The translations under genes were made by a program, and so were the position numbers. A stretch of 64,000 nt of DNA from Candidatus Iainarchaeum sp. Its GTDB lineage: Archaea > Iainarchaeota > Iainarchaeia > Iainarchaeales > JAZDEL01. Shown here piece by piece: positions 1 through 64,000 of this stretch; the first letter of the stretch is position 1; each line of letters begins with the position of its first letter. The notes under the pieces are model-generated. The model saw only the letters and a program-made list of their open reading frames with translations, was not told the origin of the DNA and did not search any database. The DNA lies in the NCBI GenBank assembly GCA_043808785.1, contig JAZDEL010000006.1, positions 41,264 to 105,263 of the forward strand. Reading direction: 5' to 3'.

Positions 1-229
1 ACAAGGTCGGTTTTCAGGGCGCGGTTGTAATCGTTAAGGTTTCTGTCCATAATCCAGGCGCGCTTGTACTCCCTTTCTTTAATAAGTTCCATGAGCCGAT
101 TATAAATGCCCTTATCTTCCGCGTCTTTGAGGTAAGCCTCCCGCGCTTCGCGGTTATTCATTATGCGTTCATATCCATCATATGCTTTTGCAAGGTCTTC
201 TCTGTACTTAATGGCTGCCATCTCTTCCT
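1..229 (-). CDS. hypothetical protein, N-terminal part (gene runs off the window start)
   Basis: Open minus-strand frame from ATG at 229-227 (MAAIKYREDLAKAYDGYERIMNNREAREAYLKDAEDKG...) with no stop before position 1. It is absent from the ORF table, presumably because it has no stop in the window. Confidence 0.35.
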
Positions 230-604
230 CCCACTTTGGAGCAGTTATTCCACTCAGGTATGCCCTTACAGGTGGCGGCAACTTCGAGCGCAAGCTAAAC
301 TTTCCCAAGTCCACGTTCCGCGGCTTTGTCATGAATTTCCAGAATCTGGACCGCCGAAATCTCGGGCCAAGTTTCGGCTTTTTGCTGGCCTGCCGAACGT
401 TCCGGGCACCCCACGATGGCTTTTTCCTCATCACTGCCAACCACAAAAGTAATGTGTCGCTTGCAATATATATTGCTGCCGTTTTGCAGCCCAGGGGCGG
501 GAATGCGCCCCTTATGCCCGAACTTGGGTTGCCCGGGCAAAATGCAAAACCCGCAAAAAACTCACGAATTTAAGGCTGTTGTTGCAGTTTATATTAAAGA
601 GACT

Positions 605-2566
605 ATGGGTTCCGAAGAGGGAATAATCGCGGGCTTGGGCGCAAATCCTTCCGATGAGGAAATAATAGCGGGCTTCGGGGCAAAGGTCAGGGAGCACTAC
701 CCTAACCCGGACATCGGGCTGATAAGGCAGGCCTATTTCTTCGCAAAGGAGATATGCACAAACGGGAAGACCGAGGGGGGCAGGCCTTTCATAATGCACC
801 CGCTCGGCACTGCAGCCATAGTGGCCGAAATGGGCGGGGACGAGAAGGCTGTCGCAGCAGCACTGCTGCACAACACCTGGGATGCGCAGATGCACGATGC
901 CTGGGGATTGAACCTCACAGGCAGGGACATAGTTGAGCGGCGCTTTGGCTGCGAAGTTGTCGGGATTATCGACGAGGTGCTGAGGGAAAGCAAGGCTGAA
1001 CTCGGTTACAAGAACAGGCTTTCCCCTTCGCTTCAGGCAAAGCTGCTGATGGCTGCAATGAGGGACAAGAGAGGGTTCCTTGTTAAGATTGCGGCAAGGC
1101 TTGACGCATTGAGGGAAGCCGCAGGCTGGAACTTGGAAAAGCGGGGGGAAATTGCAAAGGAGGCGATTGGCGTCTTCGCCCCGATTGCGGAAAGGCTCGG
1201 CATCTACAGGATAAAGGATGAGTTCGAGGAACTGGGCTTTAAATACCTGCACCCGAACGAGTATGCCGAACTGGCGGGCAAAATGGAGTCAAGGCTTTCA
1301 AAGGAGGAGGCGTGGCTGCGCGAAGCCGGGGGGATATTGAGGAAAAAAATCTCGGACGCGCACATAGAGGCGGAGATAACCCACAGGGCAAAGACGCTTT
1401 ACAGCATCTACAGGAAAATGGAAAGGCGCGGCGTGGGGCTTGAGGGCATATACGACTTGCTCGGGCTAAGGGTAATAACCGGCAGCGTGAAGGACTGCTA
1501 TTATGTGCTCGGGCTTGTGCATGCGCAGTGGAGGCATATGGAGTCCGAGTTCAACGACTACATAGCGAAGCCGAAGCAGAACAACTACCGCGCGATACAC
1601 ACCACGATTATCGGGCCGGGAGGCGTGACAATAGAGGTGCAGATAAGGTCCGGGGACATGCACAGGATTGCGGAGCTCGGGGTTGCTGCCGACTGGAAAT
1701 ACGAGAAGGTCATAGGCGAGGAACGGTATGAAAAAAGGCTGCTCTGGCTCAAGCAACTGTTCGAGTGGGAGAGGCAGGCACAGAACCCGAGCACGGGGGG
1801 CTTTGAAATAAAGTACAAGGGCGACGTTATTGTTGCGCTGACCCCCGACGGCGCGCCTATAGAACTGCCGCGGGGCGCAACAGTGCTCGATTTCGCGTAT
1901 GCCGTGCACACCGATGTCGGGAACAGGTGCAGCGGGGCAAAGGTTAACGGCAAGATGGTTCCGCTCAGGCACGCCCTTGAAAACCTTGATGTTGTGGAGG
2001 CAATGACCTCGCAAAGGCAAAAGCCTGTGAGGGGCTGGCTGGGAATAGTGAAAAGCGAAAAGGCGAGAAAAAAGATAAGGGCTGCGCTGCATATGGAAAG
2101 CGCGGAAAAGCCGCGGAAGGGCGCTGCACTGAAACAGAAGGTTTCCATAGGCGCCCGCGGGCAGGGGATTAAGCTGGCGAAGTGCTGCAACCCTTTGCCG
2201 GGGGACGGGGTAATCGGCTACAGGACGGCAAAGCGCAAGATATCGGTGCACAGGGAAGGGTGTGCCGAAGCCAAAAAAATGGGGGCTGTGCTTAAGCCGG
2301 TTGAGGTGGAATGGGGCGCAAAAGAAGCCGGGGGCTACTCGGCAAACATGGCAATAACCGCCAGGGAGGGGGCAAACATCTCCTCGCCAATGGCCGAACT
2401 GCTTTCGAAGCACGGCATAAGGCAGTGCGCGGCAAGCCTTAAAACAGTCAACAACAAAATAGCGAACTACACTTTCACAATAGATGTGAACGACCTGAAG
2501 GCGCTCATGGGCATAATCAGGGAAGCGGGAAAAATAGACGGCGTGATTGAGGTTTCAAGGGCGTAG
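605..2566 (+). CDS. bifunctional (p)ppGpp synthetase/hydrolase, RelA/SpoT homolog (HD + synthetase + TGS + ACT)
   Basis: HD hydrolase motifs (HPLGTAAIVAEMGGD...ALLHNTWD), a nucleotidyltransferase/synthetase core (YRAIHTTIIGPGGVTIEVQIRSGDMHRIAELGVAADWKYE), a TGS-like segment and a C-terminal ACT-like segment. Start refined to Met64 of the ORF (ATG 605). Confidence 0.85.
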   Translation: MGSEEGIIAGLGANPSDEEIIAGFGAKVREHYPNPDIGLIRQAYFFAKEICTNGKTEGGRPFIMHPLGTAAIVAEMGGDEKAVAAALLHNTWDAQMHDAWGLNLTGRDIVERRFGCEVVGIIDEVLRESKAELGYKNRLSPSLQAKLLMAAMRDKRGFLVKIAARLDALREAAGWNLEKRGEIAKEAIGVFAPIAERLGIYRIKDEFEELGFKYLHPNEYAELAGKMESRLSKEEAWLREAGGILRKKISDAHIEAEITHRAKTLYSIYRKMERRGVGLEGIYDLLGLRVITGSVKDCYYVLGLVHAQWRHMESEFNDYIAKPKQNNYRAIHTTIIGPGGVTIEVQIRSGDMHRIAELGVAADWKYEKVIGEERYEKRLLWLKQLFEWERQAQNPSTGGFEIKYKGDVIVALTPDGAPIELPRGATVLDFAYAVHTDVGNRCSGAKVNGKMVPLRHALENLDVVEAMTSQRQKPVRGWLGIVKSEKARKKIRAALHMESAEKPRKGAALKQKVSIGARGQGIKLAKCCNPLPGDGVIGYRTAKRKISVHREGCAEAKKMGAVLKPVEVEWGAKEAGGYSANMAITAREGANISSPMAELLSKHGIRQCAASLKTVNNKIANYTFTIDVNDLKALMGIIREAGKIDGVIEVSRA

Positions 2567-2582
2567 CACTGGCGTGGCGGAA

Positions 2583-3713
2583 TTATTCCATGCGCAGCGC
2601 GTCCACAGGGTCCATTTTCGAGGCTGCATATGCGGGGTAAATTCCCGCAAAAATCCCCATGAAAAGGGCGAAGAGGAATGCCTCCGCTATGAGCACCGTC
2701 CCCACGACAGTTGTAAGGCCTGATAAGGAAGTGATTGCATTTGCAATGGCAATGCCTAAAATTATGCCCGCAATGCCGCCGAAAATTCCGAGGAGCGCTG
2801 ATTCGTAAAGGATCATTTTCATTACGTCATTGTTTGTCCACCCGACCGCCTTAAGCGCGCCTATTTCATTGAAGCGTTCCACAACACTCATCAGCATGGT
2901 GTTCAGTATGCCCACCCCCGCAACTATTGCCGCTATTGCGGCTACTGCGCCGACAAGCAGGCGCAGGCTGCCAAGCACGTCCCCTATCTGGCTCGAGAAA
3001 TCGCTCGCAGACCTTGCCTTGAGGTCGTCCCCGTACCTGAAATTTATTATTTCCGCTATCTTCTGGTCGTCCTCGGGGTTAGTGAGGCTGAGGCTGTACT
3101 GCGTGACCTTCCCCTGCGGCGCGTCAACAAGGTCCCTGAGGTCTGCGATAGGCATTATTATTGCCATATTGAGGATCGCCGAGCCTGTTTCGTAAACTCC
3201 CGCAATTTTGAAGCTCTTGCCGTTTATCTTTACATTGTTCCCGACAAATTTGTCGTTATCGTCGATAAATTGTTTTGAAACCATGATAACGCCCTTGTCC
3301 CCCGATTTGAGTTTCCTGCCGCTTACAAGCTCGCCTGAAAAGCCTGCTGCGCCCTCCATGCCGCCCTTGTCAAGGCCTATGCCTATGAGTTGTGCAGAGC
3401 CCCCTAAGATAGATGACGCGCCCTCTATGGACTTTGCAACAGAAACGAGTGTGGGGGTTACTTTCTCGACCCCGGTTATGGATTCGAGCTTTGCCTCATA
3501 TGAAGTGTCTATCTGGGAGAAGAGGCCTATCTGCCCCTTTTGGTAAACCACGACGCCCTGCATGTTGGAGAATGCGCCCTCAACCTCGGCAAGCATGCCG
3601 TCAACAACGGAAACCATGGCTATGATTGCGGCGACGCCTATGATTATGCCGAGCAGGGAAAGCACGGCCCTGCTGCGGTTCCTGAAAAGGTTTGAAACCG
3701 CGACCTTCAGCAT
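2583..3713 (-). CDS. ABC transporter permease, FtsX/MacB-like
   Basis: N-terminal TM helix, large periplasmic loop and C-terminal FtsX-like TM bundle. Paralog of 4417..5553. Confidence 0.8.
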   Translation of the reverse strand: MLKVAVSNLFRNRSRAVLSLLGIIIGVAAIIAMVSVVDGMLAEVEGAFSNMQGVVVYQKGQIGLFSQIDTSYEAKLESITGVEKVTPTLVSVAKSIEGASSILGGSAQLIGIGLDKGGMEGAAGFSGELVSGRKLKSGDKGVIMVSKQFIDDNDKFVGNNVKINGKSFKIAGVYETGSAILNMAIIMPIADLRDLVDAPQGKVTQYSLSLTNPEDDQKIAEIINFRYGDDLKARSASDFSSQIGDVLGSLRLLVGAVAAIAAIVAGVGILNTMLMSVVERFNEIGALKAVGWTNNDVMKMILYESALLGIFGGIAGIILGIAIANAITSLSGLTTVVGTVLIAEAFLFALFMGIFAGIYPAYAASKMDPVDALRME

Positions 3714-3725
3714 AAAACCCCCTGC

Positions 3726-4415
3726 TCAGGCCCTTGCGCGGCCGGGTTTTGTGCCCTCTATTTTCCCGTCGCGCATGTGGTACTGCACGCTGGCGAAGCG
3801 CAGGAGGCTTTCGTCGTGCGTGACTATGACGAATGTTTTTTTCTCGTCCTTGTTGAGGCGCCTCATTTCGCTGACTATTTTTCCGCCCGTAATTGAATCG
3901 AGATTGCCCGTGGGCTCGTCCGCAAAGATTATTTCCGGGTCGTTTATCAGCGCGCGTGCGATTGAAACGCGCTGCCGTTCCCCGCCAGACATTTCCGAGG
4001 GCTTGTGGAACATCCTGTCCTGCAGGCCCATCTGCCTGAGGAGCGATTTTGCCCGCCCCATGACCTTTTCCTGCGGCAGGTTCATCGGCTCGGTGGGAAT
4101 CATCACGTTTTCAAGCGCATTCAGGGTAGGAATAAGGTTGAATGCCTGGAATATGAAGCCTATTTTTTCGCGCCTTATCATTGCGAGGTGCCAGTCATCG
4201 AGCGCGGTTATGTTCTTGCCCCCTATATGCACGGTTCCTGATGTCGGATGGTCGAGCGCACCGAGGATGTGCATAAGCGTGCTCTTTCCCGAGCCGCTGG
4301 GCCCGACAATGATTACAAAATCGCCCTTCTTTACGTTGAGGGAGACGCCCCTTAGTGCGTGCACCGTGCTCCCGCCCATTTTGTATTCTTTGGTTATGCC
4401 GTTTGCCTCGATCAT
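3726..4415 (-). CDS. ABC transporter ATP-binding protein
   Basis: Walker A GPSGSGKST, ABC signature LSGGERQRVSIARAL, Walker B IIFADEPTGNLD. Start moved to the internal Met (ATG at 4415), which abuts the upstream permease stop. Confidence 0.85.
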   Translation of the reverse strand: MIEANGITKEYKMGGSTVHALRGVSLNVKKGDFVIIVGPSGSGKSTLMHILGALDHPTSGTVHIGGKNITALDDWHLAMIRREKIGFIFQAFNLIPTLNALENVMIPTEPMNLPQEKVMGRAKSLLRQMGLQDRMFHKPSEMSGGERQRVSIARALINDPEIIFADEPTGNLDSITGGKIVSEMRRLNKDEKKTFVIVTHDESLLRFASVQYHMRDGKIEGTKPGRARA

Positions 4416-4416
4416 T

Positions 4417-5553
4417 TTAACGCCCCCCGCTGATTGCGGCAACAGGGTCAAGTGATGACGCGCGGAATGCGGGGTAGATGCCCGCAAGCAGCCCTATAAT
4501 GAATGCAAAGCCGAAAGCCTGAAAAACCAATGGGGCGGTTATTGCGTAATTCAGGCCGAACGCCTGCTGGAGCGCGACATCAACGAGGAAACCAAGCACA
4601 AGCCCGAAAACTCCGCCGAGGCAGCCTAGGAAAACCGACTCATAAATTATCATGCGCATCACATCCTCGTTCCCCCACCCGACCGCCTTAAGCGCGCCGA
4701 TTTCTTTTGTGCGCTCCATTATGCTCATCAGGATCGTGTTTATTATTCCCACGCCCCCCACAATTGCGGAGATTGCCGCGATGAAAAAAACAAGAAGCCT
4801 GAAGTTGCCGAGAACGGAACCCATTTCATTCGAGAAGTCGGACGAGGTCATCGCCTCGAGGTCGTCCTTGTACTTGAAATTTATCGTGTTCGTGACCTCC
4901 TTGTCACGTGTGGGGTCGGTAAGGCCGAGGTAAAAGCTGCTAACCTTGCCCTCGGGGAAGCCGGAGAGGTCGCGCGCGTCATTTATGCTCATAACAATCA
5001 TGCTGCCCAGCATGCTCGAGCCGGCGCGGTATATGCCCCGTATCTTGAATTTTTTCCCGTCTATCTTGAAGGTGCTGCCGGGAAACTTGTCGTATTCGTC
5101 GGCAAGCTGCCTGCCGATAACCACATAGCCGTCCTCGCCGGGCTTGAGGAACTGGCCTTCCTCTATTTCCCCGACCCAGGGAACGCCGCCGAGAAGGAGA
5201 TAATCCCTTGCATCGAGGCCGTAAACAGCTGTGCTCATCATGCTGGTTACGGGACCGCCCTCTATGGTTGAAGGCAGCCCCCAGAGTTCGGGCATTGCCA
5301 GGCGCACGCCCCTGACGGATTCGAGTTCGTTCCCATAAGATTCGTCGACCTTTGAAAGCGTCTGGTCCATGGCGTCGCGCTCCATTACGTAAACGCCCTG
5401 GAACTGGCCTATGACGCTGTTCAGTTCCGCGTAAAGGCCGTCAACCATTGAAACAAGCACTATTATTGCGGCGACGCCTATGATTATGCCGAGCAGCGCA
5501 AGCGCGGTCCTGCTCTTTCTCCTGAAAAGATTTAGGAAGGATAACTTAATCAT
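4417..5553 (-). CDS. ABC transporter permease, FtsX/MacB-like
   Basis: Same architecture as 2583..3713. Confidence 0.8.
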   Translation of the reverse strand: MIKLSFLNLFRRKSRTALALLGIIIGVAAIIVLVSMVDGLYAELNSVIGQFQGVYVMERDAMDQTLSKVDESYGNELESVRGVRLAMPELWGLPSTIEGGPVTSMMSTAVYGLDARDYLLLGGVPWVGEIEEGQFLKPGEDGYVVIGRQLADEYDKFPGSTFKIDGKKFKIRGIYRAGSSMLGSMIVMSINDARDLSGFPEGKVSSFYLGLTDPTRDKEVTNTINFKYKDDLEAMTSSDFSNEMGSVLGNFRLLVFFIAAISAIVGGVGIINTILMSIMERTKEIGALKAVGWGNEDVMRMIIYESVFLGCLGGVFGLVLGFLVDVALQQAFGLNYAITAPLVFQAFGFAFIIGLLAGIYPAFRASSLDPVAAISGGR

Positions 5554-5565
5554 AAGTATTCGGGA

Positions 5566-6786
5566 TTAGGCCTTCCGCATTGCGAGCTGCCTAAAGACCA
5601 TTTTGATTATGAAGTACAGGAGTACAAGGATTACTATTATGAGAATCAGGAGCCCTATAGGGGATTCCGCGGGCTTCTGGTGCACATAAATCTCGAAATC
5701 CCGGGTTACTTGCTGCACGTTGTCAAGTTCGTCGCGGTAGGTTATTGTCACAGGCACGCTGTGCTTGCCTGTTTCCGCGGAAGGGTTTACTGTGAGGGTG
5801 AAAAGCCCCGACCCTGAGTCGTCCTCGTCTATGTTACCGACATAAGTCTCCAGTACGCCCTCTATGCTCTGGTCGGGGGCGAGGGAAATTTTAGTGGCTT
5901 TTGCGGTTTCCTCGCCTATGTTGTCCAGTTGCACCGAGAGCGTGAGGGTGTCGCCCAGCATTATGCGCTTGTCGTCGGTGCGGTACTCTATCGAAAAGTC
6001 GATCCCCGAAATTATGAGGTCCGGCTTGCCATATACATCGAAAGAAAATGCCTGCGTTGCGGTTGAGGGGCAGTCGAGGCAGTTTGCATCTATGTTGAAG
6101 ACATAGGTTTTAGGCGCCGCCTTGTCGGAAACCCTGAGTAGGAAATTTATTGTTTTGGACTCGCCCTGCGGTATGTTGCCTGGCTCGAGCACTGTGTCCG
6201 ACAGGGATATGAAAGGGTCGAGGGTGCTGTTTGTCTTCGGGATCAGCTTCACAGTTACGTCCCTTGCCTCGCCGGAGCAGTTGTTCGAGAGGTTCGCAGT
6301 TATGCGTAAGGTTTCGCCGATGTGCGGGGAATAGCTGTCAAGCATTACGTTTCCGACATCGAGGCCATAGCACTCCACCACAAGCAGGTTAACGTCGTAG
6401 CTCTGTTCGATGCGCTTGGTTCCGTTGAGGTATGAGAGATTAACCGAGAATTTGTAGGTTCCCGCGTATGCCTTTTCTTTTATTTTGAACCTGAAAACCG
6501 CGTTTTTGAGCGCGCCGGCATAAATCGTGCCGAGCTGCTCGGTTACGTGGATGGGCTCGAAATACGCCCCGCTCAGCATCAGTGTTGCGTTAACGTCGGT
6601 GGCTATGGAATTGCCGGAGGTGTTTTCCACCCTTACATTGAGGTTTACCGTGTCGCCCGCATAAACAGTTGCAGGGCTCTGGGAGAAGGTGCCGACCTTG
6701 AGGATTGTGTCGTATGTGCTGGAGTAGGCGGCAAATGCCGAGGGCAGCAGGATAAACGCAACCAGAAGAAAAACAATGCGCTTCAT
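5566..6786 (-). CDS. secreted cell-surface protein (S-layer-domain/CARDB-like, COG1361-type partner of the ABC operon)
   Basis: Signal peptide MKRIVFLLVAFILLPSAFA, beta-rich repeats, C-terminal TM anchor followed by basic residues. Position is typical of the archaeal surface-protein + ABC ATPase + permease operon. Confidence 0.6.
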   Translation of the reverse strand: MKRIVFLLVAFILLPSAFAAYSSTYDTILKVGTFSQSPATVYAGDTVNLNVRVENTSGNSIATDVNATLMLSGAYFEPIHVTEQLGTIYAGALKNAVFRFKIKEKAYAGTYKFSVNLSYLNGTKRIEQSYDVNLLVVECYGLDVGNVMLDSYSPHIGETLRITANLSNNCSGEARDVTVKLIPKTNSTLDPFISLSDTVLEPGNIPQGESKTINFLLRVSDKAAPKTYVFNIDANCLDCPSTATQAFSFDVYGKPDLIISGIDFSIEYRTDDKRIMLGDTLTLSVQLDNIGEETAKATKISLAPDQSIEGVLETYVGNIDEDDSGSGLFTLTVNPSAETGKHSVPVTITYRDELDNVQQVTRDFEIYVHQKPAESPIGLLILIIVILVLLYFIIKMVFRQLAMRKA

Positions 6787-6993
6787 AAGAACACCTAAAA
6801 TGCCCGCATTAATCAGCGGCACATAAAGTAAGTGAACGCAAGTAATTTAAATGTGGCGCTATTTTGCGCAGCAACGGCATGCTGTGCGCCGCAGGGAGCT
6901 TGCGGCAGTATGCATGCGCAATCGCGGGGGGTATGAAAGCTATAAATAGTAGTTTGCCTTACTGTTATTGTTTTATTTAAGGGGCGTGAAAAA

Positions 6994-7734
6994 ATGAAGC
7001 GTGTTGCAACAGGGGTTCCCGGGCTGGATGAACTGCTTGAGGGCGGATTTCCAGAGGGGAGGTCGGTGCTGCTTTCGGGGGCGTGCGGCACGGGAAAGAC
7101 CATACTTTCGATGCAGTATATATACAACGGCGCGAAGAAATTCTCCGAGCCCGGCGTGTATGTTACGCTTGACGAGAGACCTGATTTGATAAGGCAGGAC
7201 GTATTGAGGTTCGGTTGGGATTTGAGGAAGCTTGAGGATGAGAAGCTGCTGCACATCGTGGACGGGAGCATTGCAAAACTTGGGCTGCCGAGCGATGAGC
7301 AGTTCTCGATGCCTGCAACAGGCTTCGACCTCGACAAGCTGCTGCTCGAGATAATGAGGATTTGCAAGAGGATAGGGGCGAAAAGGGTTGTTGTTGACAG
7401 CATTCCCGCGCTTGGGTTCAATTTCGACGACCCCAACGAAATAAGGAAGGCAATACTGAAACTCAGTTACCTGCTTATGCGCACGGGCGTGACTTCAGTG
7501 CTTACTTCCGAGGTGCAGGAAGGGGAAAACAGGTTCGGAAAGTACGGAGTAGAGGAGTATGTTGTTGACGGAGTGATTGTGCTTTATTATGCGGGAATAG
7601 GGACGCAGAGCAACCGCACGCTGCACATAAGGAAGATGCGCGCGACAAACCATTCGGAGGACCTGCATCCGCTGAAGATAACAAACAAGGGGATGGTTGT
7701 ACACAAGATAGAGGAAGAATACAAGGAAACGTGA
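6994..7734 (+). CDS. KaiC-like / RecA-superfamily ATPase
   Basis: GVPGLDELLEGGFPEGRSVLLSGACGTGKT Walker A in KaiC/RadB-like context. Single domain, 246 aa. Confidence 0.75.
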   Translation: MKRVATGVPGLDELLEGGFPEGRSVLLSGACGTGKTILSMQYIYNGAKKFSEPGVYVTLDERPDLIRQDVLRFGWDLRKLEDEKLLHIVDGSIAKLGLPSDEQFSMPATGFDLDKLLLEIMRICKRIGAKRVVVDSIPALGFNFDDPNEIRKAILKLSYLLMRTGVTSVLTSEVQEGENRFGKYGVEEYVVDGVIVLYYAGIGTQSNRTLHIRKMRATNHSEDLHPLKITNKGMVVHKIEEEYKET

Positions 7735-7754
7735 ACCCGCCGGGCACGGGCGGC

Positions 7755-8816
7755 TCAGATTTCCCTTTTTACCAGGTAATCGGCAAATTCTTTCAGCCTT
7801 TGCTTTGCCGGGCTTTCTGAAAGCGAGGGTGCAAGTTCAGACCACGCTTCGGAAACAAGCCTTGCCGCGGTTTTTCTGGAATATTCCACGGAGCCGCAAT
7901 CGCCGATTATTTTTATCGCTTCCTTCACTTCCGCTTTCGTGTTTTTCCCGGAGTCGAGGATTACGGCGAGCCTTTTTGCCTGCTTTGGCGATGCGTGTTC
8001 AAGCGCATATATTGCGGGGAGGCTGCGCTTCCCTTCCCTGACATCCTCCCCGGTTTCCTTGCCCCAGCCCTTGTTCGGGAAAAGGTTCAGCACGTCGTCA
8101 CGTATCTGGAACGCCACGCCGAGCGTGGCTGCAAAATTGCCCAATGCAGTTACCTGCCTTTCCTGCGCATTGCCGAGTATCGCGCCGAGCTTTGCCGCGA
8201 ATGACGCAAGCGTGCCTGTTTTGTAAATGCACATCTGCAGGTATTGCTGTTCGGTTATTTTGCCGCCTTTTCCGCCGTGCCAGTAGATGTCCATTGCCTG
8301 GCCGAATGAAAGCCTGAGCATTTCCTCGGCATATGTGCCGTATATTTTTACACGCGTTTCGCAGCCGAGGTTTTTTGTGTTTCGGTAAAGCAGTATTGTC
8401 GGGAGGTAATAAAGGAGGTTTGCGTCGTTTATTGCGAGGTCCTCGCCGTAAATCTTGTGGGTGCACGGCCTGCCCCTGCGGAGTTCCGCATTATCCTCGA
8501 CATCGTCGACCATTATTGTGCCGTTGTGGAGGAGTTCCGGCAGGACAACGAATTCCCCTATTTCGTCGGGGTTTCCGCCCACGGCTTCGCAGCAGAGGAG
8601 CATGAGCGCGGGGCGCCATCGCTTCCCGCCCCTTGAAAGGAAATCCCATATCGGCTCCGCAACCGCGCTGTTGCAGGTTTTTTCATCGGAATAAAATTTT
8701 GGCGCGCCTAACGCGTGTTCCAGCCAGGCGCGCGTGAGTTTTTTTGGGAAAAACGATTCGAGGCGCGCCTCAACGGTTTTCGCGGTTGCACCCAGATATT
8801 CTTCAATGCTTTCCAT
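7755..8816 (-). CDS. idsA: polyprenyl (geranylgeranyl) diphosphate synthase
   Basis: Two aspartate-rich motifs, DDVEDNAELRRG and FQIRDDVLN; trans-isoprenyl diphosphate synthase fold. Confidence 0.85.
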   Translation of the reverse strand: MESIEEYLGATAKTVEARLESFFPKKLTRAWLEHALGAPKFYSDEKTCNSAVAEPIWDFLSRGGKRWRPALMLLCCEAVGGNPDEIGEFVVLPELLHNGTIMVDDVEDNAELRRGRPCTHKIYGEDLAINDANLLYYLPTILLYRNTKNLGCETRVKIYGTYAEEMLRLSFGQAMDIYWHGGKGGKITEQQYLQMCIYKTGTLASFAAKLGAILGNAQERQVTALGNFAATLGVAFQIRDDVLNLFPNKGWGKETGEDVREGKRSLPAIYALEHASPKQAKRLAVILDSGKNTKAEVKEAIKIIGDCGSVEYSRKTAARLVSEAWSELAPSLSESPAKQRLKEFADYLVKREI

Positions 8817-8839
8817 CCGCAGGTCACCTTTTCAACAGG

Positions 8840-11020
8840 TCAGCGCTTTCTCCGTTTCAGGAGGAAGAAGATTATGACTGCGGCCAGGACCGCGGCAATC
8901 AGCAGCAGGATGAGCACTACCGCAACAACGAGCACGAAAACAATGGCCTGCTGGTCCGCGCTCGCCGCGGGCAGGAATGCGCTCAGGTCGGGCAGGGGAA
9001 GGTTGAAACGCATTATGAAGGAGGTGTTGTCTACAGTGGCTGCGGAGCCCAGCACAACGGGCGGGGCGGGGAACTTTGATATCACGTCCTTGGTTATGAG
9101 GCTGTCCGCTTCCGCGCGTGAGAGGCGGCTCTTTAGCGAATATATGAGCGTGAGGGTTTCGCCGAACGGTATGGAAAGGCCCGTGAAATTTATTATCGGG
9201 TCTGCCCTTATTTCCTCGAATGCCGGGGAAGACGCGAGTTCTGATGTGTTTTGTGCGAACTCCTTTGGCACGAATTCCGCAACCTGCAGTTTGAGCGTGT
9301 TCCTGTCGCTGTTCACGATTGCGATGCGCACCCTTGCGAGGTAATATGACGAGTTGCGGTCTTCGGCATCCTTAACTTCGACAATCTCGAGCTTGCGGGA
9401 GACGGAGTATTTTTTTATGAGCGGTTCCGCTTCCGCGGCAAGGTCGGGCCTGAGCCCGCTGTCGCGCAGGAGGTTGGGGAGGCTGCCTATTGTGAAAACG
9501 TATGTTTTGCTTCGGTAGGGCACAACTGTTATCAGGGTTGCCGCGCGGGAGTAAAGCGCGGAGGCGGCTTCGGCGTGCGCCTTTGCGCCCAAATAATCCC
9601 TGCCCTTGGCAAAAAGTTCGTTTGCAAGCGCGAGGTTGCCGTCTGCCTGCAGCACGAGTTCGCCTAAGCGTGCGGATTCCACCATCTCGCCTTTCAGCGC
9701 GGACGCGGACTGCTCCGATGCGGCCTTGCCCCCGGTTGCGGAGGCTATTGCCGCGGAAGCCTCGGTACGGGACAAATAAATGTTGTTTAGGGTTATGGCA
9801 AGGGGGGCAGTTTCCGCGGTGTTGCCTGCTTTGTCGGAAACCTCCGCCTTGAGCGAGAACCTGCCGTTAGTTGCGGTTGCGGTGTTCCAGTCGTATCCAT
9901 ATATGCCGCTGTCTGATGCGGGAAGATTGGCTATTTCCTCCCACTCGCCCTTCGAGTTGCCGTAATAGAACACCACGCTTTCGATGCCTGAGCTGAACTC
10001 GCCGCCGTCGGATGCGCTTGCCTCAAGGCGCACAACATCGGAAAGTTCCGCGGTTCCGGCAGGGGAAAGCAGGGAAACCTGCGGGGCATCGGTGTCGTAG
10101 TAGAATATTTCAGTTTTATCGCACAGGTCGAAGGCTTCGTCCTTTGCTGCAAGGGTTATTTTGATGGCCCCTTTTTTCGAAAGGCCGAGGTCGTAGGTTG
10201 CGCCCAGCGAGGTTACTATGTTCTTGCTTTCAAGCACGGTTTCGTTGCCGTCGGGGAGGGTCAGGCGCAGGCTTGCGTAATAAAGGTCGTCTGCCGAGGA
10301 CACGGAAATCGAAAGCGTGTTTGACGCCCTGTCCCACGAGTGGGAGAGCGTAGCTTCTGCGGAGCAATAACGCATGCTCTCGAGGAAGTACTCCCTGCTG
10401 AGCGAGCCGCGGTTGCCCGCCTTGTCGTTTGCGGCAATAACATAATGGTAAGTGGTGCCCTTATCGAGGCCTGTGTCCTTGAATGCGGTGCCCTGGAAGT
10501 TCTCCTCCGCTATTGTTACCGAGGGGTCGCGGACATCCTTTATCTGGAGCCTGCTTTTGAAGATTATATAGCCGCCGACGCCCGAACGGTCGTCGGTTGC
10601 GGGAAGCCAGCTCAGGGTGAGTTCGTCTTTTCCCGTGGCTTCGAGGGTTATGCCTGGCACGGAGCCGGGCTTTGTTTTGTCTATCTGCGCACGGTAGTGC
10701 GCTGTGCCGCTCCACTCGTTGGCATATTTTGCCCGCAGGTGGAAGTACCATGTGCCGTCCATCTTGTCGGGGGTTTCGAATTTTGTCGCGGTTGTGTATT
10801 GCGCGGAGTCGTCGGGAATTGTTTCGGGGTTCGGGTCGATAATGTAATAGTATTGGGCGGCGTTGTTGTCCGTGACGGGCGCCCAGTTAAGGGCGATGTC
10901 GCCGTGAAAATACCATGCGTCCTGGTCGGGGTGCGTGGAGGAGGTTATTGCGGGAGTTGCGAGTGCAAGGCAGAAAGGGAGCAAAAATGCAAATGCAAGG
11001 GCTAAGGCAAGGTTGCGCAA
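8840..11020 (-). CDS. large cell-surface protein with Fn3/PKD-like beta domains and C-terminal membrane anchor
   Basis: Signal peptide MRNLALALAFAFLLPFCLALA, long beta-rich ectodomain, C-terminal hydrophobic helix ending KRRKR. Confidence 0.6.
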   Translation of the reverse strand: MRNLALALAFAFLLPFCLALATPAITSSTHPDQDAWYFHGDIALNWAPVTDNNAAQYYYIIDPNPETIPDDSAQYTTATKFETPDKMDGTWYFHLRAKYANEWSGTAHYRAQIDKTKPGSVPGITLEATGKDELTLSWLPATDDRSGVGGYIIFKSRLQIKDVRDPSVTIAEENFQGTAFKDTGLDKGTTYHYVIAANDKAGNRGSLSREYFLESMRYCSAEATLSHSWDRASNTLSISVSSADDLYYASLRLTLPDGNETVLESKNIVTSLGATYDLGLSKKGAIKITLAAKDEAFDLCDKTEIFYYDTDAPQVSLLSPAGTAELSDVVRLEASASDGGEFSSGIESVVFYYGNSKGEWEEIANLPASDSGIYGYDWNTATATNGRFSLKAEVSDKAGNTAETAPLAITLNNIYLSRTEASAAIASATGGKAASEQSASALKGEMVESARLGELVLQADGNLALANELFAKGRDYLGAKAHAEAASALYSRAATLITVVPYRSKTYVFTIGSLPNLLRDSGLRPDLAAEAEPLIKKYSVSRKLEIVEVKDAEDRNSSYYLARVRIAIVNSDRNTLKLQVAEFVPKEFAQNTSELASSPAFEEIRADPIINFTGLSIPFGETLTLIYSLKSRLSRAEADSLITKDVISKFPAPPVVLGSAATVDNTSFIMRFNLPLPDLSAFLPAASADQQAIVFVLVVAVVLILLLIAAVLAAVIIFFLLKRRKR

Positions 11021-11082
11021 GGGAACACCTAATTAGTTGGGGCGGATATTAATTTAAAGGATTGGTTAAAGCGCGCAGGGGA

Positions 11083-12708
11083 TTAGCGGAATTCGTTCAG
11101 GCGCTTAATTACCCTGTCTTGCCCTAACGCAAAAATAAGCGTGCCTATCCTCGGGCCGCGCTCTTTTGCGAGGAGCGCGAGGTAGAGGGATTTGAAAAGT
11201 TCGCTTTGCTGGGTGTTATTTGATTTTGCAAGGGCGAAGAGTTCCGCGAGGAGTGCGTCCGCCGATTTGCTTTTGCGCACGAGTTCCACAACCTGCGGGA
11301 ACAAAGATGCTGCAGCGGGGGAAATCGCATTTTTCGCATCTACGGGAAGTTTTTCAGCGAACGCCAGTTTCGAATCCGCGGGTGCGTATTTCTCGGACCA
11401 TGCGCGCGCGTTGCGCAGGCGCCCGAGGAGCGCTGCCTTTTCCTGCGCGGGGATTTTTTTAGGGAGGCTTCCCGAATCCTGCAGTTTTGCAATGAGTTCG
11501 GCATCGGATGAGAAAAGCTGCGAGAGGGAGGTGGCGAGGGAATAATCCAAAAGCGCTTCGCCAAGTTCCCTGCCGTGAACCCTAGAATAAGTGAAAAATT
11601 TTTTTGATTCCGGATTAGCCCCAACGGACGCAATAACCCTGTCCAGCTCGAGTTCAAGGTTGGGCACGTCCTGCCACGAGAAGCTGCGGGCTTTTGTTAT
11701 GCGCTTTATGAACAAATATTTAAGGGCTTCGGGCCTCGCCACCTCAAGCCAGTCTTTGGGGTAAATTACGTTGCCGAGGGAAGCGCTCATCTTTTTTCCG
11801 TCAACCATCAAATGCTCGTAAAAAATCGGCTCCGGTGCGGGAAAATTAAGGACGCGCTCGCAGATTTCCGCGTTTATCCAGAAGGCGGAATTCCTTGATT
11901 CGTACTCCTTGCCCGCGCCCTCGGAACAAACGCCCCAGCGCTTCCACTGCGCAGCCCACTCGCTTTTCCATACCAACTTGCCGTTGGCTTTTTTTAAATC
12001 CGCGGTGCCTTCATGCCCGCAGCCCTTTGCTGTTTCGGTTTCAAACTTGTAATCGCCGCAAACGTAATTAACCTTCGAATCCTCGACCGAGGTTATTTTT
12101 GTGGTTTGTATTTTGCCGCACTTTTCGCAGACCTGCTGCCAGGGGAACCAGTTCGCGCCGAGGTGCGTGCCTTCTTCCTTGAATTTGTTTATTATTTCGC
12201 GCACTGTCGATGTGCCTTTCAGAACCTGCATTACTTCCTCATTGAAATTGCCTTTCTTGTACTCTTCCCGCATCGAGAAGCGCTTTGGTTCGGAGTCGAG
12301 GAACTGCTTCATTGTTTCAAAAAATATTTCTGCGTGGTGCTGTGCGTAGCTTTTGTGGCAGCCCTCGGGGTCGGGGATGTCCGAGACGGGCATGCCTATG
12401 CATTCGCGGAATTTTTCGGGAACGCCTGCGGGGATTTTCCTCAATGGGTCCATGTCCTCGGTTACGTAAATGAAGCCCGTTGGGAAGCCCCGCGATTTCA
12501 GGGCCTTGTAAACCGCCTCGCTGCGGATTATGTCCGAGAGGCGGCCTATATGGAGAACGCCCGAAAGGGAGGAACTTGACTTGACGTTCCATTTTTTCAG
12601 TTTCGGCGCGCTTGCATGGGAAAAACTGCCCTTTTCGCGCCGTGCAATTTTTTCCGCAATCTGCTCCGCCCAGAAAATGGCTTCCTTGCCGTCAGTTGAC
12701 TGCCGCAT
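11083..12708 (-). CDS. lysK: lysine--tRNA ligase, class I (archaeal type)
   Basis: Class I LysRS-like sequence including HIGRLSD. Start set to the internal Met (ATG at 12708), because the upstream part of ORF 11083..13479 overlaps the antiporter gene on the other strand. Confidence 0.85.
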   Translation of the reverse strand: MRQSTDGKEAIFWAEQIAEKIARREKGSFSHASAPKLKKWNVKSSSSLSGVLHIGRLSDIIRSEAVYKALKSRGFPTGFIYVTEDMDPLRKIPAGVPEKFRECIGMPVSDIPDPEGCHKSYAQHHAEIFFETMKQFLDSEPKRFSMREEYKKGNFNEEVMQVLKGTSTVREIINKFKEEGTHLGANWFPWQQVCEKCGKIQTTKITSVEDSKVNYVCGDYKFETETAKGCGHEGTADLKKANGKLVWKSEWAAQWKRWGVCSEGAGKEYESRNSAFWINAEICERVLNFPAPEPIFYEHLMVDGKKMSASLGNVIYPKDWLEVARPEALKYLFIKRITKARSFSWQDVPNLELELDRVIASVGANPESKKFFTYSRVHGRELGEALLDYSLATSLSQLFSSDAELIAKLQDSGSLPKKIPAQEKAALLGRLRNARAWSEKYAPADSKLAFAEKLPVDAKNAISPAAASLFPQVVELVRKSKSADALLAELFALAKSNNTQQSELFKSLYLALLAKERGPRIGTLIFALGQDRVIKRLNEFR

Positions 12709-12856
12709 GCAGAACCACAGATAGGATAGGGGGAATGAAATAGTTAAACTTAATGTTCCGGCACCCGCGGGGAGTACTGAAAAAACACAAAAAACAAACC
12801 GCGGTTGGCGGGAAAAAGCATTAAATAACACGTGGGGCATTAGAGTTACGGTTAAG

Positions 12857-14029
12857 ATGGAACTGTTTCTCGTTCTCGGCGCGCTGTTCCTGCTGACGTT
12901 CCTTATCGGGCAGGTTGTGGAGAAAATAAGGGTGCCGTGGATTTTCGCCGCGCTGCTCATAGGCACCGTGCTTGCCGCGTATAACCCGGTCGGGGACGTG
13001 ACCTCGTCCGAGCCGTTTATTTTCCTGGCGCAAATGGGGATGTATTTCCTTCTTTTCGTGATAGGGTTTGAGATAGACCTTGCGGAGTTCAGGAAGGCGG
13101 GTGCGTTCATACTGAAGAGCACGTTTTTCATAATCCTGCTTGAGGCGGTGTTCGGCAGCCTGCTTATCCACTTCGTTTTCGGGTATGATTGGGCGATATC
13201 GGCAATAGTTGCGCTGTCCTTCGCCACGGTTGGGGAAGCCATACTCATCCCGATACTTGACGAGTTCGGCATCGTTAACACGAGGCTCGGGCAGAGCATA
13301 ATAGGGATAGGGACGCTCGACGACATAATAGAGGTTGCGATGCTTATCGTGGTAATAATGCTCGTTGGCTCGCAGGGCGCGGCGCAGGCAAGCGCGGGGG
13401 TTACGCTTGTTTCGCTCTTCGTGCTTTCCGCGCTTGCCGTGGTGCTGATGAGGCTGGGCAAGTCGGGCAGGAAGTTCATGTTTCACGGCATCGAGATGCT
13501 TTTCCTGTTCGTGCTTTTCGTGCTTTTCCTTTTCCTCGGGGTCGGGGAGTATGCGAACGCGGGGCCTATAGCCGCGCTCCTTGCGGGGATTTCGCTTAAG
13601 GCGTTTGTGCCGAAGGAGAGGCTGCAGGCGATAGAGTCCGAGGTAAAGACGATGTGCTACGGCTTCTTTGCGCCGGTGTTTTTCCTCTGGGTCGGGCTTT
13701 CGCTCGACATAGGGTATCTGCTTGCGTTTCCGCTGCTTGTGCTTGCGGTAGTGGTTGTTTCAAACAGCGCGAAGATTCTGGGCAGCTACATAATGGCGAG
13801 GAAGGAGCTTGGCACAAGGCAGTCGATTCTGCTCGGCATCGGGCTGTCAGTGAGGTTCAGCACGAGCATAATCATAGTAAAGATTCTTCTTGACAACGGG
13901 CTTATAGGCGCGGAGTTGTATTCGGTAATTGTCGCGTCAAGCATAGTGTTCAAGTTTGTCGTGCCCGTGCTGTTCTCAAACCTGCTCGTGAAGTGGGGCG
14001 TTTCGAAGGGCTCAACCGTAGCGGGGTAA
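12857..14029 (+). CDS. cation:proton antiporter (CPA2 / Kef-type Na+(K+)/H+ exchanger family)
   Basis: About 11-12 TM helices with Na_H_exchanger-like motifs. 390 aa. Confidence 0.7.
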   Translation: MELFLVLGALFLLTFLIGQVVEKIRVPWIFAALLIGTVLAAYNPVGDVTSSEPFIFLAQMGMYFLLFVIGFEIDLAEFRKAGAFILKSTFFIILLEAVFGSLLIHFVFGYDWAISAIVALSFATVGEAILIPILDEFGIVNTRLGQSIIGIGTLDDIIEVAMLIVVIMLVGSQGAAQASAGVTLVSLFVLSALAVVLMRLGKSGRKFMFHGIEMLFLFVLFVLFLFLGVGEYANAGPIAALLAGISLKAFVPKERLQAIESEVKTMCYGFFAPVFFLWVGLSLDIGYLLAFPLLVLAVVVVSNSAKILGSYIMARKELGTRQSILLGIGLSVRFSTSIIIVKILLDNGLIGAELYSVIVASSIVFKFVVPVLFSNLLVKWGVSKGSTVAG

Positions 14030-14042
14030 AAAAATAAGAAAG

Positions 14043-14184
14043 TGGGAAGAGCGGGATTTGAACCCGCGACACCACGGTTTCTGCTCCTTTCGCAAAACCT
14101 GGAATCTTCAGCTGCACATGGGCAGAGCGTGGAAAACTCCCCTCAACGCCCATCGTGTGCTCTCCCAGGCTGAGCTACCTTCCC
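14043..14184 (-). tRNA. tRNA-Phe(GAA)-like gene, 142 nt, probably with two introns
   Basis: 5' half GGGAAGGTAGCTCAGCCTGGGAGAGCACACG and 3' half CCGTGGTGTCGCGGGTTCAAATCCCGCTCTTCCCA are 68 nt apart. Removing a 41-nt segment after position 30 and a 27-nt segment after position 38 leaves G+CTGAAGA as the anticodon loop and a 74-nt cloverleaf. The anticodon assignment is an inference. Confidence 0.6.
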
Positions 14185-14207
14185 ACTCCAAGAATTGGGG
14201 GCTTTAT

Positions 14208-14218
14208 TGTTTAAAAAG
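14208..14218 (-). promoter_or_regulatory. TATA-like box (TTTTTAAA on minus strand) about 26-33 nt upstream of the tRNA 5' end
   Basis: A/T hexamer in GC-rich surroundings at the expected archaeal spacing. Confidence 0.4.
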
Positions 14219-14222
14219 GATT

Positions 14223-14858
14223 CTATTCCGTCGCAGCCATGGCCCGCGCTAGTTTATAGGGGTTTGAAAAGCCGATTTCGGAAATCCATTTTCGCAGGTT
14301 TGCCTTCCCGTTTAGTGGAACCTTATATGCGGTTCGGACTGATGTTTTTGATTTGTAAGCCCAAATTTTTGCAACATTGAATCCGGCAACGCTTAATAGT
14401 TCCTTCAACTGTTCCGCAAGAGCGCGGCTCGTAGTGGTTATCTCAATAGAAGGGTATTTCGGCGAGCCCGGTTTGTCGGCCACGAAAACGGAGCCGTCCG
14501 TGTCCACGATGCCCCGGATTGCGTGCTTTGCCGACTCCCAATCGGCTTCGATTTCGGCGGGAATTTTGGCCTTAGCGCACTTGCCTTCATGGAAAGGCAA
14601 CCTGAATGTAGTCGTCAGGCGTTCCACGATCGGCTTAGAGTCAAATTTAATTCTGACCGCACGTTCCCTGAATTTAGGCTTAACCACCCGCCCCCATGCG
14701 GAATAAATTAGGCGGCTCAGATTTTCAAAATACTGCGCATCGGTTATTGGATTTCCCGTAAAGCCGATTATGTATTTCCTGTTGCGTTTGTAAATGTGCC
14801 CGTCCCCGAGGTAGGCGCCGATTAGTTCGCATTCTTCGGGAGAAATAGTTTCAGCCAT
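14223..14858 (-). CDS. LAGLIDADG homing endonuclease, double-motif, free-standing
   Basis: Two LAGLIDADG motifs, LIGAYLGDGHI and IRGIVDTDGSV. 211 aa, between two intron-containing tRNA genes. Confidence 0.8.
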   Translation of the reverse strand: MAETISPEECELIGAYLGDGHIYKRNRKYIIGFTGNPITDAQYFENLSRLIYSAWGRVVKPKFRERAVRIKFDSKPIVERLTTTFRLPFHEGKCAKAKIPAEIEADWESAKHAIRGIVDTDGSVFVADKPGSPKYPSIEITTTSRALAEQLKELLSVAGFNVAKIWAYKSKTSVRTAYKVPLNGKANLRKWISEIGFSNPYKLARAMAATE

Positions 14859-14960
14859 ATTATATAAAAGGGTTTGCGCAATTTAAAGGCTCGCAGAGAG
14901 TGCATTTCCGCTGCGGTTTTTGCCTTAAGCGGTTTCCGGTGCGAAGTGTGCCGGCCCAGT

Positions 14961-15072
14961 AATTTTAAAACGAGCCCGAGGGGATTTGAACCCCCGACAC
15001 CTTGGTTAAAAGCCAAGTGCTTTTGGCGGAAGGGGGCATGGAAACCCGCCCGACTTCCTCTACCAGACTGAG
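14961..15072 (-). tRNA. tRNA-Lys(UUU), 112 nt, with a 38-nt intron in the D-stem (non-canonical position)
   Basis: GGGCCCGTAGCTCAGTCTGGTAGAG | 38 nt | CACTTGG-CTTTTAA-CCAAG-GTGTC-GGGGGTTCAAATCCCCT-CGGGCTC-G. Excising GAAGTC...CAAAAG restores the GAGC D-stem and a 74-nt cloverleaf. Confidence 0.8.
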
Positions 15073-15097
15073 CTACGGGCCCGTCACAAAGAACGGG

Positions 15098-15107
15098 TTA
15101 GGAAAGG
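15098..15107 (-). promoter_or_regulatory. TATA-like box (ATTTAAAT) about 27-34 nt upstream of tRNA-Lys(UUU)
   Basis: A/T hexamer at the expected archaeal spacing. Confidence 0.4.
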
Positions 15108-15387
15108 AATTTAAATGTGTGCGGGCGGGAAAAACAAACAAAAAAAACGCGTCCGTGGTTTGGCGGGTTTGGTTGGTTTTGCCGGGTTTGCCGGGTCGTG
15201 GCGGGAAACAAACCAAAAACCGCGCAGGAGCGCGGTTGGTTTTGTTGGGCTTGCGGGGTTTGCTGTGCCGGCAAACCAGCAGGCAAACCATCGGGCATGC
15301 GTGCCCGCGGGGATTTTTCGAGTTCATTTCCGCAATGCGAAAGAAACATTTATATAATGCGTTATATATCAACTATATGTTGATTAT

Positions 15388-15615
15388 ATGGCTAGCGTCA
15401 CAACAATCCAGATAGGAAGGAATGTGCTGGAAGAACTGAAGAAAACAAAGCAGTACCCTAGGCAGACCTATTCCGAGATAATCCTGGAGATGGCAAAGGC
15501 ATACAGAAGCGGCAAATTGAAGAACCAGTACGACGAGTTCCTGCACAAGATACAGCAGGAAAAAATGAAGGAACTCTGGGGCAATAAAGAGGACGAGGCG
15601 TGGGAAAATGCCTGA
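15388..15615 (+). CDS. putative antitoxin (small DNA-binding protein) of a type II toxin-antitoxin pair
   Basis: 75-aa ORF whose stop overlaps the start of the MazF/PemK-like gene by 8 nt. Confidence 0.45.
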   Translation: MASVTTIQIGRNVLEELKKTKQYPRQTYSEIILEMAKAYRSGKLKNQYDEFLHKIQQEKMKELWGNKEDEAWENA

Positions 15616-15925
15616 GCAGGGGGATGTCGTGCTTGCGGCAATCCAGTTTGCCGACACTTTCGAGATAAAAAAGAGGCCTGCTGTAGTGCTTTTTTCCGAG
15701 TTCGGGAATGTGGTTGTTGCGGGAATTACGAGCAATACGGGGATGCAGGGCATAGCGCTTACGAAAAAGGACGGGGCGATAAAGGACAGCGTGATAAAGC
15801 CGAACTATATTTTCACTATATCGGAGAAGGCTGTGGAGAAGCGGCTTTTTTCCCTTGGCGCCGCGAAAAGGCTGGAACTATATTCCGCGCTGGAGAAAAG
15901 GCTCGGCGGGCTGAAGGGGCGCTGA
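15608..15925 (+). CDS. MazF/PemK-family toxin (mRNA interferase)
   Basis: GDVVLAAIQFADTFEIKKRPAVVL...GITSN pattern typical of PemK/MazF. 105 aa. Confidence 0.6.
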   Translation: MPEQGDVVLAAIQFADTFEIKKRPAVVLFSEFGNVVVAGITSNTGMQGIALTKKDGAIKDSVIKPNYIFTISEKAVEKRLFSLGAAKRLELYSALEKRLGGLKGR

Positions 15926-15951
15926 AAATTGCTGGCGCCCGCAATTGCGGC

Positions 15952-16794
15952 TTATTTTGCGAGCGGTATTTTCACGATGAAAACCGTGCCGCTCGGCTTG
16001 TTGTCGATTATGTTATCCCTTATTTCAAGCGCGCCGTTGTGAATCTTCAGGGCGTGCATTATTGACACCTGGCCGAGGCCGTGTTGCTGCGCAGGATCAA
16101 ATTCTTTCGTGGTAAAGCCCTTTGCCTCGAGGAAACTTTTTTTGCCCCTGTCGGAAAGGATTTTGCCCGTGTTGGAAACAGTTATTATGAAATTTTTCGA
16201 ATCCGTACACAAATCCATATGCAGCCTCCCTTCTTCGTCAACGGCACGAAGCGCATTCTGACAAAGGTTAAAGACGACGCTCCTGAGCCAGCCAGAATTT
16301 GCATTCAAAGCGGCAGGCATTACATACATGCTGGCTGTGAATTTGGGTTTGTCCCCCGTTAAACGGCTATATTCGGCCAATATTGAGGGGTACTCGGCAA
16401 GTTCCTTCGCAAGAACCTGCGCGGATATTCTCCGTAGGGGGCCTTTGCCTCTCGAGGCAATGCCCTTTGAAAACTCAAGTTCCCGCAGTACATAATTTAT
16501 GTAGCGGTCTGCTTTTTCCATATTGGGCGTGGTGCTGGCAAGTTCACACCGTGCACGCTCCACAGCCAACTCGGAAACCAACACGAAGTGGCCTAAGTCG
16601 TGGTGCAGGGTGGTTTGTTCGGCAGAACTAGCGGGTTTAATTAGGCCGCAAAGTTTCTTCAAACCCTCCATGTTTTGTTCAAGAAGAGCCAGCTTGTGTT
16701 CAACCGCCTCTTTTGTCGGCGCGGGGAATGTTGTGCGTGCAACCAGTTCCCGAACACGCAGCCTGCGCCCTTTCGGCGGATAAGGTTTCGGCAT
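15952..16794 (-). CDS. sensor histidine kinase, cytoplasmic (HisKA + HATPase_c)
   Basis: H-box HHDLGHF, N-box NLCQNALRA, G-box GLGQ. No TM segments. Confidence 0.7.
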   Translation of the reverse strand: MPKPYPPKGRRLRVRELVARTTFPAPTKEAVEHKLALLEQNMEGLKKLCGLIKPASSAEQTTLHHDLGHFVLVSELAVERARCELASTTPNMEKADRYINYVLRELEFSKGIASRGKGPLRRISAQVLAKELAEYPSILAEYSRLTGDKPKFTASMYVMPAALNANSGWLRSVVFNLCQNALRAVDEEGRLHMDLCTDSKNFIITVSNTGKILSDRGKKSFLEAKGFTTKEFDPAQQHGLGQVSIMHALKIHNGALEIRDNIIDNKPSGTVFIVKIPLAK

Positions 16795-16868
16795 CTATAA
16801 AAACCCTAAATAAAATAGTGCAAGGTAGCATATAAGGTTATGTTGCCGTGCGCGAAAAATAAAAAAAA

Positions 16869-17004
16869 CGAGCCCGAGGGGATTTGAACCCCCGACACCC
16901 TGGTTGCCCCAGAATGGAAATTAAGAGCCTCACCCACGCACAAGGAAACCGCAAGCGGAAACTTGAAACATGACAGGTGCTCTACCAGACTGAGCTACGG
17001 GCCC
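16869..17004 (-). tRNA. tRNA-Lys(CUU)-like gene, 136 nt, probably with two introns
   Basis: Acceptor, D and T arms are identical to tRNA-Lys(UUU). Removing 45 nt after position 30 and 17 nt after position 38 leaves G+CTCTTAA as the loop between CCTGG/CCAGG stems, giving 74 nt. The anticodon assignment is an inference. Confidence 0.55.
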
Positions 17005-17036
17005 TGATTGAACCGAAATAATTGGGGGGTTGAAGG

Positions 17037-17046
17037 TATTTAAAGG
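17037..17046 (-). promoter_or_regulatory. TATA-like box (CTTTAAATA) upstream of tRNA-Lys(CUU)
   Basis: A/T box 33-42 nt from the tRNA 5' end. Confidence 0.35.
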
Positions 17047-17124
17047 TTGCGCGGGGGGAAGGGGGGAGAAAAAACACAACAAAACAAACCCCGGCGCGCC
17101 GTGGTTTTTGTTTGGTTTGTGGGG

Positions 17125-18426
17125 TTATTTCGCGCCCTTCCTGGGCTTAATCTCGTCAATCCCGTGCATGAAAGGGAGCAAGGCATCTGGGATTTTTACT
17201 GTGCCTTTTTCGGTCTGGAAGTTTTCTACAATCGCGCGGATTGTGCGCGAGGTTGCGAGCGCTGTGCTGTTCAAAGTGTGAACGAACTCCTTGCCCTGCG
17301 CTGTGCGGAATTTTATGTTAGAACGTACTGCCTGGTAAGAGGTGCAATTAGAGGCGGAAACAACTTCGGCATAATTCTGTTCGCGCGGGAACCATGCCTC
17401 TATGTCGTACTTGCGTGCTGCAACTGTGCCTATGTCGCCTGTGCAGACATCGACAACGCGGCAAGGTATGCGCAGACCCTGGAGGAGTTCCTCCGCGTTT
17501 TTCAGGAGTTCGTCAAGCAGTTTTGCGCTTTCTTCTGGTTTGCAAAATACGAACTGTTCTACCTTGTTGAACTGGTGCACGCGGAACAGGCCGCGAGTAT
17601 CAACGCCGTGCGCGCCGATTTCGCGGCGGAAGCAGGGAGAGATGCCTGCGTATTTCAAAGGCAGGGAACGCTCCTCGAGGATTTCGCCTGCGTGCATTGC
17701 GCAGAGCGGGTGCTCGGAAGTTGCAATCAGGTAAGTGTCCACACCCTCGATTTTATACATAACTTTCTCGAAGTCTTCAAGCGCCGTGACCCCTTCATAT
17801 GGCGCGCGGTTCATGAAGAAGGGCGGCTTTATCGGCGTGAAGCCTTTCTTGAGCAGGTGTGAAAGGGAGTATTGCACAAGCGCGCTGTCGAGGAGCGCGA
17901 GTTCGCCAATGAGGAAATAAAAACCCCTGCCGGAGGTTTTCGCTGCGCGCTCGAAATCAACCAATCCTGCGTTCTGCAGGAATTCGCCGTGGGGATGCAT
18001 TTTGAATGAAGGAACTTCTGTTTTGCCCCAGCGGCGGATGACCTTGTTTTCCGAGGAGTCTTTGCCCAAGGGGACGTCTTTTTCGAGGAGGTTGGGGAGG
18101 GAGAGGAGCATCGGGCGCGCCTGAAGGCGGAGTTTTTCCGCCTTTGCGTCAAGGGCCGCAATCTTTTTCGAAACCGCCTTTGCTAGCGAGATTTTTGCCT
18201 TTGCTTCTTTTTTTGAGGCGGCTTTTGAAATTGTTTCGGTTAGGGTGTTGCGCTTCTTTTTGAACTGCTCGGATTGGTAAGAGAGGCGAACGATTTTCTT
18301 GTCAAGCGCAAGAAGCCTTTCCAGCAGCGCTTCCTTCCCTCCCATGCCGCGGCGCTTGAGGTCTGCTTTTACCGCATCGGGGTTTGCGCGCACGAATTTC
18401 AGGTCGAGCATGTGAACACGAACCAA
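17125..18426 (-). CDS. serS: serine--tRNA ligase
   Basis: N-terminal coiled-coil arm plus class II aaRS core. 433 aa. Confidence 0.9.
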   Translation of the reverse strand: MVRVHMLDLKFVRANPDAVKADLKRRGMGGKEALLERLLALDKKIVRLSYQSEQFKKKRNTLTETISKAASKKEAKAKISLAKAVSKKIAALDAKAEKLRLQARPMLLSLPNLLEKDVPLGKDSSENKVIRRWGKTEVPSFKMHPHGEFLQNAGLVDFERAAKTSGRGFYFLIGELALLDSALVQYSLSHLLKKGFTPIKPPFFMNRAPYEGVTALEDFEKVMYKIEGVDTYLIATSEHPLCAMHAGEILEERSLPLKYAGISPCFRREIGAHGVDTRGLFRVHQFNKVEQFVFCKPEESAKLLDELLKNAEELLQGLRIPCRVVDVCTGDIGTVAARKYDIEAWFPREQNYAEVVSASNCTSYQAVRSNIKFRTAQGKEFVHTLNSTALATSRTIRAIVENFQTEKGTVKIPDALLPFMHGIDEIKPRKGAK

Positions 18427-18453
18427 TGATTAATCATTATTAAAGGATTTACC

Positions 18454-19029
18454 TTGTTATTATTTTTTATGGCGAGGGGTTTAAAGGCGGGTTCGCCAAA
18501 AGGAGAGGTTGTTGTACTCAGGTATGGCCACAGGGCTGTGCGCGATTATCGGGTAACCTCGCACTGCTGCCTTGTTGCAAGGGCGTTCGGGGCGAAGAGG
18601 ATAATTATCGCGGGGGAGGCTGACCCTGAAATAAAACAGAGTGTTGACGGGGTCACGGCAAAATGGGGCGGGAAGTTTGAGGTTCAGTTCACGGATTCGT
18701 GGAGGGAAACAATTACAGGGCATAAGAAAAAAGGTTTTGCCTGCGTGCACACAACAATGTACGGCTTGAGGCTGCAGGATGAGATTAAGCGGATAAGGAA
18801 GCGCGGGAAAGTGCTGTTAATACTCGGCTCGCAGAAGGTGGAGAGGGCGGTTTATGAAATGGCGGATTTCAATGTGGCGATAACATCGCAGCCGCACTCG
18901 GAGATTGCCGCGCTTGCGGTTTTCCTGCACGAATATTTTCAGGGAAAGGGGCTTGGGCTTGAATTCAAAGGCGCGAAAACTAAGATAACGCCGGAAGCGC
19001 ACGGGAAGAATGTGAGGAAGGCGAATTAA
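18454..19029 (+). CDS. SPOUT methyltransferase, probably tRNA (cytidine56-2'-O)-methyltransferase aTrm56
   Basis: VVVLRYGHRAVRDYRVTSHCCLVARAFGA...MYGL...NVAITSQPHSEIAALAVFL matches the aTrm56 pattern. About 190 aa. Confidence 0.65.
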   Translation: MLLFFMARGLKAGSPKGEVVVLRYGHRAVRDYRVTSHCCLVARAFGAKRIIIAGEADPEIKQSVDGVTAKWGGKFEVQFTDSWRETITGHKKKGFACVHTTMYGLRLQDEIKRIRKRGKVLLILGSQKVERAVYEMADFNVAITSQPHSEIAALAVFLHEYFQGKGLGLEFKGAKTKITPEAHGKNVRKAN

Positions 19030-19032
19030 CCC

Positions 19033-19434
19033 TTAGCGAGCCATTAAACGGATGAGCTCCTTTTTCCCGCCTGAGAGCTTCACCAAAGCGCGCGTGAGTT
19101 CTGGATCAAAATGCCACTCGGCTCTCTCCCGCAGCGCACCGAGGCGGCTGTTTAGTTGCAGTTCACTCTTCGCGGCATTTATCTCTTTAGCCAGACGCCT
19201 GGCAAACTCAAGTTCTTCCTTGTCCACGGGCCAGTCATGCCTCTTTGGCACAGCATGCTTGCCGCGTTTCAGTTTGTTGTCTCTTTGCACTAGCAGGCGG
19301 AGTACGTCTGTGTGCAGCTCATGATAAACGCGCTGCTTCTCAGCCTCATTTCTCAGGGCTTTACGAGAATAATAGTTGGTCTTTAGTTTTATAATTGCTT
19401 TTTTAAGCCCCACACAAACCACCCATTTTGGCAC
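19033..19434 (-). CDS. hypothetical protein
   Basis: 133-aa ORF, no recognisable motifs. Confidence 0.35.
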   Translation of the reverse strand: MPKWVVCVGLKKAIIKLKTNYYSRKALRNEAEKQRVYHELHTDVLRLLVQRDNKLKRGKHAVPKRHDWPVDKEELEFARRLAKEINAAKSELQLNSRLGALRERAEWHFDPELTRALVKLSGGKKELIRLMAR

Positions 19435-19570
19435 GCAATGCTACCGCTAAAAACAAACGTGGTTTGCATATATAACCGTTGTGCTGCAGTTAATGGCGGC
19501 GAAATCGAACGCAAAACGCGTCTTGCGCGCACAAAAAACGGAAAAATATTTTTCGCGCACGTGTGTAAGT

Positions 19571-19580
19571 GTTTTAAACA
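19571..19580 (+). promoter_or_regulatory. TATA-like box (GTTTTAAACA) about 25 nt upstream of the tfe ATG (leaderless-type promoter)
   Basis: A/T box at the expected spacing from the start codon. Confidence 0.4.
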
Positions 19581-19600
19581 ATTAGCAGGGGAATTATGTC

Positions 19601-20134
19601 ATGGCGAGGAAGGAACTCTGCGATTTTGTGATTGTGCAAACGTACCTGAGTTCGCTGGCGGGGGAGCACGCAAGCAAACTTGTGAGGATTTGCGGGAGGA
19701 AGAGGAAACCCATTACGGACGAGGAGATAGAAAAGAAGCTCCCGATAAAAATAACCGAGATAAGGACAATACTCAACAGGCTGCATTACTGGGGGATTGC
19801 ATCATACCAGAAAAGCAGGAACCCGAACACAGGATGGTATTCGTATTCGTGGGAAATAAAGCCGGACAGGATTTCGGAACTTATAGCGGAGGGGCAGGCG
19901 GAGGAGATTGCGAAGATAGAGGCGAAGATAGAGTACGAGAGGAATTACGCCTTTTTCAGCTGCAAGGGCGGGTGCAATAACGTGCCCTTTGAAATTGCCG
20001 CGGAATACGAGTTCAAGTGCCCTGACTGCGGGAAGACAATGGAGGCAGTGAATAACGAGAAAAGGGTAAAGGAACTGAAGAAAGGCCTGAAGGACATTGT
20101 TGACAGCATTGGGGAGATAAAGAAGCTTGTGTAA
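19601..20134 (+). CDS. tfe: transcription factor E (TFIIE-alpha homolog)
   Basis: N-terminal winged helix plus C-terminal zinc ribbon (CKGGC...CPDCG). 177 aa. Confidence 0.8.
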   Translation: MARKELCDFVIVQTYLSSLAGEHASKLVRICGRKRKPITDEEIEKKLPIKITEIRTILNRLHYWGIASYQKSRNPNTGWYSYSWEIKPDRISELIAEGQAEEIAKIEAKIEYERNYAFFSCKGGCNNVPFEIAAEYEFKCPDCGKTMEAVNNEKRVKELKKGLKDIVDSIGEIKKLV

Positions 20135-20315
20135 GCGCGCGGGCGGGGCAAGCTGTGGTTGCGGGCATCAGTTGGCATTTAACCAGAAGGCAAAATAACA
20201 CACATTGTTGGACAAACGGCACAATTTGCAAAGGGAACAATAATTAACCCGATAACGTTATTTTGTTTGCTTTCCGAAAGGTAATTAAACAGATGAATAT
20301 GATAAGTTAAGTTAC

Positions 20316-20402
20316 AGCGGGGTAGGGCAGCCTGGAGTGCCCGTCGGGCTCATATTCCATGGGGAAACCCGAAGGTCGAAGGTTCAAATCCTTCCCCCGC
20401 TA
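20316..20402 (+). tRNA. initiator tRNA-Met(CAU) with a canonical 12-nt intron (37/38)
   Basis: AGCGGGG...CCCCGCT-A with an A1:U72 pair, GGG/CCC at the base of the anticodon stem, CTCATA|TTCCATGGGGAA|A loop, and T-arm GAAGGTTCAAATCCTTC. Confidence 0.85.
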
Positions 20403-20408
20403 TGTTTA

Positions 20409-20441
20409 CTTTCGCCCCTTTTAAGCGAAAGGCTTGTTTTA
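20409..20441 (+). terminator. hairpin (CTTTCGC...GCGAAAG) followed by a T-rich tract directly after the tRNA-iMet 3' end
   Basis: Inverted repeat plus TTGTTTTA. Confidence 0.35.
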
Positions 20442-20540
20442 AGGCACGCACTTGGCTCCTGCGAGGCGGGCGGCTTGCTATGCACAGGGAGGGGGCTAAA
20501 TTCGCGTACGCACTTCCGGCAAGGCGGGGCAAACCCACCT

Positions 20541-20750
20541 TTTTCACTCACACACTTTTTGGGCCTGCCAGCGCAAAGCCTGATGCGTGCACTCACTTGC
20601 CGGCAAGCTAACCCGCAGCATTGCTTACTCTCGCTCACTTATTGGCGCACTTGGCCAAAAGAGGCTTAAAATCAACTCACTTTTCACTTAAGGCGCGCAA
20701 GGTTACTTCTGCGGGCCTGTTTTTAGGCGAAAAATCACTCACTTTTTGCA
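20541..20750 (+). repeat. five or six dispersed direct copies of CACTCAC(T)T spaced 30-70 nt downstream of tRNA-iMet
   Basis: Copies at about 20545, 20590, 20634, 20666, 20675 and 20737. Confidence 0.5.
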
Positions 20751-20840
20751 ACGGTTTTGCACTGTTTTTGGGCTTTTTTGGTTTAAATGGCTTGAAATAC
20801 GGCAATTGACTATAAAATGGCAGTAATTAATGGTAATTAC

Positions 20841-20892
20841 CGTAAATAATTTAGGTAAATACAGTCATTATAGTAAATAATTTAAGTAGATA
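20841..20892 (+). repeat. two about 21-nt AT-rich direct repeats (GTAAATAATTTAGGTAAATAC / AGTAAATAATTTAAGTAGATAG)
   Basis: 17/20 identity, 30 nt apart, in a locally AT-rich patch just upstream of ORF 20894. Confidence 0.5.
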
Positions 20893-20893
20893 G

Positions 20894-21361
20894 GTGCAAC
20901 TAGATAGCGTTATGCTCAAAGGATTTGTGCGCGGAATAATGGGCGCGCTGCTGAAAGTGGCAAACTGGGCCAGCACAGAGGGCAAGGCACCTGCTGAAGA
21001 GACTATTTATGAGCGCCAGAAGGGCGAACCTGCTTCCGAAGAGGTGCACAGCATCTGGGATTACCTGGAGTTTGCGGAAAACAGCCAGGCATTCCACCTT
21101 GTGGGAGTTGTGGGGTTTGAGGAATGGGTGGATATGGCGGAGATAAAGAGGAGGATAGCGGAGATTTACAAAATCGAGTATAAGAACGACCGCAGCCTTT
21201 ATCCATACATAAAGACGCTTACTGACGCGGGCCTGTTTGAAACAACGAGTGCGGGGGGCAGGAGGAAGTGGAGGAAGCGCGACCTTGTGATTAAGCTCAA
21301 AGGGAGCATCAAAAAAGAGGCTTTGGTGCGGCAGGCTGAAAAGGCACAAAGGAGGGAATAG
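20894..21361 (+). CDS. hypothetical protein
   Basis: 155-aa ORF downstream of AT-rich direct repeats. Confidence 0.4.
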   Translation: MQLDSVMLKGFVRGIMGALLKVANWASTEGKAPAEETIYERQKGEPASEEVHSIWDYLEFAENSQAFHLVGVVGFEEWVDMAEIKRRIAEIYKIEYKNDRSLYPYIKTLTDAGLFETTSAGGRRKWRKRDLVIKLKGSIKKEALVRQAEKAQRRE

Positions 21362-21940
21362 ATGCCTGCAAGCGGCATGGAACGGCAACCAAAAATAGGG
21401 GCGAAATCACGTGGCTTCCCGGCAGATTCTGAAGCAATAACGCGAAAGCGCAAGCCAAAACAAGCAGCTGGCAGGCTACAGGGGCAGTCAGGCGTGATAG
21501 AAAGAGTAGAAAGCAGCTATGGCCTGCCAAACGAAACAATAAGGCGGCTGCAGAACCTGCTGTTCAAGCGGGAACGAATTCCTGGGGGGTGTGTAAAAAA
21601 GGTCAGGCTGCTCCGCCGTTACTTCCACATAGGGCAGCCCGGCCAGGGTTCGCATTTCAGCAGGCTGCTGCCAGGAACCGGGGTTTGGGTGACGAACAGC
21701 AAGGGGCGGAAAACTGAGAATTATTTAGGGGTTATGGGGAAGGGGAACACCCATGTTGCGGCGCTCCGTCGCAAAGAGCCGAGCGGAGAGTGGGTTAAGA
21801 CTGGGCCCAAAACGTTTGAAATTGATGAGTTTTCCCCGACAGACAATATGGCCGAATCGTATGTTACTAGCCAGCCCGGGCTTTATGCTTGGGTCGCAGG
21901 AATTAAGGTCGGCCCGCGCTGGCTCGGCAGGCTTGTTTGA
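21362..21940 (+). CDS. hypothetical protein
   Basis: 192-aa ORF abutting the previous one. Basic, no motifs. Confidence 0.3.
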   Translation: MPASGMERQPKIGAKSRGFPADSEAITRKRKPKQAAGRLQGQSGVIERVESSYGLPNETIRRLQNLLFKRERIPGGCVKKVRLLRRYFHIGQPGQGSHFSRLLPGTGVWVTNSKGRKTENYLGVMGKGNTHVAALRRKEPSGEWVKTGPKTFEIDEFSPTDNMAESYVTSQPGLYAWVAGIKVGPRWLGRLV

Positions 21941-22033
21941 GAATAAAACAGCACTTCTACATAACTATGCAGGCGGCACCCTAGTTTCGTTGCTCCCTTA
22001 GAATTACGGCTTAAAGGGGCTGAAAATTAGGGC

Positions 22034-22642
22034 TTACCCCTTCATTGCCCTATACATCTTGTAGAATTCCGCAAGGCGCGGGGACGAGGAATAAGACTCC
22101 TTGAACCAGCCGCCGTTCACTACCTTGTCGGCGCGCTCCACAAGCAGTTTCTTGTACTGGGCATCGACATTCTGCCCTGCAGCGACCGCCTTTGCAATTG
22201 CCTGCATCTCGGAGTGCAATGATTCGGGAGCGCCGGATTTTGAAGTAACATGCTGGCGCTCGAGCAGGGCCTCAAGCGAGGAAACAACCTCCTTATCGGA
22301 GAGGGTTTTTTCATCCATGTAATAAACCGCTTTCCAGTCCCCCTTGCCCCTCCAGAAGTGGCTCGGGTTCTTGCCTGTTTTGAAGAAGGTTGTCAGGCTG
22401 TTGAAGCCGCCCTGAGGGATAATTACGCAGTTCTTTCCCGGGCGCATATAGGGCACGCCTGAAAGCACGCCGTTCCTGTGGTAATGGTAGGTTTTGCCGT
22501 TGGATTTGGTGACGTTTTGAGTATAGCCGTAGATTGCGCGGAAGAGCTTCTGGTATGTATATGAGGAGTGCTTCACGGAATCGGGAAGAATGAACTTATA
22601 TTGAATGAAATAACCTTTCAGTGCCACCAAGCAGACCCCCAC
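22034..22642 (-). CDS. hypothetical protein with an HUH-like (HYH) motif
   Basis: 202-aa ORF with GKTYHYHRNG and downstream YYMDEK. Very weak resemblance to rolling-circle Rep motifs. Confidence 0.4.
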   Translation of the reverse strand: MGVCLVALKGYFIQYKFILPDSVKHSSYTYQKLFRAIYGYTQNVTKSNGKTYHYHRNGVLSGVPYMRPGKNCVIIPQGGFNSLTTFFKTGKNPSHFWRGKGDWKAVYYMDEKTLSDKEVVSSLEALLERQHVTSKSGAPESLHSEMQAIAKAVAAGQNVDAQYKKLLVERADKVVNGGWFKESYSSSPRLAEFYKMYRAMKG

Positions 22643-22890
22643 ACTTCCACTACTAACATAACTCTATCAAACTGAACTTGCTTATGTATAAGGATAATAC
22701 ATAAATACTATTATTTGGCACTAAACCTTTTTAAACATATTTTGCGCGCGGGCGCGCGCAGGGAGCAATTGAAAACGCGTTTTTTGCGGTTGGCCGCGAA
22801 GGGAGCAACAAAATGCCGGGGGTTGCCTGCATGGTTTGCGCCGGATTTGAAAGAATCAGTAGCCGCGCCCGCGAAATGTACGGGCGCGTG

Positions 22891-23452
22891 CCAATAACCC
22901 TGCGAGTTTGTTTGGCGGGCGAAAATATCCGCGTCGCGCCCGCCCAAAAACGCGAAAACCTCAGTAACCCTGCGGACCCGGCTCTTCAGTAACCCTGCCG
23001 CCCGATACAAGGATTATGTCTTTTGTTGCCTTGACTGTCTTGTATGGTATGCTCTTTTCGCTTATGATTTTCTTCGCTTCCTGCTTTGTCTTTGCCCTGA
23101 GTGCCTCGGTTGTTATTGTTTCTACCCTGCCTTTCTCAAGGTTTATGACCAGGTCGAAGACCTTGCCCTTGTATTCGGCGCCTGTAGTGTAGATGTCCAT
23201 GCCGAAGAGTTTAGATAATCTCATTGTCATTTTTTCCACCCCAAATTTTGGATCCAAAATTATTGGATTATTCTTGTTTATAATAAGCCCGCAGAAATAT
23301 ATAAATGTTTTGGTGCGTTCGGGGATATTTAATAGATGCGGTTTGAGGTGCTTTTGGCAGGGTTCTGCGGCGGTTATACATAACCCTCGCGCAAAGGGGG
23401 CGATGTTTTTTAAGTTCCTGCGCAAGGGAGTAAGGAATATACATAACCCTTC
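22891..23452 (+). repeat. dispersed short repeats (C)AGTAACCCTGC x3 and TATACATAACCCT x2 flanking the PRC-barrel gene
   Basis: 22891-22906, 22962-22975, 22987-23000, 23375-23391, 23437-23452. Confidence 0.5.
22961..23230 (-). CDS. PRC-barrel domain protein
   Basis: MTMRLSKLFGMDIYTTGAEYKGKVFDLVINLEKGRVETI... Start trimmed to ATG at 23230. Confidence 0.55.
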   Translation of the reverse strand: MTMRLSKLFGMDIYTTGAEYKGKVFDLVINLEKGRVETITTEALRAKTKQEAKKIISEKSIPYKTVKATKDIILVSGGRVTEEPGPQGY

Positions 23453-23586
23453 AAACGCCGAAACGCGTGGTTTTTTGGGGTTTGGTGCCCGAATTAGGCA
23501 AACCCCGCAGGAGGGGGCGCGGTGCCAAAGTCCCTGCTGCCAAAGCAATGCCGCAGTAGTGGAACCATGGGGGCGGCAACAGCAGC

Positions 23587-23922
23587 TCACCCTTCTTTGT
23601 ATTTGCGTCTGTCTCCCTTGTAAATGCTGTGTCGCCTGCCTTGGTATCTAACTGGCTTTTTCTTCGGGGCGGGTTTGACTATTTTGAGTGAAGGCGTTTT
23701 ACGTATCTTTCCAGTTGGTCTAAAAGCCAAGCCAGTAGGGCTGTGACCAGCGCGACCAAACAATCCGGCTCGTTCGAAGGGGCGCCACCGTCGTTTCCCA
23801 CCGCTCCTTGTTCCAAACCCCGGAAGGTCTGGCGGACCTTCAATCAGCCAGTTCCCCTTCTTCGCGCGTTCAATATTTTTTTTGAGCAAATTCACATTTG
23901 ACATGCGTTTCTTGTTAATCAT
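23587..23922 (-). CDS. questionable small basic ORF (the region may instead be a non-coding RNA)
   Basis: 111 aa, very K/R-rich with low-complexity composition. Confidence 0.2.
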   Translation of the reverse strand: MINKKRMSNVNLLKKNIERAKKGNWLIEGPPDLPGFGTRSGGKRRWRPFERAGLFGRAGHSPTGLAFRPTGKIRKTPSLKIVKPAPKKKPVRYQGRRHSIYKGDRRKYKEG

Positions 23923-24006
23923 TCAACCCCCCCTGCAGTTGCCGCCATAATTGACGCTTTTTTAATATATAACTCTTTCCTTCACAATTTGCATTTTGCA
24001 GGCCGC

Positions 24007-25083
24007 TTACAGCGAATCCAGCGGGCTTTTGACCTTCTTCAGTTCATCCGTCGAAACCTGCGTATAAATCTGCGTTGTGTTCAGGTTGCTGTGCCCTAAA
24101 AGCTCCTGGATTTTCCTTATGTTTTCCCCTGCCTCGAGGAGGTGCGTTGCGAAGGAGTGCCGCAGCGTGTGCGGCGTTACGTGCCTCTTTATTTCCGCTT
24201 TTTCCGCGGCTTCGCGGATTATCCTCTGCATTGTGTCTGAGGAGAGCTGCTTGCCGTTCTTCTTTGAAAAGAGGAACTCGCTCTGCACCTTTTTCTTTTT
24301 GAGGTATTTTTTTATGCCCGAAGTCCAGTCTTTTGAAAGTATAACGACGCGGTCCTTGTTTCCTTTGCCCCCTTTTACGCGCGCAATGCCCTCGTGCAGG
24401 TCTGCGTCCGCGGTGCGCATTTTTACGAGTTCGCTTACGCGCAGGCCTGAGGAGTAAAGGAGCTCTACCATCAGCCTGTTCCTGCCGTGCTTTGTTGCCT
24501 TGATCAGCGCCCTTACCTCGTCCTGTGAAAGCACTGTTGGCAGTTTTTTCGCCTTTTTCGGGGATTTTATCTCATCGAGGATTTTCAGGCGCAGGAAGTT
24601 GTGGAAGAAGAATTTAAGGGCGGCGTGAACAAGCGCAAGGGTCGCGTTCGTGGAGTTTCTCTCTGATTTCATGTGTGCAAGGAATGCCACAACATCCTCG
24701 CGCGCGCAGGACTGTGCCGGCTTGCTGCTGTGCTCGAGAAAGGCCTTTGCGTACATGGAGTACATTTCAAGCGTGCGCTTGCTGTAGCCTGTAACCGTTA
24801 ATTCCTGCTGGAAGCGCCTGAGGAGTTCGGCGTTCTCAGGGAGCAGAACTTTCGCTGTAGGTGATATTGGGGTTGGGTGTGCTGCGGGAGAAGTGGCACT
24901 AACCGCGGCTGCTGGTGTTCTGGCGCCTTCTAACCCCGCTACGCCTCCTTCCTCTTTTGCGGCATAATCATTTGCCATGCTACCATATTGGTTGAAGTCG
25001 TTAATATTCGTTTCCGCACCGTGCGTAACTCGGCAGAGCGCACTGCAATTAGGGCAAACACAAACCTTTTTTAATTTTCCCAA
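24007..25083 (-). CDS. tyrosine recombinase/integrase, XerA/XerC-like, with an N-terminal extension
   Basis: C-terminal catalytic region with R...HxxR...Y (RHSFATHLLEAGENIRKIQELLGHSNLNTTQIYTQV). The N-terminal extension carries CxxC...C. Confidence 0.85.
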   Translation of the reverse strand: MGKLKKVCVCPNCSALCRVTHGAETNINDFNQYGSMANDYAAKEEGGVAGLEGARTPAAAVSATSPAAHPTPISPTAKVLLPENAELLRRFQQELTVTGYSKRTLEMYSMYAKAFLEHSSKPAQSCAREDVVAFLAHMKSERNSTNATLALVHAALKFFFHNFLRLKILDEIKSPKKAKKLPTVLSQDEVRALIKATKHGRNRLMVELLYSSGLRVSELVKMRTADADLHEGIARVKGGKGNKDRVVILSKDWTSGIKKYLKKKKVQSEFLFSKKNGKQLSSDTMQRIIREAAEKAEIKRHVTPHTLRHSFATHLLEAGENIRKIQELLGHSNLNTTQIYTQVSTDELKKVKSPLDSL

Positions 25084-25126
25084 ACGCGGGCAAATTTATT
25101 AAAGCCTTACTAATCACAACTGATTT

Positions 25127-25321
25127 ATGCTTGGAAGGAAAAAAGCCGAAGGAAGGCCGATAAAGGAGAAGGCTGAGGACAAAATCTGGCGCTCGGAGTT
25201 CGAGCAGATGTCCCTTAAAGAGCACGACGCAAAGCTTGCACAGCTCGGGCTGGATGACGAGGATATAGAGGAATTCAACGGAAAGTTTGCGGGCAAGGCG
25301 GAGAAGAAGGGGAAGAAGTAA
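25127..25321 (+). CDS. small charged protein, hypothetical
   Basis: 64-aa ORF with an AAATTTATTAAAG box about 25 nt upstream. Confidence 0.4.
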   Translation: MLGRKKAEGRPIKEKAEDKIWRSEFEQMSLKEHDAKLAQLGLDDEDIEEFNGKFAGKAEKKGKK

Positions 25322-25430
25322 GGCGCCCTAAAAAACAAACAAAAACCGCTCGCGGTTAGCGCGAACCAGCGGTTCTGTTTTCGGGTTTGTTTTTATTGCA
25401 TTTTTATTCCTTTTCATCTCCAATTGATTT

Positions 25431-26135
25431 ATGCCCCGTATATGGCAGCCGAAAGCGGTGCTGTTCGACCTGGACAACACGCTCATCGATTTCATGCGCA
25501 TGAAGCGCGCGTCCTGCGAGGCTGCAATTTCCGCAATGATTGACGCAGGCCTGCAGCTCGGGCACGGGGAGGCATTTGGCAAGCTTTTCGCGCTTTACGA
25601 CATACACGGGATAGAACACCAGCGCATTTTCCAGAAGTTCCTGAAGGATGTTTCGGGGGGCGTTGATTACCGCGTGCTTGCCGCGGGGATTACCGCATAC
25701 AGGCGCACGCAGACGGGGTTCTTGGAACCATACCCTCACGTGCGCACAACCCTCCTGCACCTTAAGGAGCGCGGGATAAAGCTCGGAATTGTAAGTGACG
25801 CACCGAGGCTCAGGGCGTGGATAAGGCTGAGCGAGATGAACCTCTCGGGTTTTTTTGACGTTGTTGTAACTCTCGGTGATACAAAACGCAGGAAGCCGCA
25901 CAGGATGCCTTTTGACGCGGCAATAAAGCTGCTCGGCATGCGCGCGGATGAAATCCTTTTTGTCGGGGATAACCCTGCAAGGGATATTGCGGGGGCGAAA
26001 AAAGTAGGGATGAAAACCGCGCTTGCGGAATACGGGCTCGCAACCTCGGGCTTAACCGGCAGGGGGCCTGAGGCGGATTACGTGCTCAAGGATATTTCGG
26101 ATTTAATGAGGATTGTCGGCAAACCAAACCCGTAA
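25431..26135 (+). CDS. HAD-superfamily hydrolase
   Basis: Motif I FDLDNTLID, motif III/IV K...FVGDNPARD. Confidence 0.8.
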   Translation: MPRIWQPKAVLFDLDNTLIDFMRMKRASCEAAISAMIDAGLQLGHGEAFGKLFALYDIHGIEHQRIFQKFLKDVSGGVDYRVLAAGITAYRRTQTGFLEPYPHVRTTLLHLKERGIKLGIVSDAPRLRAWIRLSEMNLSGFFDVVVTLGDTKRRKPHRMPFDAAIKLLGMRADEILFVGDNPARDIAGAKKVGMKTALAEYGLATSGLTGRGPEADYVLKDISDLMRIVGKPNP

Positions 26136-26548
26136 GCCGCACCCGCGAACGGAACCCTCATATATCCCCGCGGGTCGGAAACCGAACCCGATAGGGTTAT
26201 ATTTGTTTTTTCCGCAATTTGTACGGTTGGGCATGCCGTTATTGCAAAGGACAGAAACAGTGGCAAGGGCGCCGAATTTTTCCGCGCAGCGCGCGGTTTC
26301 GTGCATGAATTGCGGAAAGGCGATCGAGGGCGGGAATAACACTTATTCGCGCAGGTTCTGCTCGGATGCGTGCAGGCTCAGTTATTTGCTCTGAACGCGC
26401 GCGGGTGCGGGCGCAGTTGCCTGCCATGAACCACTTAATCCTGCAGCGGCTCAATTCTGCGGCACGGCGAAACATTGTGGCGTGATTTTTTTATGGTTCG
26501 GCTTCCGAACCCGCATATGCTTTAAGCATTTCCCCTAAGCCAAATATT

Positions 26549-27337
26549 ATGCGTGAACCCGAGGTTATTGGCGCCAGGCTTGTTGAGGGAATAAGGGATT
26601 ATTTCGGGCGCGCGGGTTTCGGGAAAGCGGTTTTGGGGCTCAGCGGCGGCATTGATTCAGCGCTCTGCGTTTCGCTTTTGCGTGAGGCCCTTGGGGCAAA
26701 GAACGTAACCGCGCTTATTCTGCCTTACAAAAAAATTAACCCTTCCTCCAGCGCGAAACTTGCGAAATCCTTCGCAAAGCGCGAGGGGATTAACTGTATC
26801 GTGCGGCCTGTTGACTCATTCATGCGGGATATTTCGACCCTGCCCTGGAAGCAGGGCAAACTTGCAGAGGCGAACTCCGTTGCAAGGGTTAGGGCAGTAG
26901 TGCTTTACAATTATGCGAACTCGAACAATTCGCTTGTTGTTGGTGCGGGGAACAAATCCGAGATAATGCTCGGGTATTTCACGAAATACGGGGACGCCGC
27001 GGCGGACGTTTTCCCCATAGGCGCGCTCTGGAAAACGCAGGTTCTGGAACTTGCAAAGGCGCGCGGAATTCCGGAGGAAATAACCTCGCGCACGCCGAGC
27101 GCGGAACTCTGGAAAGGGCAGACCGATGCAGCGGAACTCGGGGCGGGGTATGATGTGCTGGATGAAATATTGCAGGCACACGAGGCAGGCGAACCACGGG
27201 GCGCGGCACATGTGGGTGCGGGCAACAAACTGAAGCAGGCAAGGGAGCAATACGGCTCATCCCTTGTTGAAAAGGTTGTTACGCGTATTAAGGCAACGGA
27301 ACATAAGCGGCAAATGCCGCCAGTTATTGATGCTTAA
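26549..27337 (+). CDS. nadE: NH3-dependent NAD+ synthetase
   Basis: PP-loop SGGIDS. 262 aa. Confidence 0.9.
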   Translation: MREPEVIGARLVEGIRDYFGRAGFGKAVLGLSGGIDSALCVSLLREALGAKNVTALILPYKKINPSSSAKLAKSFAKREGINCIVRPVDSFMRDISTLPWKQGKLAEANSVARVRAVVLYNYANSNNSLVVGAGNKSEIMLGYFTKYGDAAADVFPIGALWKTQVLELAKARGIPEEITSRTPSAELWKGQTDAAELGAGYDVLDEILQAHEAGEPRGAAHVGAGNKLKQAREQYGSSLVEKVVTRIKATEHKRQMPPVIDA

Positions 27338-27349
27338 GGAGGCGATATC

Positions 27350-27547
27350 GTGATAGGGAACTGCAAAAGGTGCGGAACCAAAGAGGAACTGCACGGGGGC
27401 ATATGCGAGAACTGCAGGCTCGAGGCGCAGAATAAGAGGGAGCAGGAACTGCTCGGAACGGACAAGAAGAAAATGAGCAGGGAGGAAATCGAGCAGGAGC
27501 TTGCCGAGCACAGGAAGGACAAGAAGTTCTGGTGGGGGAAGGAATAG
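27350..27547 (+). CDS. small zinc-ribbon protein
   Basis: CKRCG...CENC. 65 aa, charged C-terminus. Confidence 0.45.
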   Translation: MIGNCKRCGTKEELHGGICENCRLEAQNKREQELLGTDKKKMSREEIEQELAEHRKDKKFWWGKE

Positions 27548-27682
27548 TTAGGCGACTTTCCCAAACAAAAGTGCGTTAACTTCTACATAACGGGTACAGG
27601 GAGCGAAGGATTTTGCTGCTCCCTTTGAAGCCGGAAAATGCGGGCAGCGGGCGTTTGCGGCATTCCTGCCGCGGGGCGGGCG

Positions 27683-29713
27683 CTACTTCTTCTTTGAAAC
27701 TAGTTTCTTCGCCTTTTCCGCGATGTGCTCCGCGCTTAGCCCGAAGTGCTTAATCAGTTCCCACGGCGCTCCGCTTTCGCCGAACCTGTCGTTAACGCCA
27801 AGCATATCCATTATGAAATTGTCCCTGAACTTCATGTTCTTCGCAATCGCGCCCGCAACAATGTTCCCGAATCCGCCTGTCTGGTGCTCTTCAGCAGCGA
27901 GAACCGCGCCTGTTTCCTCGGCTGCAAGGATTATTGCCGCTTCATCCAGCGGCTTAACTGTGTGCACGTTCAGCACGCGGGTTTCAACCCCGAATTCTTC
28001 CTTAAGTATCCATGCAGCGCGCATTGCTTCCGGCACCATCGGCCCGCAGGCGATTATTGTGATGTCCTCTTTTTCGTTCTTGTATTTGTGCGCAAGGACA
28101 GTTTCAAACGCATCCGCAAACTTATCCTTCTCCCCGCGGTAGCGGATTACGTTCGCCTTGCCGTATTCCCACGGGGTTTTTTCATTTGTAACAACGGGTG
28201 TTGCCTCGCGCGCGAACCTGACATAGCAGGGACCGTTGATTTCAAGCGTTGAATGGCGCGTTGCTTTTGCTGTTTCCGCTGCATCGCAGGGAACGAACAA
28301 ATGCATGTTCGGCAGGATTGCCATTATCGTGATTTCCTCAAGGCTCTGGTGTGTTGCTCCGTCAGGGCCGACTGAAATCCCGCCGTGCGCGCCGCCGATT
28401 TTAACATTAAGGTTGCCGTAGCAGATGGTTGTCCTTATCTGGTCCCATGGCCTGCCAGAGGCGAAAACCCCGTATGTGCCTGTTATAGGTATTTTTCCCT
28501 CCTTTGCCAGCCCTGCAGCAACGCACATCATATTCTGCTCCGCAATCCCAACGCTAAACACGCGGTTCCTGCGCTCGGGGTTGTTTTCCTCGAATTTGGT
28601 TATTGTAATCGAGTTTGAAATGTCCGCGTGCAGCGTAACTATCCTCGGGTCCGAGCCTATTGCAGCAAGCGTTTCCCCCCAGCCGAACCTTGAGGGCTTC
28701 ATCTCCGCCTGCATGTTCTTTGCCGTGTTCCACCAGTAATTGCGCCTGAATTTCGGCATTTCCGAATTAACCTTTGCGTCTATTTTTTTCTGCGCTTCCT
28801 CCGCTGCCTTAAGCAATTTCTCCGCGGGAAATTTCTCCATGCCCAAATCCTTCAGCGCGCGCATCAATTCATCCTTGTTCGGCGCCTTGCCGTGCCAGCC
28901 CGCAAGGTTTTCCATGAATGAAACTCCCTTTCCTTTAACCGTGTGCGCAACAAGAACGGTCGGCTTGCCCTTTACTTTCTCCGCCTCGTCAAACGCCTTC
29001 AGCAAAGCATTCATATCGTGCCCGCCGAGCTCGATTGCGTGCCAGCCGAACGCGCGGTATTTCTCTGCAAGCGGGTCTATGTCCATGACGTCCTTTGTCC
29101 AGCCGTCAATTTGCAAACGGTTCTTGTCCACAATCGCGGTTAAGTTATCAAGCTTGAAGTTTGAGGCGCTCATAACCGCTTCCCAGATGCTTCCCTCGTC
29201 CTGCTCCCCGTCGCCCATTATGCAGTAAACCCTGTTTTTCCTGCCGTCCAGTTTTGCCGCAATCGCATCCCCTACCGCAATCCCCAGGCCCTGCCCCAGG
29301 GAGCCGCCGCTCATCTCGATGCCTGTGCACTTCTTCCAGTCGCAGTGCCCCTGGAAAGGGCTCCCGAGTTTGCGCAGTGTAACCATTTCATCAATAGGGA
29401 AATAGCCCGCTTTTCCGAGCGCTGCATAAAGCGCGGGGACGCAGTGCGCCTTGGAGAGGAACAGCCTGTCCCTGTTTTCCCACTTGGGGTTCTTGGGGTC
29501 GTGGCGCATTTTGTTGAGCAAAAGCGCTGCGGTAATATCCATCTGCGAAAGGCTTCCCCCCGGATGGCCTGAGCCCGCTGCGGTAATTGCAGTGAGCGCG
29601 TAGGCGCGCAGTTCGCGCGCAGCGTCCTCCAGTGCCTTGCCCTCGAGCCTCAGCACTTCCTTTCCTGTTTTGCTGTCCACGATGCCCATTTCGCACCACC
29701 CCGCAAAGCGCAA
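27683..29713 (-). CDS. transketolase (N- and C-terminal halves fused)
   Basis: TPP-binding GDGEQDEGSIWEA and a transketolase pyrimidine-binding/C-terminal domain. 676 aa; the exact start is uncertain. Confidence 0.9.
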   Translation of the reverse strand: MRFAGWCEMGIVDSKTGKEVLRLEGKALEDAARELRAYALTAITAAGSGHPGGSLSQMDITAALLLNKMRHDPKNPKWENRDRLFLSKAHCVPALYAALGKAGYFPIDEMVTLRKLGSPFQGHCDWKKCTGIEMSGGSLGQGLGIAVGDAIAAKLDGRKNRVYCIMGDGEQDEGSIWEAVMSASNFKLDNLTAIVDKNRLQIDGWTKDVMDIDPLAEKYRAFGWHAIELGGHDMNALLKAFDEAEKVKGKPTVLVAHTVKGKGVSFMENLAGWHGKAPNKDELMRALKDLGMEKFPAEKLLKAAEEAQKKIDAKVNSEMPKFRRNYWWNTAKNMQAEMKPSRFGWGETLAAIGSDPRIVTLHADISNSITITKFEENNPERRNRVFSVGIAEQNMMCVAAGLAKEGKIPITGTYGVFASGRPWDQIRTTICYGNLNVKIGGAHGGISVGPDGATHQSLEEITIMAILPNMHLFVPCDAAETAKATRHSTLEINGPCYVRFAREATPVVTNEKTPWEYGKANVIRYRGEKDKFADAFETVLAHKYKNEKEDITIIACGPMVPEAMRAAWILKEEFGVETRVLNVHTVKPLDEAAIILAAEETGAVLAAEEHQTGGFGNIVAGAIAKNMKFRDNFIMDMLGVNDRFGESGAPWELIKHFGLSAEHIAEKAKKLVSKKK

Positions 29714-29802
29714 AACCCGCCGCGGTTTTGCCTAACCCCGCAAACCGCGCCCGTGCTTGTGCGTTTTGTTTTTTCTTTTTCGCACCTTCCTTTTTCGCCG
29801 CC

Positions 29803-31005
29803 TTATTTCTTGCCCCTGCCCTCCATGAACTTTCTTATCCTCGCAAGCCCCCCATTTATGTCCTCGTCGGAAGCGGCATAGGAGAAGCGCAGGTAGTAAT
29901 TGTTCGGGTCCGCCCTTTTGCCGAAGTGGATGTCGGCAAGCGTTGCAACCTCAGCCTCGTGCAGGAGCATTTTCCTGAATTCCTCGGAATCCTTTGCCCC
30001 GGCCATTTTGCAGGCCTTTGTAACATTCGGGTAGAGGTAAAACGCGCCTTTCGGCAGGGAGCAGTGCCAGCCCTCTATTTCGTTCAGGCCGTTAACCATC
30101 ATATCGCGCCTGCGCTGGAATGTCTTGCGCATTTCCTCCGCCTTGCCCTGCGGCCCGGTAAGCGCCTCGACCCCTGCAAACTGGGTCATATGCGCAGCGC
30201 ACGCTTCGGTATTTGTCACGAGCGTCGTGAAGAACGGCGCAAGCTTTGAATTGAGCGCCCAGCCCAGGCGCCAGCCTGTCATTGCGTAGGTTTTTGAGGC
30301 GCCGTCAACAACAATCGTGCGTTCTTTCATCCCTTCTATCGAGGCGATGCTCTCGAATTTTTCCCCATACATTATGCGGTTGTAAACATCATCGCTGTAA
30401 ACCCAGAAATCGTGGTCCTGTGCAAGGTCGGCAATAGCCTTCAGGTCAGGCTTGCCGAGCACGCCCCCCGTGGGGTTCTGCGGCGAGTTTATGAAGAGTA
30501 ATTTTGTTTTGGGGGTGATAAGTTCCTTGAGGGTTTCCACTTCAAAAGAGAAGCCGCGCTCCTCTAGCAATGGCAATGCAACGGGCTTTGCGCCGTGGAA
30601 AATTGTCTGCGACTCGTAAATCGGGTAGCCGGGAGCAGGGTAAATTACCTCGTGCCCCTTTCCATACTCGGTTGCGGCAACAACAGAGTAGCCGATGAAC
30701 GCCTTTGCACCCGCGCCTACAACAACATCGTCGGCGGAATATTCCGCGCCCGTAATCTTGCTCTCGTATTTGGCGATTGCATCCCTCAGTTCAGGTATTC
30801 CCGCGGAACCAGTGTAGCCGTGCTTGCCGTCATCAACCGCCTTTTTCATTGCCGCGCAGATGTTGTCGGGCGTCCTGAAATTCGGCTGCCCTATGCAGAA
30901 ACTGAGTATTTTCTTCCCCTGGCTGTTTAATTTGTTCACCTCGGCAAGAACAGCGAAAGCGCTCTCCCCTGTAAGGTTTTTTGTCCTGTCTGAAACAGTA
31001 GCCAT
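29803..31005 (-). CDS. PLP-dependent aminotransferase class I (aspartate aminotransferase family)
   Basis: SKTYAMTGWRLGW lysine region. 400 aa. Confidence 0.9.
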   Translation of the reverse strand: MATVSDRTKNLTGESAFAVLAEVNKLNSQGKKILSFCIGQPNFRTPDNICAAMKKAVDDGKHGYTGSAGIPELRDAIAKYESKITGAEYSADDVVVGAGAKAFIGYSVVAATEYGKGHEVIYPAPGYPIYESQTIFHGAKPVALPLLEERGFSFEVETLKELITPKTKLLFINSPQNPTGGVLGKPDLKAIADLAQDHDFWVYSDDVYNRIMYGEKFESIASIEGMKERTIVVDGASKTYAMTGWRLGWALNSKLAPFFTTLVTNTEACAAHMTQFAGVEALTGPQGKAEEMRKTFQRRRDMMVNGLNEIEGWHCSLPKGAFYLYPNVTKACKMAGAKDSEEFRKMLLHEAEVATLADIHFGKRADPNNYYLRFSYAASDEDINGGLARIRKFMEGRGKK

Positions 31006-31093
31006 GTGCGCACCTCCGATTTTTGCGAATCTATGCCCGCAGGAATATCGGACTGCAAAAGCCTTTTATACTGCTTGCCCGCTTTTAATTTTC

Positions 31094-31495
31094 ATGCGCT
31101 ACGAACTCTGCGCAGCGGAAAGCAGGCGCGCAAGGGAATTGATTGAGCTGCTGAAACTGAACCACGTGAAACCCGAAAGGGTTGTTGTTGTGCGGAGCAA
31201 GGGCACGAAAACAAGGCGCACAATCGCGCGCATACACACAATGGGGAAGGTGATGCAGCTGGCGATGGATCAGGAGCCTTTTTACGCGATTGAACTCATA
31301 GCCGAGCGCTACGACGGGCTGAGCGCGGAGGAGCAGACAAAAACCATTATCCACGAACTCCTGCACATACCGCACGCTTTCGGCGGCGGGTTCAGGCACC
31401 ACAAGGCGCATGTCAATGCGCGCACCGTGGATGAGGCGTACAGGCGGCTGCAGGCGAGGGAGCAAACCCTGCTCGGCGGGAAAACGAACTTTTAA
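31094..31495 (+). CDS. SprT/WLM-like zinc metallopeptidase domain protein
   Basis: HELLH in HELLHIPHAFGGGFRHH. Start set to the internal ATG at 31094, downstream of the aminotransferase. Confidence 0.5.
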   Translation: MRYELCAAESRRARELIELLKLNHVKPERVVVVRSKGTKTRRTIARIHTMGKVMQLAMDQEPFYAIELIAERYDGLSAEEQTKTIIHELLHIPHAFGGGFRHHKAHVNARTVDEAYRRLQAREQTLLGGKTNF

Positions 31496-31552
31496 ATACA
31501 AAAACCGCAGTATTGTATCAGTAATTTTTCCGGGCTCGGGGTTGGTTTTGGC

Positions 31553-32167
31553 ATGGCTGGGTCTGATGCAGGGGCTGCGCAGAAGCAGGGCACGGGCGCG
31601 CAGGCGCATGCAGCCGCAAACGACAAGGCGGGCGCCGCACATACCGCTGCAAAGGGAGCCGCACAGGCGCAGCATCAGGCAAAGGAGCCCCTGCAGCAGG
31701 GCATTCCTTCCGGGGCGCTGGCAGGGGATGAAAGGGATGCGCTGCTTCACAAGCTGCTTTACGGCAGGACAAAGCACACTTTCAGCCACAAGCTTTCCGA
31801 CTGGATGACGAACTGGGTCGGGAGCTGGACATTCATACTTTTGTTCGTTTTTGTTTTTGCCCTGTGGATTGCGGTTAACCTCTGGGCGCTTGGGCTGGGG
31901 GGGCGCGAGCCTTTCGACCCCTACCCTTTCATACTGCTTAACCTCGCATTGTCATGCCTTGCGGCAATACAGGCGCCGATAATACTCATGAGCCAGAACA
32001 GGCAGGCGCAGAGGGACAGGATAAAGGCGGAGAGGGACTTTGCCGTGAACCGCAGGGCGGACCGCGGCGTGGATGAAATAAAGGCGGAACTTGCAAAGAC
32101 GCAGAACCTGCTGCGGGAACTGCACGCGGAAAGCAAGGGCCGCGGGCGCTCGGGGTTGGGGGAATAG
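31553..32167 (+). CDS. DUF1003-like membrane protein
   Basis: A/Q-rich N-terminus, two TM helices, C-terminal RRADRGVDEIKAEL. Confidence 0.55.
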   Translation: MAGSDAGAAQKQGTGAQAHAAANDKAGAAHTAAKGAAQAQHQAKEPLQQGIPSGALAGDERDALLHKLLYGRTKHTFSHKLSDWMTNWVGSWTFILLFVFVFALWIAVNLWALGLGGREPFDPYPFILLNLALSCLAAIQAPIILMSQNRQAQRDRIKAERDFAVNRRADRGVDEIKAELAKTQNLLRELHAESKGRGRSGLGE

Positions 32168-32328
32168 GTGCGTGCAGGAATAGAGAAATAGCGGTTCTTC
32201 TACATAACTAACTGCGTGCGGATGCCATTTTGCCTTAATTTTAGCCCTTCGCATGCGGGTTGTGCACGCTTTGGCCGTGCTGCACCGCCGCGGGAAGTAT
32301 TATAAGCATTTTTCCGGAAAACCGATTT

Positions 32329-33294
32329 ATGGCTCTGCAAAACAAAAACGTGCTCGTAACCGGCGGCGCGGGCTTCATAGGCTCGGCGCTTGTGCGCCTG
32401 CTGCTTAAGGGGAAGGCAAACGTAACCGTGCTCGATAATTTCCTCAGCGGCAGGAGAAGCAACCTCAAGGAGCTTGAAGGGAGCATCGAAATTGTTGAAG
32501 GGAGCATCCTTGGCGAAAACCTTGCGGAAACGCTTTCCTCGCGCAACATAGGGTTCGTGCTTAACCTTGCAGCGGAACCATACATACCGAAATGCTACGA
32601 AACTCCGAGGAGTTTTTTCGAGATAAACGCGCTCGGCGCGCTGAATGTCATGCTCGCGTGCAAGGAAGCGGGAATAACGCGCATTGTGCAGTACAGCAGT
32701 TCGGAGGTTTACGGCAGCGCGCTGAAAACCCCGATGGATGAAACGCACCCAACGCTTCCCCGTTCCACTTATGCGGTGAGCAAGCTTGCCGCGGACAGGC
32801 TCTGCTACACGCTTAACCATGAGCAGGGTTTGCCAGTGGTTATTTTGAGGCAGTTCAATGTTTTCGGGCCGAGGGAAACGCACCCTTACATTATACCGGA
32901 ACTTATCTCGCAGCTCTCAAGCACGGAAAAAATAACCCTCGGGAACATAAAGGCTAGCAGGGATTTCACTTATGTTGAGGATGCTGCACGCGCCGCGATG
33001 CTGCTTCTTGAGTGCAAAAATGCGGAAGGGGAAGCGGTAAACTGCGGCTTCGGCAAGGATTACACTGTCGAGGAAATGGCGGAAATAACCGCGGAGGTTG
33101 TGGGGCAGAAGAAGCCGAATATAACTATTGACCAGAAAAGGATTAGGCCTTTGGATGTGCAGTGCCTGCGCGCGGATTACTCGAAACTCAACAAACTCAC
33201 GGGCTGGGAGCCGAAGGTAAGTTTCAGGGAAGGGCTTGAGAGGACCGTTGCATGGTTCAGGGAAAACAACAACAAGTGGGTCTGGGAAGAGTAG
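32329..33294 (+). CDS. NAD-dependent epimerase/dehydratase (UDP-sugar 4-epimerase/dehydratase family)
   Basis: VLVTGGAGFIGS Rossmann motif, YxxxK (YAVSK). Start at ATG 32329. Confidence 0.85.
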   Translation: MALQNKNVLVTGGAGFIGSALVRLLLKGKANVTVLDNFLSGRRSNLKELEGSIEIVEGSILGENLAETLSSRNIGFVLNLAAEPYIPKCYETPRSFFEINALGALNVMLACKEAGITRIVQYSSSEVYGSALKTPMDETHPTLPRSTYAVSKLAADRLCYTLNHEQGLPVVILRQFNVFGPRETHPYIIPELISQLSSTEKITLGNIKASRDFTYVEDAARAAMLLLECKNAEGEAVNCGFGKDYTVEEMAEITAEVVGQKKPNITIDQKRIRPLDVQCLRADYSKLNKLTGWEPKVSFREGLERTVAWFRENNNKWVWEE

Positions 33295-33297
33295 GTT

Positions 33298-34287
33298 ATG
33301 CCCCGTTTTTTGGTAACAGGCGCCAACGGTTTTGCGGCATCGCACCTGATAGGGCTGCTTCTCGCGCGCAAGGATGCAAGGGTTTTCGGCACCGTGAGGA
33401 AGGGTGCGGAACTTTCGCGTATCAGGCATCTGGCAAAAAACAAAAACTTCCGCAGGGTTTATTGCTCTCTCGGGGATGCGAAGGCTCTGCAAAGTGCGGT
33501 GCATTCTTCCGCCCCTGATTTTGTTTTTCACCTTGCCGCGCAGTCGTATGTTAAGGGCGCGCCTGCTGAATGCACGCTTAATGCCAATGTGCTCGGCTCC
33601 TTCAATCTTCTGGAGGCTGTGCGCAGGCACGCGCCCGATGCAAGGGTCCAAATTGCGGGGAGCAGCGAGGAATACGGGCTTGTAAATGAGCGCTCCGCGC
33701 CCGTGCTTGAGTCTGCAACGCTTAAGCCCGCGACAATTTACGGCGTGAGCAAGGCAGCGATGGAGTTTTTCGGCTCCGCATTTCATGCAACTTATGGCAT
33801 GGAAATAATCACAACGCGCGCATTCAACCATGCTGGCGCGGGGCAGAATGATAATTTCGTTTTGAGTTCATGGGCTAGGCAGGTTGCGGAAATAGAGGCG
33901 GGGAAGAAAGGTGCGGCAATGCCTGCGGGCAAAGGCGCGGATGCGGTTCTCCGCGTCGGCAACCTTGAGGTAAGGCGCGATTTTTTGGATGTAAGGGATG
34001 TTGTAAGCGCGTATGTTTTGTGTGCGGAGGAAGGCAAGGCAGGGGAGGCGTACAACGTGTGCTCCGGCACGGCGCCTGCGCTGCGCGGACTGCTGGATGC
34101 CCTGCTGCGGCTTACGGATAAGCGGATTAAGGTTGAAACAGACACCTCACTTTTGCGCAAATCGGGCGTTGACATCCCGCTGATGCTTGGCGATAACGGA
34201 AAACTTAAGGCGCTTGGCTGGGAAAGGCGCGTTACCCAGGAAAAGATGCTTGCGGATTTGCTCGATTACTGGCGCGCGCGGGTTTGA
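33298..34287 (+). CDS. NAD-dependent epimerase/dehydratase (GDP-sugar dehydratase/reductase-like)
   Basis: FLVTGANGFAASHL, YGVSK. Confidence 0.8.
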   Translation: MPRFLVTGANGFAASHLIGLLLARKDARVFGTVRKGAELSRIRHLAKNKNFRRVYCSLGDAKALQSAVHSSAPDFVFHLAAQSYVKGAPAECTLNANVLGSFNLLEAVRRHAPDARVQIAGSSEEYGLVNERSAPVLESATLKPATIYGVSKAAMEFFGSAFHATYGMEIITTRAFNHAGAGQNDNFVLSSWARQVAEIEAGKKGAAMPAGKGADAVLRVGNLEVRRDFLDVRDVVSAYVLCAEEGKAGEAYNVCSGTAPALRGLLDALLRLTDKRIKVETDTSLLRKSGVDIPLMLGDNGKLKALGWERRVTQEKMLADLLDYWRARV

Positions 34288-34652
34288 AGTTCGACCGGCT
34301 TTAAATTTTCCCAGTTTTCAAGGACCTGGTCCCTAAGTTTCTGTGGGAACTTCACCCCCGCGTTTTTCTTGTTTCTTTTATTGTTTCCATTGAGCATTCT
34401 GTGGTCGACAAGGAACCTTTTTACTCTTTCACCCCCGCCTTTTCTGGAAAAGAAATCACGCGCTCTTTCATACTTCTCGTACTTAACCGGATAGGCGGGG
34501 GCGACAACTCTTCTATCCCCGTTTGGCAAAAATTCGATAAAATAATGCGCGCCGGTTACGGCGTGCTGAAATACGCGTATGTTTTTTCCTTTTTTGCCGC
34601 TGGTCTGCCAGGGCGGGTTCTTAAAATTTTTCACTTCAAACGGTCGGGGCAT
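34266..34652 (-). CDS. hypothetical protein
   Basis: 128-aa ORF. Confidence 0.3.
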   Translation of the reverse strand: MPRPFEVKNFKNPPWQTSGKKGKNIRVFQHAVTGAHYFIEFLPNGDRRVVAPAYPVKYEKYERARDFFSRKGGGERVKRFLVDHRMLNGNNKRNKKNAGVKFPQKLRDQVLENWENLKPVELQTRARQ

Positions 34653-34736
34653 TATCCAACAACAGGGGCAAAGCCGTATTTATTCCTTTCCCGTTCGCGG
34701 GGAAAGGGTTAAATTCGGGCGTGCGGTTGTTTTGTT

Positions 34737-35270
34737 ATGCCTCTAAATCCCAGACCTGCCCGAAAGCGGGAGAAGAGAACGCGCCCCATAAATATCCAGA
34801 AAAAAGCAGAGAGGGATGCGCTGATAAACACGCTAAGGCGGGCTGAGGAGCTCGGGCAGGGCGCCATAATGCAGCACGGGAGCGGAAAATATCACCCGAA
34901 AACAGTACGGGGCGTTCTCGCGCTTTTAGGGGCGCCTGCAGGTTCGCTGTTTATTCTTTACGGGCTCAGGCCCGCGGAAACCCTGGAGAGGGGGATAGGG
35001 CCCGGGCTGAAGGTAATGCGCAGCGCCGGCGGGGGCCTTACAGGGTTCTTCTGCATAAAGCAGAAAAACGAGAGGGGAACTTCTTATTTTATGCCGCTAT
35101 TTCTGCACGGGCCTTTGCAAAAGCCGGGCTGTTGGGACCGTTACAGCGCAGGCATATATTCCCTCGGCGACCTTCTTAAGCTGTTGAAACTCGGGAAGCC
35201 GCGGTTTTACGGGGCGAAGGTAAATGCGGGCGGCGGCTGGCTTTACAAGCTGCCGGAGCTGGCGGAGTAA
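34737..35270 (+). CDS. hypothetical protein
   Basis: 177-aa ORF. Confidence 0.35.
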   Translation: MPLNPRPARKREKRTRPINIQKKAERDALINTLRRAEELGQGAIMQHGSGKYHPKTVRGVLALLGAPAGSLFILYGLRPAETLERGIGPGLKVMRSAGGGLTGFFCIKQKNERGTSYFMPLFLHGPLQKPGCWDRYSAGIYSLGDLLKLLKLGKPRFYGAKVNAGGGWLYKLPELAE

Positions 35271-35330
35271 CCCGAAGCGCGCAAACCAAAAATTTAAGAG
35301 GAACGGGGCTGTTTATCTGTTGCGAGGTGA

Positions 35331-35702
35331 TTGGTTTTGCCTGGAAAAATGGGCGGGAGCAACAGGATTAGTAGTAAGCAGATTCGGGATGTAATAAAAC
35401 AGAAAAAAGCGGGCTACATAGGCAAGCCGGCAACCGTCGATATATTGGAACTCCATTACGCAAACTCCATGTTGAAGAGAATTAATATGGCGAAGACTCT
35501 TGGCGGCTTGAGAGGGGTGAGGCAGGAGTTGAAGATGCACACAGAACATACGAACCTTGGGCATGGAAGGGGGCTTGTTATTTCCCCCATGAGCCACGGT
35601 GAAACCTCGGACCTTGTGACTGCCGGCGTATGGCGGCACAAAGAACTCCTAGGGCTTTTGGAGAAACGGCTGGCTGAAAGGGAGAAGGAGTTGGGGCGCT
35701 GA
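35331..35702 (+). CDS. hypothetical protein
   Basis: 123-aa ORF. Confidence 0.35.
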   Translation: MVLPGKMGGSNRISSKQIRDVIKQKKAGYIGKPATVDILELHYANSMLKRINMAKTLGGLRGVRQELKMHTEHTNLGHGRGLVISPMSHGETSDLVTAGVWRHKELLGLLEKRLAEREKELGR

Positions 35703-35883
35703 GGCTAAGCCTTAAACATGCTTTGCAGTAGGAACGGACCACTTAATAGAGAGGGCAAAAAAGGAAACTATGCATACATCCAAAAATGCGCGCCCGAAGA
35801 GTATTTAATCAGACAATAGATGCGTCGCACCGGAAATGCACCCTCCAAACATTTAAATCCGTCAATCGCCTATTTTTTACTGA

Positions 35884-36507
35884 ATGATATCTGACGAATA
35901 CATAATGGGCTTTGTCGAGGGCGAGGGCTGCTTCAGCATAACGCTGCAGCGTTACTTTGACCGCAAGCCCAGGGCAACTGGCCGCAGGAACAACCGCAAG
36001 CACAAGGCGTTTCCGATACGGTTGGCTCCAAGCTTCAGGATTACGATAAGGGAGAAAGACAGGCGCGTGCTTGATGAGATTAAGGAAAAGTTCGGTTTTG
36101 GCTCCATTTATTTGCAAAGGAGACAGGGGGAAAATTGCCAGGATACTTGCCAATATGTTGTAGAAACCTTTGGGGATTTGTTTGTTCTGGTGGATTTCTT
36201 CTCAATGCAGACTTTTTACACTCAGAAAGGTGAGGATTTCAGAAAATGGGCCCAGGCTCTCGAGATTTTCAAATCCGGCGGGCATTTAACAAAGGAGGGC
36301 GCGCTGGAGATTTGTAGGCTCAGGGACTGCATGAACCTACGGATGAACAAAGGCAACCGTGTTTCCGAAGAGGTTAAGGCTCTCCTCGAGGAGAAACGCG
36401 AGCACATTCTGGCGCATGCAGACAAAAATCAGAGTAAACTTCTACATAATTGTGATGGGGCACTGCCCAAATCGCCGTTCCCTTTGACGCAGCAACCCAC
36501 ACCCTAA
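35884..36507 (+). CDS. LAGLIDADG-family homing endonuclease, free-standing
   Basis: YIMGFVEGEGCFSI motif (LAGLIDADG_3-like). Locally AT-richer than the surroundings. Confidence 0.65.
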   Translation: MISDEYIMGFVEGEGCFSITLQRYFDRKPRATGRRNNRKHKAFPIRLAPSFRITIREKDRRVLDEIKEKFGFGSIYLQRRQGENCQDTCQYVVETFGDLFVLVDFFSMQTFYTQKGEDFRKWAQALEIFKSGGHLTKEGALEICRLRDCMNLRMNKGNRVSEEVKALLEEKREHILAHADKNQSKLLHNCDGALPKSPFPLTQQPTP

Positions 36508-36844
36508 GCCGTTACGAACAGGAACTGCCTCAAGTTAATTTGTCGATTTCGCCTGTATTGCATCTAAAACTGTTCAAATGCCAAAAACAACCCCCTATGT
36601 TCCACTACTGTTATTCCGATATGGCATAAAATACTCCTTATTTGCCCTCAGGATGCAAGATAAACAATATTATGCTGTAAAATCCCTTCGCAAAATTTCG
36701 CAAAATTGAAAAAAACGCACATGGGTTTTGGCGGGCTTCCTTAAGGGGCTTTGGCTGGTTTGCGAAGCGGCTCTGAGGGCGCCTGAAATGGTTCTGAAGG
36801 GAGCAGCGGACTGGCTCCGGCGCCTGCATGGTTATGTAGAAGTT
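36437..36844. repeat. inverted 14-mers AACTTCTACATAAT / AACTTCTACATAAC (rc) flanking an about 380-bp AT-rich segment
   Basis: 36437-36450 (+) and 36831-36844 (rc). Members of the CTTCTACATAAC family. Confidence 0.55.
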
Positions 36845-36865
36845 AGATCCGGTTTTTGCTTAAAA

Positions 36866-37282
36866 TCAGCGCTTTTTGCGCGTGCGCATCCAGGCGCGCA
36901 TATTGAAGCGCAGGGTGTTAAAGCCACCCCTTATGCTGCGCCCAAGTTCCCTTCTGTTGAACTTCCGCACAAGCGCCTTTATTTTCTTTCCCTGCATGCC
37001 TGAAATCTCAAAAACGCCCCTTTCTTTATCGAACGCAATTTCCGCGCCCCCGGAGCGGATAAAACGCATAAATTTATCTATATCATTTGCCCTTTTTGCG
37101 CGCCCGTTCGCATACAGCACATCAGGCCTGTTTTCTTCAGGAAATATTGCGCCATAGCGCAGATAGTAAAACGGGCCGATATACTCCCTGTCGCGGTGTG
37201 CGCTCAGCCTACCACCCCTAATCCTCGGGGCTTTCTCCCGCTCTTTTGTGTTTGGCATTGCAAATAGAATGTGTTTGCACAA
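36866..37282 (-). CDS. hypothetical protein with weak GIY-YIG-like signature
   Basis: FYYLRYGAIF...VLYANGRAKRANDIDKFMRF... Confidence 0.3.
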   Translation of the reverse strand: MCKHILFAMPNTKEREKAPRIRGGRLSAHRDREYIGPFYYLRYGAIFPEENRPDVLYANGRAKRANDIDKFMRFIRSGGAEIAFDKERGVFEISGMQGKKIKALVRKFNRRELGRSIRGGFNTLRFNMRAWMRTRKKR

Positions 37283-37517
37283 ATATAATGCTTTCGGAGG
37301 AGGTATAGTTATGTATAACCTAACTACATAACCCTGCTCCCGAGCGCCGATATTTGCGCTCCCTTAAAAAAATATTTTCGCGGAGCGCTAATTGGCGCTG
37401 CCAATTGCGCCCATTTTGGCACGCAATTCGGCTTGAGCCGAATGCGCCCATTTGGCAACAGCCAAATAGGGTGAGCCAAAATAGGGCGCAAGCGCGCCCC
37501 GCAAGAAAAAGCCTTAT

Positions 37518-37880
37518 TCAGCCTTCCACAATAAGCTGCATATCCTTGGCGTATGTCCTGTCCACGAACTTCCAGTCCTTGTGGTGTTCCGTTACGCGCA
37601 TCCGCACATCCAGTTCACCCGGGTCGGCAAGCGCCTTCGGGTAAATATCGTAATAGAACCTTTTCCCCTCCCCAGGCGCAAGGCCCTCTATCCTCTCCAC
37701 CTTGCTCCTTACAATTCCGCTCTTGTCGAAAGACAGCAGCCTTGCAAGCGCAAGCTCCATGCTAACCAATTCGTTCCTGTCTCCCCTGTTCTCCACCTCA
37801 ACCGTGAGCTGAACCGGCTTTTTGTCCCTGAGCTTCAGCCTGAACGGATGAAAATGTGTCTTTATGCTCAGCATTTCCAC
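37518..37880 (-). CDS. hypothetical protein
   Basis: 120-aa ORF. Confidence 0.4.
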   Translation of the reverse strand: MEMLSIKTHFHPFRLKLRDKKPVQLTVEVENRGDRNELVSMELALARLLSFDKSGIVRSKVERIEGLAPGEGKRFYYDIYPKALADPGELDVRMRVTEHHKDWKFVDRTYAKDMQLIVEG

Positions 37881-38173
37881 ACCCCCGTTTTAAAAAATCC
37901 CCAACCGTTCCGATTTGGTTCGTTGCGGTTCGCCGCAATTTGCCGAACCCAACCACCCGCGCGGTTTGGTTTTGGTTTTCCCGATTAATATTCTTGCCGA
38001 GAGTGCTTAAAAAACAATATCTTGGTTTTTCCGCGCGCGCAAACCCCGAAAAATGCGCGCGTTTTTTGGTTTTTATTGCGGTTTCCTTTCCGCAGGCTCC
38101 CGCAAACCTTTAAATACAGGTTGCGGAATAATTAATTGGAAACGGAAAAAGTCTTTTTGCCTGCAGGAATGGT

Positions 38174-38665
38174 TTGGAGCTGCCAACAATGCCAAAATCA
38201 GAATTTCCCGAAGCCGCGCTTGTTCGCAGCGCCTTTACAATCCGCGAAATGGATTTTCCCCCCGAAATAGCAATGACAAAGCGCTCCCTCCTGCGCTGGT
38301 TTGCCCTTTCCTCGGGGTTAATTTCCGAGCGCGAATCCCGCTCCACAATCCTTGATGTGCTCGACGCCCTATTCTGCATGCAGATAACGCACGCAAAGGA
38401 GCCAACCTCCAACGAAATCCGCCTCTTCATGGACGAACGCGGAAAAAAAATCTCGGACAAGCTTCTGCGCTATCACCTGAAGCGTATGCACGATTTGGGC
38501 CTTATCCACAGGAAGCGCCTGCGTTATTCCTTTGCGCACGCGCCCAATGCTGACCGCTCCGACCTGAAAGCGGGCTTTAACCACAACATCACGCGCAAGG
38601 TTCACGCATCCCTTGCCGCAACGGAGAACGCGTTCGAAAGGCTTGGGATGAGCTATAAAAAATAA
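38174..38665 (+). CDS. winged-helix transcriptional regulator
   Basis: LRYHLKRMHDLGLIHRKRLRYSF recognition-helix/wing-like segment. Confidence 0.45.
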   Translation: MELPTMPKSEFPEAALVRSAFTIREMDFPPEIAMTKRSLLRWFALSSGLISERESRSTILDVLDALFCMQITHAKEPTSNEIRLFMDERGKKISDKLLRYHLKRMHDLGLIHRKRLRYSFAHAPNADRSDLKAGFNHNITRKVHASLAATENAFERLGMSYKK

Positions 38666-38683
38666 TCCCCGCAACTTTTATTC

Positions 38684-39547
38684 ATGCACTCAATCATAGT
38701 TTCCCGCACGGATAAGGCTGGCATGAACATTGCGCAGCGCCTTATCGAGTTCCACGGGTTTGCGGAAACAAACGAGAAATTCCTCGGGGAAGCAATTTAC
38801 AAAACCCAAAACAACAAAAACCCGCACGCGCGCGATTTTCAGTTGGTTTTTATCAAGCGCGAGCAGATTTTCGCCGACGAGTTAAACTCGCTCGAAACAG
38901 ATTTCTTCATCTTCGCCTCCAAGCACCGCTCCGAATCAGGGCGCCCAACGCTCACGGCGCACGGGATAGGGAACTGGGGGGAAGACGCAAGTTTTGGGGG
39001 GAAGCAAAGAACGCTCGTGCCCACCTCCGCGAATTTGCTCAAGAATTATTTGCTTGGTTTGCAGGAGCAGAAGGAAACCCTCAAAAACAAAAACGCACTC
39101 GCTGGTTATGATGTAATGTTAGAGGTAACACACCACGGCCCGTTCCTCGAGAAACCCGCGGTTTTCATCGAGCTCGGCTCCTCAGAGGGACAATGGAAGG
39201 ACGAAACTGCGGCACGCGCGGTTGCGGATGTTGTTATGTATAAAACCTTTGCCAAACCGGCGGAAAAACAAATTCCCGCAATCGGTTTGGGCGGCGGCCA
39301 TTACGCGCAGGAATTCTCGAAACTCGTTCTCCGCAAAAATTACGCGCTCTCGCACATCGTTCCCGAGTATGCGCTCCCCAATTTCGATGCCGAAATGCTG
39401 CGCAAGGCAATCGCATGCACCCTTGAACCGGTGCAGGAAATCGTTGTCGACTGGAAAGGTCTGGGCAAGGAAAAAGCGCGCATCAGGGCGCTCCTTGAGG
39501 AGCAGGAACTGCCTGCGGTCGACGCCAGAAAACTGCTAAGGGGATGA
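38684..39547 (+). CDS. dtdA: D-aminoacyl-tRNA deacylase, archaeal DTD2 type
   Basis: MHSIIVSRTDKAGMNIA... N-terminus and overall length (287 aa) match the DTD2 family. Confidence 0.8.
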   Translation: MHSIIVSRTDKAGMNIAQRLIEFHGFAETNEKFLGEAIYKTQNNKNPHARDFQLVFIKREQIFADELNSLETDFFIFASKHRSESGRPTLTAHGIGNWGEDASFGGKQRTLVPTSANLLKNYLLGLQEQKETLKNKNALAGYDVMLEVTHHGPFLEKPAVFIELGSSEGQWKDETAARAVADVVMYKTFAKPAEKQIPAIGLGGGHYAQEFSKLVLRKNYALSHIVPEYALPNFDAEMLRKAIACTLEPVQEIVVDWKGLGKEKARIRALLEEQELPAVDARKLLRG

Positions 39548-39575
39548 ATTCAGCCCCTCTTCAGCAAAGGAAAAT

Positions 39576-40115
39576 TCACAAATTCTGCCGCATCCAGACG
39601 TGGCTTATAACCTTGCCAAGCGCTTCCCTGAACCAGGGCGCGTATTTATCGGGATTCCTCTTTACGTCCTTCTGCAGTTCCGTTACATCCACAAACTTCC
39701 ATTCCGCGACTTCCCCGGGGTTTGCATCTACCTTCCCGTCGTAAGTGCCCGAGAACACCTGGTCCATCTCGCTCTCGCTGCCCCTATCCCCGTATGCAGC
39801 CCTGTACTGGAACTTGAACAGCGGCCTAAGGCGAGTTGTGAACCCCAATTCATCCTTCAGGCGCTTCTCCGCAGCCTCGGCATAACCCTCCCCTTCTTTA
39901 GGGTGCGAGCAGCACGCGTTCGCCCAGTAGCCGGGCCAGAGCCTCTTGCCCTCCGCCCTCTTTTGAATCAGCATCTCCCCGTTGCCGTTGAATATGAATA
40001 CCGAAAACGCCCTGTGCAGCTTCCCCCTGCCGTCGTGCGCCTTTCCTTTGTCCTCGTACCCTATTATATTGTCGCTTTTATCCACAAGCGTTACCATTTC
40101 CTTCTTCTCAGCCAT
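39576..40115 (-). CDS. idi: isopentenyl-diphosphate delta-isomerase, type 1 (Nudix)
   Basis: HRAFSVFIFNGNGEMLIQKRAEGKRLWPGYWANACCSHP...GE...ELG motifs. 179 aa. Confidence 0.85.
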   Translation of the reverse strand: MAEKKEMVTLVDKSDNIIGYEDKGKAHDGRGKLHRAFSVFIFNGNGEMLIQKRAEGKRLWPGYWANACCSHPKEGEGYAEAAEKRLKDELGFTTRLRPLFKFQYRAAYGDRGSESEMDQVFSGTYDGKVDANPGEVAEWKFVDVTELQKDVKRNPDKYAPWFREALGKVISHVWMRQNL

Positions 40116-40144
40116 TTTCCCAACCCCTTTAAGCCCCCGATTGC

Positions 40145-40996
40145 CTATTCCAGCGCAATCTCAGTTCCTATGCAGTTTTTACCCCCCAACAGGAGATACA
40201 GATTATTAGTGCCATTCAGATTAAAAACCACGGCACTTGTGCCTTTCATGTGCATTTCAAGGTTTTCCAGCTTCCCCCGCATGCCGCTGGTTACATCCGT
40301 TGCCTTTGAACCGCCAACCCCGCGCAAAACCGCGCGGAAATTCGAGTTTGTTATTTTTTTAATTATTTTCGCCCCCCCTGCGGCAATCCTGCCCGCGTTT
40401 TTGTTTTCCCCGCCAAAACCCGCCTTTGGTTCCGCTGCATACACCCCCTCGACATCGGTCCCGAAAAAAACCTTCTTTGCATGCAGTTTTTTCGCGAGGT
40501 AAGCAGCAATCGCGTCCCCGCTGACAACGCTCGCGCCGAGTTTGGAGTCGAGTACCATATCCCCATACATAATTGGCACGACAAACCCGTCCATCTTAAT
40601 CAAACCCCCGACCAAACCCGTATCGAAGCGGGTTATTTTTTTGTTTTTCTGGGTTATGCACGCGCTCGCTTGGGAAGGGAAGGCAAGCAGCCCTTCCTCG
40701 TTGAAAATTTCAACAACCTTCGCGCACAGCCTTTCCATCGAATTGTGCGTTTCCACGAAACCCTTAACCTGCTCCTTAGTGCGCACGCCGTTGTTTATTC
40801 CATATTTTTCAACAGGCACGTGCCCGAAAGGCCCCGCGCCCAAAACAATGATGAGTTTGAATTTTTTCTCAGCGGAGGCGCGCTTAATTTCCTGCGCGAT
40901 GCGCCTCACGGCATCTTCCCTTACCCTTGCTTCCCCCGAAGCCTTGTCCGTGATGACGCTTCCCCCTAATTTGGTTATGTATAAGTTAGCGCTCAT
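40145..40996 (-). CDS. isopentenyl phosphate kinase (amino-acid kinase family)
   Basis: KLGGSVITDK, LGAGPFGH, DVTSGM. Confidence 0.75.
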   Translation of the reverse strand: MSANLYITKLGGSVITDKASGEARVREDAVRRIAQEIKRASAEKKFKLIIVLGAGPFGHVPVEKYGINNGVRTKEQVKGFVETHNSMERLCAKVVEIFNEEGLLAFPSQASACITQKNKKITRFDTGLVGGLIKMDGFVVPIMYGDMVLDSKLGASVVSGDAIAAYLAKKLHAKKVFFGTDVEGVYAAEPKAGFGGENKNAGRIAAGGAKIIKKITNSNFRAVLRGVGGSKATDVTSGMRGKLENLEMHMKGTSAVVFNLNGTNNLYLLLGGKNCIGTEIALE

Positions 40997-41385
40997 TTTA
41001 TTATCACTGTTCCTTTATCCGCATCAACCTCAACCATGCTTCCGCTTTTTATTTTTTCAATTTCAATCTTATCCACGCACGGCACGCCCGAGATTATCGC
41101 CCCCACGGCAACAATTGTTTCGCACTCGGCGTTAACAATCGCGGCGGGCGCCTTGCCGTTCTTCTTCAATCTGTAAAGCGTGTAAGAGCCCACTGTGCTC
41201 CCCTTTCCCTGCGGGAACACAAGAACCTTTCCCGAAACGCTTTTCCCCTCCAAATCGTGCCCCTTTTCAACAACCTTGCCTGTATCAGGGTCCACGCCCC
41301 CGTAAAAGGAAATCCCCATCTTCGAAACAAGCGCCTCGCCCTTTGCTTTTCCAGGGGAGATTTTCCTGCCTTTGAGTTCGGTCAT
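40993..41385 (-). CDS. phosphomevalonate dehydratase small subunit (aconitase X swivel domain, DUF126)
   Basis: 130 aa with a GKAKGEALVS...GDSGSH-like swivel pattern. 4-nt overlap with the large subunit. Confidence 0.7.
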   Translation of the reverse strand: MTELKGRKISPGKAKGEALVSKMGISFYGGVDPDTGKVVEKGHDLEGKSVSGKVLVFPQGKGSTVGSYTLYRLKKNGKAPAAIVNAECETIVAVGAIISGVPCVDKIEIEKIKSGSMVEVDADKGTVIIK

Positions 41386-42587
41386 TCAGTTGCCTCCTTT
41401 ACACAGGCATCCAAATCACGCATTTTAACCTTGAACCCGTGCTTCCCCGAGCAATAATACGCACTCTTCGCTGAATTAGTCGCAATGCATTTGAACCTTC
41501 CCTTTATTGGGGCAACAACCATGCATGTGTCGCACGCGAATTTTGCGCCAGCGCGCTCGATTTTCTCAGTGTAACCCATCGTGTCCGCGATTTTCTTAGT
41601 AGGCCTCGCTGTGCAAACCCAGAACTCCTTCCCCGCCTTTACCTTTTTCCCTTCGAGCAGTTCCGCAAGTTTTGCAATTTCCTTTATGCTCGCGTGCGGG
41701 CAGCCTATGCTTATTATGTCCGCGGCTTCCGAAGGGGAGGCGGTATTCATCTTCGCCTTTGCCTCATCAATATCCTTGCGCGAAACAGCAAAACTCTCGC
41801 CCGGAGTTTTTGTTTTATCAGGGGTTACCCTCTCCATATGGAACATCGCGGTTCCGCCATAAGTGGCAATGCTCGCGCTCAAACTCTTGAGTTCCTCGAT
41901 TGAAGCATTTTTAACCCCGATAATTAGCGGAATTTTGTTTTTTATTTTATTCCCAATCACGTGTCCAAGTGCGCCGAAATCCGTCTCGCCATTAAGTTCA
42001 GTTTCAACAGTTACCTTAACCTGTGCCTGCCTGTTCTCGTCAAGATGCAGGCCGAATTCGGGCGTTCTTCCCGCAATCGCGGCTGCAATCGCGCTTGGGC
42101 CGCCCTCCCTGTTAGTGCGCGCGCCGAGAACCGAGTTAGCAAAGCACACAGCGCTCGACTCGCTCCATGCAATATGCTCCCCGAACCTCGGCAAATTCCC
42201 GATTAGGTAAGGGGTGCAGGTACAAGTAGTTACAATCCCCATCTTCCTGAAAGCGTCAATAACTAATTTTTGCTTTTTCGCAAACTCGGGCGGAATGCCA
42301 AGTGCCTCCCAGTTCTCCAAATCCATCCCCGCAGGGTTAAGCGTTGTCAGCACCCTTACCATGCCATCCTTCGCCATTTCATCAAGGAATTCCAGCCCCG
42401 CATCCCCGAGGTTATCATAAGAAACCCCTGCAACCTGCACGCTTGCAACAGGCACCATCCTCTCCGCGCCGAAAATCTCCCCGAGCGCAACGAGAATTTC
42501 CATGCTCTTCTTTGCCGCGTTCCCGTGCTTTCCAGCGAGCATTTCCTGCTCTTCTTTTGTAAGTTGCATGCTTTTTCCCTTCTGCAC
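41382..42587 (-). CDS. phosphomevalonate dehydratase large subunit (aconitase X catalytic domain, DUF521)
   Basis: 401 aa with conserved Cys cluster region TTCTCTPY. Confidence 0.7.
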   Translation of the reverse strand: MQKGKSMQLTKEEQEMLAGKHGNAAKKSMEILVALGEIFGAERMVPVASVQVAGVSYDNLGDAGLEFLDEMAKDGMVRVLTTLNPAGMDLENWEALGIPPEFAKKQKLVIDAFRKMGIVTTCTCTPYLIGNLPRFGEHIAWSESSAVCFANSVLGARTNREGGPSAIAAAIAGRTPEFGLHLDENRQAQVKVTVETELNGETDFGALGHVIGNKIKNKIPLIIGVKNASIEELKSLSASIATYGGTAMFHMERVTPDKTKTPGESFAVSRKDIDEAKAKMNTASPSEAADIISIGCPHASIKEIAKLAELLEGKKVKAGKEFWVCTARPTKKIADTMGYTEKIERAGAKFACDTCMVVAPIKGRFKCIATNSAKSAYYCSGKHGFKVKMRDLDACVKEATE

Positions 42588-42604
42588 AAAAACAATGTTG
42601 AACC

Positions 42605-43342
42605 TTATATTAATGGTTTCTTCATCTTAAGGAACCCTGTTGGGCGCCTTTTCACCCTTAAGTCCCTTTGCGGGAAATGTTCGTAAATCGGCGTGTTGTT
42701 CCGTCTCGTTTCCAGCGCAAGCCTAGCCTTTTGATAGTTGTCAATCAGTGCATTTAGTTCCTTTTTCGGCACATTTCCTGCGGCGTGCGCTTGCTGGATT
42801 TTTTTGTGCAGGCTGAGTAATTCCCATTCAAGCCTGCCGACTTTTTGAGAGGGCGGGATTATGTGTTCAGCGGCATGGCTCTCAATAGCCGATTTGAGCC
42901 CGACAGGCATTTCCGTGGACGGTTTGCCAATTTTTTTCTTCCGCTGCCCGAGTTTCCTTGCAACTTTGTTTATTTCATTTAACGAATGTACTAGCAGGTC
43001 GTTTAACGAAACGAAGTGCACTCCGCTGCCCTTGAGGGCCGCCTTCGCTATATTTTTGTAGTCCGCGGGCGCAGCGGTATATGCAATAACCGTGCTTTTT
43101 TTGGCGGCAGACCTCAGAAAAGGTTCAAGGAAAACAATGTGTGGCCACTTGTCATGGAATAAATCTGACATAACAACATCAAAGGTTTTACTTTGTATCA
43201 GCCCATTTGCCTTCGTAAAGTCGTCACACACGGTTATTTCGCAATTAGCCCACTTCTTCATATAAGAAACGAGCGACTCCGACAACTTCGGGCTGTCTTC
43301 CACAAGCAGGACTTTTGGCACCCCCGTCTTTTGCTTTGCCAC
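42605..43342 (-). CDS. response regulator (CheY-like receiver + C-terminal helical domain)
   Basis: KVLLVEDSP...DVVMSDL receiver motifs. Embedded in the mevalonate gene string. Confidence 0.65.
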   Translation of the reverse strand: MAKQKTGVPKVLLVEDSPKLSESLVSYMKKWANCEITVCDDFTKANGLIQSKTFDVVMSDLFHDKWPHIVFLEPFLRSAAKKSTVIAYTAAPADYKNIAKAALKGSGVHFVSLNDLLVHSLNEINKVARKLGQRKKKIGKPSTEMPVGLKSAIESHAAEHIIPPSQKVGRLEWELLSLHKKIQQAHAAGNVPKKELNALIDNYQKARLALETRRNNTPIYEHFPQRDLRVKRRPTGFLKMKKPLI

Positions 43343-43344
43343 AG

Positions 43345-44652
43345 TTAGTTCCCCTTCAAAAATTTGCCAATGTCAACCTTCGGCACAGGCACCTTTGAAA
43401 AATCCTTCCCGTGCGCAACTATGGGCTTCGTCATGTCGAACCCCGCCTTGCACGTCGCCCTCGTGTTCGGGTCCGCGCTCGGGTCTATGCTCGACCCTTT
43501 TTCATTCGGCTTCATAACGAAATCCTTGTCCGCCTGGAAGCGCGTTGACATCGCCCACTCGACATCCTGCGGATTGTAGATGTTTATGTCGTCATCAACA
43601 ACAAAAACATGCTTGCACGACCTGTGCCCGCGCATTGCGGCTTCAATAGCCCTCTTCCCGTCCTCTTCCGCGCGCTTCTGTATCTGCACAATCACGTGCA
43701 GCCACGAGCACCCGCCCGTGCTTACAAAAACATCCCTGCATTTCACGCCCGCCTTCTCCACTTCCTTGAATACCGTGGGCTCCTTAGGCATCCCCATCAG
43801 CAGCCTGTGCTCGTAATATGAGGAAAGAAGCGCGTGGTAAATAGGGTTCTTCCTGTGCGTGATTTTCTTCACCTCAAAAACAGGCTGCTCCCTCTGCACG
43901 TCCATGGTTCCCGTCAAATCAACAAACGGCCCCTCCTTCGCGGTTTCCTTTGTGAAGCGCCCTTCAAGGACGAACTCGGCGTCGGCGGGAACCATGACGT
44001 CCGTGCTTTTTGCTTTTGTTATTTTCAATGGTTCAAGCGTGTTTGCAATCGTGAACTCGTCGATGCCGAGGTCCACGGATGTCGCCCCCGCAAGCAGCAC
44101 ATTCGGGCTCATGCCTATGCAGAACGCGGCATCAAGTTCTCCGTCATTGCGCTTTATGAACTCGTTCAGGTGCCTCTCAAGTATGCGCATCGTGAACTTA
44201 TTTTTCCCAATCTGCAGCGCCCTGTGGAAAGAAAGGTTCATTCCCGCCTCGCGGTCGCGTGCAAAGACAATGCCGGCCGTAACATAGTTGCCTGCTTCCC
44301 CCCCGAAGTGGTGCAGCAGCGGCAGCTTGTCAAGGTCAACAGGCATCTCCATTTCCTTGCATGGCGCGTCCTTCACAACCGCAGGCTCCGTCCTTGCATC
44401 CAGCGCCCTAATCATGCGCGGAATTAATTCCCGTGTTTTTATCCCGAAATACTCCGCAATCAAATCCTTCGTGCTGAAAAAATTCGCGGCAGTCCGTATT
44501 CCCGTTCCCCCGATATCCTCGAAAACCATCGGCTGTTCCGGCATTGCAGCCATTATCCCCGCAGCCTCGAACTTCTTCGAAACCTTGCCTGAAATTTTCC
44601 TGACCCTGCCCTGCTTCTCCAATTTTGCAACGAACTCCCTGAAACCCATCAT
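43345..44652 (-). CDS. UbiD-family decarboxylase, probable trans-anhydromevalonate-5-phosphate decarboxylase
   Basis: UbiD-like sequence, 435 aa, next to ubiX and the mevalonate genes. Confidence 0.75.
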   Translation of the reverse strand: MMGFREFVAKLEKQGRVRKISGKVSKKFEAAGIMAAMPEQPMVFEDIGGTGIRTAANFFSTKDLIAEYFGIKTRELIPRMIRALDARTEPAVVKDAPCKEMEMPVDLDKLPLLHHFGGEAGNYVTAGIVFARDREAGMNLSFHRALQIGKNKFTMRILERHLNEFIKRNDGELDAAFCIGMSPNVLLAGATSVDLGIDEFTIANTLEPLKITKAKSTDVMVPADAEFVLEGRFTKETAKEGPFVDLTGTMDVQREQPVFEVKKITHRKNPIYHALLSSYYEHRLLMGMPKEPTVFKEVEKAGVKCRDVFVSTGGCSWLHVIVQIQKRAEEDGKRAIEAAMRGHRSCKHVFVVDDDINIYNPQDVEWAMSTRFQADKDFVMKPNEKGSSIDPSADPNTRATCKAGFDMTKPIVAHGKDFSKVPVPKVDIGKFLKGN

Positions 44653-44700
44653 GAACCCTCCAAACCATTGCCGCGTTTTTTGTTTTGTTATTTTGTTTTT

Positions 44701-45303
44701 TTATTTCCGATTCCCCGCAATTGCTTGCTTTCCTTCCCAGCGCCTGTAAAGGTTGTTCTCCAACCCAATTAAATCCATAACCTTCCCCGCAACAAAGTTC
44801 TCCAAATCGCCTATGGTTTTGGGTTTGTGGTAAAACCCGGGGCTGAGCGGAAAGACAATCCCTCCGGCAACCGCAATCTTGTGCAGGTTCTCGAGTGCGG
44901 GTGCGCTCAGCGGAGTCTCCCTCACGCACACGACCAGCGGCTTCCTTGTGCGCAGCATGTTGTCGGCACAGCGCGTTATAAGCGTGTTTGTGTACGCATT
45001 AGCAATCCCCGAGCACGTCTTCACGCTCGTGGGAACAACAACCATTGCATCCACTTTAAACGAGGTGCTTGAAACCTTTGCCCCCATCTCCTTTTCCGAG
45101 TAGTGGAAGTGCGCCAGTTCTTTTATTTGCTTTGCCCCAATGTTCGCTTCGGCCTTAACCAGTTCCTCCGCCCACTCGCTCATTATCAGGTGCATCTCAA
45201 CGCCCCTTTCCTTCCCCAGCGCCTTAAGCAGTGCAACCGCGTAATTCACTCCAGATGCGCCGCTCATTGCAATAATTATCCTGCGCTTAGCCATGTCACA
45301 CAC
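44701..45303 (-). CDS. ubiX: flavin prenyltransferase UbiX
   Basis: IIIAMSGASGVNYAVALLKAL, 200 aa. Confidence 0.85.
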   Translation of the reverse strand: MCDMAKRRIIIAMSGASGVNYAVALLKALGKERGVEMHLIMSEWAEELVKAEANIGAKQIKELAHFHYSEKEMGAKVSSTSFKVDAMVVVPTSVKTCSGIANAYTNTLITRCADNMLRTRKPLVVCVRETPLSAPALENLHKIAVAGGIVFPLSPGFYHKPKTIGDLENFVAGKVMDLIGLENNLYRRWEGKQAIAGNRK

Positions 45304-46234
45304 CGATTCTTGTTTTCACACTCGAATATCCGAGTTTTTCAATCGCTTCCGCAACCTTCCCCTGCAGGTCCTTCCCTGGCGTGAGCGCAACCATAAGCCC
45401 GCCCCTTCCTGTGCCTGTCAATTTTGCCCCCAGTGCCCCCGCACCGCGCGCGGCACCAACCATCTCATCCAACTCATCACAACTAACCGTAATTTTTTGC
45501 AGGAGTCCGTGGTTTTTGTTCATCAGACCGCCAACCTTTTTGAAGTCGGAAGCAAGCAGGGCTTTTTTCGCCTCCTCCGCAATTTTTTCATACTCATCAA
45601 AAACCTTCGCGGTTTCGTTTGGTTTTTCATCCTTAAGCCTGCGCACGTCAGCAATCACTTCCTTAGTGCTGCTTGTCCTCCCGCTGTTGCCTAGCACAAT
45701 CTCCACAGGCTTCTCCATTTTCAGTTTCTCCATTTCGTTCTTCCCCCCATCAGCGCCCTTCCTGAAAACAATCATCCCGCCGTAAACCGCCGCGGTATTG
45801 TCAATCCCGCTCGGCGTGCCGTGCGGCCCCTTCTCGCCCTCATATGCGGCCTCGTTTATTTTCTCATTATTCCGGCCCATTTTGAACTCGTCATCAATCG
45901 CCCGTGCAAGCGCGGTAGCGCACGCCGCGCTCGCCCCCACGCCCGAAGCCGCAACCAATGTTCCGCCAAGCGTGATGCGCACCTGCTCCTTCACGCCCAT
46001 GAACGCAAGCACATTCTCAATCAGCGCCTCGTATTCCCCGCGCTTCTGAACCTTATACCCCGGTGTTTCGGGCCTGTTGTCAACAAGTTCGTATTTTTTC
46101 CCGTTTGCCAATTTCACGCGCCCGACCTTGGCAGTTGTCGCATCCCCGAGCGCGCACGCAATCGCGGACATTCCATAAACAACGAAATGTTCGCCGAAAA
46201 GGATTGTTTTCCCGAAGCCCGAACCAGTGCCCAT
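45296..46234 (-). CDS. mvk: mevalonate kinase (GHMP kinase)
   Basis: GKTILFGEHFVVYG N-terminus and GHMP motif. Start set to the internal ATG at 46234. Confidence 0.8.
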   Translation of the reverse strand: MGTGSGFGKTILFGEHFVVYGMSAIACALGDATTAKVGRVKLANGKKYELVDNRPETPGYKVQKRGEYEALIENVLAFMGVKEQVRITLGGTLVAASGVGASAACATALARAIDDEFKMGRNNEKINEAAYEGEKGPHGTPSGIDNTAAVYGGMIVFRKGADGGKNEMEKLKMEKPVEIVLGNSGRTSSTKEVIADVRRLKDEKPNETAKVFDEYEKIAEEAKKALLASDFKKVGGLMNKNHGLLQKITVSCDELDEMVGAARGAGALGAKLTGTGRGGLMVALTPGKDLQGKVAEAIEKLGYSSVKTRIGV

Positions 46235-46355
46235 TGCAACCAACCGCGCCCAAAAAACCAAACCGCCATCCAAAAAACAGAAAACGGTTTTTTGTTTTTC
46301 GTTTCCGCCAACCAAGAAACCAAATGCGTTTTTGTTTTTTTATTTCCGCTTCCCC

Positions 46356-46778
46356 TTACTTCACGACCCTGAACTTGTAGCCGTAGGCAATCGCCCCTTC
46401 TTTCCTCTGCTCGGAAATCTTCCTGAAAACCTTCTCCACATGTGCGCCTATCCTTACCTTTTCATTTTCGCTGTCCACGACCTGGCTTAACAGCCTCGCG
46501 CCGTTCTCAAGTTCTATTATCGCAAGGAAATAAGGCGTTTCGTGGTCGAACCCCGTGGGTCCTGTCATTACCTCCGTGTATGAAATAACCTTCCCCTTCC
46601 TCGGCATCTGCTTTGCTGAAAGCTTCCCGCGCCTCCTGCAGTTCGGGCAAACTCCCCTTGCCGGGAAGAAATCCTCGCCGCATGTGCTGCACGAATTGCC
46701 GGCAAGCGTGTAGCGCTCGGGGAACTTCCTCCAGATTAACGGCAGTGCTTCGCTCATTTCATGCACCCCCCGCAACAC
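46356..46778 (-). CDS. DUF35 OB-fold/zinc-ribbon protein (scaffold of the archaeal thiolase-HMGCS complex)
   Basis: CSTCG...CPNC zinc ribbon plus OB fold. Confidence 0.75.
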   Translation of the reverse strand: MLRGVHEMSEALPLIWRKFPERYTLAGNSCSTCGEDFFPARGVCPNCRRRGKLSAKQMPRKGKVISYTEVMTGPTGFDHETPYFLAIIELENGARLLSQVVDSENEKVRIGAHVEKVFRKISEQRKEGAIAYGYKFRVVK

Positions 46779-48045
46779 AATATGCGAATTTATTTCCCGT
46801 TAATTTCCTCTCGACAAGCCCCTCTTCAGACATCCGCAATAGAACATCGCGCACATGCCTTCCCGACCTTTTGCACGCCTTTGAAATGCCCGAAGCGGTT
46901 GCGAGAACGCCCTGCGCATTAAGATTTGTGATTGCTTTAATATAGTTCTCCGAAGCCTCGTGGCGCGGGAAAGACTCGAGCCCGTCAACATACCTGCCAA
47001 GAACATGCACGAGTTTGTTTTCCTTCCGTTCCAGGCCGAAACCGACCTTCTCGAGATATTTCCGCAGGTTCTCCCTACCGCTTATTATAAGTGTCCAATT
47101 GAGCGTAACTTCCCCGCTGCTTTTGAAATTGCGCCCCCTGACGACTATTTTTGATTTAATGCCCATGACTTCCAATGACTGCTGAACATCCGACAGCAAC
47201 TGCGGCTTTTTTGCGGCAGTTTCTTCCGCAGCGGTTGTGGGGCATATCAGAGTAATCACCCTGCAGTGATAATTATCCACAACACAGCCGTCATCGTCAA
47301 ACAGCCGTCTCAGGAGGGCTATAAGCGGCTTTCTATCGCCCGCCGCAATGAACTGCCTGGGAATTCCTAATTCGTAATTATAATTTTTGTTGCCGTCAGG
47401 AATCCCGATAGTGCCGAGGATTACGCCGATTATTTTGGGGAAAATTACGCAGGGCACGCCGCTTGTCGACCTGTGGCGTGCAAACCTGACATCGCCAAAT
47501 GTGGAAACAACCGCACCCACAAAACTATCGACCTGCTGGCGCTCGTTGTTGAAGTACCAGACGCGCATCTTGCTTTTTTCTATCCCGCCGTCGCCCAAAA
47601 CTCCGCCAACAACAAGCCCGAATTCCTCGGTCAAAATTTCGAAAGGCAGCTTCGGGTTTTTTATTTTCTCTTTTGATTTCAGGGTTTTCAATTCAATTAC
47701 TTTCTTTTCTATCTTCCGCCCGTTAATGCCAAGTTCATCCGCAGCCCTGGCCAAAAACGAAAGCGGCATGCCGCTCCTTCCGACGGAATACCGCCTTGCG
47801 GATTCGCCCCTGCCGAGCCCGAAAGCCCTTGCGATTGCGGAAAACGAGCCGTGTTTCTTCAAGAGCGCCCCGAATAGTTCCTTCCTGAACTCGGCATCCA
47901 GCGTAACGCGAATTTTGCCCGCAGGCAAATCAAAAAGGGAAATGCTCGCCATTTCATCTTCACCAGCAATAAATATGTTTTTTATCCCCTTAAATAGTTT
48001 CGGGAGAGTGCATTTCCGGTGCGAAACAGAAATTTCCGTATTCAT
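46759..48045 (-). CDS. LAGLIDADG-family protein (double-motif) with N-terminal HTH-like and C-terminal winged-helix-like extensions
   Basis: LVVGGVLGDGGI and LIALLRRLFDDDGCV motifs. Its ATG overlaps the thiolase TGA (ATGA at 48045-48042), and its stop overlaps the DUF35 start by 20 nt. Confidence 0.7.
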   Translation of the reverse strand: MNTEISVSHRKCTLPKLFKGIKNIFIAGEDEMASISLFDLPAGKIRVTLDAEFRKELFGALLKKHGSFSAIARAFGLGRGESARRYSVGRSGMPLSFLARAADELGINGRKIEKKVIELKTLKSKEKIKNPKLPFEILTEEFGLVVGGVLGDGGIEKSKMRVWYFNNERQQVDSFVGAVVSTFGDVRFARHRSTSGVPCVIFPKIIGVILGTIGIPDGNKNYNYELGIPRQFIAAGDRKPLIALLRRLFDDDGCVVDNYHCRVITLICPTTAAEETAAKKPQLLSDVQQSLEVMGIKSKIVVRGRNFKSSGEVTLNWTLIISGRENLRKYLEKVGFGLERKENKLVHVLGRYVDGLESFPRHEASENYIKAITNLNAQGVLATASGISKACKRSGRHVRDVLLRMSEEGLVERKLTGNKFAYCVAGGA

Positions 48046-49220
48046 CTTTTCCCCTCCAGTGCCTGCAAAATGTGAATCACGCATGTTGCCCCACTCCCCC
48101 CGATATTGTGCGTCAGCCCTATGTGCGCATTCTTAACCTGCCTCTTCCCCGTAACCCCCCTTACTTGCTCGCAAATCTCGATAGCCTGCTTAACGCCTGT
48201 TGCGCCGACAGGGTGCCCGCATTTAAGCCCGCCCGAGGTGTTAATCGGGATTTCACCTTTTAGTGCGGTTTTTCCGTCCTCGCTTGCTTTTCCCCCTTTG
48301 CCCTTTTTGAAGAACCCCAAATCCTCTATTGCAAGTATTTCCGCGATTGTAAAGCAGTCATGCACTTCCGCCAAATCAATATCCGAAATCTTAAGTCCCG
48401 ACTGCCTGAGCGCCTCCTGCACCGCAACCTTCGTCGCCCACAGTTCGGTAAGGCTCTTCCTGCTAGCAACGGCAAGAGTATCCGAAGCCTGCGCGCTCGC
48501 AATAATCTCGACAGGTTCCTCACACAGTTTTCTTGCCTTATCCGTCGCACACAGGATTGCCGCTGCTGCACCGTCGCTGATGGGCGAGCAATCCAGCAGT
48601 TTCAGGGGAGTTGCAACATACCCTGAATTCATCACATCCTCAATTGTAATTTCATTGTGGAATTGTGAGTGGGGGCTGTGCATGCCGTTCGCATGGTTCT
48701 TCACTGCAACAGCGGCCATCTGTTCCTCCGTTGTTTTGAACTCGTGCATATGCCTCCTTGCAAGCAGCGCATAGAGTGCGGGGAAAGTTGCGCCCTGGAA
48801 AAGCTCGGTTTCCTGGTCCCCCGCGCCCCCCAAAGCAAAGCCCGCTTCCTCGGTGCTTACCTCAGTCATCTTCTCCGCCCCGCCGACAGCAACAACATCA
48901 TACATTCCGGAAGCGATCGCGTGGTAAGCCGCCCTAAGGGCAACCCCGCCAGAAGCGCATGCAGCCTCAACACGCGTGCTCGGCGCGGGATTCAGCCCTA
49001 ACTGATCCGCAATAAGCGCCCCAATATGCTCCTGCCCTATGAACCTTCCAGAAGCCATGCATCCGCCGTAAACCGCCTCTATATCCGCCCCGCTTATGCA
49101 CGCGTCGCTTATCGCCATTATTCCCGCCTCGGCAATAAGCTCGCGGAACGACTTGCCCCAGTGCTCCCCGAATTTCGTTATGCCCGCGCCGATAACCGAA
49201 ACGCTCCTCATGCCGCGCAC
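48042..49220 (-). CDS. acetyl-CoA C-acetyltransferase (archaeal acetoacetyl-CoA thiolase)
   Basis: Thiolase Cys region CASGG, C-terminal NIGGSGATCV. Confidence 0.9.
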   Translation of the reverse strand: MRGMRSVSVIGAGITKFGEHWGKSFRELIAEAGIMAISDACISGADIEAVYGGCMASGRFIGQEHIGALIADQLGLNPAPSTRVEAACASGGVALRAAYHAIASGMYDVVAVGGAEKMTEVSTEEAGFALGGAGDQETELFQGATFPALYALLARRHMHEFKTTEEQMAAVAVKNHANGMHSPHSQFHNEITIEDVMNSGYVATPLKLLDCSPISDGAAAAILCATDKARKLCEEPVEIIASAQASDTLAVASRKSLTELWATKVAVQEALRQSGLKISDIDLAEVHDCFTIAEILAIEDLGFFKKGKGGKASEDGKTALKGEIPINTSGGLKCGHPVGATGVKQAIEICEQVRGVTGKRQVKNAHIGLTHNIGGSGATCVIHILQALEGKR

Positions 49221-49337
49221 CCCGTGCCAATGCCGATTGCGGAAACGCCTCTCATAGCATCAACCCTTTCGACAAATTTTCCCGCAAAACCCCGCCCGTG
49301 AACCCGCGCGCGGTTTTTTGTTTTTTTGCCGCCCCCG

Positions 49338-50384
49338 TCAGAGCGACTTCAGCTTCCTCCTGTGTTTCGTGTAAAGCGCGTAATCGATGTACTTTTTCTC
49401 CTTTACCATTTCAAGCACAGGCACCTTCGCCCTTCTCCCCGGGATGTTCCTTGTGGCAGTAAATGAGAACGCATCGCTTCCCGCCCCCGAACCGTAACTT
49501 ACCGCAAGAATTTTCTGCTTCGGCTTTGCAACATCAAGAATGCTCGCCAGGCCCAGCATTGTTGAGCCCGAGTATGTGTTGCCTATTATGGGCGTTACCA
49601 GGCCCTGCTCCAGCCTCCCCCTTTCCACGCCCAGAATTTTCCCCGCGCGCAAAGGAAACTTCCCGTTGGGCTGGTGGAAAACCACGTAATCGAAATCCGA
49701 AACCTTCTCCCCCGTCCTGTTCAGCAGCCCCTTTGCGGCGCCAACCACATGCCTGAAATATGCCGGCTCTCCTGTGAAACGCCCCCCGTGCTCGGGGAAC
49801 TCCGCGTGCTGCCTCCTCCAGAAATCGGGCGTGTCAGTTGTGAATGAAAATGTGTCATTAACCCGCGCAATAATTTCCTTCGGCTTCCTGCCGATTATTA
49901 TCGCCGCCCCGCCGCTCCCCGCGGTGTATTCAAGCGCATCACCGGGCTTCCCCTGTGCAGTGTCCGCGCCTATAGCCATCCCGTACTCTATCATTTTGCT
50001 CTCGCAAAACCCTATGCACATCTGCACCCCCGCAGTGCCGGCCTTGCACGCAAACTCCAAATCCGCAGCCATGTACTCGGGCGCTGCGCCTATCGCGTCC
50101 CCGACAATTGTTGATGTGGGCTTCACAGCATAAGGGTGGCTCTCGCTCCCCACGTAAAGCGCCCCTATTTTGATTGCATCAATCTTCGCGGTTTCCACAG
50201 CGCGCCTTGCCGCTTCCACAGAAATGGTTGCGCAGTCCTCGTCATAGGCGGCAACAGCCTTCTCCCTCACCCCCAGGCCCGCGCTTATGCGCTTTCCGTC
50301 CTTTTCCCAGACGCGCGCTATATCCTCGACCGCAATCCTGAACTTCGGCACATATGCGCCGTAACCCACAATTCCGCAATCCAT
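49338..50384 (-). CDS. hydroxymethylglutaryl-CoA synthase
   Basis: Archaeal HMGCS-like sequence, 348 aa, with the catalytic Cys region. Confidence 0.9.
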   Translation of the reverse strand: MDCGIVGYGAYVPKFRIAVEDIARVWEKDGKRISAGLGVREKAVAAYDEDCATISVEAARRAVETAKIDAIKIGALYVGSESHPYAVKPTSTIVGDAIGAAPEYMAADLEFACKAGTAGVQMCIGFCESKMIEYGMAIGADTAQGKPGDALEYTAGSGGAAIIIGRKPKEIIARVNDTFSFTTDTPDFWRRQHAEFPEHGGRFTGEPAYFRHVVGAAKGLLNRTGEKVSDFDYVVFHQPNGKFPLRAGKILGVERGRLEQGLVTPIIGNTYSGSTMLGLASILDVAKPKQKILAVSYGSGAGSDAFSFTATRNIPGRRAKVPVLEMVKEKKYIDYALYTKHRRKLKSL

Positions 50385-50409
50385 ATGCCCACCGGTTATT
50401 AATGTTCAA

Positions 50410-51711
50410 TTAACCTCTCTTTTTATTCTCTTTCCTTTCCCCCGCGGGTTTTGCCGCCTTCTTTCGCAGATTGACGAGAATTTCCGCTGCGTTATCCGCG
50501 GATATCCTGCCGCATTTTGCCATTTCCCCCGCAACCTTCTCAATTTCCCCGCCTTTTGCCCCCGCTGCAACCGCAACATTCTTCGCATGCAGCCCCATGT
50601 GCCCTTTCTGTATCCCCTCCTTCACAATCGCGCGGTTTGCGGCAAATGTCTGCGCAAGCCCGACAGCGCAGCACACCTCCGCAAGCTCCTTCGCGCTTTT
50701 AATTCCCATAATTTTCAATGCAATTTTTGCAAGAGGGTGAGTTTTTGTCGCCCCCCCGACAATTCCCAAAGCGAGCGGCATTTCCATTTCCCCCGCCAAA
50801 TCCCCCGATTTGGTTATGTAGAAGTTCTGCAGTGCCCTGTATGTTCCGTCCCTCGCGGCATAGGCATGCGCCCCGGCCTCCGCAGCGCGCCAGTCATTGC
50901 CCGCAGCAATCAGCACGGCATCGATGCCGTTCATAATCCCCTTGTTGTTCGTGCACGCCCTGAAAACATCCGCCTGCGCAAGCGCGCTTGCATCCGCGAT
51001 TGCCTCAACCAATTCGCCCCCCAATTCCTCCTTTTTCCACACCGCGCACGCCTTTACGGTGCGGTGTATCGCATAATTGCTTATTATTTTAAGGCGCGCC
51101 CTGCCGCCTGCCAACCTCTCCAATTCGGGCGCAATCCTCTCGCACATGCTGTTCACGGCATTCGCGCCCATCGCATCGCCGCAGTTCACGAGGATGTGCA
51201 TAACCAGCATCTTCCCGCGCTGCGTTTCCACTTCGCGCAGCTGAATTTCCTTTGCGCCTCCCCCGAATTTCAGGAGGACAGGGTCGCAGGAATTTGCTGT
51301 TTTGAGCAGTGAGGCGGAATTTGCCGTTATCTCGCGCTCCGCCTTCCCGAAATCCTTAACCCCCACCAGCTGCACCTGCCCTATCATAATCGGTTCGCTC
51401 GCCTCCGCCTTGAACCCCCCCAAAGCGCGCGCCAATTTTGCCGCGTTGGAGGCGGCGGCAATAATGCTCGGCTCCTCGGTAACCATGGGCACAAGATAAT
51501 CCTTCCCGTTCACGCGGAAGTTCGTCGCAACCCCCATAGGCATTCCGTAAACGCTCACCGCGTTCTCCACCATCCTGTCCGCGGTCTCGAACTCCAGCCC
51601 GCCCTTCCCGAGCGCCGCAACCTCATCAGCGCCGAGCGCGGACTCGCGCTTGAGCACATCAAGCCTCTCCCCGCGCTTCAATTTGTAAAACCCGCTTATG
51701 TCAGATTTCAT
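50410..51711 (-). CDS. HMG-CoA reductase, class II (bacterial/mvaA type)
   Basis: VPMVTEEPSIIAAASNAAKLARALGGF and DAMGAN motifs. 433 aa, with no membrane domain. Confidence 0.85.
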   Translation of the reverse strand: MKSDISGFYKLKRGERLDVLKRESALGADEVAALGKGGLEFETADRMVENAVSVYGMPMGVATNFRVNGKDYLVPMVTEEPSIIAAASNAAKLARALGGFKAEASEPIMIGQVQLVGVKDFGKAEREITANSASLLKTANSCDPVLLKFGGGAKEIQLREVETQRGKMLVMHILVNCGDAMGANAVNSMCERIAPELERLAGGRARLKIISNYAIHRTVKACAVWKKEELGGELVEAIADASALAQADVFRACTNNKGIMNGIDAVLIAAGNDWRAAEAGAHAYAARDGTYRALQNFYITKSGDLAGEMEMPLALGIVGGATKTHPLAKIALKIMGIKSAKELAEVCCAVGLAQTFAANRAIVKEGIQKGHMGLHAKNVAVAAGAKGGEIEKVAGEMAKCGRISADNAAEILVNLRKKAAKPAGERKENKKRG

Positions 51712-51737
51712 TTAATGCACCCTTTGCCAAGCAGCAG

Positions 51738-52460
51738 TCACGCACCATCAGTAAGCACCTTCAGCCCCGCATTTTCCAGCAGTTCCTTTGCAGCACACAT
51801 CTCACTATTTGTAGGGGCTCGAACTCCTTTTAAGGGGAATTTCAGCCCTATCTCCGTCCATTTCCTTTCGCCGAGCGCACTGTAAGGCAGCAGTTCAACG
51901 CACTCCAGCATTTCAAGGGTTTTCGCAAACTCCGCGAGCGCGGCAATATCCGCTTCGGCATCCGTGAAGCCCGGAACAACCACATAGCGCAGCCTTACGG
52001 GCCTGCGCGCCGCGGCAAAGCGTATGTTCGCGAGCGCCTCCCCGTTGCTCCTGCCCGTTATTTCGCGGTGCCTTTTATCGTCCATATGCTTCACGCTGCA
52101 CATGAACAGGCTTGTGTAAGGCAGCACGGTTTCGACCGCGGACCTGTCCGCGTACATGCACGAATCCAGCGCGGTGTGTATTCCGCGTTCGTTGCAGCGC
52201 CTCATCACTTCGGCAACGAACCCGGCCTGCATAAGCGGCTCGCCCCCGGAGAAGGTAACGCCGTTTATGTACCGCACGCTGCGCTCTATGCCGAGGAACA
52301 GTTCCGTTGCAGACATCTTCTTCCCGCCCTTCCCCGCCGCAACATCTATGTTCTGGCAGAACTTGCACCTGAGGGGGCAGCCCTGCATGAAAATAACATA
52401 GCGCCTTCCCGGGCCGTCAAGGGTGCCGAAACTTTCGACAGAGTGGACCAAACCCTGCAT
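51738..52460 (-). CDS. pflA: pyruvate formate-lyase (glycyl-radical enzyme) activating enzyme, radical SAM
   Basis: CPLRCKFCQN cluster motif. Confidence 0.85.
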   Translation of the reverse strand: MQGLVHSVESFGTLDGPGRRYVIFMQGCPLRCKFCQNIDVAAGKGGKKMSATELFLGIERSVRYINGVTFSGGEPLMQAGFVAEVMRRCNERGIHTALDSCMYADRSAVETVLPYTSLFMCSVKHMDDKRHREITGRSNGEALANIRFAAARRPVRLRYVVVPGFTDAEADIAALAEFAKTLEMLECVELLPYSALGERKWTEIGLKFPLKGVRAPTNSEMCAAKELLENAGLKVLTDGA

Positions 52461-52488
52461 GCGAAACCACGCCGCGGTTTTTTTATTT

Positions 52489-54744
52489 TTATATTTTCTC
52501 GTGGAACGAGCGGTTAATCACTTCCAGCTGCTGCTCCCTGCTCAGCCTGCTGAAATTCACCGCGTAACCGCTAACCCTTATGGTAAGCAGCGGATATTTT
52601 TCAGGATGCGCCATCGCGTCCTTAAGCATCTCCCTGTTCAGCACGTTCACATTTATGTGCTGCGCCCCCTTTGCGAAATAGCCCTCAAGCAGCCCTGCAA
52701 GGTTTTCAACGCGCTCATCCGCGCCTTTCCCGAGGCCCTCCGGCACGACAGAGAACGTGTTGCTTATCCCGTCAAGGCAGCTACTGTATGGCAGTTTCGC
52801 CACGGAGTTGAGCGAAGCCACTGCTCCGCAGCAGTCCCTTCCGTGCATCGGGTTCGCGCCCGGAGCGAAAGGCTCGCCCGCCCTTCTCCCGTCCGGCGTT
52901 GCCCCTGTCTTCTTCCCGTACATCACGTTGGACGTAATCGTAAGTATGCTCAGCGTGTGCTCCGCGTGCCTGTATGTGGGGTACTTCTTCAGGAACTGGT
53001 TAAACCCGACAACGCCCTCCACTGCAATATGGTCCGCCCTAGCATCGTCATTCCCGTAGCAGGGGAATTTCCCCTCCACAACAAAGCCTGTTGCTATTCC
53101 GCGCGCGTCCCTTACAGGCTTCACTTTCGCATACTTTATCGCGGAGAACCCGTCCGCAAGCACGCTCAGCCCCGCAAGCCCGAACGCCATATACCTTTTC
53201 ACCTTCGTGTCGTGCAGTGCCATCTGCAATGCCTCGTAATTGTATTTGTCGTGCATCGCGTGAATTATGTTCATTGCCTCCACGTAGTTCTTCGCAACCC
53301 AGTCGGCGAGAACCAAAAAGTTGTTCTTGACCTCGTCGTAATCCAGGTATTCGCCCTGCGGCAGAGGCACCTGCGGCGCAATCTGCTCCCCGGTAATTTC
53401 GTCCTTTCCCCCGTTAATCGCGAGCAGCAGCAGCTTCGCCCCGTTGCACCTCGCGCCGAAGAACTGCATCTCTTTTCCCGTGCGCATAGCGGAAACGCAG
53501 CACGCTACGGAGTAATCGTCCGAAAAATACGCGCGCATCAGGTCGTCGTTCTCGTACTGTATGGATGAAGTTTCTGTCGAAACCTTTGCCGCAAACTTCT
53601 TGAACTCCGCAGGCAGCGCGCTGCTCCAGAGCACGGTTAAGTTCGGCTCGGGCGCAGCGCCCAGATTGCGCAATGTCTGCAAAAACCTGTAGCTTGTCCT
53701 GCTCACAAGCGGCTCGCTGCTTGCCCCGCCAAGGCAAACCGTAACCCAGTTCGGGTCCCCCGCAAATATTTCGCCGTACTCCTTGGGGCGAAGATGCCTT
53801 ACAAGGCGCATCTTGATTACTATCTGGTCAACCAGTTCCTGCGCCCCGGCTTCGCTTAATTTTCCCGCGTCCATATCCCGCCTTATGTAAATATCGAAGA
53901 ACGAATCAGGCCTTCCGAAGCTCATTGCAGCGCCGTCCTGCTCCTTCACCGCGGCAAGGTAAGCAAGCCAGGCCCACTGCACGCATTCCCGTGCGTCCTT
54001 TGCAGGCTTCCCTATATCGAACCCGTACGATTTCGCCATTTCCTTAAGTTCATGCAGTGCCGCAATCTGGTTAGCAACCTCCTCCCTCAGGAACGGCCCG
54101 TTTGCGTCCATCTTCGCGAGATCCTTTTCCTTTTCCCCAATAAGCCTGTCAACTCCGTAAAGCGCCACACGCCTGTAATCCCCTATAATCCTCCCCCTGC
54201 CGTAGTTGTCGGGCAGTCCGGTTATCACGCCCGCACTCCGCAGTTTCTTTATCCCTTCAGTGTACGCGTCAAACACGGCATCGTTATGCGTCTTCCTGTG
54301 TTTGGTGAAAATTTCCTTAACCTCCGGGTTCAGTTCAACCCCGTATTCCCCGCACGCCTTCTCAACAAGGCGTATTCCGCCCTTCGGCTTTATCGCCCTT
54401 ACCAGAGGCTTCTCGGTTTGCAGGCCGACAATAACCTCGAGCCCCTTTTCAATATAGCCGGGCGCGTGCGAATTTACAGTTGACGGCTTTGAGCAGTCAA
54501 TCCCAAGCACGCCGCCCTTTTCCGCCTCCTCTTTCAAGAGTCCCAGGCACCTTCCCCAAAGCTCTTTTGTGCGTTCGCTCTTGCACTGCAGGAATTCCAC
54601 ACTCCCCAAATAAGGCACATGGTTCTTCTGTATGAAATCCCTTACATCAATAGTGCGCCGCCACTGCCCCGCATTGAAGCCGCGCCATTCACTAACCTCT
54701 TCTGCGGAAGCAATTGCCTGCTGTACGTCGTGCCTATTCTGCAT
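52489..54744 (-). CDS. formate C-acetyltransferase / glycyl-radical enzyme
   Basis: C-terminal glycyl-radical motif RVSGYAVNF. 751 aa. Confidence 0.9.
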
Positions 54745-54839
54745 CCAACTATTGTGCCCCCCGCGGCTTTTAAAGGTTTCGTCAAAAACCGAAGTATAGT
54801 TCGTTGATTGGCGATATTAACATGGTTAATTTGTGCAAC

Positions 54840-55598
54840 TCAGGCGCGAAGCAAAAGCGCGGGTTCTCCGCGCCGCAGCAGCACGCTTCCCCGTGCAGGA
54901 ACCCTTACCTTCCCGTCAATAATAACCTCGCATCCTTTCGTGAATTTTGCCAGGGTTATTTTTGCCCCGTTACCAACAACAAAAACCTTCCCGCGGTTGA
55001 GCATGGAATTGATTGGCACAACCTCAAAAACCCCGTGCTTCGGGTTTATTTTTTTTCCGCCTGCGGAGTAAGCGTGCGCAGTGCTCCCTGTCGGAGTTGA
55101 AACAATAACCCCGTCCGCCCTGTCCTTTAATTTCAATTTCCCGTTCACGCGCAGTTCGTATTCCATAATGTGCCCGAATTTTCCTGTCACAAGTTCAACT
55201 TCGTTAAGCGCAAGCGCATGTTTCCTGCCGTTAACAACCGGCAGAATCCGCGCGCGTTTTTCGATTTTATATTTTCCCGCGAGCAGTTTTTCCGCGGCGC
55301 TTAGCATCTTTTCCCTCGGCACCCTCATCAGGTTCCCGTGCCTGCCGCAGTTCACCCCAAGCACTGGCGTGCCGTGCTTCAGTTCCCTGCAGGCGCGAAG
55401 CAGTGTTCCGTCCCCGCCGAGCGCGATTGCCACGTCAACCCTGAACGCGCCAAGTTTTTTCCCCTGTGGTAAAAGTTCCCCGTCAAAAACAAACTTAACC
55501 CCGCGCTTCTTCAGGAACGCTGCAAGTTTCTTCGCCTCCGCCCTTGCGCAGGGGTTTTTCCCGCTGCCGATGATGCCGAGCGATTTAGGCGGTTTCAT
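54840..55598 (-). CDS. NAD+ kinase
   Basis: GGDGTLL motif. Confidence 0.85.
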   Translation of the reverse strand: MKPPKSLGIIGSGKNPCARAEAKKLAAFLKKRGVKFVFDGELLPQGKKLGAFRVDVAIALGGDGTLLRACRELKHGTPVLGVNCGRHGNLMRVPREKMLSAAEKLLAGKYKIEKRARILPVVNGRKHALALNEVELVTGKFGHIMEYELRVNGKLKLKDRADGVIVSTPTGSTAHAYSAGGKKINPKHGVFEVVPINSMLNRGKVFVVGNGAKITLAKFTKGCEVIIDGKVRVPARGSVLLRRGEPALLLRA

Positions 55599-56185
55599 GG
55601 CAAACGCCTCACGAGTTTAGGCTTGAATTTGATGTCGTTGAGTTTGTTTAACACCTCTTTATGTCGCCTAATTAGCTGTGCCCTCAGGTTTCCGCCCCAC
55701 AGTTGCTGCGAACTGAACTTTTTTCCTAACTCCCCCAATTCCAGCCTCAGCTCTGGCTCCCTTCGCTTATCGGGCGGAAGTTTGCCTAATTCCTCAAAGA
55801 CACGCCAACGCTCCTTGTCAATCGGCGACTGGATGTGTGTTGGTTTGCCCCATGCATCTATCCCGGACATGCTTTTGAAGTAGTTCCGCTCCTCCTTTCG
55901 CATTGACCCGATGAACTTTCCACTCTTCTCAGGGTTGCCCAGCTCGGTCGGAATATCGCGGCATTCAAATTTAGCCCCATTGTAGCCGCCCAAAAAAGCG
56001 CCGCCTTCTTTGCTATACAGCCCCGAATGAATAATTTTTTTGCCCGTACTCGCTTTAGTGCAAGGGATAACAATCCAATCAGGCCTAATCGCCACGATGT
56101 TCTTCGTGCATGCCCGCAATTTAGCCGCACATCGTTCATAGTGCAGCCCCTCATCGAACAGCATCACAGTTAGCCCTTTTCTCAC
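55595..56185 (-). CDS. hypothetical protein
   Basis: 196 aa, 4-nt overlaps on both sides. Confidence 0.4.
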   Translation of the reverse strand: MRKGLTVMLFDEGLHYERCAAKLRACTKNIVAIRPDWIVIPCTKASTGKKIIHSGLYSKEGGAFLGGYNGAKFECRDIPTELGNPEKSGKFIGSMRKEERNYFKSMSGIDAWGKPTHIQSPIDKERWRVFEELGKLPPDKRREPELRLELGELGKKFSSQQLWGGNLRAQLIRRHKEVLNKLNDIKFKPKLVRRLP

Positions 56186-57597
56186 GTTCCCGCCTCCTCG
56201 GCAATCGCCCTTGCAGCAGCCCTGCCGTCCCTGATTGCCTCAATCGCGGTGCGCGGCCCAGTAACAGCATCGCCCGCAGCATAAACCCGCGCAACGGAAG
56301 TGCGGAACTTTTCATCAACCTTTATGTTGCCCTTTTCATCAAGTTCAATCCCCGCATCATTCATCTGCTGCACAGCCGAAGCCTGCCCGCATGCAATAAC
56401 CGCCCAACTTGCGGATATTTTTTTTGTTTCCCCAGTAGGCTCAGGCTTCGAGCGCCCGCTGCTGTCAGGCTTGCCAAGGCGCATGCGCTCGAACAAAACC
56501 GCGGTTAGTTTGTTTTTTTCTTTTCCGCCGCCCAGAAATTCCCCGGGTGAGAGCAAAAATTCGAATTTCACGCCCTCCTTTTTCGCGTGCTCCAGCTCAA
56601 GAGCGCGGGAAGGCATCTCCTTTTCGGTGCGCCTGTAGGCAACAACCGCCTCCGCCCCTGCGCGGGCGGCAACCCTCGCGGCATCCATCGCGCTGTTCCC
56701 CCCGCCTATAATCAGAACTGTTTCGCCCTTTTTCAGCTTCAGCCCCCCCCATTTCTCCCCCTGCAGGAATGCCAGGGCGCCTATTACGCCCTCTGTTCCT
56801 TCTCCCTTCGCGCCGAGGCACATATCCTCCCCCGCGCCAATTCCCAAAAACACAAAGCCAAACCTGCCCAGCAGCGCCTTTACCGAGGTTATCTTCCTCC
56901 CCGCCTCGAACATGACGCCCATCTCGCGCAGGTTTTGCACTTCCCTCTCGACAACAATCCCCGCGAGCCTGAAATCGGGAATCATCTGCCCCGCAATTCC
57001 CCCGAACTTTCCCCTCTGCTCGAAAACCGTAACCCCAAAGCCGCGCAGAGCGAGCTCATAGGCGCATGCCAAACCCGCAACTCCCGAACCCACAACCGCA
57101 ACCGAACCAACCACTGCCGCGGTTTTGTTTGTTTTTTTTCCGCCAGCAGCAGCGGAACCAACCGCGGCGGCGGTTTTGTTTTTGTTTGTTTTTTTTCCGC
57201 CCGCGGATTTTGATTTTTTTATTTTTTCCGTTATTTTCTTCCGCTCATACTCGGCAAGGAACTCCTCCAATTTGCCTATCCTTATCGCCTTCCCCGCCCC
57301 TGCAAGCACGCACGCGCCCTCGCACTGCCTCTCCTGCGCGCAGATGCGCGAGGTTATGGAGGGGAAAGGGTTGACGCCCCTGACAAGCGCGAGCGCAGAG
57401 TCAAATTTGCGCTCCGCTATAAGCCGATTCACCTCCTTTATCGGCCTGTGCGCGGGGCAGCCCTGCTCGCACAGGGGAACAGCACACTGCAGGCAGCGCT
57501 TCGCCTCGGCTACCGCCTCTTCCTCGGTGTAAACCCTGCCCGAATTGCAGGTTTTATCCTTATTGCGCCCGACCATATACCAAACCTTCCCGCACAC
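56182..57597 (-). CDS. GltD/SudA-like Fe-S flavoprotein oxidoreductase (glutamate synthase small-subunit family) with an in-frame low-complexity insertion
   Basis: N-terminal Cys-rich Fe-S region, Rossmann motif VVGSGVAGLA, and an NAD(P)-binding second domain. An about 45-aa K/T/A-rich tandem insert lies before the Rossmann motif. Confidence 0.8.
   Translation of the reverse strand: MCGKVWYMVGRNKDKTCNSGRVYTEEEAVAEAKRCLQCAVPLCEQGCPAHRPIKEVNRLIAERKFDSALALVRGVNPFPSITSRICAQERQCEGACVLAGAGKAIRIGKLEEFLAEYERKKITEKIKKSKSAGGKKTNKNKTAAAVGSAAAGGKKTNKTAAVVGSVAVVGSGVAGLACAYELALRGFGVTVFEQRGKFGGIAGQMIPDFRLAGIVVEREVQNLREMGVMFEAGRKITSVKALLGRFGFVFLGIGAGEDMCLGAKGEGTEGVIGALAFLQGEKWGGLKLKKGETVLIIGGGNSAMDAARVAARAGAEAVVAYRRTEKEMPSRALELEHAKKEGVKFEFLLSPGEFLGGGKEKNKLTAVLFERMRLGKPDSSGRSKPEPTGETKKISASWAVIACGQASAVQQMNDAGIELDEKGNIKVDEKFRTSVARVYAAGDAVTGPRTAIEAIRDGRAAARAIAEEAGT
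57108..57216 (-). repeat. two tandem copies of the A/C-rich spacer repeat that adjoins CCGCGG, sitting in-frame within the GltD-like CDS
   Basis: On the plus strand: CCGCGGTTTTGTTTGTTTTTTTTCCGCC and CCGCGGCGGCGGTTTTGTTTTTGTTTGTTTTTTTTCCGCCCGCGG. Confidence 0.6.
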
Positions 57598-57637
57598 ACG
57601 TATTTAACGTTTTCTGCGCACATTATTTCGTGGTTTC

Positions 57638-58153
57638 ATGCCCGCAAAAGGTAAAAAAATCCTGTTCGTAATCGCCCCTAAAAATTTCCGTGACGAGGAG
57701 CTTTTCCACCCCAAGGAGGAACTTGAGAAAGCGGGCGCAGTATGCGCAATCGCAAGCACAAAAATAGGCGTCTGCAACGGCACGCTTGGCGGAACCGCTG
57801 ACGCAAAAACCCTTGTCGAGGAAGCCAACCCCGCGGATTTCGATGCAGTGGTTTTTGTCGGCGGCTCAGGCTCGAGCGTTTATTTCGACGACGAGGATGC
57901 GCACAAGCTTGCGAGGAAGTTTGCGGAGCAGGGCAAGGCTGTTGCGGCAATCTGCATAGCCCCGAGCACTCTCGCAAACGCGGGCCTGCTGAAGGGAAAG
58001 AAAGCGACGGCATACCCTTCCGAAAAAGACAACTTGGTTTCAAAGGGCGCAAAGTTCACCGGCAAGGGCGTCGAGGCGGACGGAAAAATAGTAACCGCGG
58101 ACGGCCCCAAGAGCGCCCGCGATTTCGGGAAGAAGATTGCGGCGTTGCTGTGA
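57638..58153 (+). CDS. DJ-1/PfpI-family protein
   Basis: AICIAPSTLANAGLL nucleophile-elbow region. 171 aa. Confidence 0.85.
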   Translation: MPAKGKKILFVIAPKNFRDEELFHPKEELEKAGAVCAIASTKIGVCNGTLGGTADAKTLVEEANPADFDAVVFVGGSGSSVYFDDEDAHKLARKFAEQGKAVAAICIAPSTLANAGLLKGKKATAYPSEKDNLVSKGAKFTGKGVEADGKIVTADGPKSARDFGKKIAALL

Positions 58154-58259
58154 GTGCCGCGTGAGCGGGGGAAGCGGCTGCGGAACTGCCGCGAGCATGC
58201 GTGCGCACGCCCCAGGCACTCCGATAGCGGAAACAATTTAACCCCTTTCCCCCAACAGT

Positions 58260-59621
58260 ATGCTTATGGGCTTCCTTGATTCCCTCCTTGATTTCCTGAA
58301 CTCGATTTTCGGCAGGCGCCCGCAGCGCGGCGCAGCTGCAAGGCAGATTGTCCAGCGCGCGAAGCCCGTTACTCTGGAAGAGGCGCGGCAGCTCGCGGAG
58401 GAAAAATCCAAAACAAGCTTCGACGAATTGGAACGCGTAGCCTTTGCGCGCTTTGCGGAGATAAAGCACCTCCTCACGGAAATAAAAAACGAGCTCAATA
58501 ATTTCGAGTCCCGCAACCTCGAGGAGGAGGAAGGGAACCAGCGCCTTCGCAAAATTGTGGAAACAAGCAAGCGCAACCTCACAAGGCAGATGCACACACT
58601 CGCGGAAAAACTATCCCCTCCAGAATCGCACGAGTATGCAGTGCTCCGCCAGTACTGCCTCAACTCAAGCGCAATCCTTTCCGAGGAAGTGAACACCTTC
58701 GGCAGGAACGTGATGTACACAGGCATCCTTATGAAAAAAGAGGTGAAAAACCTCGGCGGATATATAAATGAACTTAACACAATCTTCCTCGGCCTTAAAA
58801 CAATGTTCGAGTCCGGCGGCACGGGAAAGGCGCTCTCGGCAAAAAGCAGCCTTAAGCAATTGCAGCGCGCACTCGACGAAAGGGAACTGATCCTCAAGGA
58901 CGCGAGAGCGGTTAAAGGGCACCTTGCAGCGCTCACGGAAGAAAGGCGTGCAAAGGAAGCCGCATTAAGCGCAACGCGTGATTCTGCTGACGCAAAGGAA
59001 CTCGGCGTGCTGGAGGCAAAAAAGGCAAGCCAATTGAGGGAAAAACAGGAACTCAAAAACAAGTTCATAAATCTCCTTGCGCCCATAGACAGGCCGCTGA
59101 ACAGGTTCATGAAGCTTGCTGAAAGCGGCGCATACCCGCTCAGCGACGCCGAGCGCGCCCTCCTTAACGCATACATGACAAACCCTTTCCACGCGGCAAA
59201 GCAGGACCCCAAGGCGCAGATGCTGAAGAAAATGCTCAAGGAAGTCGAAAACCTCGTGCATGAGGAGAAGATAAAGCTCAAGGAAAAGGAAGCCGCAAAA
59301 ATGCTGCGCTCAATAGCCGAACTGCAGGACTATGATTTCTTCGGAGAACTTTTCTGGAGGCTCAACTCAATAGATGTCGAACTCATTGCAACGGAAAAAA
59401 GCATAGCCACCTCAAAGGCGGGTTCCGCAATAATGGCGCTCGAGCGCGAGATAAGGAACCTGGACAGGGCATACTCCGAGCAGGGTGCACTCCTTAAGGC
59501 GGAGGAGCAGAAACTCCTTTCAAAGGACGATGAAATCGCCGGCTTCAGGGAAAGCGCGGAAACCATGCTGCAGGGCCTTGCGGGAACGCCAGTTGCGATA
59601 AAAGTCCCTGCCGATAGCTAA
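58260..59621 (+). CDS. long coiled-coil protein, hypothetical
   Basis: 453 aa, heptad-rich, no enzymatic motifs. Confidence 0.5.
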   Translation: MLMGFLDSLLDFLNSIFGRRPQRGAAARQIVQRAKPVTLEEARQLAEEKSKTSFDELERVAFARFAEIKHLLTEIKNELNNFESRNLEEEEGNQRLRKIVETSKRNLTRQMHTLAEKLSPPESHEYAVLRQYCLNSSAILSEEVNTFGRNVMYTGILMKKEVKNLGGYINELNTIFLGLKTMFESGGTGKALSAKSSLKQLQRALDERELILKDARAVKGHLAALTEERRAKEAALSATRDSADAKELGVLEAKKASQLREKQELKNKFINLLAPIDRPLNRFMKLAESGAYPLSDAERALLNAYMTNPFHAAKQDPKAQMLKKMLKEVENLVHEEKIKLKEKEAAKMLRSIAELQDYDFFGELFWRLNSIDVELIATEKSIATSKAGSAIMALEREIRNLDRAYSEQGALLKAEEQKLLSKDDEIAGFRESAETMLQGLAGTPVAIKVPADS

Positions 59622-59655
59622 AGCCCGCGGAAATTTAAAACTAAATCAGGCGCGC

Positions 59656-60429
59656 CTACTCTATCTTCACAACCTTGTCGCAGAACTGGCTTATTGTCTG
59701 CAGTATCCCCGAATACTCGTCCGAGCGCACGAAGATAAGCACGCCCTTGACCCTGTTCTGGTTTGCTTTCCCTATAAGCGAATGCGTGAACTTCTTCACA
59801 CCCTCCGCGGAATTATACACAAGCAGCGTTGATACGGAATCCAGAATAAGGAATTTCTTGTTCTGCTGTATTGCGCCCATTTTCTTCTCAATTGCAAGCA
59901 TAAGGTCCGTAAGTTCCGCAGCGGAATTTATGTATGTGACATTCCGCTCCCTTAGCATGACCCCTTCGGACATCCTTGTGACTACATCTATGAAATCTAT
60001 GCCCTCCCACTTGATGCCGCGCTTCTCAAGCTCCTCTTTCGTTTTTTCGTAGCTCTTGTTCACGCAGACATATACGCCAGGCATTTTCTCCGCATTGACG
60101 AAACGCCTGAGCAGGCCTATCCTCATTTCCCCGTATTCCTCCGGCTCGACAATGGCAAGCACGCAGTAGTTCCCCTTGAGGTCGCCGAGCCCCCTCTCGA
60201 TCTTGACATCCATTTTCGAATCAGGGCTGAGCAGGCGCCTTACCTGCTCGTCCTCTATGTCATCCATATTTTCGAGGTCCAGCAGTTCGGCCGCGGCCGC
60301 CCGTTTTAATTTCGCGGCATCGCCAAAAACTTTTGGCGCCCCTTCTTCGGCCTTCTTGCCCGCCGCCTGCCCGGCATTTTTTCCCGAACCCTTTGCCGCG
60401 GCCTTTTCACTAACCTTTGCCGCAGGCAT
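59656..60429 (-). CDS. degenerate KaiC-like domain protein (no Walker A) with A/K-rich N-terminal tail
   Basis: FLILDSVSTLLVYN...VLIFV matches the KaiC Walker B and downstream region, but there is no P-loop. Its start overlaps the stop of the upstream KaiC-like ATPase by 1 nt (TGATG). Confidence 0.55.
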   Translation of the reverse strand: MPAAKVSEKAAAKGSGKNAGQAAGKKAEEGAPKVFGDAAKLKRAAAAELLDLENMDDIEDEQVRRLLSPDSKMDVKIERGLGDLKGNYCVLAIVEPEEYGEMRIGLLRRFVNAEKMPGVYVCVNKSYEKTKEELEKRGIKWEGIDFIDVVTRMSEGVMLRERNVTYINSAAELTDLMLAIEKKMGAIQQNKKFLILDSVSTLLVYNSAEGVKKFTHSLIGKANQNRVKGVLIFVRSDEYSGILQTISQFCDKVVKIE

Positions 60430-61283
60430 CAGCCCACTTCCTCGAACAGTTCGGCCTTTGTGAGAACCTTTACCCCGTTGTCGGTTATTTGTATTGGTTT
60501 CAGCTGTTCCGATATTTCAGTGTTCCGCATCTTCAGTATGCCTATGCTCCTCACAAACCTGTTCCTTAGCTTGGTGTGGTATAAAAGCAGCACCCCGTCG
60601 GCAACATATTCCTCGAGCCCGTAAAGGCTCTGCGTTTTATCCAGTGAAATCTCGCTTGTTATTATGGTTGTGCAGCCTATCCTCTTGAACATTTTCCCGA
60701 GGGAAACAATCCTCTTCCTTGCCTCGAGTTCCCTGTCGAAAAACAGCTTGAAAATTACGCCAGGGTCTATTACGACCCTTACGGCATTTATGCTCGCCAC
60801 CGTGTCCTCGACAGCGTTCTTCAGCCTTTCAAAATCGTAAAGTTCTATGGTTATTATCTTCAGCTTCTCCTGGTCGATAAGTTCCTTAATGTCCATGCCG
60901 AACTCGAGCGCGCCGCTCACAATCGCGTCTTCGGTTTCCTCAAGGCTGACATAAACGCCGCTTTCGCCGTATTTCTTCGCACCCTCGTAAAGGAACTGCA
61001 GGCAGAAAACGGTTTTCCCCGAACCGGGGTCGCCACTCAGCACGACAAGGTTCCCCCGCGGTATGCCCCCTCCTATCATTTCATCAAGCCCGGGTATGCC
61101 GGAAAACGTCCTCTCCACAACGCACTTTCCGTCCTTCATACTTATGTTTAGCCTCCTCCCCCCTGGCTTTTCTGCAGCCGGCTTCGGCGCCCTTTCCGCG
61201 GTTTTCTCCTTCATGCTTGCAATATTATGGCTGATGGGGTTTATATAGTTAATTCCGCGGTTTTTTCCGCAGCCCGCGCCCAA
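60429..61283 (-). CDS. KaiC-like ATPase
   Basis: GIPRGNLVVLSGDPGSGKT Walker A, Walker B region VVIDP. Confidence 0.75.
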   Translation of the reverse strand: MGAGCGKNRGINYINPISHNIASMKEKTAERAPKPAAEKPGGRRLNISMKDGKCVVERTFSGIPGLDEMIGGGIPRGNLVVLSGDPGSGKTVFCLQFLYEGAKKYGESGVYVSLEETEDAIVSGALEFGMDIKELIDQEKLKIITIELYDFERLKNAVEDTVASINAVRVVIDPGVIFKLFFDRELEARKRIVSLGKMFKRIGCTTIITSEISLDKTQSLYGLEEYVADGVLLLYHTKLRNRFVRSIGILKMRNTEISEQLKPIQITDNGVKVLTKAELFEEVG

Positions 61284-61344
61284 AATTGCAAACGTTTTTA
61301 TATTTGCGGTGCGTTATCTTGTTCAGCGGCTTTAAGGTGCCCCC

Positions 61345-62298
61345 ATGCTGACACTTTTAATAATCCCGAACAAGGAATACCAGGAGGACGTGATGCGCCT
61401 CGCAAAGCAGCTGGGCGCGCGCTATGAAAAAATATGCTATGTCAGCCTCAACGAGCTCTACGGCTCCCTGAAAAAAACTTTTGTCAGGAACGGCATACCC
61501 GTGCAGAAATTTTTTGTGGTTGACGCAATAACCCGCAGGACAGACGCATGCAGGAAGCCCGAAGGCGGCTGCGTTTTCGTCAGTTCGCCCAACTCCCTCA
61601 TCGAGCTCAGCCTTGCCATAACCGGCGCAATGCGCGCCCAGGGCTCGCAGCTGATGCTTTTCGATTCCGTCTCAACACTGCTCATTTATGAATCCGTGGA
61701 CATAGTGACAAAATTCATGCATTCGCTTGTCGGCAAGGTAAAGGAAGCGGGGGCCGACAGCATTTTCATCGCCCTGCAGAGCGACATAAACAGCGAAACA
61801 GTAAAGGACCTCGAGATGTTCGTCAATGAAACCATCACGATGGACGAGTACAATGTCAGGAACGAGATGAAGGAGAAAGCCACGCAGCGTACCCGGATTT
61901 CGCAGGTGCCGAAGCCAAATCCCGCAAAGCGGCCAAAACTCGCCCTTAACCCTGGAATGATCGAGGTCGGGGGCAAGCCTGTGGAAGTTCCCGCAAAGCC
62001 GACACTGCCCAGGCCCGCGCCGGTGCCAAAGCCCGCCGTTCCACAAATGCATACGCCCGCGGAAAAGCCGAAACCGGCCCAAGTGCCAAAGCCTGTGCAG
62101 TTCCCGGCGCAGCGGCGGCCAACCGAACCAGCGGCAGCCGTAGCGCAAGCGCCAAAGCCCGCGCAGCCGCCAAAGAAGCCGCGCGCAAAAAACGGCGTTC
62201 CGCAAGCAGTGCGGTCGGAAGAAGAAACGCGGAGTGAAGAAGAGCCGCATGGCGAAGGCGAACCGCGGGGTGAAGAAGAAAATAAGCAGTACGGCTAA
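61345..62298 (+). CDS. degenerate KaiC-like domain protein (no Walker A) with Pro/Lys-rich C-terminal tail
   Basis: LMLFDSVSTLLIYE...IFIAL is a paralog of 59656..60429. C-terminal PKPAxVPKP repeats. Confidence 0.55.
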   Translation: MLTLLIIPNKEYQEDVMRLAKQLGARYEKICYVSLNELYGSLKKTFVRNGIPVQKFFVVDAITRRTDACRKPEGGCVFVSSPNSLIELSLAITGAMRAQGSQLMLFDSVSTLLIYESVDIVTKFMHSLVGKVKEAGADSIFIALQSDINSETVKDLEMFVNETITMDEYNVRNEMKEKATQRTRISQVPKPNPAKRPKLALNPGMIEVGGKPVEVPAKPTLPRPAPVPKPAVPQMHTPAEKPKPAQVPKPVQFPAQRRPTEPAAAVAQAPKPAQPPKKPRAKNGVPQAVRSEEETRSEEEPHGEGEPRGEEENKQYG

Positions 62299-62335
62299 AA
62301 AGAAAATCGAACCTTTGGCGCAATCACGTGCCCCT

Positions 62336-63466
62336 TTACCTGAACAGTTCCTGGTCTATGTAAACCTCTATCCCCCGCCCCGTGATTTTGTAGGGCACAA
62401 TTTTCTTGTCGTGGTTCGATGACCTCAATTTGAGTATCTCGAGCCCGCGCTCCCTCATGTTGTGTATGCGTATGTTGTAAAGCACAATGACCCCGTCGGC
62501 AAGGAACTCCTCAATGCCGCTCCTGCTGTATACGCCCGGTTCCTGTTCCGTCTCCCCCAGCACTATGTTCACAGAATTGTATTTCTCAAGCGTTTCGAAC
62601 AGGTGCCTCAAATACTGCCTGTAAGCCTGCTCATTCTCCATGAACGCAATGCTCAGCGCAGAAAGCGAGTCGACAACAACCCTGTCAGGCCTGAAAGGCA
62701 GGTTCAGCTTGAATGGCAGTTCGATATCGTCGACATCTATATACAATCCGCCGCGCTCCTTTGTAAGCATCGCCTCCACAGCCCGTGCAATTGTAAGCGG
62801 GTCCTGCTTTAGTATTAGCAGTTTGCCCTCGTCCTCCATCCTGTACAAATCCCAGCCGAAGTTCTGCAGCAGGTTCTCCTTCATTTTTTCCGCGCTCTCC
62901 TCAAGGGTTATGTAAACGCAGTGCTCGCCGTGCAGCGCCGCATTGTAAAGCGACTGCATAGCAAATGTTGTCTTCCCCGTGCCGCACCCCCCGGAAAGCA
63001 GTATTGTGTCCCCGCGCTTAAGCCCGCCCCTCTCCACAAGCTTGTCGAAATCGCTCACCCTCAGCGGCATTATCTCCCTGAACTGCGCCTTTCCCCTACC
63101 GCTTGGAAGTTCCGTGTAAGCAATGCCCTTAACCGCACCGCCAGCAGTGTTCCCCGCCGCAGCCACGTATTCGTAGGTTTGCCCTTCCGCCCCCTCCCCA
63201 CGCCACTGCCCGCCATCCTCGCCACCGACTATTTTTTCCCTTATTTTCCCGAGCTCGCCCTTCGGCTTCATGAATCCCGCAAAAAGCCCGCCAAGAACCC
63301 CCTTTCCCCTCCCCTTTTCCGCAACAGCCTTTGCCCCCTTTATTATCTGCCCGGCCTCCTCATCGGACAGCCCGGCTTCCACAAGGCTTGCCTCAATCTC
63401 GGCATCATGTACGCCCTCCTTCAGCATCCTGCCCGCGGCAGAGCGCAGTATCTCGTTTTTTCCCAT
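62336..63466 (-). CDS. KaiC-like ATPase with about 150-aa Gly/Ala/Glu/Lys-rich N-terminal extension
   Basis: GDTILLSGGCGTGKT Walker A. Confidence 0.75.
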   Translation of the reverse strand: MGKNEILRSAAGRMLKEGVHDAEIEASLVEAGLSDEEAGQIIKGAKAVAEKGRGKGVLGGLFAGFMKPKGELGKIREKIVGGEDGGQWRGEGAEGQTYEYVAAAGNTAGGAVKGIAYTELPSGRGKAQFREIMPLRVSDFDKLVERGGLKRGDTILLSGGCGTGKTTFAMQSLYNAALHGEHCVYITLEESAEKMKENLLQNFGWDLYRMEDEGKLLILKQDPLTIARAVEAMLTKERGGLYIDVDDIELPFKLNLPFRPDRVVVDSLSALSIAFMENEQAYRQYLRHLFETLEKYNSVNIVLGETEQEPGVYSRSGIEEFLADGVIVLYNIRIHNMRERGLEILKLRSSNHDKKIVPYKITGRGIEVYIDQELFR

Positions 63467-63602
63467 AGCACATGATAACTGCTCTATTTGTATAAAAACG
63501 TTTGTTCAGGCTCCCGCAGGCTGCGCGCGCAGAACCGAAGGCAGCCGGCAAAACCCGCGCACATTTTCCGCCTTTGCGCCCGCGCCAGGAATGCCGAGGC
63601 GG

Positions 63603-63998
63603 TTATTTCCCCCCTTTCTTCCCCCGCGTGCCCAGTTCCTCAATCCTCTCCTCGATCCTCGTTATCCTCGCCTTGTATTCCGCAAGCATTTTCTTGTACG
63701 CCTTTGCAGGCATTATGCCCTTCCTGAAATATTCGTCCTGCAGCGATTTCATGAGTTCCGAGTTTTTCGCCCATTCCGCCTCGAGCGACTCGAGCTCGCC
63801 GCCCCTTTTTGCCCTGCCGTAAATCCGTGCGGCAATAAATGCGAGCGCCGCAACCAATGCAATTATGTACGCCGCATATGTTGAAACAAACCACTCCGCC
63901 CAGCCTGTTGCAACAGCGTTCACAATCGCCGAACCGGAATTTCCCGCACTGTCCGCAGCGCGTATCTCGATGCCCATTGCGCCCTCATCCCCGCCCAC
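63603..63998 (-). CDS. small membrane/coiled-coil protein (may extend beyond the window)
   Basis: TM helix YIIALVAALAFIAARIY plus charged coiled-coil C-terminus. Confidence 0.4.
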   Translation of the reverse strand: MGGDEGAMGIEIRAADSAGNSGSAIVNAVATGWAEWFVSTYAAYIIALVAALAFIAARIYGRAKRGGELESLEAEWAKNSELMKSLQDEYFRKGIMPAKAYKKMLAEYKARITRIEERIEELGTRGKKGGK

Positions 63999-64000
63999 GG

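Follow-up and report, generated by a model that had tools for sequence, protein, structure and literature searches.

The window, a 64,000-nt stretch of a Candidatus Iainarchaeum sp. contig, contains on its minus strand a gene of the free-standing LAGLIDADG homing endonuclease type (46759..48045), which in its long form encodes 428 aa followed by a TGA stop (46759–46761) and which was identified from the open reading frame list, Pfam, an AlphaFold2 (AF2) model and Foldseek. The window protein gave a 100% match to an NCBI entry called [quoted passage not shown]. The upstream flank is formed by the acetoacetyl-CoA thiolase gene (48042..49220, minus strand; Pfam Thiolase_N and Thiolase_C_1, PF00108/PF22691) and the downstream flank by a DUF35 gene encoding a zinc ribbon and an OB domain (46356..46757, minus strand; Pfam OB_ChsH2_C at 1.7e-16, and zf-ChsH2), with HMG-CoA synthase also found by Pfam among the neighbours. 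Both motifs reported in the preliminary description of the 428-aa frame, LVVGGVLGDGGI (47581–47616) and LRRLFDDDGCV (47281–47313), were located in it, and the gene sits exactly at the thiolase/DUF35 junction, as had been claimed, with coupling-type gene boundaries. At the upstream boundary the endonuclease ATG (48045–48043) shares bases with the thiolase TGA (48044–48042), which reproduces the ATGA overlap described earlier. The 20-nt overlap proposed for the downstream boundary had to be corrected: it rested on a GTG at 46778, and alignment of DUF35 orthologues, all nine of which begin with M-x(2-4)-ALPLxWRK, places the DUF35 start at the ATG 46757–46755, 1 nt past the endonuclease TGA.

These boundaries bear directly on the possibility that the frame belongs to an intein or is intron-encoded, or that its motifs match by chance within an unrelated fold. 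The NCBIfam matches are indeed intein-containing proteins, though only their endonuclease inserts are involved. The ORF shares its frame with neither neighbour and is delimited by the thiolase stop and the DUF35 start codon; the protein starts with MNTE or MASI, ends with AGGA, and lacks splicing residues and any match to Hint or intein Pfam families, in agreement with the original view that it is not an intein. The non-coding sequence flanking the ORF amounts to 0 and 1 nt only, unlike that of an intron-encoded endonuclease or maturase, and no Rfam intron family was detected at E≤0.1 over 45500–50500. Because the gene boundaries and the LAGLIDADG fold confirmed by AF2 and Foldseek both speak against it, we regard this explanation as already refuted and assign it a negligible probability.

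Pfam LAGLIDADG_3 matched aa 242–335 with E=2e-10 and 41 bits, compared with a cut-off of 22.5 bits. The AF2 model of the window protein (pLDDT 86.5, pTM 0.76) retrieved in Foldseek the intein and intron LAGLIDADG endonucleases TliVMA (1e-9), PI-PfuI (7e-9), I-Tsp061I and I-DmoI (E 1e-9 to 1e-5), and also full-length WhiA (3hyi, E=4.5e-7). Because the above-threshold Pfam match, the secondary structure of the model and the Foldseek endonuclease matches agree on a monomeric, double-motif LAGLIDADG fold, the motifs are genuine rather than fortuitous. The first LAGLIDADG domain (47341..47640, minus strand), delimited by alignments, contains the motif LVVGGVLGDGGI, and the second (46996..47340, minus strand) contains LRRLFDDDGCV and the Pfam match. 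The additional terminal segments proposed in the preliminary description were recovered as DNA-binding-like domains, HTH-like at the N-terminus and winged-helix-like at the C-terminus, with profile scores near chance for the former. The N-terminal helical domain (aa 33–135; 47641..47949, minus strand) is conserved in all homologues, ends in a conserved IKNPKLPF linker and consists of confident helices in the AF2 model; comparison of the family profile with the PDB aligned it to XRE, HipB and C.BclI HTHs at E of 0.03–0.2, which is close to chance. HTH_50 matched at 0.05, and these scores give no more than a hint of an HTH. The C-terminal domain (aa 355–428; 46762..46983, minus strand) was delimited from the model, which places helices at 361–377, 384–391 and 395–407 and a β hairpin at 411–424, together with weak profile matches. 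Its 75 aa gave sub-threshold matches to winged-HTH families (TrmB at 0.0016, DtxR-N at 0.0028, also PaaX and HTH_29), and the family profile matched winged-HTH regulators of the DtxR, MarR and Lrs14 types in the PDB at 0.004–0.05. Queried against the PDB, the single protein sequence returned a chance match only; the winged-HTH, HTH and endonuclease alignments came from the family profile.

Alignment of nine homologues showed that D152/G153 and D250–D252/G253 are invariant, and the acidic residues of both motifs, singled out earlier as a point to be checked, are thus intact. D152 and D252, one per motif, represent the putative catalytic, metal-binding residues. The acidic positions are occupied by D and by D/E across 20 distant family members, and in the family profile GDG is aligned to ADG of the TliVMA intein endonuclease and the domain 2 motif to FDAEG of PI-PfuI, which gives each LAGLIDADG helix an acidic residue at its C-terminal end. 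In I-DmoI, the metal is bound by D20 and E117, and basic residues K42/43 and K120/130 come from the β1–β2 loops near the active site. In the window protein, K157 and R161 (domain 1 loop), K220 and R262 (domain 2 loop) are invariant in the alignment.

The start codon of the endonuclease appeared ambiguous between the 428-aa form and a form beginning at M32 (MASISLFDLP...; 47950..47952, minus strand). M32 corresponds to the 397-aa NCBI call and to the start of the family core, is preceded by GGTGA 7 nt upstream, and marks the position at which more distant family members begin. The 31-codon N-terminal extension MNTEISVSHRKCTLPKLFKGIKNIFIAGEDE (47953..48045, minus strand) lies outside the family core, and its residues 1–30 are predicted to be disordered (pLDDT<50 in the AF2 model). 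In 8 of 9 loci the extension frame is open and has an ATG that either shares bases with the thiolase stop or follows it by ≤~10 nt, and the extension contains a conserved peptide H-R-K-x-T-L-S/P-K-x-F with third-codon-position variation in 7 of 9 loci; in the other two, L002 and L091, the peptide is out of frame, which counts against translation. On balance, the extension is probably translated. Two other origins of the conserved extension were considered and rejected. A relic of the DUF35 N-terminus was suggested by HRK and WRK standing at an equal distance from Met in the window, and this resemblance failed at other loci and at the nucleotide level. A promoter or operator, represented by CACCGGAAA...TTTAA and compatible with the different reading frame in L002 and L091, explained the third-position variation in 7 of 9 loci less well than coding constraint did.

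Shine-Dalgarno (SD)-like sequences were found at both ends of the gene. GGAGGGG in the thiolase tail (48051..48057, minus strand) is located 5 nt upstream of the endonuclease ATG, and in relatives lacking the endonuclease the same thiolase-tail motif stands before the DUF35 ATG. At the other end, GGGGGGTG within the last endonuclease codons (46764..46771, minus strand) lies 6 nt upstream of the DUF35 ATG, and a GGTG, GGAGG or GGGGG string occurs 5–12 nt before the ATG of the next gene in 9/9 occupied loci. Coupling signals were thus present at both gene ends in the nine occupied loci, but the 5′ signal was missing in L002 and L091. Leaving no room for signals of its own, the gene would be transcribed with the operon, and its translation would depend on coupling to the thiolase gene, by way of the shared ATGA and of the SD-like sequence near the thiolase stop. 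The SD-like sequence in its last codons would in turn keep DUF35 translated, so that the insertion would be nearly neutral for the essential operon.

A search of 5.8 billion proteins together with one metagenome scan identified ten homologues, 42–54% identical to the window protein, and all ten (10/10) lie between thiolase and DUF35 in Iainarchaeota (Diapherotrites) contigs. The endonuclease was present at 2 of 80 species-representative loci. About 70 related species have thiolase beside DUF35, mostly 0–50 nt apart, and the two closest thiolase relatives of the window (80–81%) have an empty site, consisting of the stop, 2 nt and the ATG, in the same operon; these absences do not support the earlier suggestion that the gene is "fixed" in the operon. 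Five carriers with full context formed five separate lineages in 30/30 bootstrap neighbour-joining trees, and each of them had a non-carrier relative at 73–90% identity, compared with 72–75% for the nearest carrier. A shared insertion site combined with sporadic presence among related genomes is characteristic of homing endonucleases. The synteny comparison recommended in the preliminary description did not bear out the refuting outcome it had envisaged, a conserved operon part lacking endonuclease features: although the position is conserved, the protein keeps its endonuclease features and the operon can do without the gene.

No degraded endonuclease remnants were detected in 15–20 related loci with a 100–1200-nt thiolase–DUF35 gap (best E 0.2), nor any degraded copies across the ~70 empty or otherwise-occupied junctions, some of which would be predicted by the classic homing cycle. 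The 100–1200-nt gaps house unrelated small genes, including YbjQ-like and malic-enzyme-like genes, an HD-domain protein and small basic ORFs. Comparison of the flanks for a target site showed that the empty junction is variable between species and that nearby conserved blocks are equal in carriers and non-carriers. Self-immunity would need the insertion itself to split the target site and, judging from these flanks, would otherwise be unexplained.

Nine of the copies at the junction, compared pairwise, share 34–66% identity, and the tenth, L092, is 42% identical to the window protein; at this amino-acid divergence synonymous sites among the copies are saturated. The more the copies differ, the more their flanking genes do (Mantel r=0.75, p about 0.001), and the same closest pair was observed in HMGCS and HMGR, 2–3 kb away. 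GC3 of the endonuclease in the window is 0.57 compared with 0.65 in the host, and in several carriers it falls far under that of the host flanks (0.24 versus 0.43 in L002, 0.32 versus 0.58 in L091), a composition in favour of a mobile gene. The low identity of the copies, their divergence in step with the flanks and the near-host GC3 in the window do not support the "recent invasion" offered earlier. Because copy divergence tracks flank divergence and presence at the one site is patchy, the endonuclease is, on sequence comparison, an old, patchy, site-specific element.

The co-divergence with the flanks, including the shared closest pair in HMGCS and HMGR, would also fit long vertical inheritance under selection, that is, a host function. 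The gene might then encode a domesticated, host-beneficial LAGLIDADG protein that selection maintains in its carriers. Expressed together with the mevalonate operon and perhaps controlling it, such a protein could bind DNA as a regulator in the manner of WhiA, or could be a nuclease that, like HO, serves the cell. The shared position in ten lineages whose thiolases are now only 70–79% identical, intact full-length ORFs and no pseudogenes, the copy divergence following that of host genes, the tight translational coupling on both sides, the conserved N-terminal extension particular to the thiolase|DUF35 subfamily and the nearly ameliorated GC3 in the window all point in this direction, as do the two appended HTH-type domains, which recall the architecture of WhiA, itself among the Foldseek matches in full length. 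WhiA/DUF199, a bacterial domesticated LAGLIDADG protein, shares with the window protein a C-terminal HTH on a LAGLIDADG fold, seen in the latter as a winged HTH in the model and in weak profile matches. As reported before, WhiA has lost both the acidic and the basic residues of catalysis, and Gram-positive bacteria conserve it universally (PMC3384342). In contrast, the putative acidic and basic active-site residues are invariant in the family described here, the gene is patchy, and no WhiA Pfam family matched. Yeast HO (F-SceII) is a closer parallel in that it is a free-standing, intein-type LAGLIDADG enzyme that is still catalytic and has gained a DNA-binding domain at its C-terminus; it contains intein remnants and zinc fingers and serves its host in mating-type switching (PMC3384342), a type of role that nothing indicates for the window gene. 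The gene is missing from the nearest relatives and from ~95% of related species with the identical operon and is therefore dispensable, and family members occur at unrelated loci. With no intron to mature either, the "domesticated regulator or maturase" raised initially finds little room, and a host-beneficial role seems to us unlikely.

Still less probable is that the gene is a stranded, immobile element, an ancient insertion that was inherited vertically and repeatedly lost, and that may still fold and bind DNA with no homing since all accessible alleles became occupied or resistant. Such a history would account for the old divergence among the copies and their co-divergence with the flanks, for the rarity of the gene, represented at the junction by the ten homologues from the protein search and the metagenome scan, and for the outcome of a scan of viral contigs for endonuclease relatives as possible vectors, in which none were found. 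However, a non-functional endonuclease gene should decay, and the ten copies show purifying selection, as judged from a mean column identity of 61%, invariant catalytic residues and a core free of frameshifts. Moreover, scarless loss in dozens of lineages would be hard to achieve except by recombination with empty alleles.

We consider it probable that the locus contains a free-standing, monomeric, two-domain LAGLIDADG homing endonuclease gene, which is a site-specific selfish element of the thiolase/DUF35 junction in the Iainarchaeota (Diapherotrites) mevalonate operon. On the genomes compared, a selfish mobile gene fits the pattern of presence and absence better than either a recent invader or a domesticated regulator. 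Nuclease activity, the target site, homing, mobility and the mode of expression are inferences. LAGLIDADG homing endonucleases of this type characteristically cleave a long target of about 20 bp in alleles that lack the gene. The niche of such an element would be the intercistronic thiolase/DUF35 junction of the archaeal mevalonate operon. Its product would bind a long asymmetric target through the two LAGLIDADG β-saddles, to which the HTH-like domain at the N-terminus and the winged helix at the C-terminus would add reach, and would cut a gene-less allele at or near the junction; repair of the double-strand break off a gene-carrying allele would then copy the gene in.

The best structural matches, I-DmoI, I-Tsp061I, PI-PfuI and TliVMA, resemble the window protein in the pseudo-dimeric two-domain core, the acid ending each motif helix and the Pfam family LAGLIDADG_3. 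They differ from it in residing within rRNA introns or inteins, whereas the window gene separates two protein-coding cistrons in an operon of the chromosome, and its product is ~200 aa larger owing to the N-terminal HTH-like and C-terminal winged-helix domains. In its location the gene is closer to the seg/mob genes of phage T4 and the free-standing LAGLIDADG ORFs of fungal mitochondria and algal chloroplasts, which are likewise sporadic, stand-alone intergenic or intercistronic ORFs beside conserved genes. According to a 2026 paper (PMC13619312), homing endonuclease genes that stand alone mostly have intergenic targets only. Unlike those intergenic genes, the window gene occupies a translationally coupled junction and re-supplies an SD-like sequence to the downstream gene, and unlike T4 seg/mob, it is hosted by an archaeal (DPANN) chromosome and belongs to the LAGLIDADG rather than the GIY-YIG/HNH type.

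The wider family comprised 2103 representatives at E≤1e-3, and among the matches listed most share the ~400-aa architecture. Other members are located at housekeeping junctions, namely between rpS19 and rpL22, after SRP54 and beside NreA. The searchable literature yielded no description of this ~400-aa tri-domain family, nor of a LAGLIDADG gene at a translationally coupled archaeal junction. It is conceivable, if on balance doubtful, that these genes make up an uncharacterised class of archaeal "operon-junction" elements with HTH, two LAGLIDADG and winged-HTH domains. Each lineage would be tied to one coupled housekeeping junction (thiolase|DUF35, S19|L22, after SRP54) and would be long-lived as its own coupling signals make it nearly cost-free, and some members may have been co-opted as operon-specific regulators or as gene-conversion drivers homogenising essential operons among DPANN populations.

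The surprise is moderate, because automatic annotation already recognises genes of this type and the biology follows known homing-endonuclease principles. For annotation, the locus serves as a warning that a mobile element can underlie a gene order that looks "conserved" over several metagenome-assembled genomes. With at least 2,000 sequence clusters taken to have the three-part architecture, the family represents an untapped set of monomeric meganucleases, probably reading longer targets by means of the two extra DNA-binding domains, which is of interest for genome engineering, and targets can be guessed from the conserved insertion sites. If the enzyme is active, the locus would document a free-standing LAGLIDADG homing endonuclease gene inside an essential-pathway chromosomal operon of DPANN archaea, and would illustrate a way for a selfish gene to settle in a coupled junction without polar damage, by using the upstream coupling signal and giving an SD-like sequence to the gene downstream.

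The 428-aa endonuclease ORF runs on the minus strand from an ATG at 48045 to a TGA at 46761–46759, adjoined on its upstream side by the acetoacetyl-CoA thiolase gene (48042–49220, minus) and followed downstream by a DUF35 gene encoding a ChsH2-type zinc ribbon and OB protein (start ATG 46757, minus). Pfam confirmed the thiolase, HMG-CoA synthase and DUF35 neighbours; the ORF has HMG-CoA synthase and reductase genes upstream and mevalonate kinase downstream. The whole cluster (43345–46315 and 49338–51711, minus) reads HMG-CoA reductase, HMG-CoA synthase, thiolase, endonuclease, DUF35, mevalonate kinase, a UbiX-like flavoprotein and a UbiD-like gene, the last two assigned from synteny and translation alone. 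Its gene order is that of three compared loci (L001, L002 and L151), in which AcnX genes come next, and therefore suggests a mevalonate pathway cluster of the archaeal type. A sub-threshold Rfam match to the Plastid-psbA-2 3′UTR in the DUF35–mevalonate kinase spacer (46272–46347, plus; 27.6 bits, gathering score 55.8; E=0.037) is most likely due to chance.

As the preliminary description stated, the endonuclease ATG overlaps the thiolase stop as ATGA, and a GGAGGGG string precedes it. The 20-nt overlap with DUF35 proposed at the other end, from a GTG at 46778, was not upheld: nine of nine orthologues begin M-x(2-4)-ALPLxWRK, which places the DUF35 start at ATG 46757, one base past the endonuclease stop. 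An intein, already discounted from the sequence, or an intron-borne ORF was rejected, since the reading frame differs from that of both neighbours, whose stop and start codons bound the ORF, and since Pfam found no Hint domain in the protein and Rfam detected no intron RNA at the locus. Non-coding DNA at either end of the ORF is essentially nil.

Both LAGLIDADG motifs, LVVGGVLGDGGI (aa 144–155) and LRRLFDDDGCV (aa 245–255), proved real by Pfam and by fold. LAGLIDADG_3 matched aa 242–335 above its curated cut-off (E=2e-10), NCBIfam matches were confined to the endonuclease inserts of intein-bearing proteins, and automatic annotation already assigns the protein to the LAGLIDADG endonucleases. 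An AlphaFold2 model built from nine homologues was confident (pLDDT 86.5, pTM 0.76), with disorder limited to residues 1–30, and Foldseek against the PDB matched it to the TliVMA and PI-PfuI intein endonucleases, I-Tsp061I, I-DmoI, PI-SceI and full-length WhiA. In the family profile, GDG of motif 1 aligned to ADG of TliVMA and FDD(D/E)G of motif 2 to FDAEG of PI-PfuI. D152, G153, K157, R161, N219-K220-N221, D250–D252, G253 and R262 were invariant among nine aligned sequences, so the acidic residues of both motifs (D152 and D252) are intact. The protein is thus a LAGLIDADG endonuclease superfamily member by fold and active-site signature. Of the extra terminal segments suggested earlier, the C-terminal winged helix drew weak family-profile matches to DtxR-, MarR- and Lrs14-type proteins over the last ~70 residues, and the N-terminal HTH-like segment drew near-chance XRE/HipB-type matches (E 0.03–0.2) over the first ~80 residues of the core, which starts at M32; Pfam matches for both were below threshold. 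Taken together, the Pfam, model, Foldseek and profile matches give a predicted architecture in which an HTH-like domain precedes the two LAGLIDADG domains and a winged helix follows them.

The start codon is ambiguous. NCBI annotates 397 aa from M32 (ATG 47952), and all distant family members begin at the equivalent “M..IHLFDLP”. The long form is favoured because, in 8/9 occupied loci, the reading frame extends upstream without interruption to an ATG that overlaps the thiolase stop or lies ≤~10 nt downstream of it and usually has an SD-like string before it, and because the weakly conserved peptide of the extension shows synonymous-type third-position variation. An H-R/W-K-x-T-L-S/P extension peptide lies out of frame with the core in two Logan assemblies (L002, ~6030–6060; L091, ~890–925), which could reflect a genuine frameshift, misassembly or an extension dispensable as protein.

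A search of 5.8 billion proteins returned the window's own entry, named [quoted passage not shown], and eight homologues at 44–54% identity, and a metagenome scan added a tenth copy (L092). With regard to operon synteny, the position between thiolase and DUF35 is conserved in all ten copies, but the gene itself is missing from most related loci. Scanning the thiolase alignment against one genome per species (GTDB) gave 80 Iainarchaeota and Micrarchaeota loci; the gene occurred in two, both contigs already found, and in ~70 DUF35 directly follows thiolase, mostly 0–50 nt apart. It is also missing from the window's two nearest thiolase relatives (80–81%), whose otherwise identical operon has an empty junction of stop, 2 nt and ATG. 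The larger thiolase–DUF35 gaps among the surveyed loci held no endonuclease remnants, only unrelated small genes; gaps reached ~340–370 nt in L028, L037 and L047, 594 nt in L017 and 1189 nt in L010, and occupants included YbjQ-like, ~400-aa malic-enzyme-like and HD-domain-like ORFs. In two carriers a small extra ORF, YbjQ-like or of 103 aa, follows the endonuclease (L003, 4590–4904; L089, 2679–2990). In these archaea the junction serves as an insertion site in general, not only for the endonuclease.

In a neighbor-joining tree of HMG-CoA synthase, thiolase and DUF35, the five carriers with full context formed five separate lineages scattered in the Iainarchaeota part in 30/30 bootstrap replicates; one of them, L004, is 90% identical to the non-carrier L011 versus 75% to its closest carrier. 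Nine endonuclease copies compared pairwise were 34–66% identical, the carrier thiolases 70–79%. Endonuclease distance correlated with flank distance (Mantel r=0.75, p about 0.001), and the closest endonuclease pair was also the closest in HMG-CoA synthase and reductase, 2–3 kb away. GC3 in the window was 0.57 for the gene versus 0.65 for its flanks, 0.07 lower; it was about equal to the flanks in L001, L004 and L088 and 0.18–0.26 under adjacent host genes in L002, L089, L091 and L003, so amelioration is uneven between lineages. The recent invasion entertained in the preliminary description is therefore ruled out for the window genome by copy divergence, flank co-divergence and near-host GC3. 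These data indicate an old association of the endonuclease lineage with the site, and fit both vertical descent with many precise losses and repeated transfer among relatives. Such old co-divergence, the lack of pseudogenes and the appended DNA-binding domains all favour the serious rival, a domesticated endonuclease with WhiA- or HO-like function; against it stand the gene's dispensability in close relatives, its retained catalytic residues and the other, unrelated locations of family members. A stranded element that has lost mobility is hard to reconcile with the clear purifying selection on the gene.

These comparisons demonstrate a conserved active-site signature, a precise and conserved insertion point, and dispensability. 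Most likely, the endonuclease cuts alleles lacking the gene where thiolase and DUF35 meet or close by, and repair of the break then inserts a copy, the additional N- and C-terminal domains presumably lengthening or anchoring target recognition; flank comparison yielded no target site, the junction varying between species and nearby conserved blocks being the same in carriers and non-carriers. The gene is probably co-transcribed with the operon and translationally coupled to thiolase. GGTG, GGAGG or GGGGG lies in the last endonuclease codons, 5–12 nt ahead of the next ATG, at 9/9 loci, whereas in non-carriers the equivalent SD-like string of DUF35 is located in the thiolase tail. This difference suggests that the element takes over one coupling signal and supplies another for DUF35, a swap by which its presence in an essential operon would be almost neutral.

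Among 1.84 billion representatives, a profile search matched 2103 proteins at E≤1e-3, with 93 reaching E≤1e-30; the majority of the top matches listed were ~390–420 aa long and spanned the whole core. In a 20-member sample, both acidic positions were invariant, as were one lysine and one tryptophan. Metagenome loci with members had 30–41% GC and archaeal neighbours, and a viral contig scan found none. More distant members occupied the S19/L22 ribosomal gene junction (L107, 3480–4706; also L105, L136, L140 and L111), the position directly after SRP54 (L093, 3489–4721, followed by Pus10; also L096, L134 and L137) and, in a third group (L139, L126, L123, L138, L101, L145 and L119), a site beside archaeal NreA. 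In L106, the SRP54 gene (303–3422; 1039-aa product) apparently carries a LAGLIDADG intein splitting its G-domain, judged by translation only, and a free-standing member follows immediately (3483–4706), leaving two endonuclease elements adjoining. The window also holds a 211-aa, apparently free-standing LAGLIDADG ORF (14223–14858, minus; motifs LIGAYLGDGHIY and AIRGIVDTDGSV; LAGLIDADG_3, E=3e-12) adjoining a membrane-protein ORF (12857–14029), and this genome therefore has two or more stand-alone LAGLIDADG genes, unequal in size. A literature search of incomplete coverage found no published description of the ~400-aa family. Three things set this endonuclease apart from characterised LAGLIDADG members: it is free-standing where two translationally coupled genes of an archaeal chromosomal operon meet, its predicted architecture has three parts, and many of its family members reside at the junctions of other housekeeping genes. 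Each sub-lineage apparently keeps to one such junction of its own, and this distribution is the pattern expected of site-specific free-standing homing endonuclease genes, not of a single-pathway regulator.

Follow-up and report, generated by a model that had tools for sequence, protein, structure and literature searches.

Coding microsatellites and other intragenic tandem repeats expand by slipped-strand mispairing in permissive surface or interdomain linkers, and they do not form a curated family. In noncoding DNA, bacterial intrinsic and bidirectional terminators combine a hairpin and an oligo-T run with a complementary upstream A-tract, and archaeal RNA polymerase terminates at oligo-dT. 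The Rickettsia palindromic elements (RPEs) are small palindromic repeats that have invaded coding and noncoding DNA alike; in R. felis they number 728, of which 85 lie within ORFs (PMC1166351).

An earlier note on the DNA analysed here, a 64,000-nt stretch from a DPANN archaeon (the window), had read an insert in a GltD-like gene as an exapted spacer element, which would make it the equivalent of an RPE: a short, partly palindromic, in-frame sequence of intergenic type in a surface loop without counterpart in orthologs. We find that ordinary local duplication of the linker, and not capture of an intergenic element, most likely produced the insert, which on the sequence evidence does not appear to be RPE-like. 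RPEs form recognisable families that can be found with HMMs, whereas the copies here have no more in common than a loose architecture and some short words; moreover, the precursor is already in place in the ortholog, and Rossmann-motif DNA native to the gene makes up part of each unit. With coding tandem-repeat expansions the insert shares head-to-tail units, a length that is a multiple of three, low complexity, length and copy differences between close lineages, a disordered linker site and an indel that looks like a hexamer slip. It differs from them in that there are only two, diverged copies, so that on current evidence this is not an actively hypervariable array, and in that the duplication takes in part of a conserved structural motif, the start of Rossmann beta1.

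The gene that carries the insert is the following:

56182..57576, minus strand: NfnB/SudA/GltD-like [4Fe-4S]-flavoprotein gene, recognised by its Pfam domains and closest structure

Its start codon is likely ATG 57576, which gives a product of 464 aa; the ORF reaches up to GTG 57597 (471 aa). We confirm that it is one intact NfnB/GltD-like gene. Pfam places Fer4_20 (PF14691, 7.7e-29) at aa 21-121 and Pyr_redox_2 (8.4e-26) at aa 165-458, and both the FAD and the NAD(P)H Rossmann domains, with their GxGxxG/A motifs, are present. The ligand residues C35, C38, C43, C47, C86, C92 and C96, together with E89, are invariant in the host-protein alignment (A1), the cysteines of the Fer4_20 domain making up the set for two [4Fe-4S] clusters, and the dinucleotide-binding motifs G170-S171-G172...G175 and G298-G299-G300-N301 are invariant in the same alignment. 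The best match among solved structures is the large subunit of P. furiosus NfnI (5jca_L, E 2.7e-84), in an alignment that HMMER breaks around query residues 126-157. A protein annotated 'Candidatus Diapherotrites archaeon' (P0001) is 100% identical to the product.

Judged by these similarities, NfnB, SudA and GltD (5jca_L, 4ylf_B, 2vdc_G) appear to be the closest families, and they have the domain order, the invariant Cys ligands and the two dinucleotide-binding motifs in common with the host protein. Unlike them, it has a linker ~30 aa longer than the family median, it lacks the FPEYDTP loop (absent from the whole clade of the window protein, P0002 and P0003), and its gene has no adjoining partner: no NfnA/SudB-type or GltB-type gene lies beside it in the window. 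Its neighbours are DJ-1/PfpI, a conserved 196-aa ORF without a match in Pfam, and NAD kinase, as they are in the nearest syntenic ortholog, L001 (from SRR22387960; ~80% identity; gene order DJ-1, the gene itself, hypothetical, NADK, PFL).

Just ahead of the GxGxxG motif, between Fer4_20 and Pyr_redox_2, one continuous ORF runs through two repeat units. The features of this region, in reading order, are:

57205..57240, minus strand: Lys-rich end of the long helix ahead of the insert (KKITEKIKKSKS), the part of the linker common to L001
57154-57204, minus strand: repeat unit 1, 51 nt or 17 codons, encoding AGGKKTNKNKTAAAVGS, aa 132-148 in the 471-aa numbering
57172..57196, minus (mRNA) strand: pure A/C tract of unit 1, 25 nt, KKTNKNKT codons with an A8 run inside
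57103-57153, minus strand: repeat unit 2, 51 nt or 17 codons, encoding AAAGGKKTNKTAAVVGS, aa 149-165 in the 471-aa numbering
57121..57139, minus (mRNA) strand: pure A/C tract of unit 2, 19 nt, KKTNKT codons with an A8 run inside
57073..57102, minus strand: native Rossmann beta1 and GxGxxG codons (VAVVGSGVAG), with G/S/G columns invariant in alignments A1 and A2

The units stand head to tail with a period of 51 nt, a multiple of 3, and each is the other's closest relative (alignment score 53, the top spacer score being 45). In a gapped alignment 40 of 44 columns are identical and there is one 6-nt indel (AAAAAC); the units differ by this two-codon indel, four synonymous changes and one nonsynonymous change (P=0.022 for at least four of five synonymous). 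TRF calls the tract at 57172..57196 as period 6 with 3.7 copies. All seven lysines of the two units are encoded by AAA (P=0.005; AAA usage 47%), and the rare glycine codon GGT (6% of Gly) is kept in the AxVGS codons of both units and in beta1 of L001. The native beta1 segment, which is AF2 strand E155-162 (464-aa numbering), contributes the AVVGS core a third time, as a partial copy (repeat family D3, 16-nt copies 15-18 nt apart). Searches of the insert ends for terminal inverted repeats, direct repeats or a target-site duplication found none, the only repeats there being the tandem units and an internal 16-nt palindrome pair. In the AF2 model of the host protein (pLDDT 86.7, pTM 0.85), residues 133-151 fall below 50 pLDDT and 126-154 have no secondary structure, so the insert is predicted to be a disordered loop of ~30 residues, rich in Lys, Thr, Ala and Gly, in the surface linker between the 2x[4Fe-4S] and FAD domains. 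The earlier note had thus rightly described two tandem, element-like copies that leave the frame unbroken and a low-complexity linker that directly adjoins the Rossmann motif, and the disorder prediction that it proposed as a check returns an unstructured loop.

The insert is also specific to this lineage, as the alignment with orthologs bears out. Neither P0002/L001 (27 codons shorter) nor P0003/L002 (34 shorter) has it, nor does any other homolog compared, a comparison that rests on two close relatives in the databases searched; scans of genome and metagenome contigs for closer relatives returned only homologs at <=44% identity. A three-way DNA alignment assigns 81 extra bases (27 codons) to the window gene. 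At the orthologous site L001 has a single-copy precursor (L001:1975-2035), with the codons AAA AAG GCA AAA AAA ACA AAA ACA AAA AAC GGC TCG GTT GCC GTG GTT GGT TCA GGC. This contains one pure A/C tract of 23 nt (L001:1987-2009, encoding KKTKTKN), then GGC TCG GTT, and then the AVVGS codons GCC GTG GTT GGT TCA. The 3′ ends of the two units, GCC GCG GTT GGT TCC and GCA GTG GTT GGT TCG, each agree with these L001 beta1 codons in 13 of their 15 bases. It follows that the units were copied from native coding DNA, and AVVGS cannot be foreign because it is part of the invariant dinucleotide-binding start. The L001 site is not the empty site that a mobile element would leave, being filled by an A/C tract and AVVGS codons that align to the units.

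In 52 homologs, IGxLE and GSG are 32 to 74 aa apart (median 36). The L002 linker is short (ITKIGKRAAVVGSG), and P0060, P0052 and P0097 carry unrelated long inserts at this position. This confirms the linker as an insertion-tolerant, lineage-variable site, and such variation in length between lineages is compatible with the "variable hotspot" that the earlier note gave as an alternative.

It is thus quite probable that the insert arose when the low-complexity linker of the gene and the first beta1 codons were duplicated locally, in tandem and in frame, whether by replication slippage or by unequal recombination. A short linker of the L002 type would have gained a pure A/C tract (KKTKTKN) in the ancestor common to the window genome and L001. 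In the window lineage, the block of GG, A/C tract and A-x-V-G-S would then have been duplicated, presumably by slippage, to give two full 51-nt units ahead of the functional VAVVGSG, and the units would later have diverged by point changes and a slip of the hexamer AAAAAC.

The intergenic sequences from which the insert had been thought to derive are a looser collection than the earlier note implied. The members that matter here are:

12781-12812: intergenic, between divergent LysRS/NhaP genes
15121..15250, plus strand: best-matching intergenic member, between a tRNA-like gene (minus strand) and a PemK toxin-antitoxin operon (plus strand), which are divergent
17069..17124, plus strand: intergenic member missing from the earlier note's list, score 42 against the insert units
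25330-25400: intergenic, hairpin and T-tract 3′ of a gene
46235..46355, minus strand: spacer ahead of mevalonate kinase (whose true start is ATG 46234); it holds a tandem pair of A/C-tract units and the word CGCGGTTGGTT
49286..49335, minus strand: HMG-CoA synthase/thiolase spacer, GGGGCGGCAAAAAAACAAAAAACCGCGCGCGGGTT
52461..52488, minus strand: PFL/activase spacer, A-tract and CCGCGGCGTGGTT

There are 30 A/C (or T/G) tracts of at least 12 nt in the window, and 15 of these are intergenic, although intergenic DNA makes up 10.6% of the window (an enrichment of ~8-fold); the only genic tracts longer than 14 nt are the two of the insert (19 and 25 nt). For 12 of these 15, the strand that is sense for the downstream gene is the A-rich one. 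The tracts of the proposed family, and their polarity, therefore stand. Its boundary words do not: of the 68 occurrences of CCGCGG in the window most are genic, and AAACCGCGG occurs 10 times (1.65 expected), half of them genic, so these words are not family-specific markers, and CCGCGG was dropped as a boundary marker. The word CGCGGTTGG occurs four times in the window, three times in spacers and once in unit 1. Nor are all the sites operon spacers, as had been stated: 12781-12812 and 15121-15250 lie between divergent genes, and 25330-25400 is a hairpin 3′ of a gene. The member at 15121..15250 consists of two tandem units of G-rich sequence, A/C tract, GC palindrome and GGTT-rich sequence (scores 41-45 against the insert units), and the spacer members as a whole differ too much among themselves to have arisen recently as copies of a single element.

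Several spacers fold much as hairpin-plus-oligo-T terminators do, with an A/C arm, a GC stem-loop and a T/G arm followed by T runs 3′ of a gene (17040-17128 on the minus strand, 25318-25405 on the plus strand, L001:6705-6810, and 15118-15260 on the minus strand). On the minus strand, 17069..17124 has its hairpin and T/G tract right after the SerRS stop codon, in terminator orientation, and the L001 PFL-activase spacer is a full form with A/C tract, GC hairpin and T/G tract. A GC stem-loop followed by a sense-strand T-run 3′ of a gene describes 17069-17124, 25330-25400 and the L001 post-PFL spacer, but not the 12 of 15 intergenic tracts that are A-rich. Unlike such terminators, most co-directional spacers here keep only the sense-strand A/C half, and two members sit between divergent promoters. 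These same two, upstream of TATA boxes in divergent regions, led us to drop the idea that A/C tract plus GGTT is a Shine-Dalgarno region in all the spacers. A consensus promoter/terminator scan of the window gave 34 terminator-like sites against 26.4 +/- 6.2 expected, which is not a significant enrichment. It also picked out the insert and the spacer at 49.3 kb, both on their antisense strand, and we do not take this as functional evidence. Rfam matched only tRNAs in the window and no RNA family over the spacers or the insert, and a literature search on intergenic or terminator elements of Diapherotrites found nothing relevant.

The likeness of the insert to the intergenic A/C-tract elements that the earlier note saw at the DNA level is nonetheless real. 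Aligned locally with the remainder of the window, the units score 42 and 43 at best. The mean for dinucleotide-shuffled queries is 28-30 (sd 3), with 0 of 60 reaching the observed score, and that for synonymously recoded queries is ~31 (sd 4.4), with 1-2 of 80 reaching it; the native L001 linker scores only 28-33 against the same spacers. The best spacer alignments have ~80% identity with several gaps over 45-57 nt, and the longest exact match of any spacer in the 64-kb window to the units is 17 bases. A search of the window with the 28-nt unit core, allowing <=3 mismatches, matched only the core itself, and full-length similar copies of the units are absent from the rest of the 64 kb, where the best are 15-24 nt long or ~80% identical with gaps. 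Two of the matches are in coding DNA and score as high as most spacers:

55044..55067, minus strand: look-alike in the NAD kinase gene, TCCGCAGGCGGAAAAAAAATAAAC encoding SAGGKKIN, identical to unit 1 at 22 of 24 bases
56497..56532, minus strand: look-alike within the host gene, GGCGGCGGAAAAGAAAAAAACAAACTAACCGCGGTT encoding GGGKEKNKLTAV, native coding sequence conserved in L001

The first of these, and thus a genic sequence, is the longest near-match to the units. Two things together probably account for the resemblance between units and spacers: A/C microsatellite-like tracts with GC-rich flanking words accumulate wherever constraint is weak, and the spacer words GGCGGAAAA and GGTTGGTT are, by coincidence, also what the codons for Gly-Gly-Lys and Val-Gly-Ser spell (GGC GGA AAA; GTT GGT TC). 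Since codon spelling can mimic spacer motifs in this way, resemblance alone is no proof of element transfer. In this genome, spacers and unconstrained coding linkers alike give rise to low-complexity A/C tracts with GC-rich flanking words, and this calls for caution.

Capture of a spacer would require that the A-rich linker, already in place, received a copy of a module of A/C tract and GC palindrome, perhaps through microhomology-mediated template switching from one A/C tract to another, and that this copy fell in frame by chance and was then duplicated. If true, it would be an archaeal analogue of the RPEs in ORFs and a rare archaeal case of intergenic repeat DNA recruited into a protein. 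In its favour, the architecture-level likeness exceeds both controls, and the scores of the units against the spacers are higher than those of the L001 linker; the words GGCGG, CCGCGG and CGCGGTTGG are common to units and spacers, while the L001 linker has neither GGCGG nor CCGCGG; long A/C tracts in coding DNA are found only in the insert; tandem pairs also occur in spacers (15121-15250, 46235-46355); and the codon choice of the units, with every lysine AAA, is atypical for the genome. However, the native A/C tract and identical VVGS codons at the L001 site already account for most of each unit, and neither the gapped spacer alignments with their short exact matches, nor the mutually dissimilar spacer members, nor the insert ends without marks of a mobile element, nor the equally high-scoring coding look-alikes are what capture would lead one to expect. 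On the evidence of the 64-kb window and of two close relatives we consider capture improbable, and the exaptation that the earlier note favoured is not supported. Quite improbable, too, is a bolder form of the idea, that the arrangement of G-rich word, A/C tract, CCGCGG-type palindrome and GGTTGG is a genuine, sequence-specific intergenic element of this DPANN lineage with a regulatory or structural role, copied between A/C tracts by template switching, of which one copy was domesticated in frame as a linker; its two A8 runs might then even make expression of the flavoprotein switchable by slippage.

Two further explanations would make the insert an error. A spurious low-complexity expansion might be expected in a metagenome-assembled genome, here with A8 homopolymers in the region, a protein cluster with a single member from a single contig, and no independent assembly of the region in genome and metagenome scans. 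Such an artefact is very unlikely, since the units differ by five substitutions and a 6-nt indel; that most of these substitutions are synonymous favours real translation. In addition, the frame is intact, both flanking domains are complete and predicted with confidence to fold, and ordinary short reads should be able to resolve a 102-nt repeat with diverged copies. The spacer-like interdomain DNA might alternatively be a real spacer between an Fe-S protein gene and a flavoprotein gene, seemingly fused by a frameshift error. The chance of this is negligible, and we excluded it, because the ORF runs on unbroken and the homologs, without exception, show the same fusion: there is no stop codon in the region, both domains are in the same frame, Fer4_20 and Pyr_redox_2 occur in one chain in 120 of 120 among the matches listed, and L001 and L002 have the fused gene with a short linker.

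A last alternative concerns function and is compatible with local duplication as the origin: the expanded loop may be a selected addition, a flexible, positively charged tether that alters docking of a partner or ferredoxin, or oligomerisation. The excess of synonymous differences between the units, the frame kept across two A8 runs and the lysine-rich character of the shorter L001 linker all point this way, as does the position of the gene, which stands alone beside the conserved 196-aa ORF and not beside an NfnA/SudB-type gene. We nevertheless think it rather unlikely, given that the sample is tiny (five differences only), that the closest relatives lack the insert, that disorder is predicted for the region, in which no motif is conserved, and that other lineages fill the site with unrelated sequences of very different composition. 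Because the linker site tolerates large insertions across the family, the effect of the duplicated linker on the protein is most likely neutral or mildly modulatory.

The flagged bases lie inside a 471-codon minus-strand ORF, 56182..57597, whose product is 100% identical to the public MAG protein P0001 (464 aa, start at ATG 57576, encoded on a contig of 113.8 kb, annotated 'Candidatus Diapherotrites archaeon'). Its Pfam domains (Fer4_20, aa 21-121; Pyr_redox_2, aa 165-458) and closest solved structures (5jca_L, the large subunit of P. furiosus NfnI, E 2.7e-84; 4ylf_B from T. maritima; small chains of glutamate synthase) identify it as a single intact NfnB/SudA/GltD-type Fe-S flavoprotein gene. 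Two genes split by a frameshift error, which the earlier note named as a possible refutation, are ruled out, since the ORF is unbroken and the fusion of the two domains is universal among the homologs listed. The HMMER alignment to solved structures is broken in two around query residues 126-157. AlphaFold2, run on an alignment of 52 sequences, gave a model of high overall confidence (mean pLDDT 86.7, pTM 0.85); in it residues 133-151 have pLDDT <50 and secondary structure is absent from residues 126-154, as expected of the disorder the note proposed to look for, and this stretch is bounded by a long helix (100-125) and beta1 (155-162).

We also note that the FPEYDTP loop before the NAD(P)H Rossmann motif is absent in the clade of the window protein, P0002 and P0003 (window 56182-57576, minus strand; alignment A1 columns ~298-305) and present in every other aligned homolog. 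A 196-aa ORF without a Pfam match (55595-56185, minus strand) overlaps the host-gene stop codon by 4 nt; its retention at the equivalent position in a relative (L001:2960-3577) makes it a possible unrecognised partner subunit.

A repeat search found two head-to-tail copies in the insert, 51-57 nt start to start; in codon register the units u1 and u2 are exactly 51 nt apiece:

57154-57204, minus strand, u1: AGGKKTNKNKTAAAVGS
57103-57153, minus strand, u2: AAAGGKKTNKTAAVVGS
57073-57102, minus strand, functional VAVVGSGVAG directly after u2, by codon register

They are identical at 40 of 44 columns of a gapped alignment, plus one hexamer (AAAAAC) indel, and differ codon by codon at four synonymous sites and one nonsynonymous (P = 0.022 for at least 4/5 synonymous, with 27% of possible single changes synonymous). 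TRF reports period 6 at 57174-57195. The copies are real and diverged, and they are read in the host frame, as had been claimed. Only eight homopolymer runs of at least 8 nt occur in the whole 64 kb; A8 runs (T8 on the plus strand) make up three of these in the NfnB/GltD-like mRNA (56418, 57132, 57189) and one in the adjacent NAD kinase mRNA (55049), and are potentially prone to slippage or frameshifting.

Among 14 and then 52 aligned homologs the insert was found in the host protein only, which agrees with the suggestion that it is lineage-specific. At the insert site P0002, the nearest relative (78-82% identity), is shorter by 27 codons and P0003 (65-69%) by 34; most others have a short linker ending GKKVAVVGSG. 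From the conserved IGxLE motif to GSG the homologs measure 32-74 residues (median 36; host protein 66), and P0060, P0052 and P0097 carry long inserts, unrelated in sequence, at the same point, so the site is generally permissive of insertion.

L001, the contig of P0002, shares its gene order with the window (DJ-1/PfpI, host-gene ortholog, hypothetical ORF, NAD kinase, PFL). Its orthologous codons, AAA AAG GCA AAA AAA ACA AAA ACA AAA AAC GGC TCG GTT GCC GTG GTT GGT TCA GGC, translate as KKAKKTKTKNGS-VAVVGSG and include one 23-nt pure A/C tract (L001:1987-2009) and, after it, the beta1 codons. At the 3' ends of the window units, the AxVGS codons (GCC GCG GTT GGT TCC; GCA GTG GTT GGT TCG) each share 13/15 bases with L001 GCC GTG GTT GGT TCA, and all three keep GGT, only 6% of glycine codons in the window. 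VAVVGSG opens the dinucleotide-binding fold and is invariant, so the AxVGS third of each unit must be native DNA. The next relative, on the contig L002, is without the A/C tract (ITKIGKRAAVVGSG), so the linkers form a series from short, through A/C tract (+8 codons), to duplicated block (+34 codons). The simplest account is that the native linker, together with the start of beta1, was duplicated in tandem or by slippage, after which the copies diverged and a hexamer slipped. The insert is a real feature, most likely an in-frame tandem duplication that lengthened a low-complexity linker between domains, at a site tolerant of insertion, in an NfnB/GltD-like gene of a DPANN archaeon; its explanation is ordinary, and it is a further case of an already known type of event.

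The earlier note's observation that A/C-rich elements occur in spacers and that the insert resembles them is upheld at the level of architecture. Half of the 30 A/C (or T/G) tracts of at least 12 nt are intergenic (intergenic DNA is 10.6% of the window), and the insert's tracts (19 and 25 nt) are the sole genic A/C tracts >14 nt. The units align best elsewhere in the window to 15121-15210 and 17041-17130 (scores 42-43; in the 15121 region, TGCGGGCGGGAAAAACAAACAAAAAAAACGCGTCCGTGGTTTGG vs TGCTGGCGGAAAAAAAACAAACAAAACCGCGGCAGTGGTTGG). Dinucleotide-shuffled units score 28-30 +/- 3 (0/60 attain the observed score), and the same peptides recoded with window codon usage ~31 +/- 4.4 (1-2/80). All seven lysine codons in the units are AAA, vs 47% among lysine codons (P=0.005), and the four occurrences of CGCGGTTGG in the window are three in spacers and one in u1.

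That a spacer copy was captured by template switching, the exaptation originally proposed, is nevertheless improbable. The native L001 linker, also a pure A/C tract that uses AAA codons, retrieves the same spacers as a query, albeit with scores of only 28-33; the spacer-like character is therefore older than the duplication and belongs to native coding DNA. Exact unit-spacer matches in the window are at most 17 nt, and spacer members are as unlike each other as they are unlike the insert. Ordinary coding sites match the units about equally well: the longest near-match (22/24 bases) is genic, at 55044-55067 in the NAD kinase gene (SAGGKKIN), and 56497-56532 within the host gene (GGGKEKNKLTAV) has the identical base sequence in L001; GGCGGAAAA merely spells Gly-Gly-Lys. 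The boundary word CCGCGG occurs 68 times, chiefly in genes (~25 expected in 64 kb, a rough estimate from base composition), and AAACCGCGG, although enriched (10 vs 1.65 expected), is half genic. At the insert ends the repeat search found neither terminal inverted repeats nor a target-site duplication. In favor of capture, the GGCGG/CCGCGG words in the units and the excess similarity are incompletely explained, and the donor search covered 64 kb of the genome. We conclude that tract growth by the same mutational process, plus codon spelling, explains the likeness: microsatellite-like A/C tract growth with hexamer periodicity would act in both spacers and unconstrained linker, and codon spelling would supply the rest. 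An assembly artefact is unlikely, since a collapsed or expanded repeat should yield identical copies and u1 and u2 have diverged. Their synonymous to nonsynonymous ratio and the conserved lysine-rich character are consistent with a possible selected function of the loop, alongside its origin by duplication.

The spacer "family" is heterogeneous, and no function of these spacers has to be invoked to account for the insert. Several members form a terminator-like fold downstream of a gene, made up of an A/C arm, GC stem-loop and T/G arm; others lie upstream of TATA-like boxes or in short co-directional spacers, where mostly the A/C half is left on the sense strand:

17040-17128, terminator-like, after SerRS
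25318-25405, terminator-like, after a 64-aa ORF
L001 spacer after PFL, terminator-like
12780-12812 and 15121-15250, between divergent genes, upstream of TATA-like boxes
29763, co-directional, aminotransferase-transketolase spacer
44675, 46286, 46328 and 49312, co-directional, mevalonate-pathway cluster
52461-52488, co-directional, PFL-to-activase spacer, A-tract under the 12-nt cutoff

The description of these elements as operon-spacer elements does not hold for every site listed in the earlier note: two lie between divergent genes, and the one at 25330-25400 is a hairpin plus T-tract downstream of a gene. Rfam recognised no family in any member, and a terminator scan of the window gave no significant enrichment. 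Most of the A-rich operon spacers belong to a cluster of co-directional genes for the archaeal mevalonate pathway (43345-51711, minus strand), comprising HMG-CoA reductase, HMG-CoA synthase, thiolase, DUF35/ChsH2-OB protein, GHMP (mevalonate) kinase (true start ATG 46234), UbiX-like flavoprotein and UbiD-like decarboxylase genes.

Elsewhere in the window, three long tRNA-like genes (116-142 nt) were all missed by ARAGORN and presumably carry introns:

14043-14184, minus strand, tRNA-like, above the Rfam tRNA threshold
14967-15082, minus strand, tRNA-like, 26.7 bits, the one not passing
16869-17004, minus strand, tRNA-like, above the threshold

The latter two are 98-100% identical in their 5' and 3' parts, with a different middle section. 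A PemK/MazF-type toxin gene (15608..15925, plus strand, Pfam 9.6e-08; region 15388-15925) has upstream of it a small ORF that weakly matches a VapB antitoxin, and the long ORFs 15002..15415 (plus) and 15373..15753 (minus) nearby are probably spurious. Two pairs of distant inverted repeats have no obvious explanation:

10415-10435 / 31613-31633, 21 nt, perfect
21953-21975 / 36821-36843, 23 nt, 96% complementarity

The neighbouring minus-strand paralogs 2583-3713 and 4417-5553 (376 and 378 aa) have common DNA stretches of 119-167 nt at 72-76% identity. Finally, a 798-codon ORF (11083-13479, minus strand) over-extends the class I LysRS gene: the LysRS Pfam domain begins at aa 269, the sole plausible in-frame start is ATG 12708, and the opposite strand carries a Na+/H+ exchanger gene (12857..14029, plus strand).
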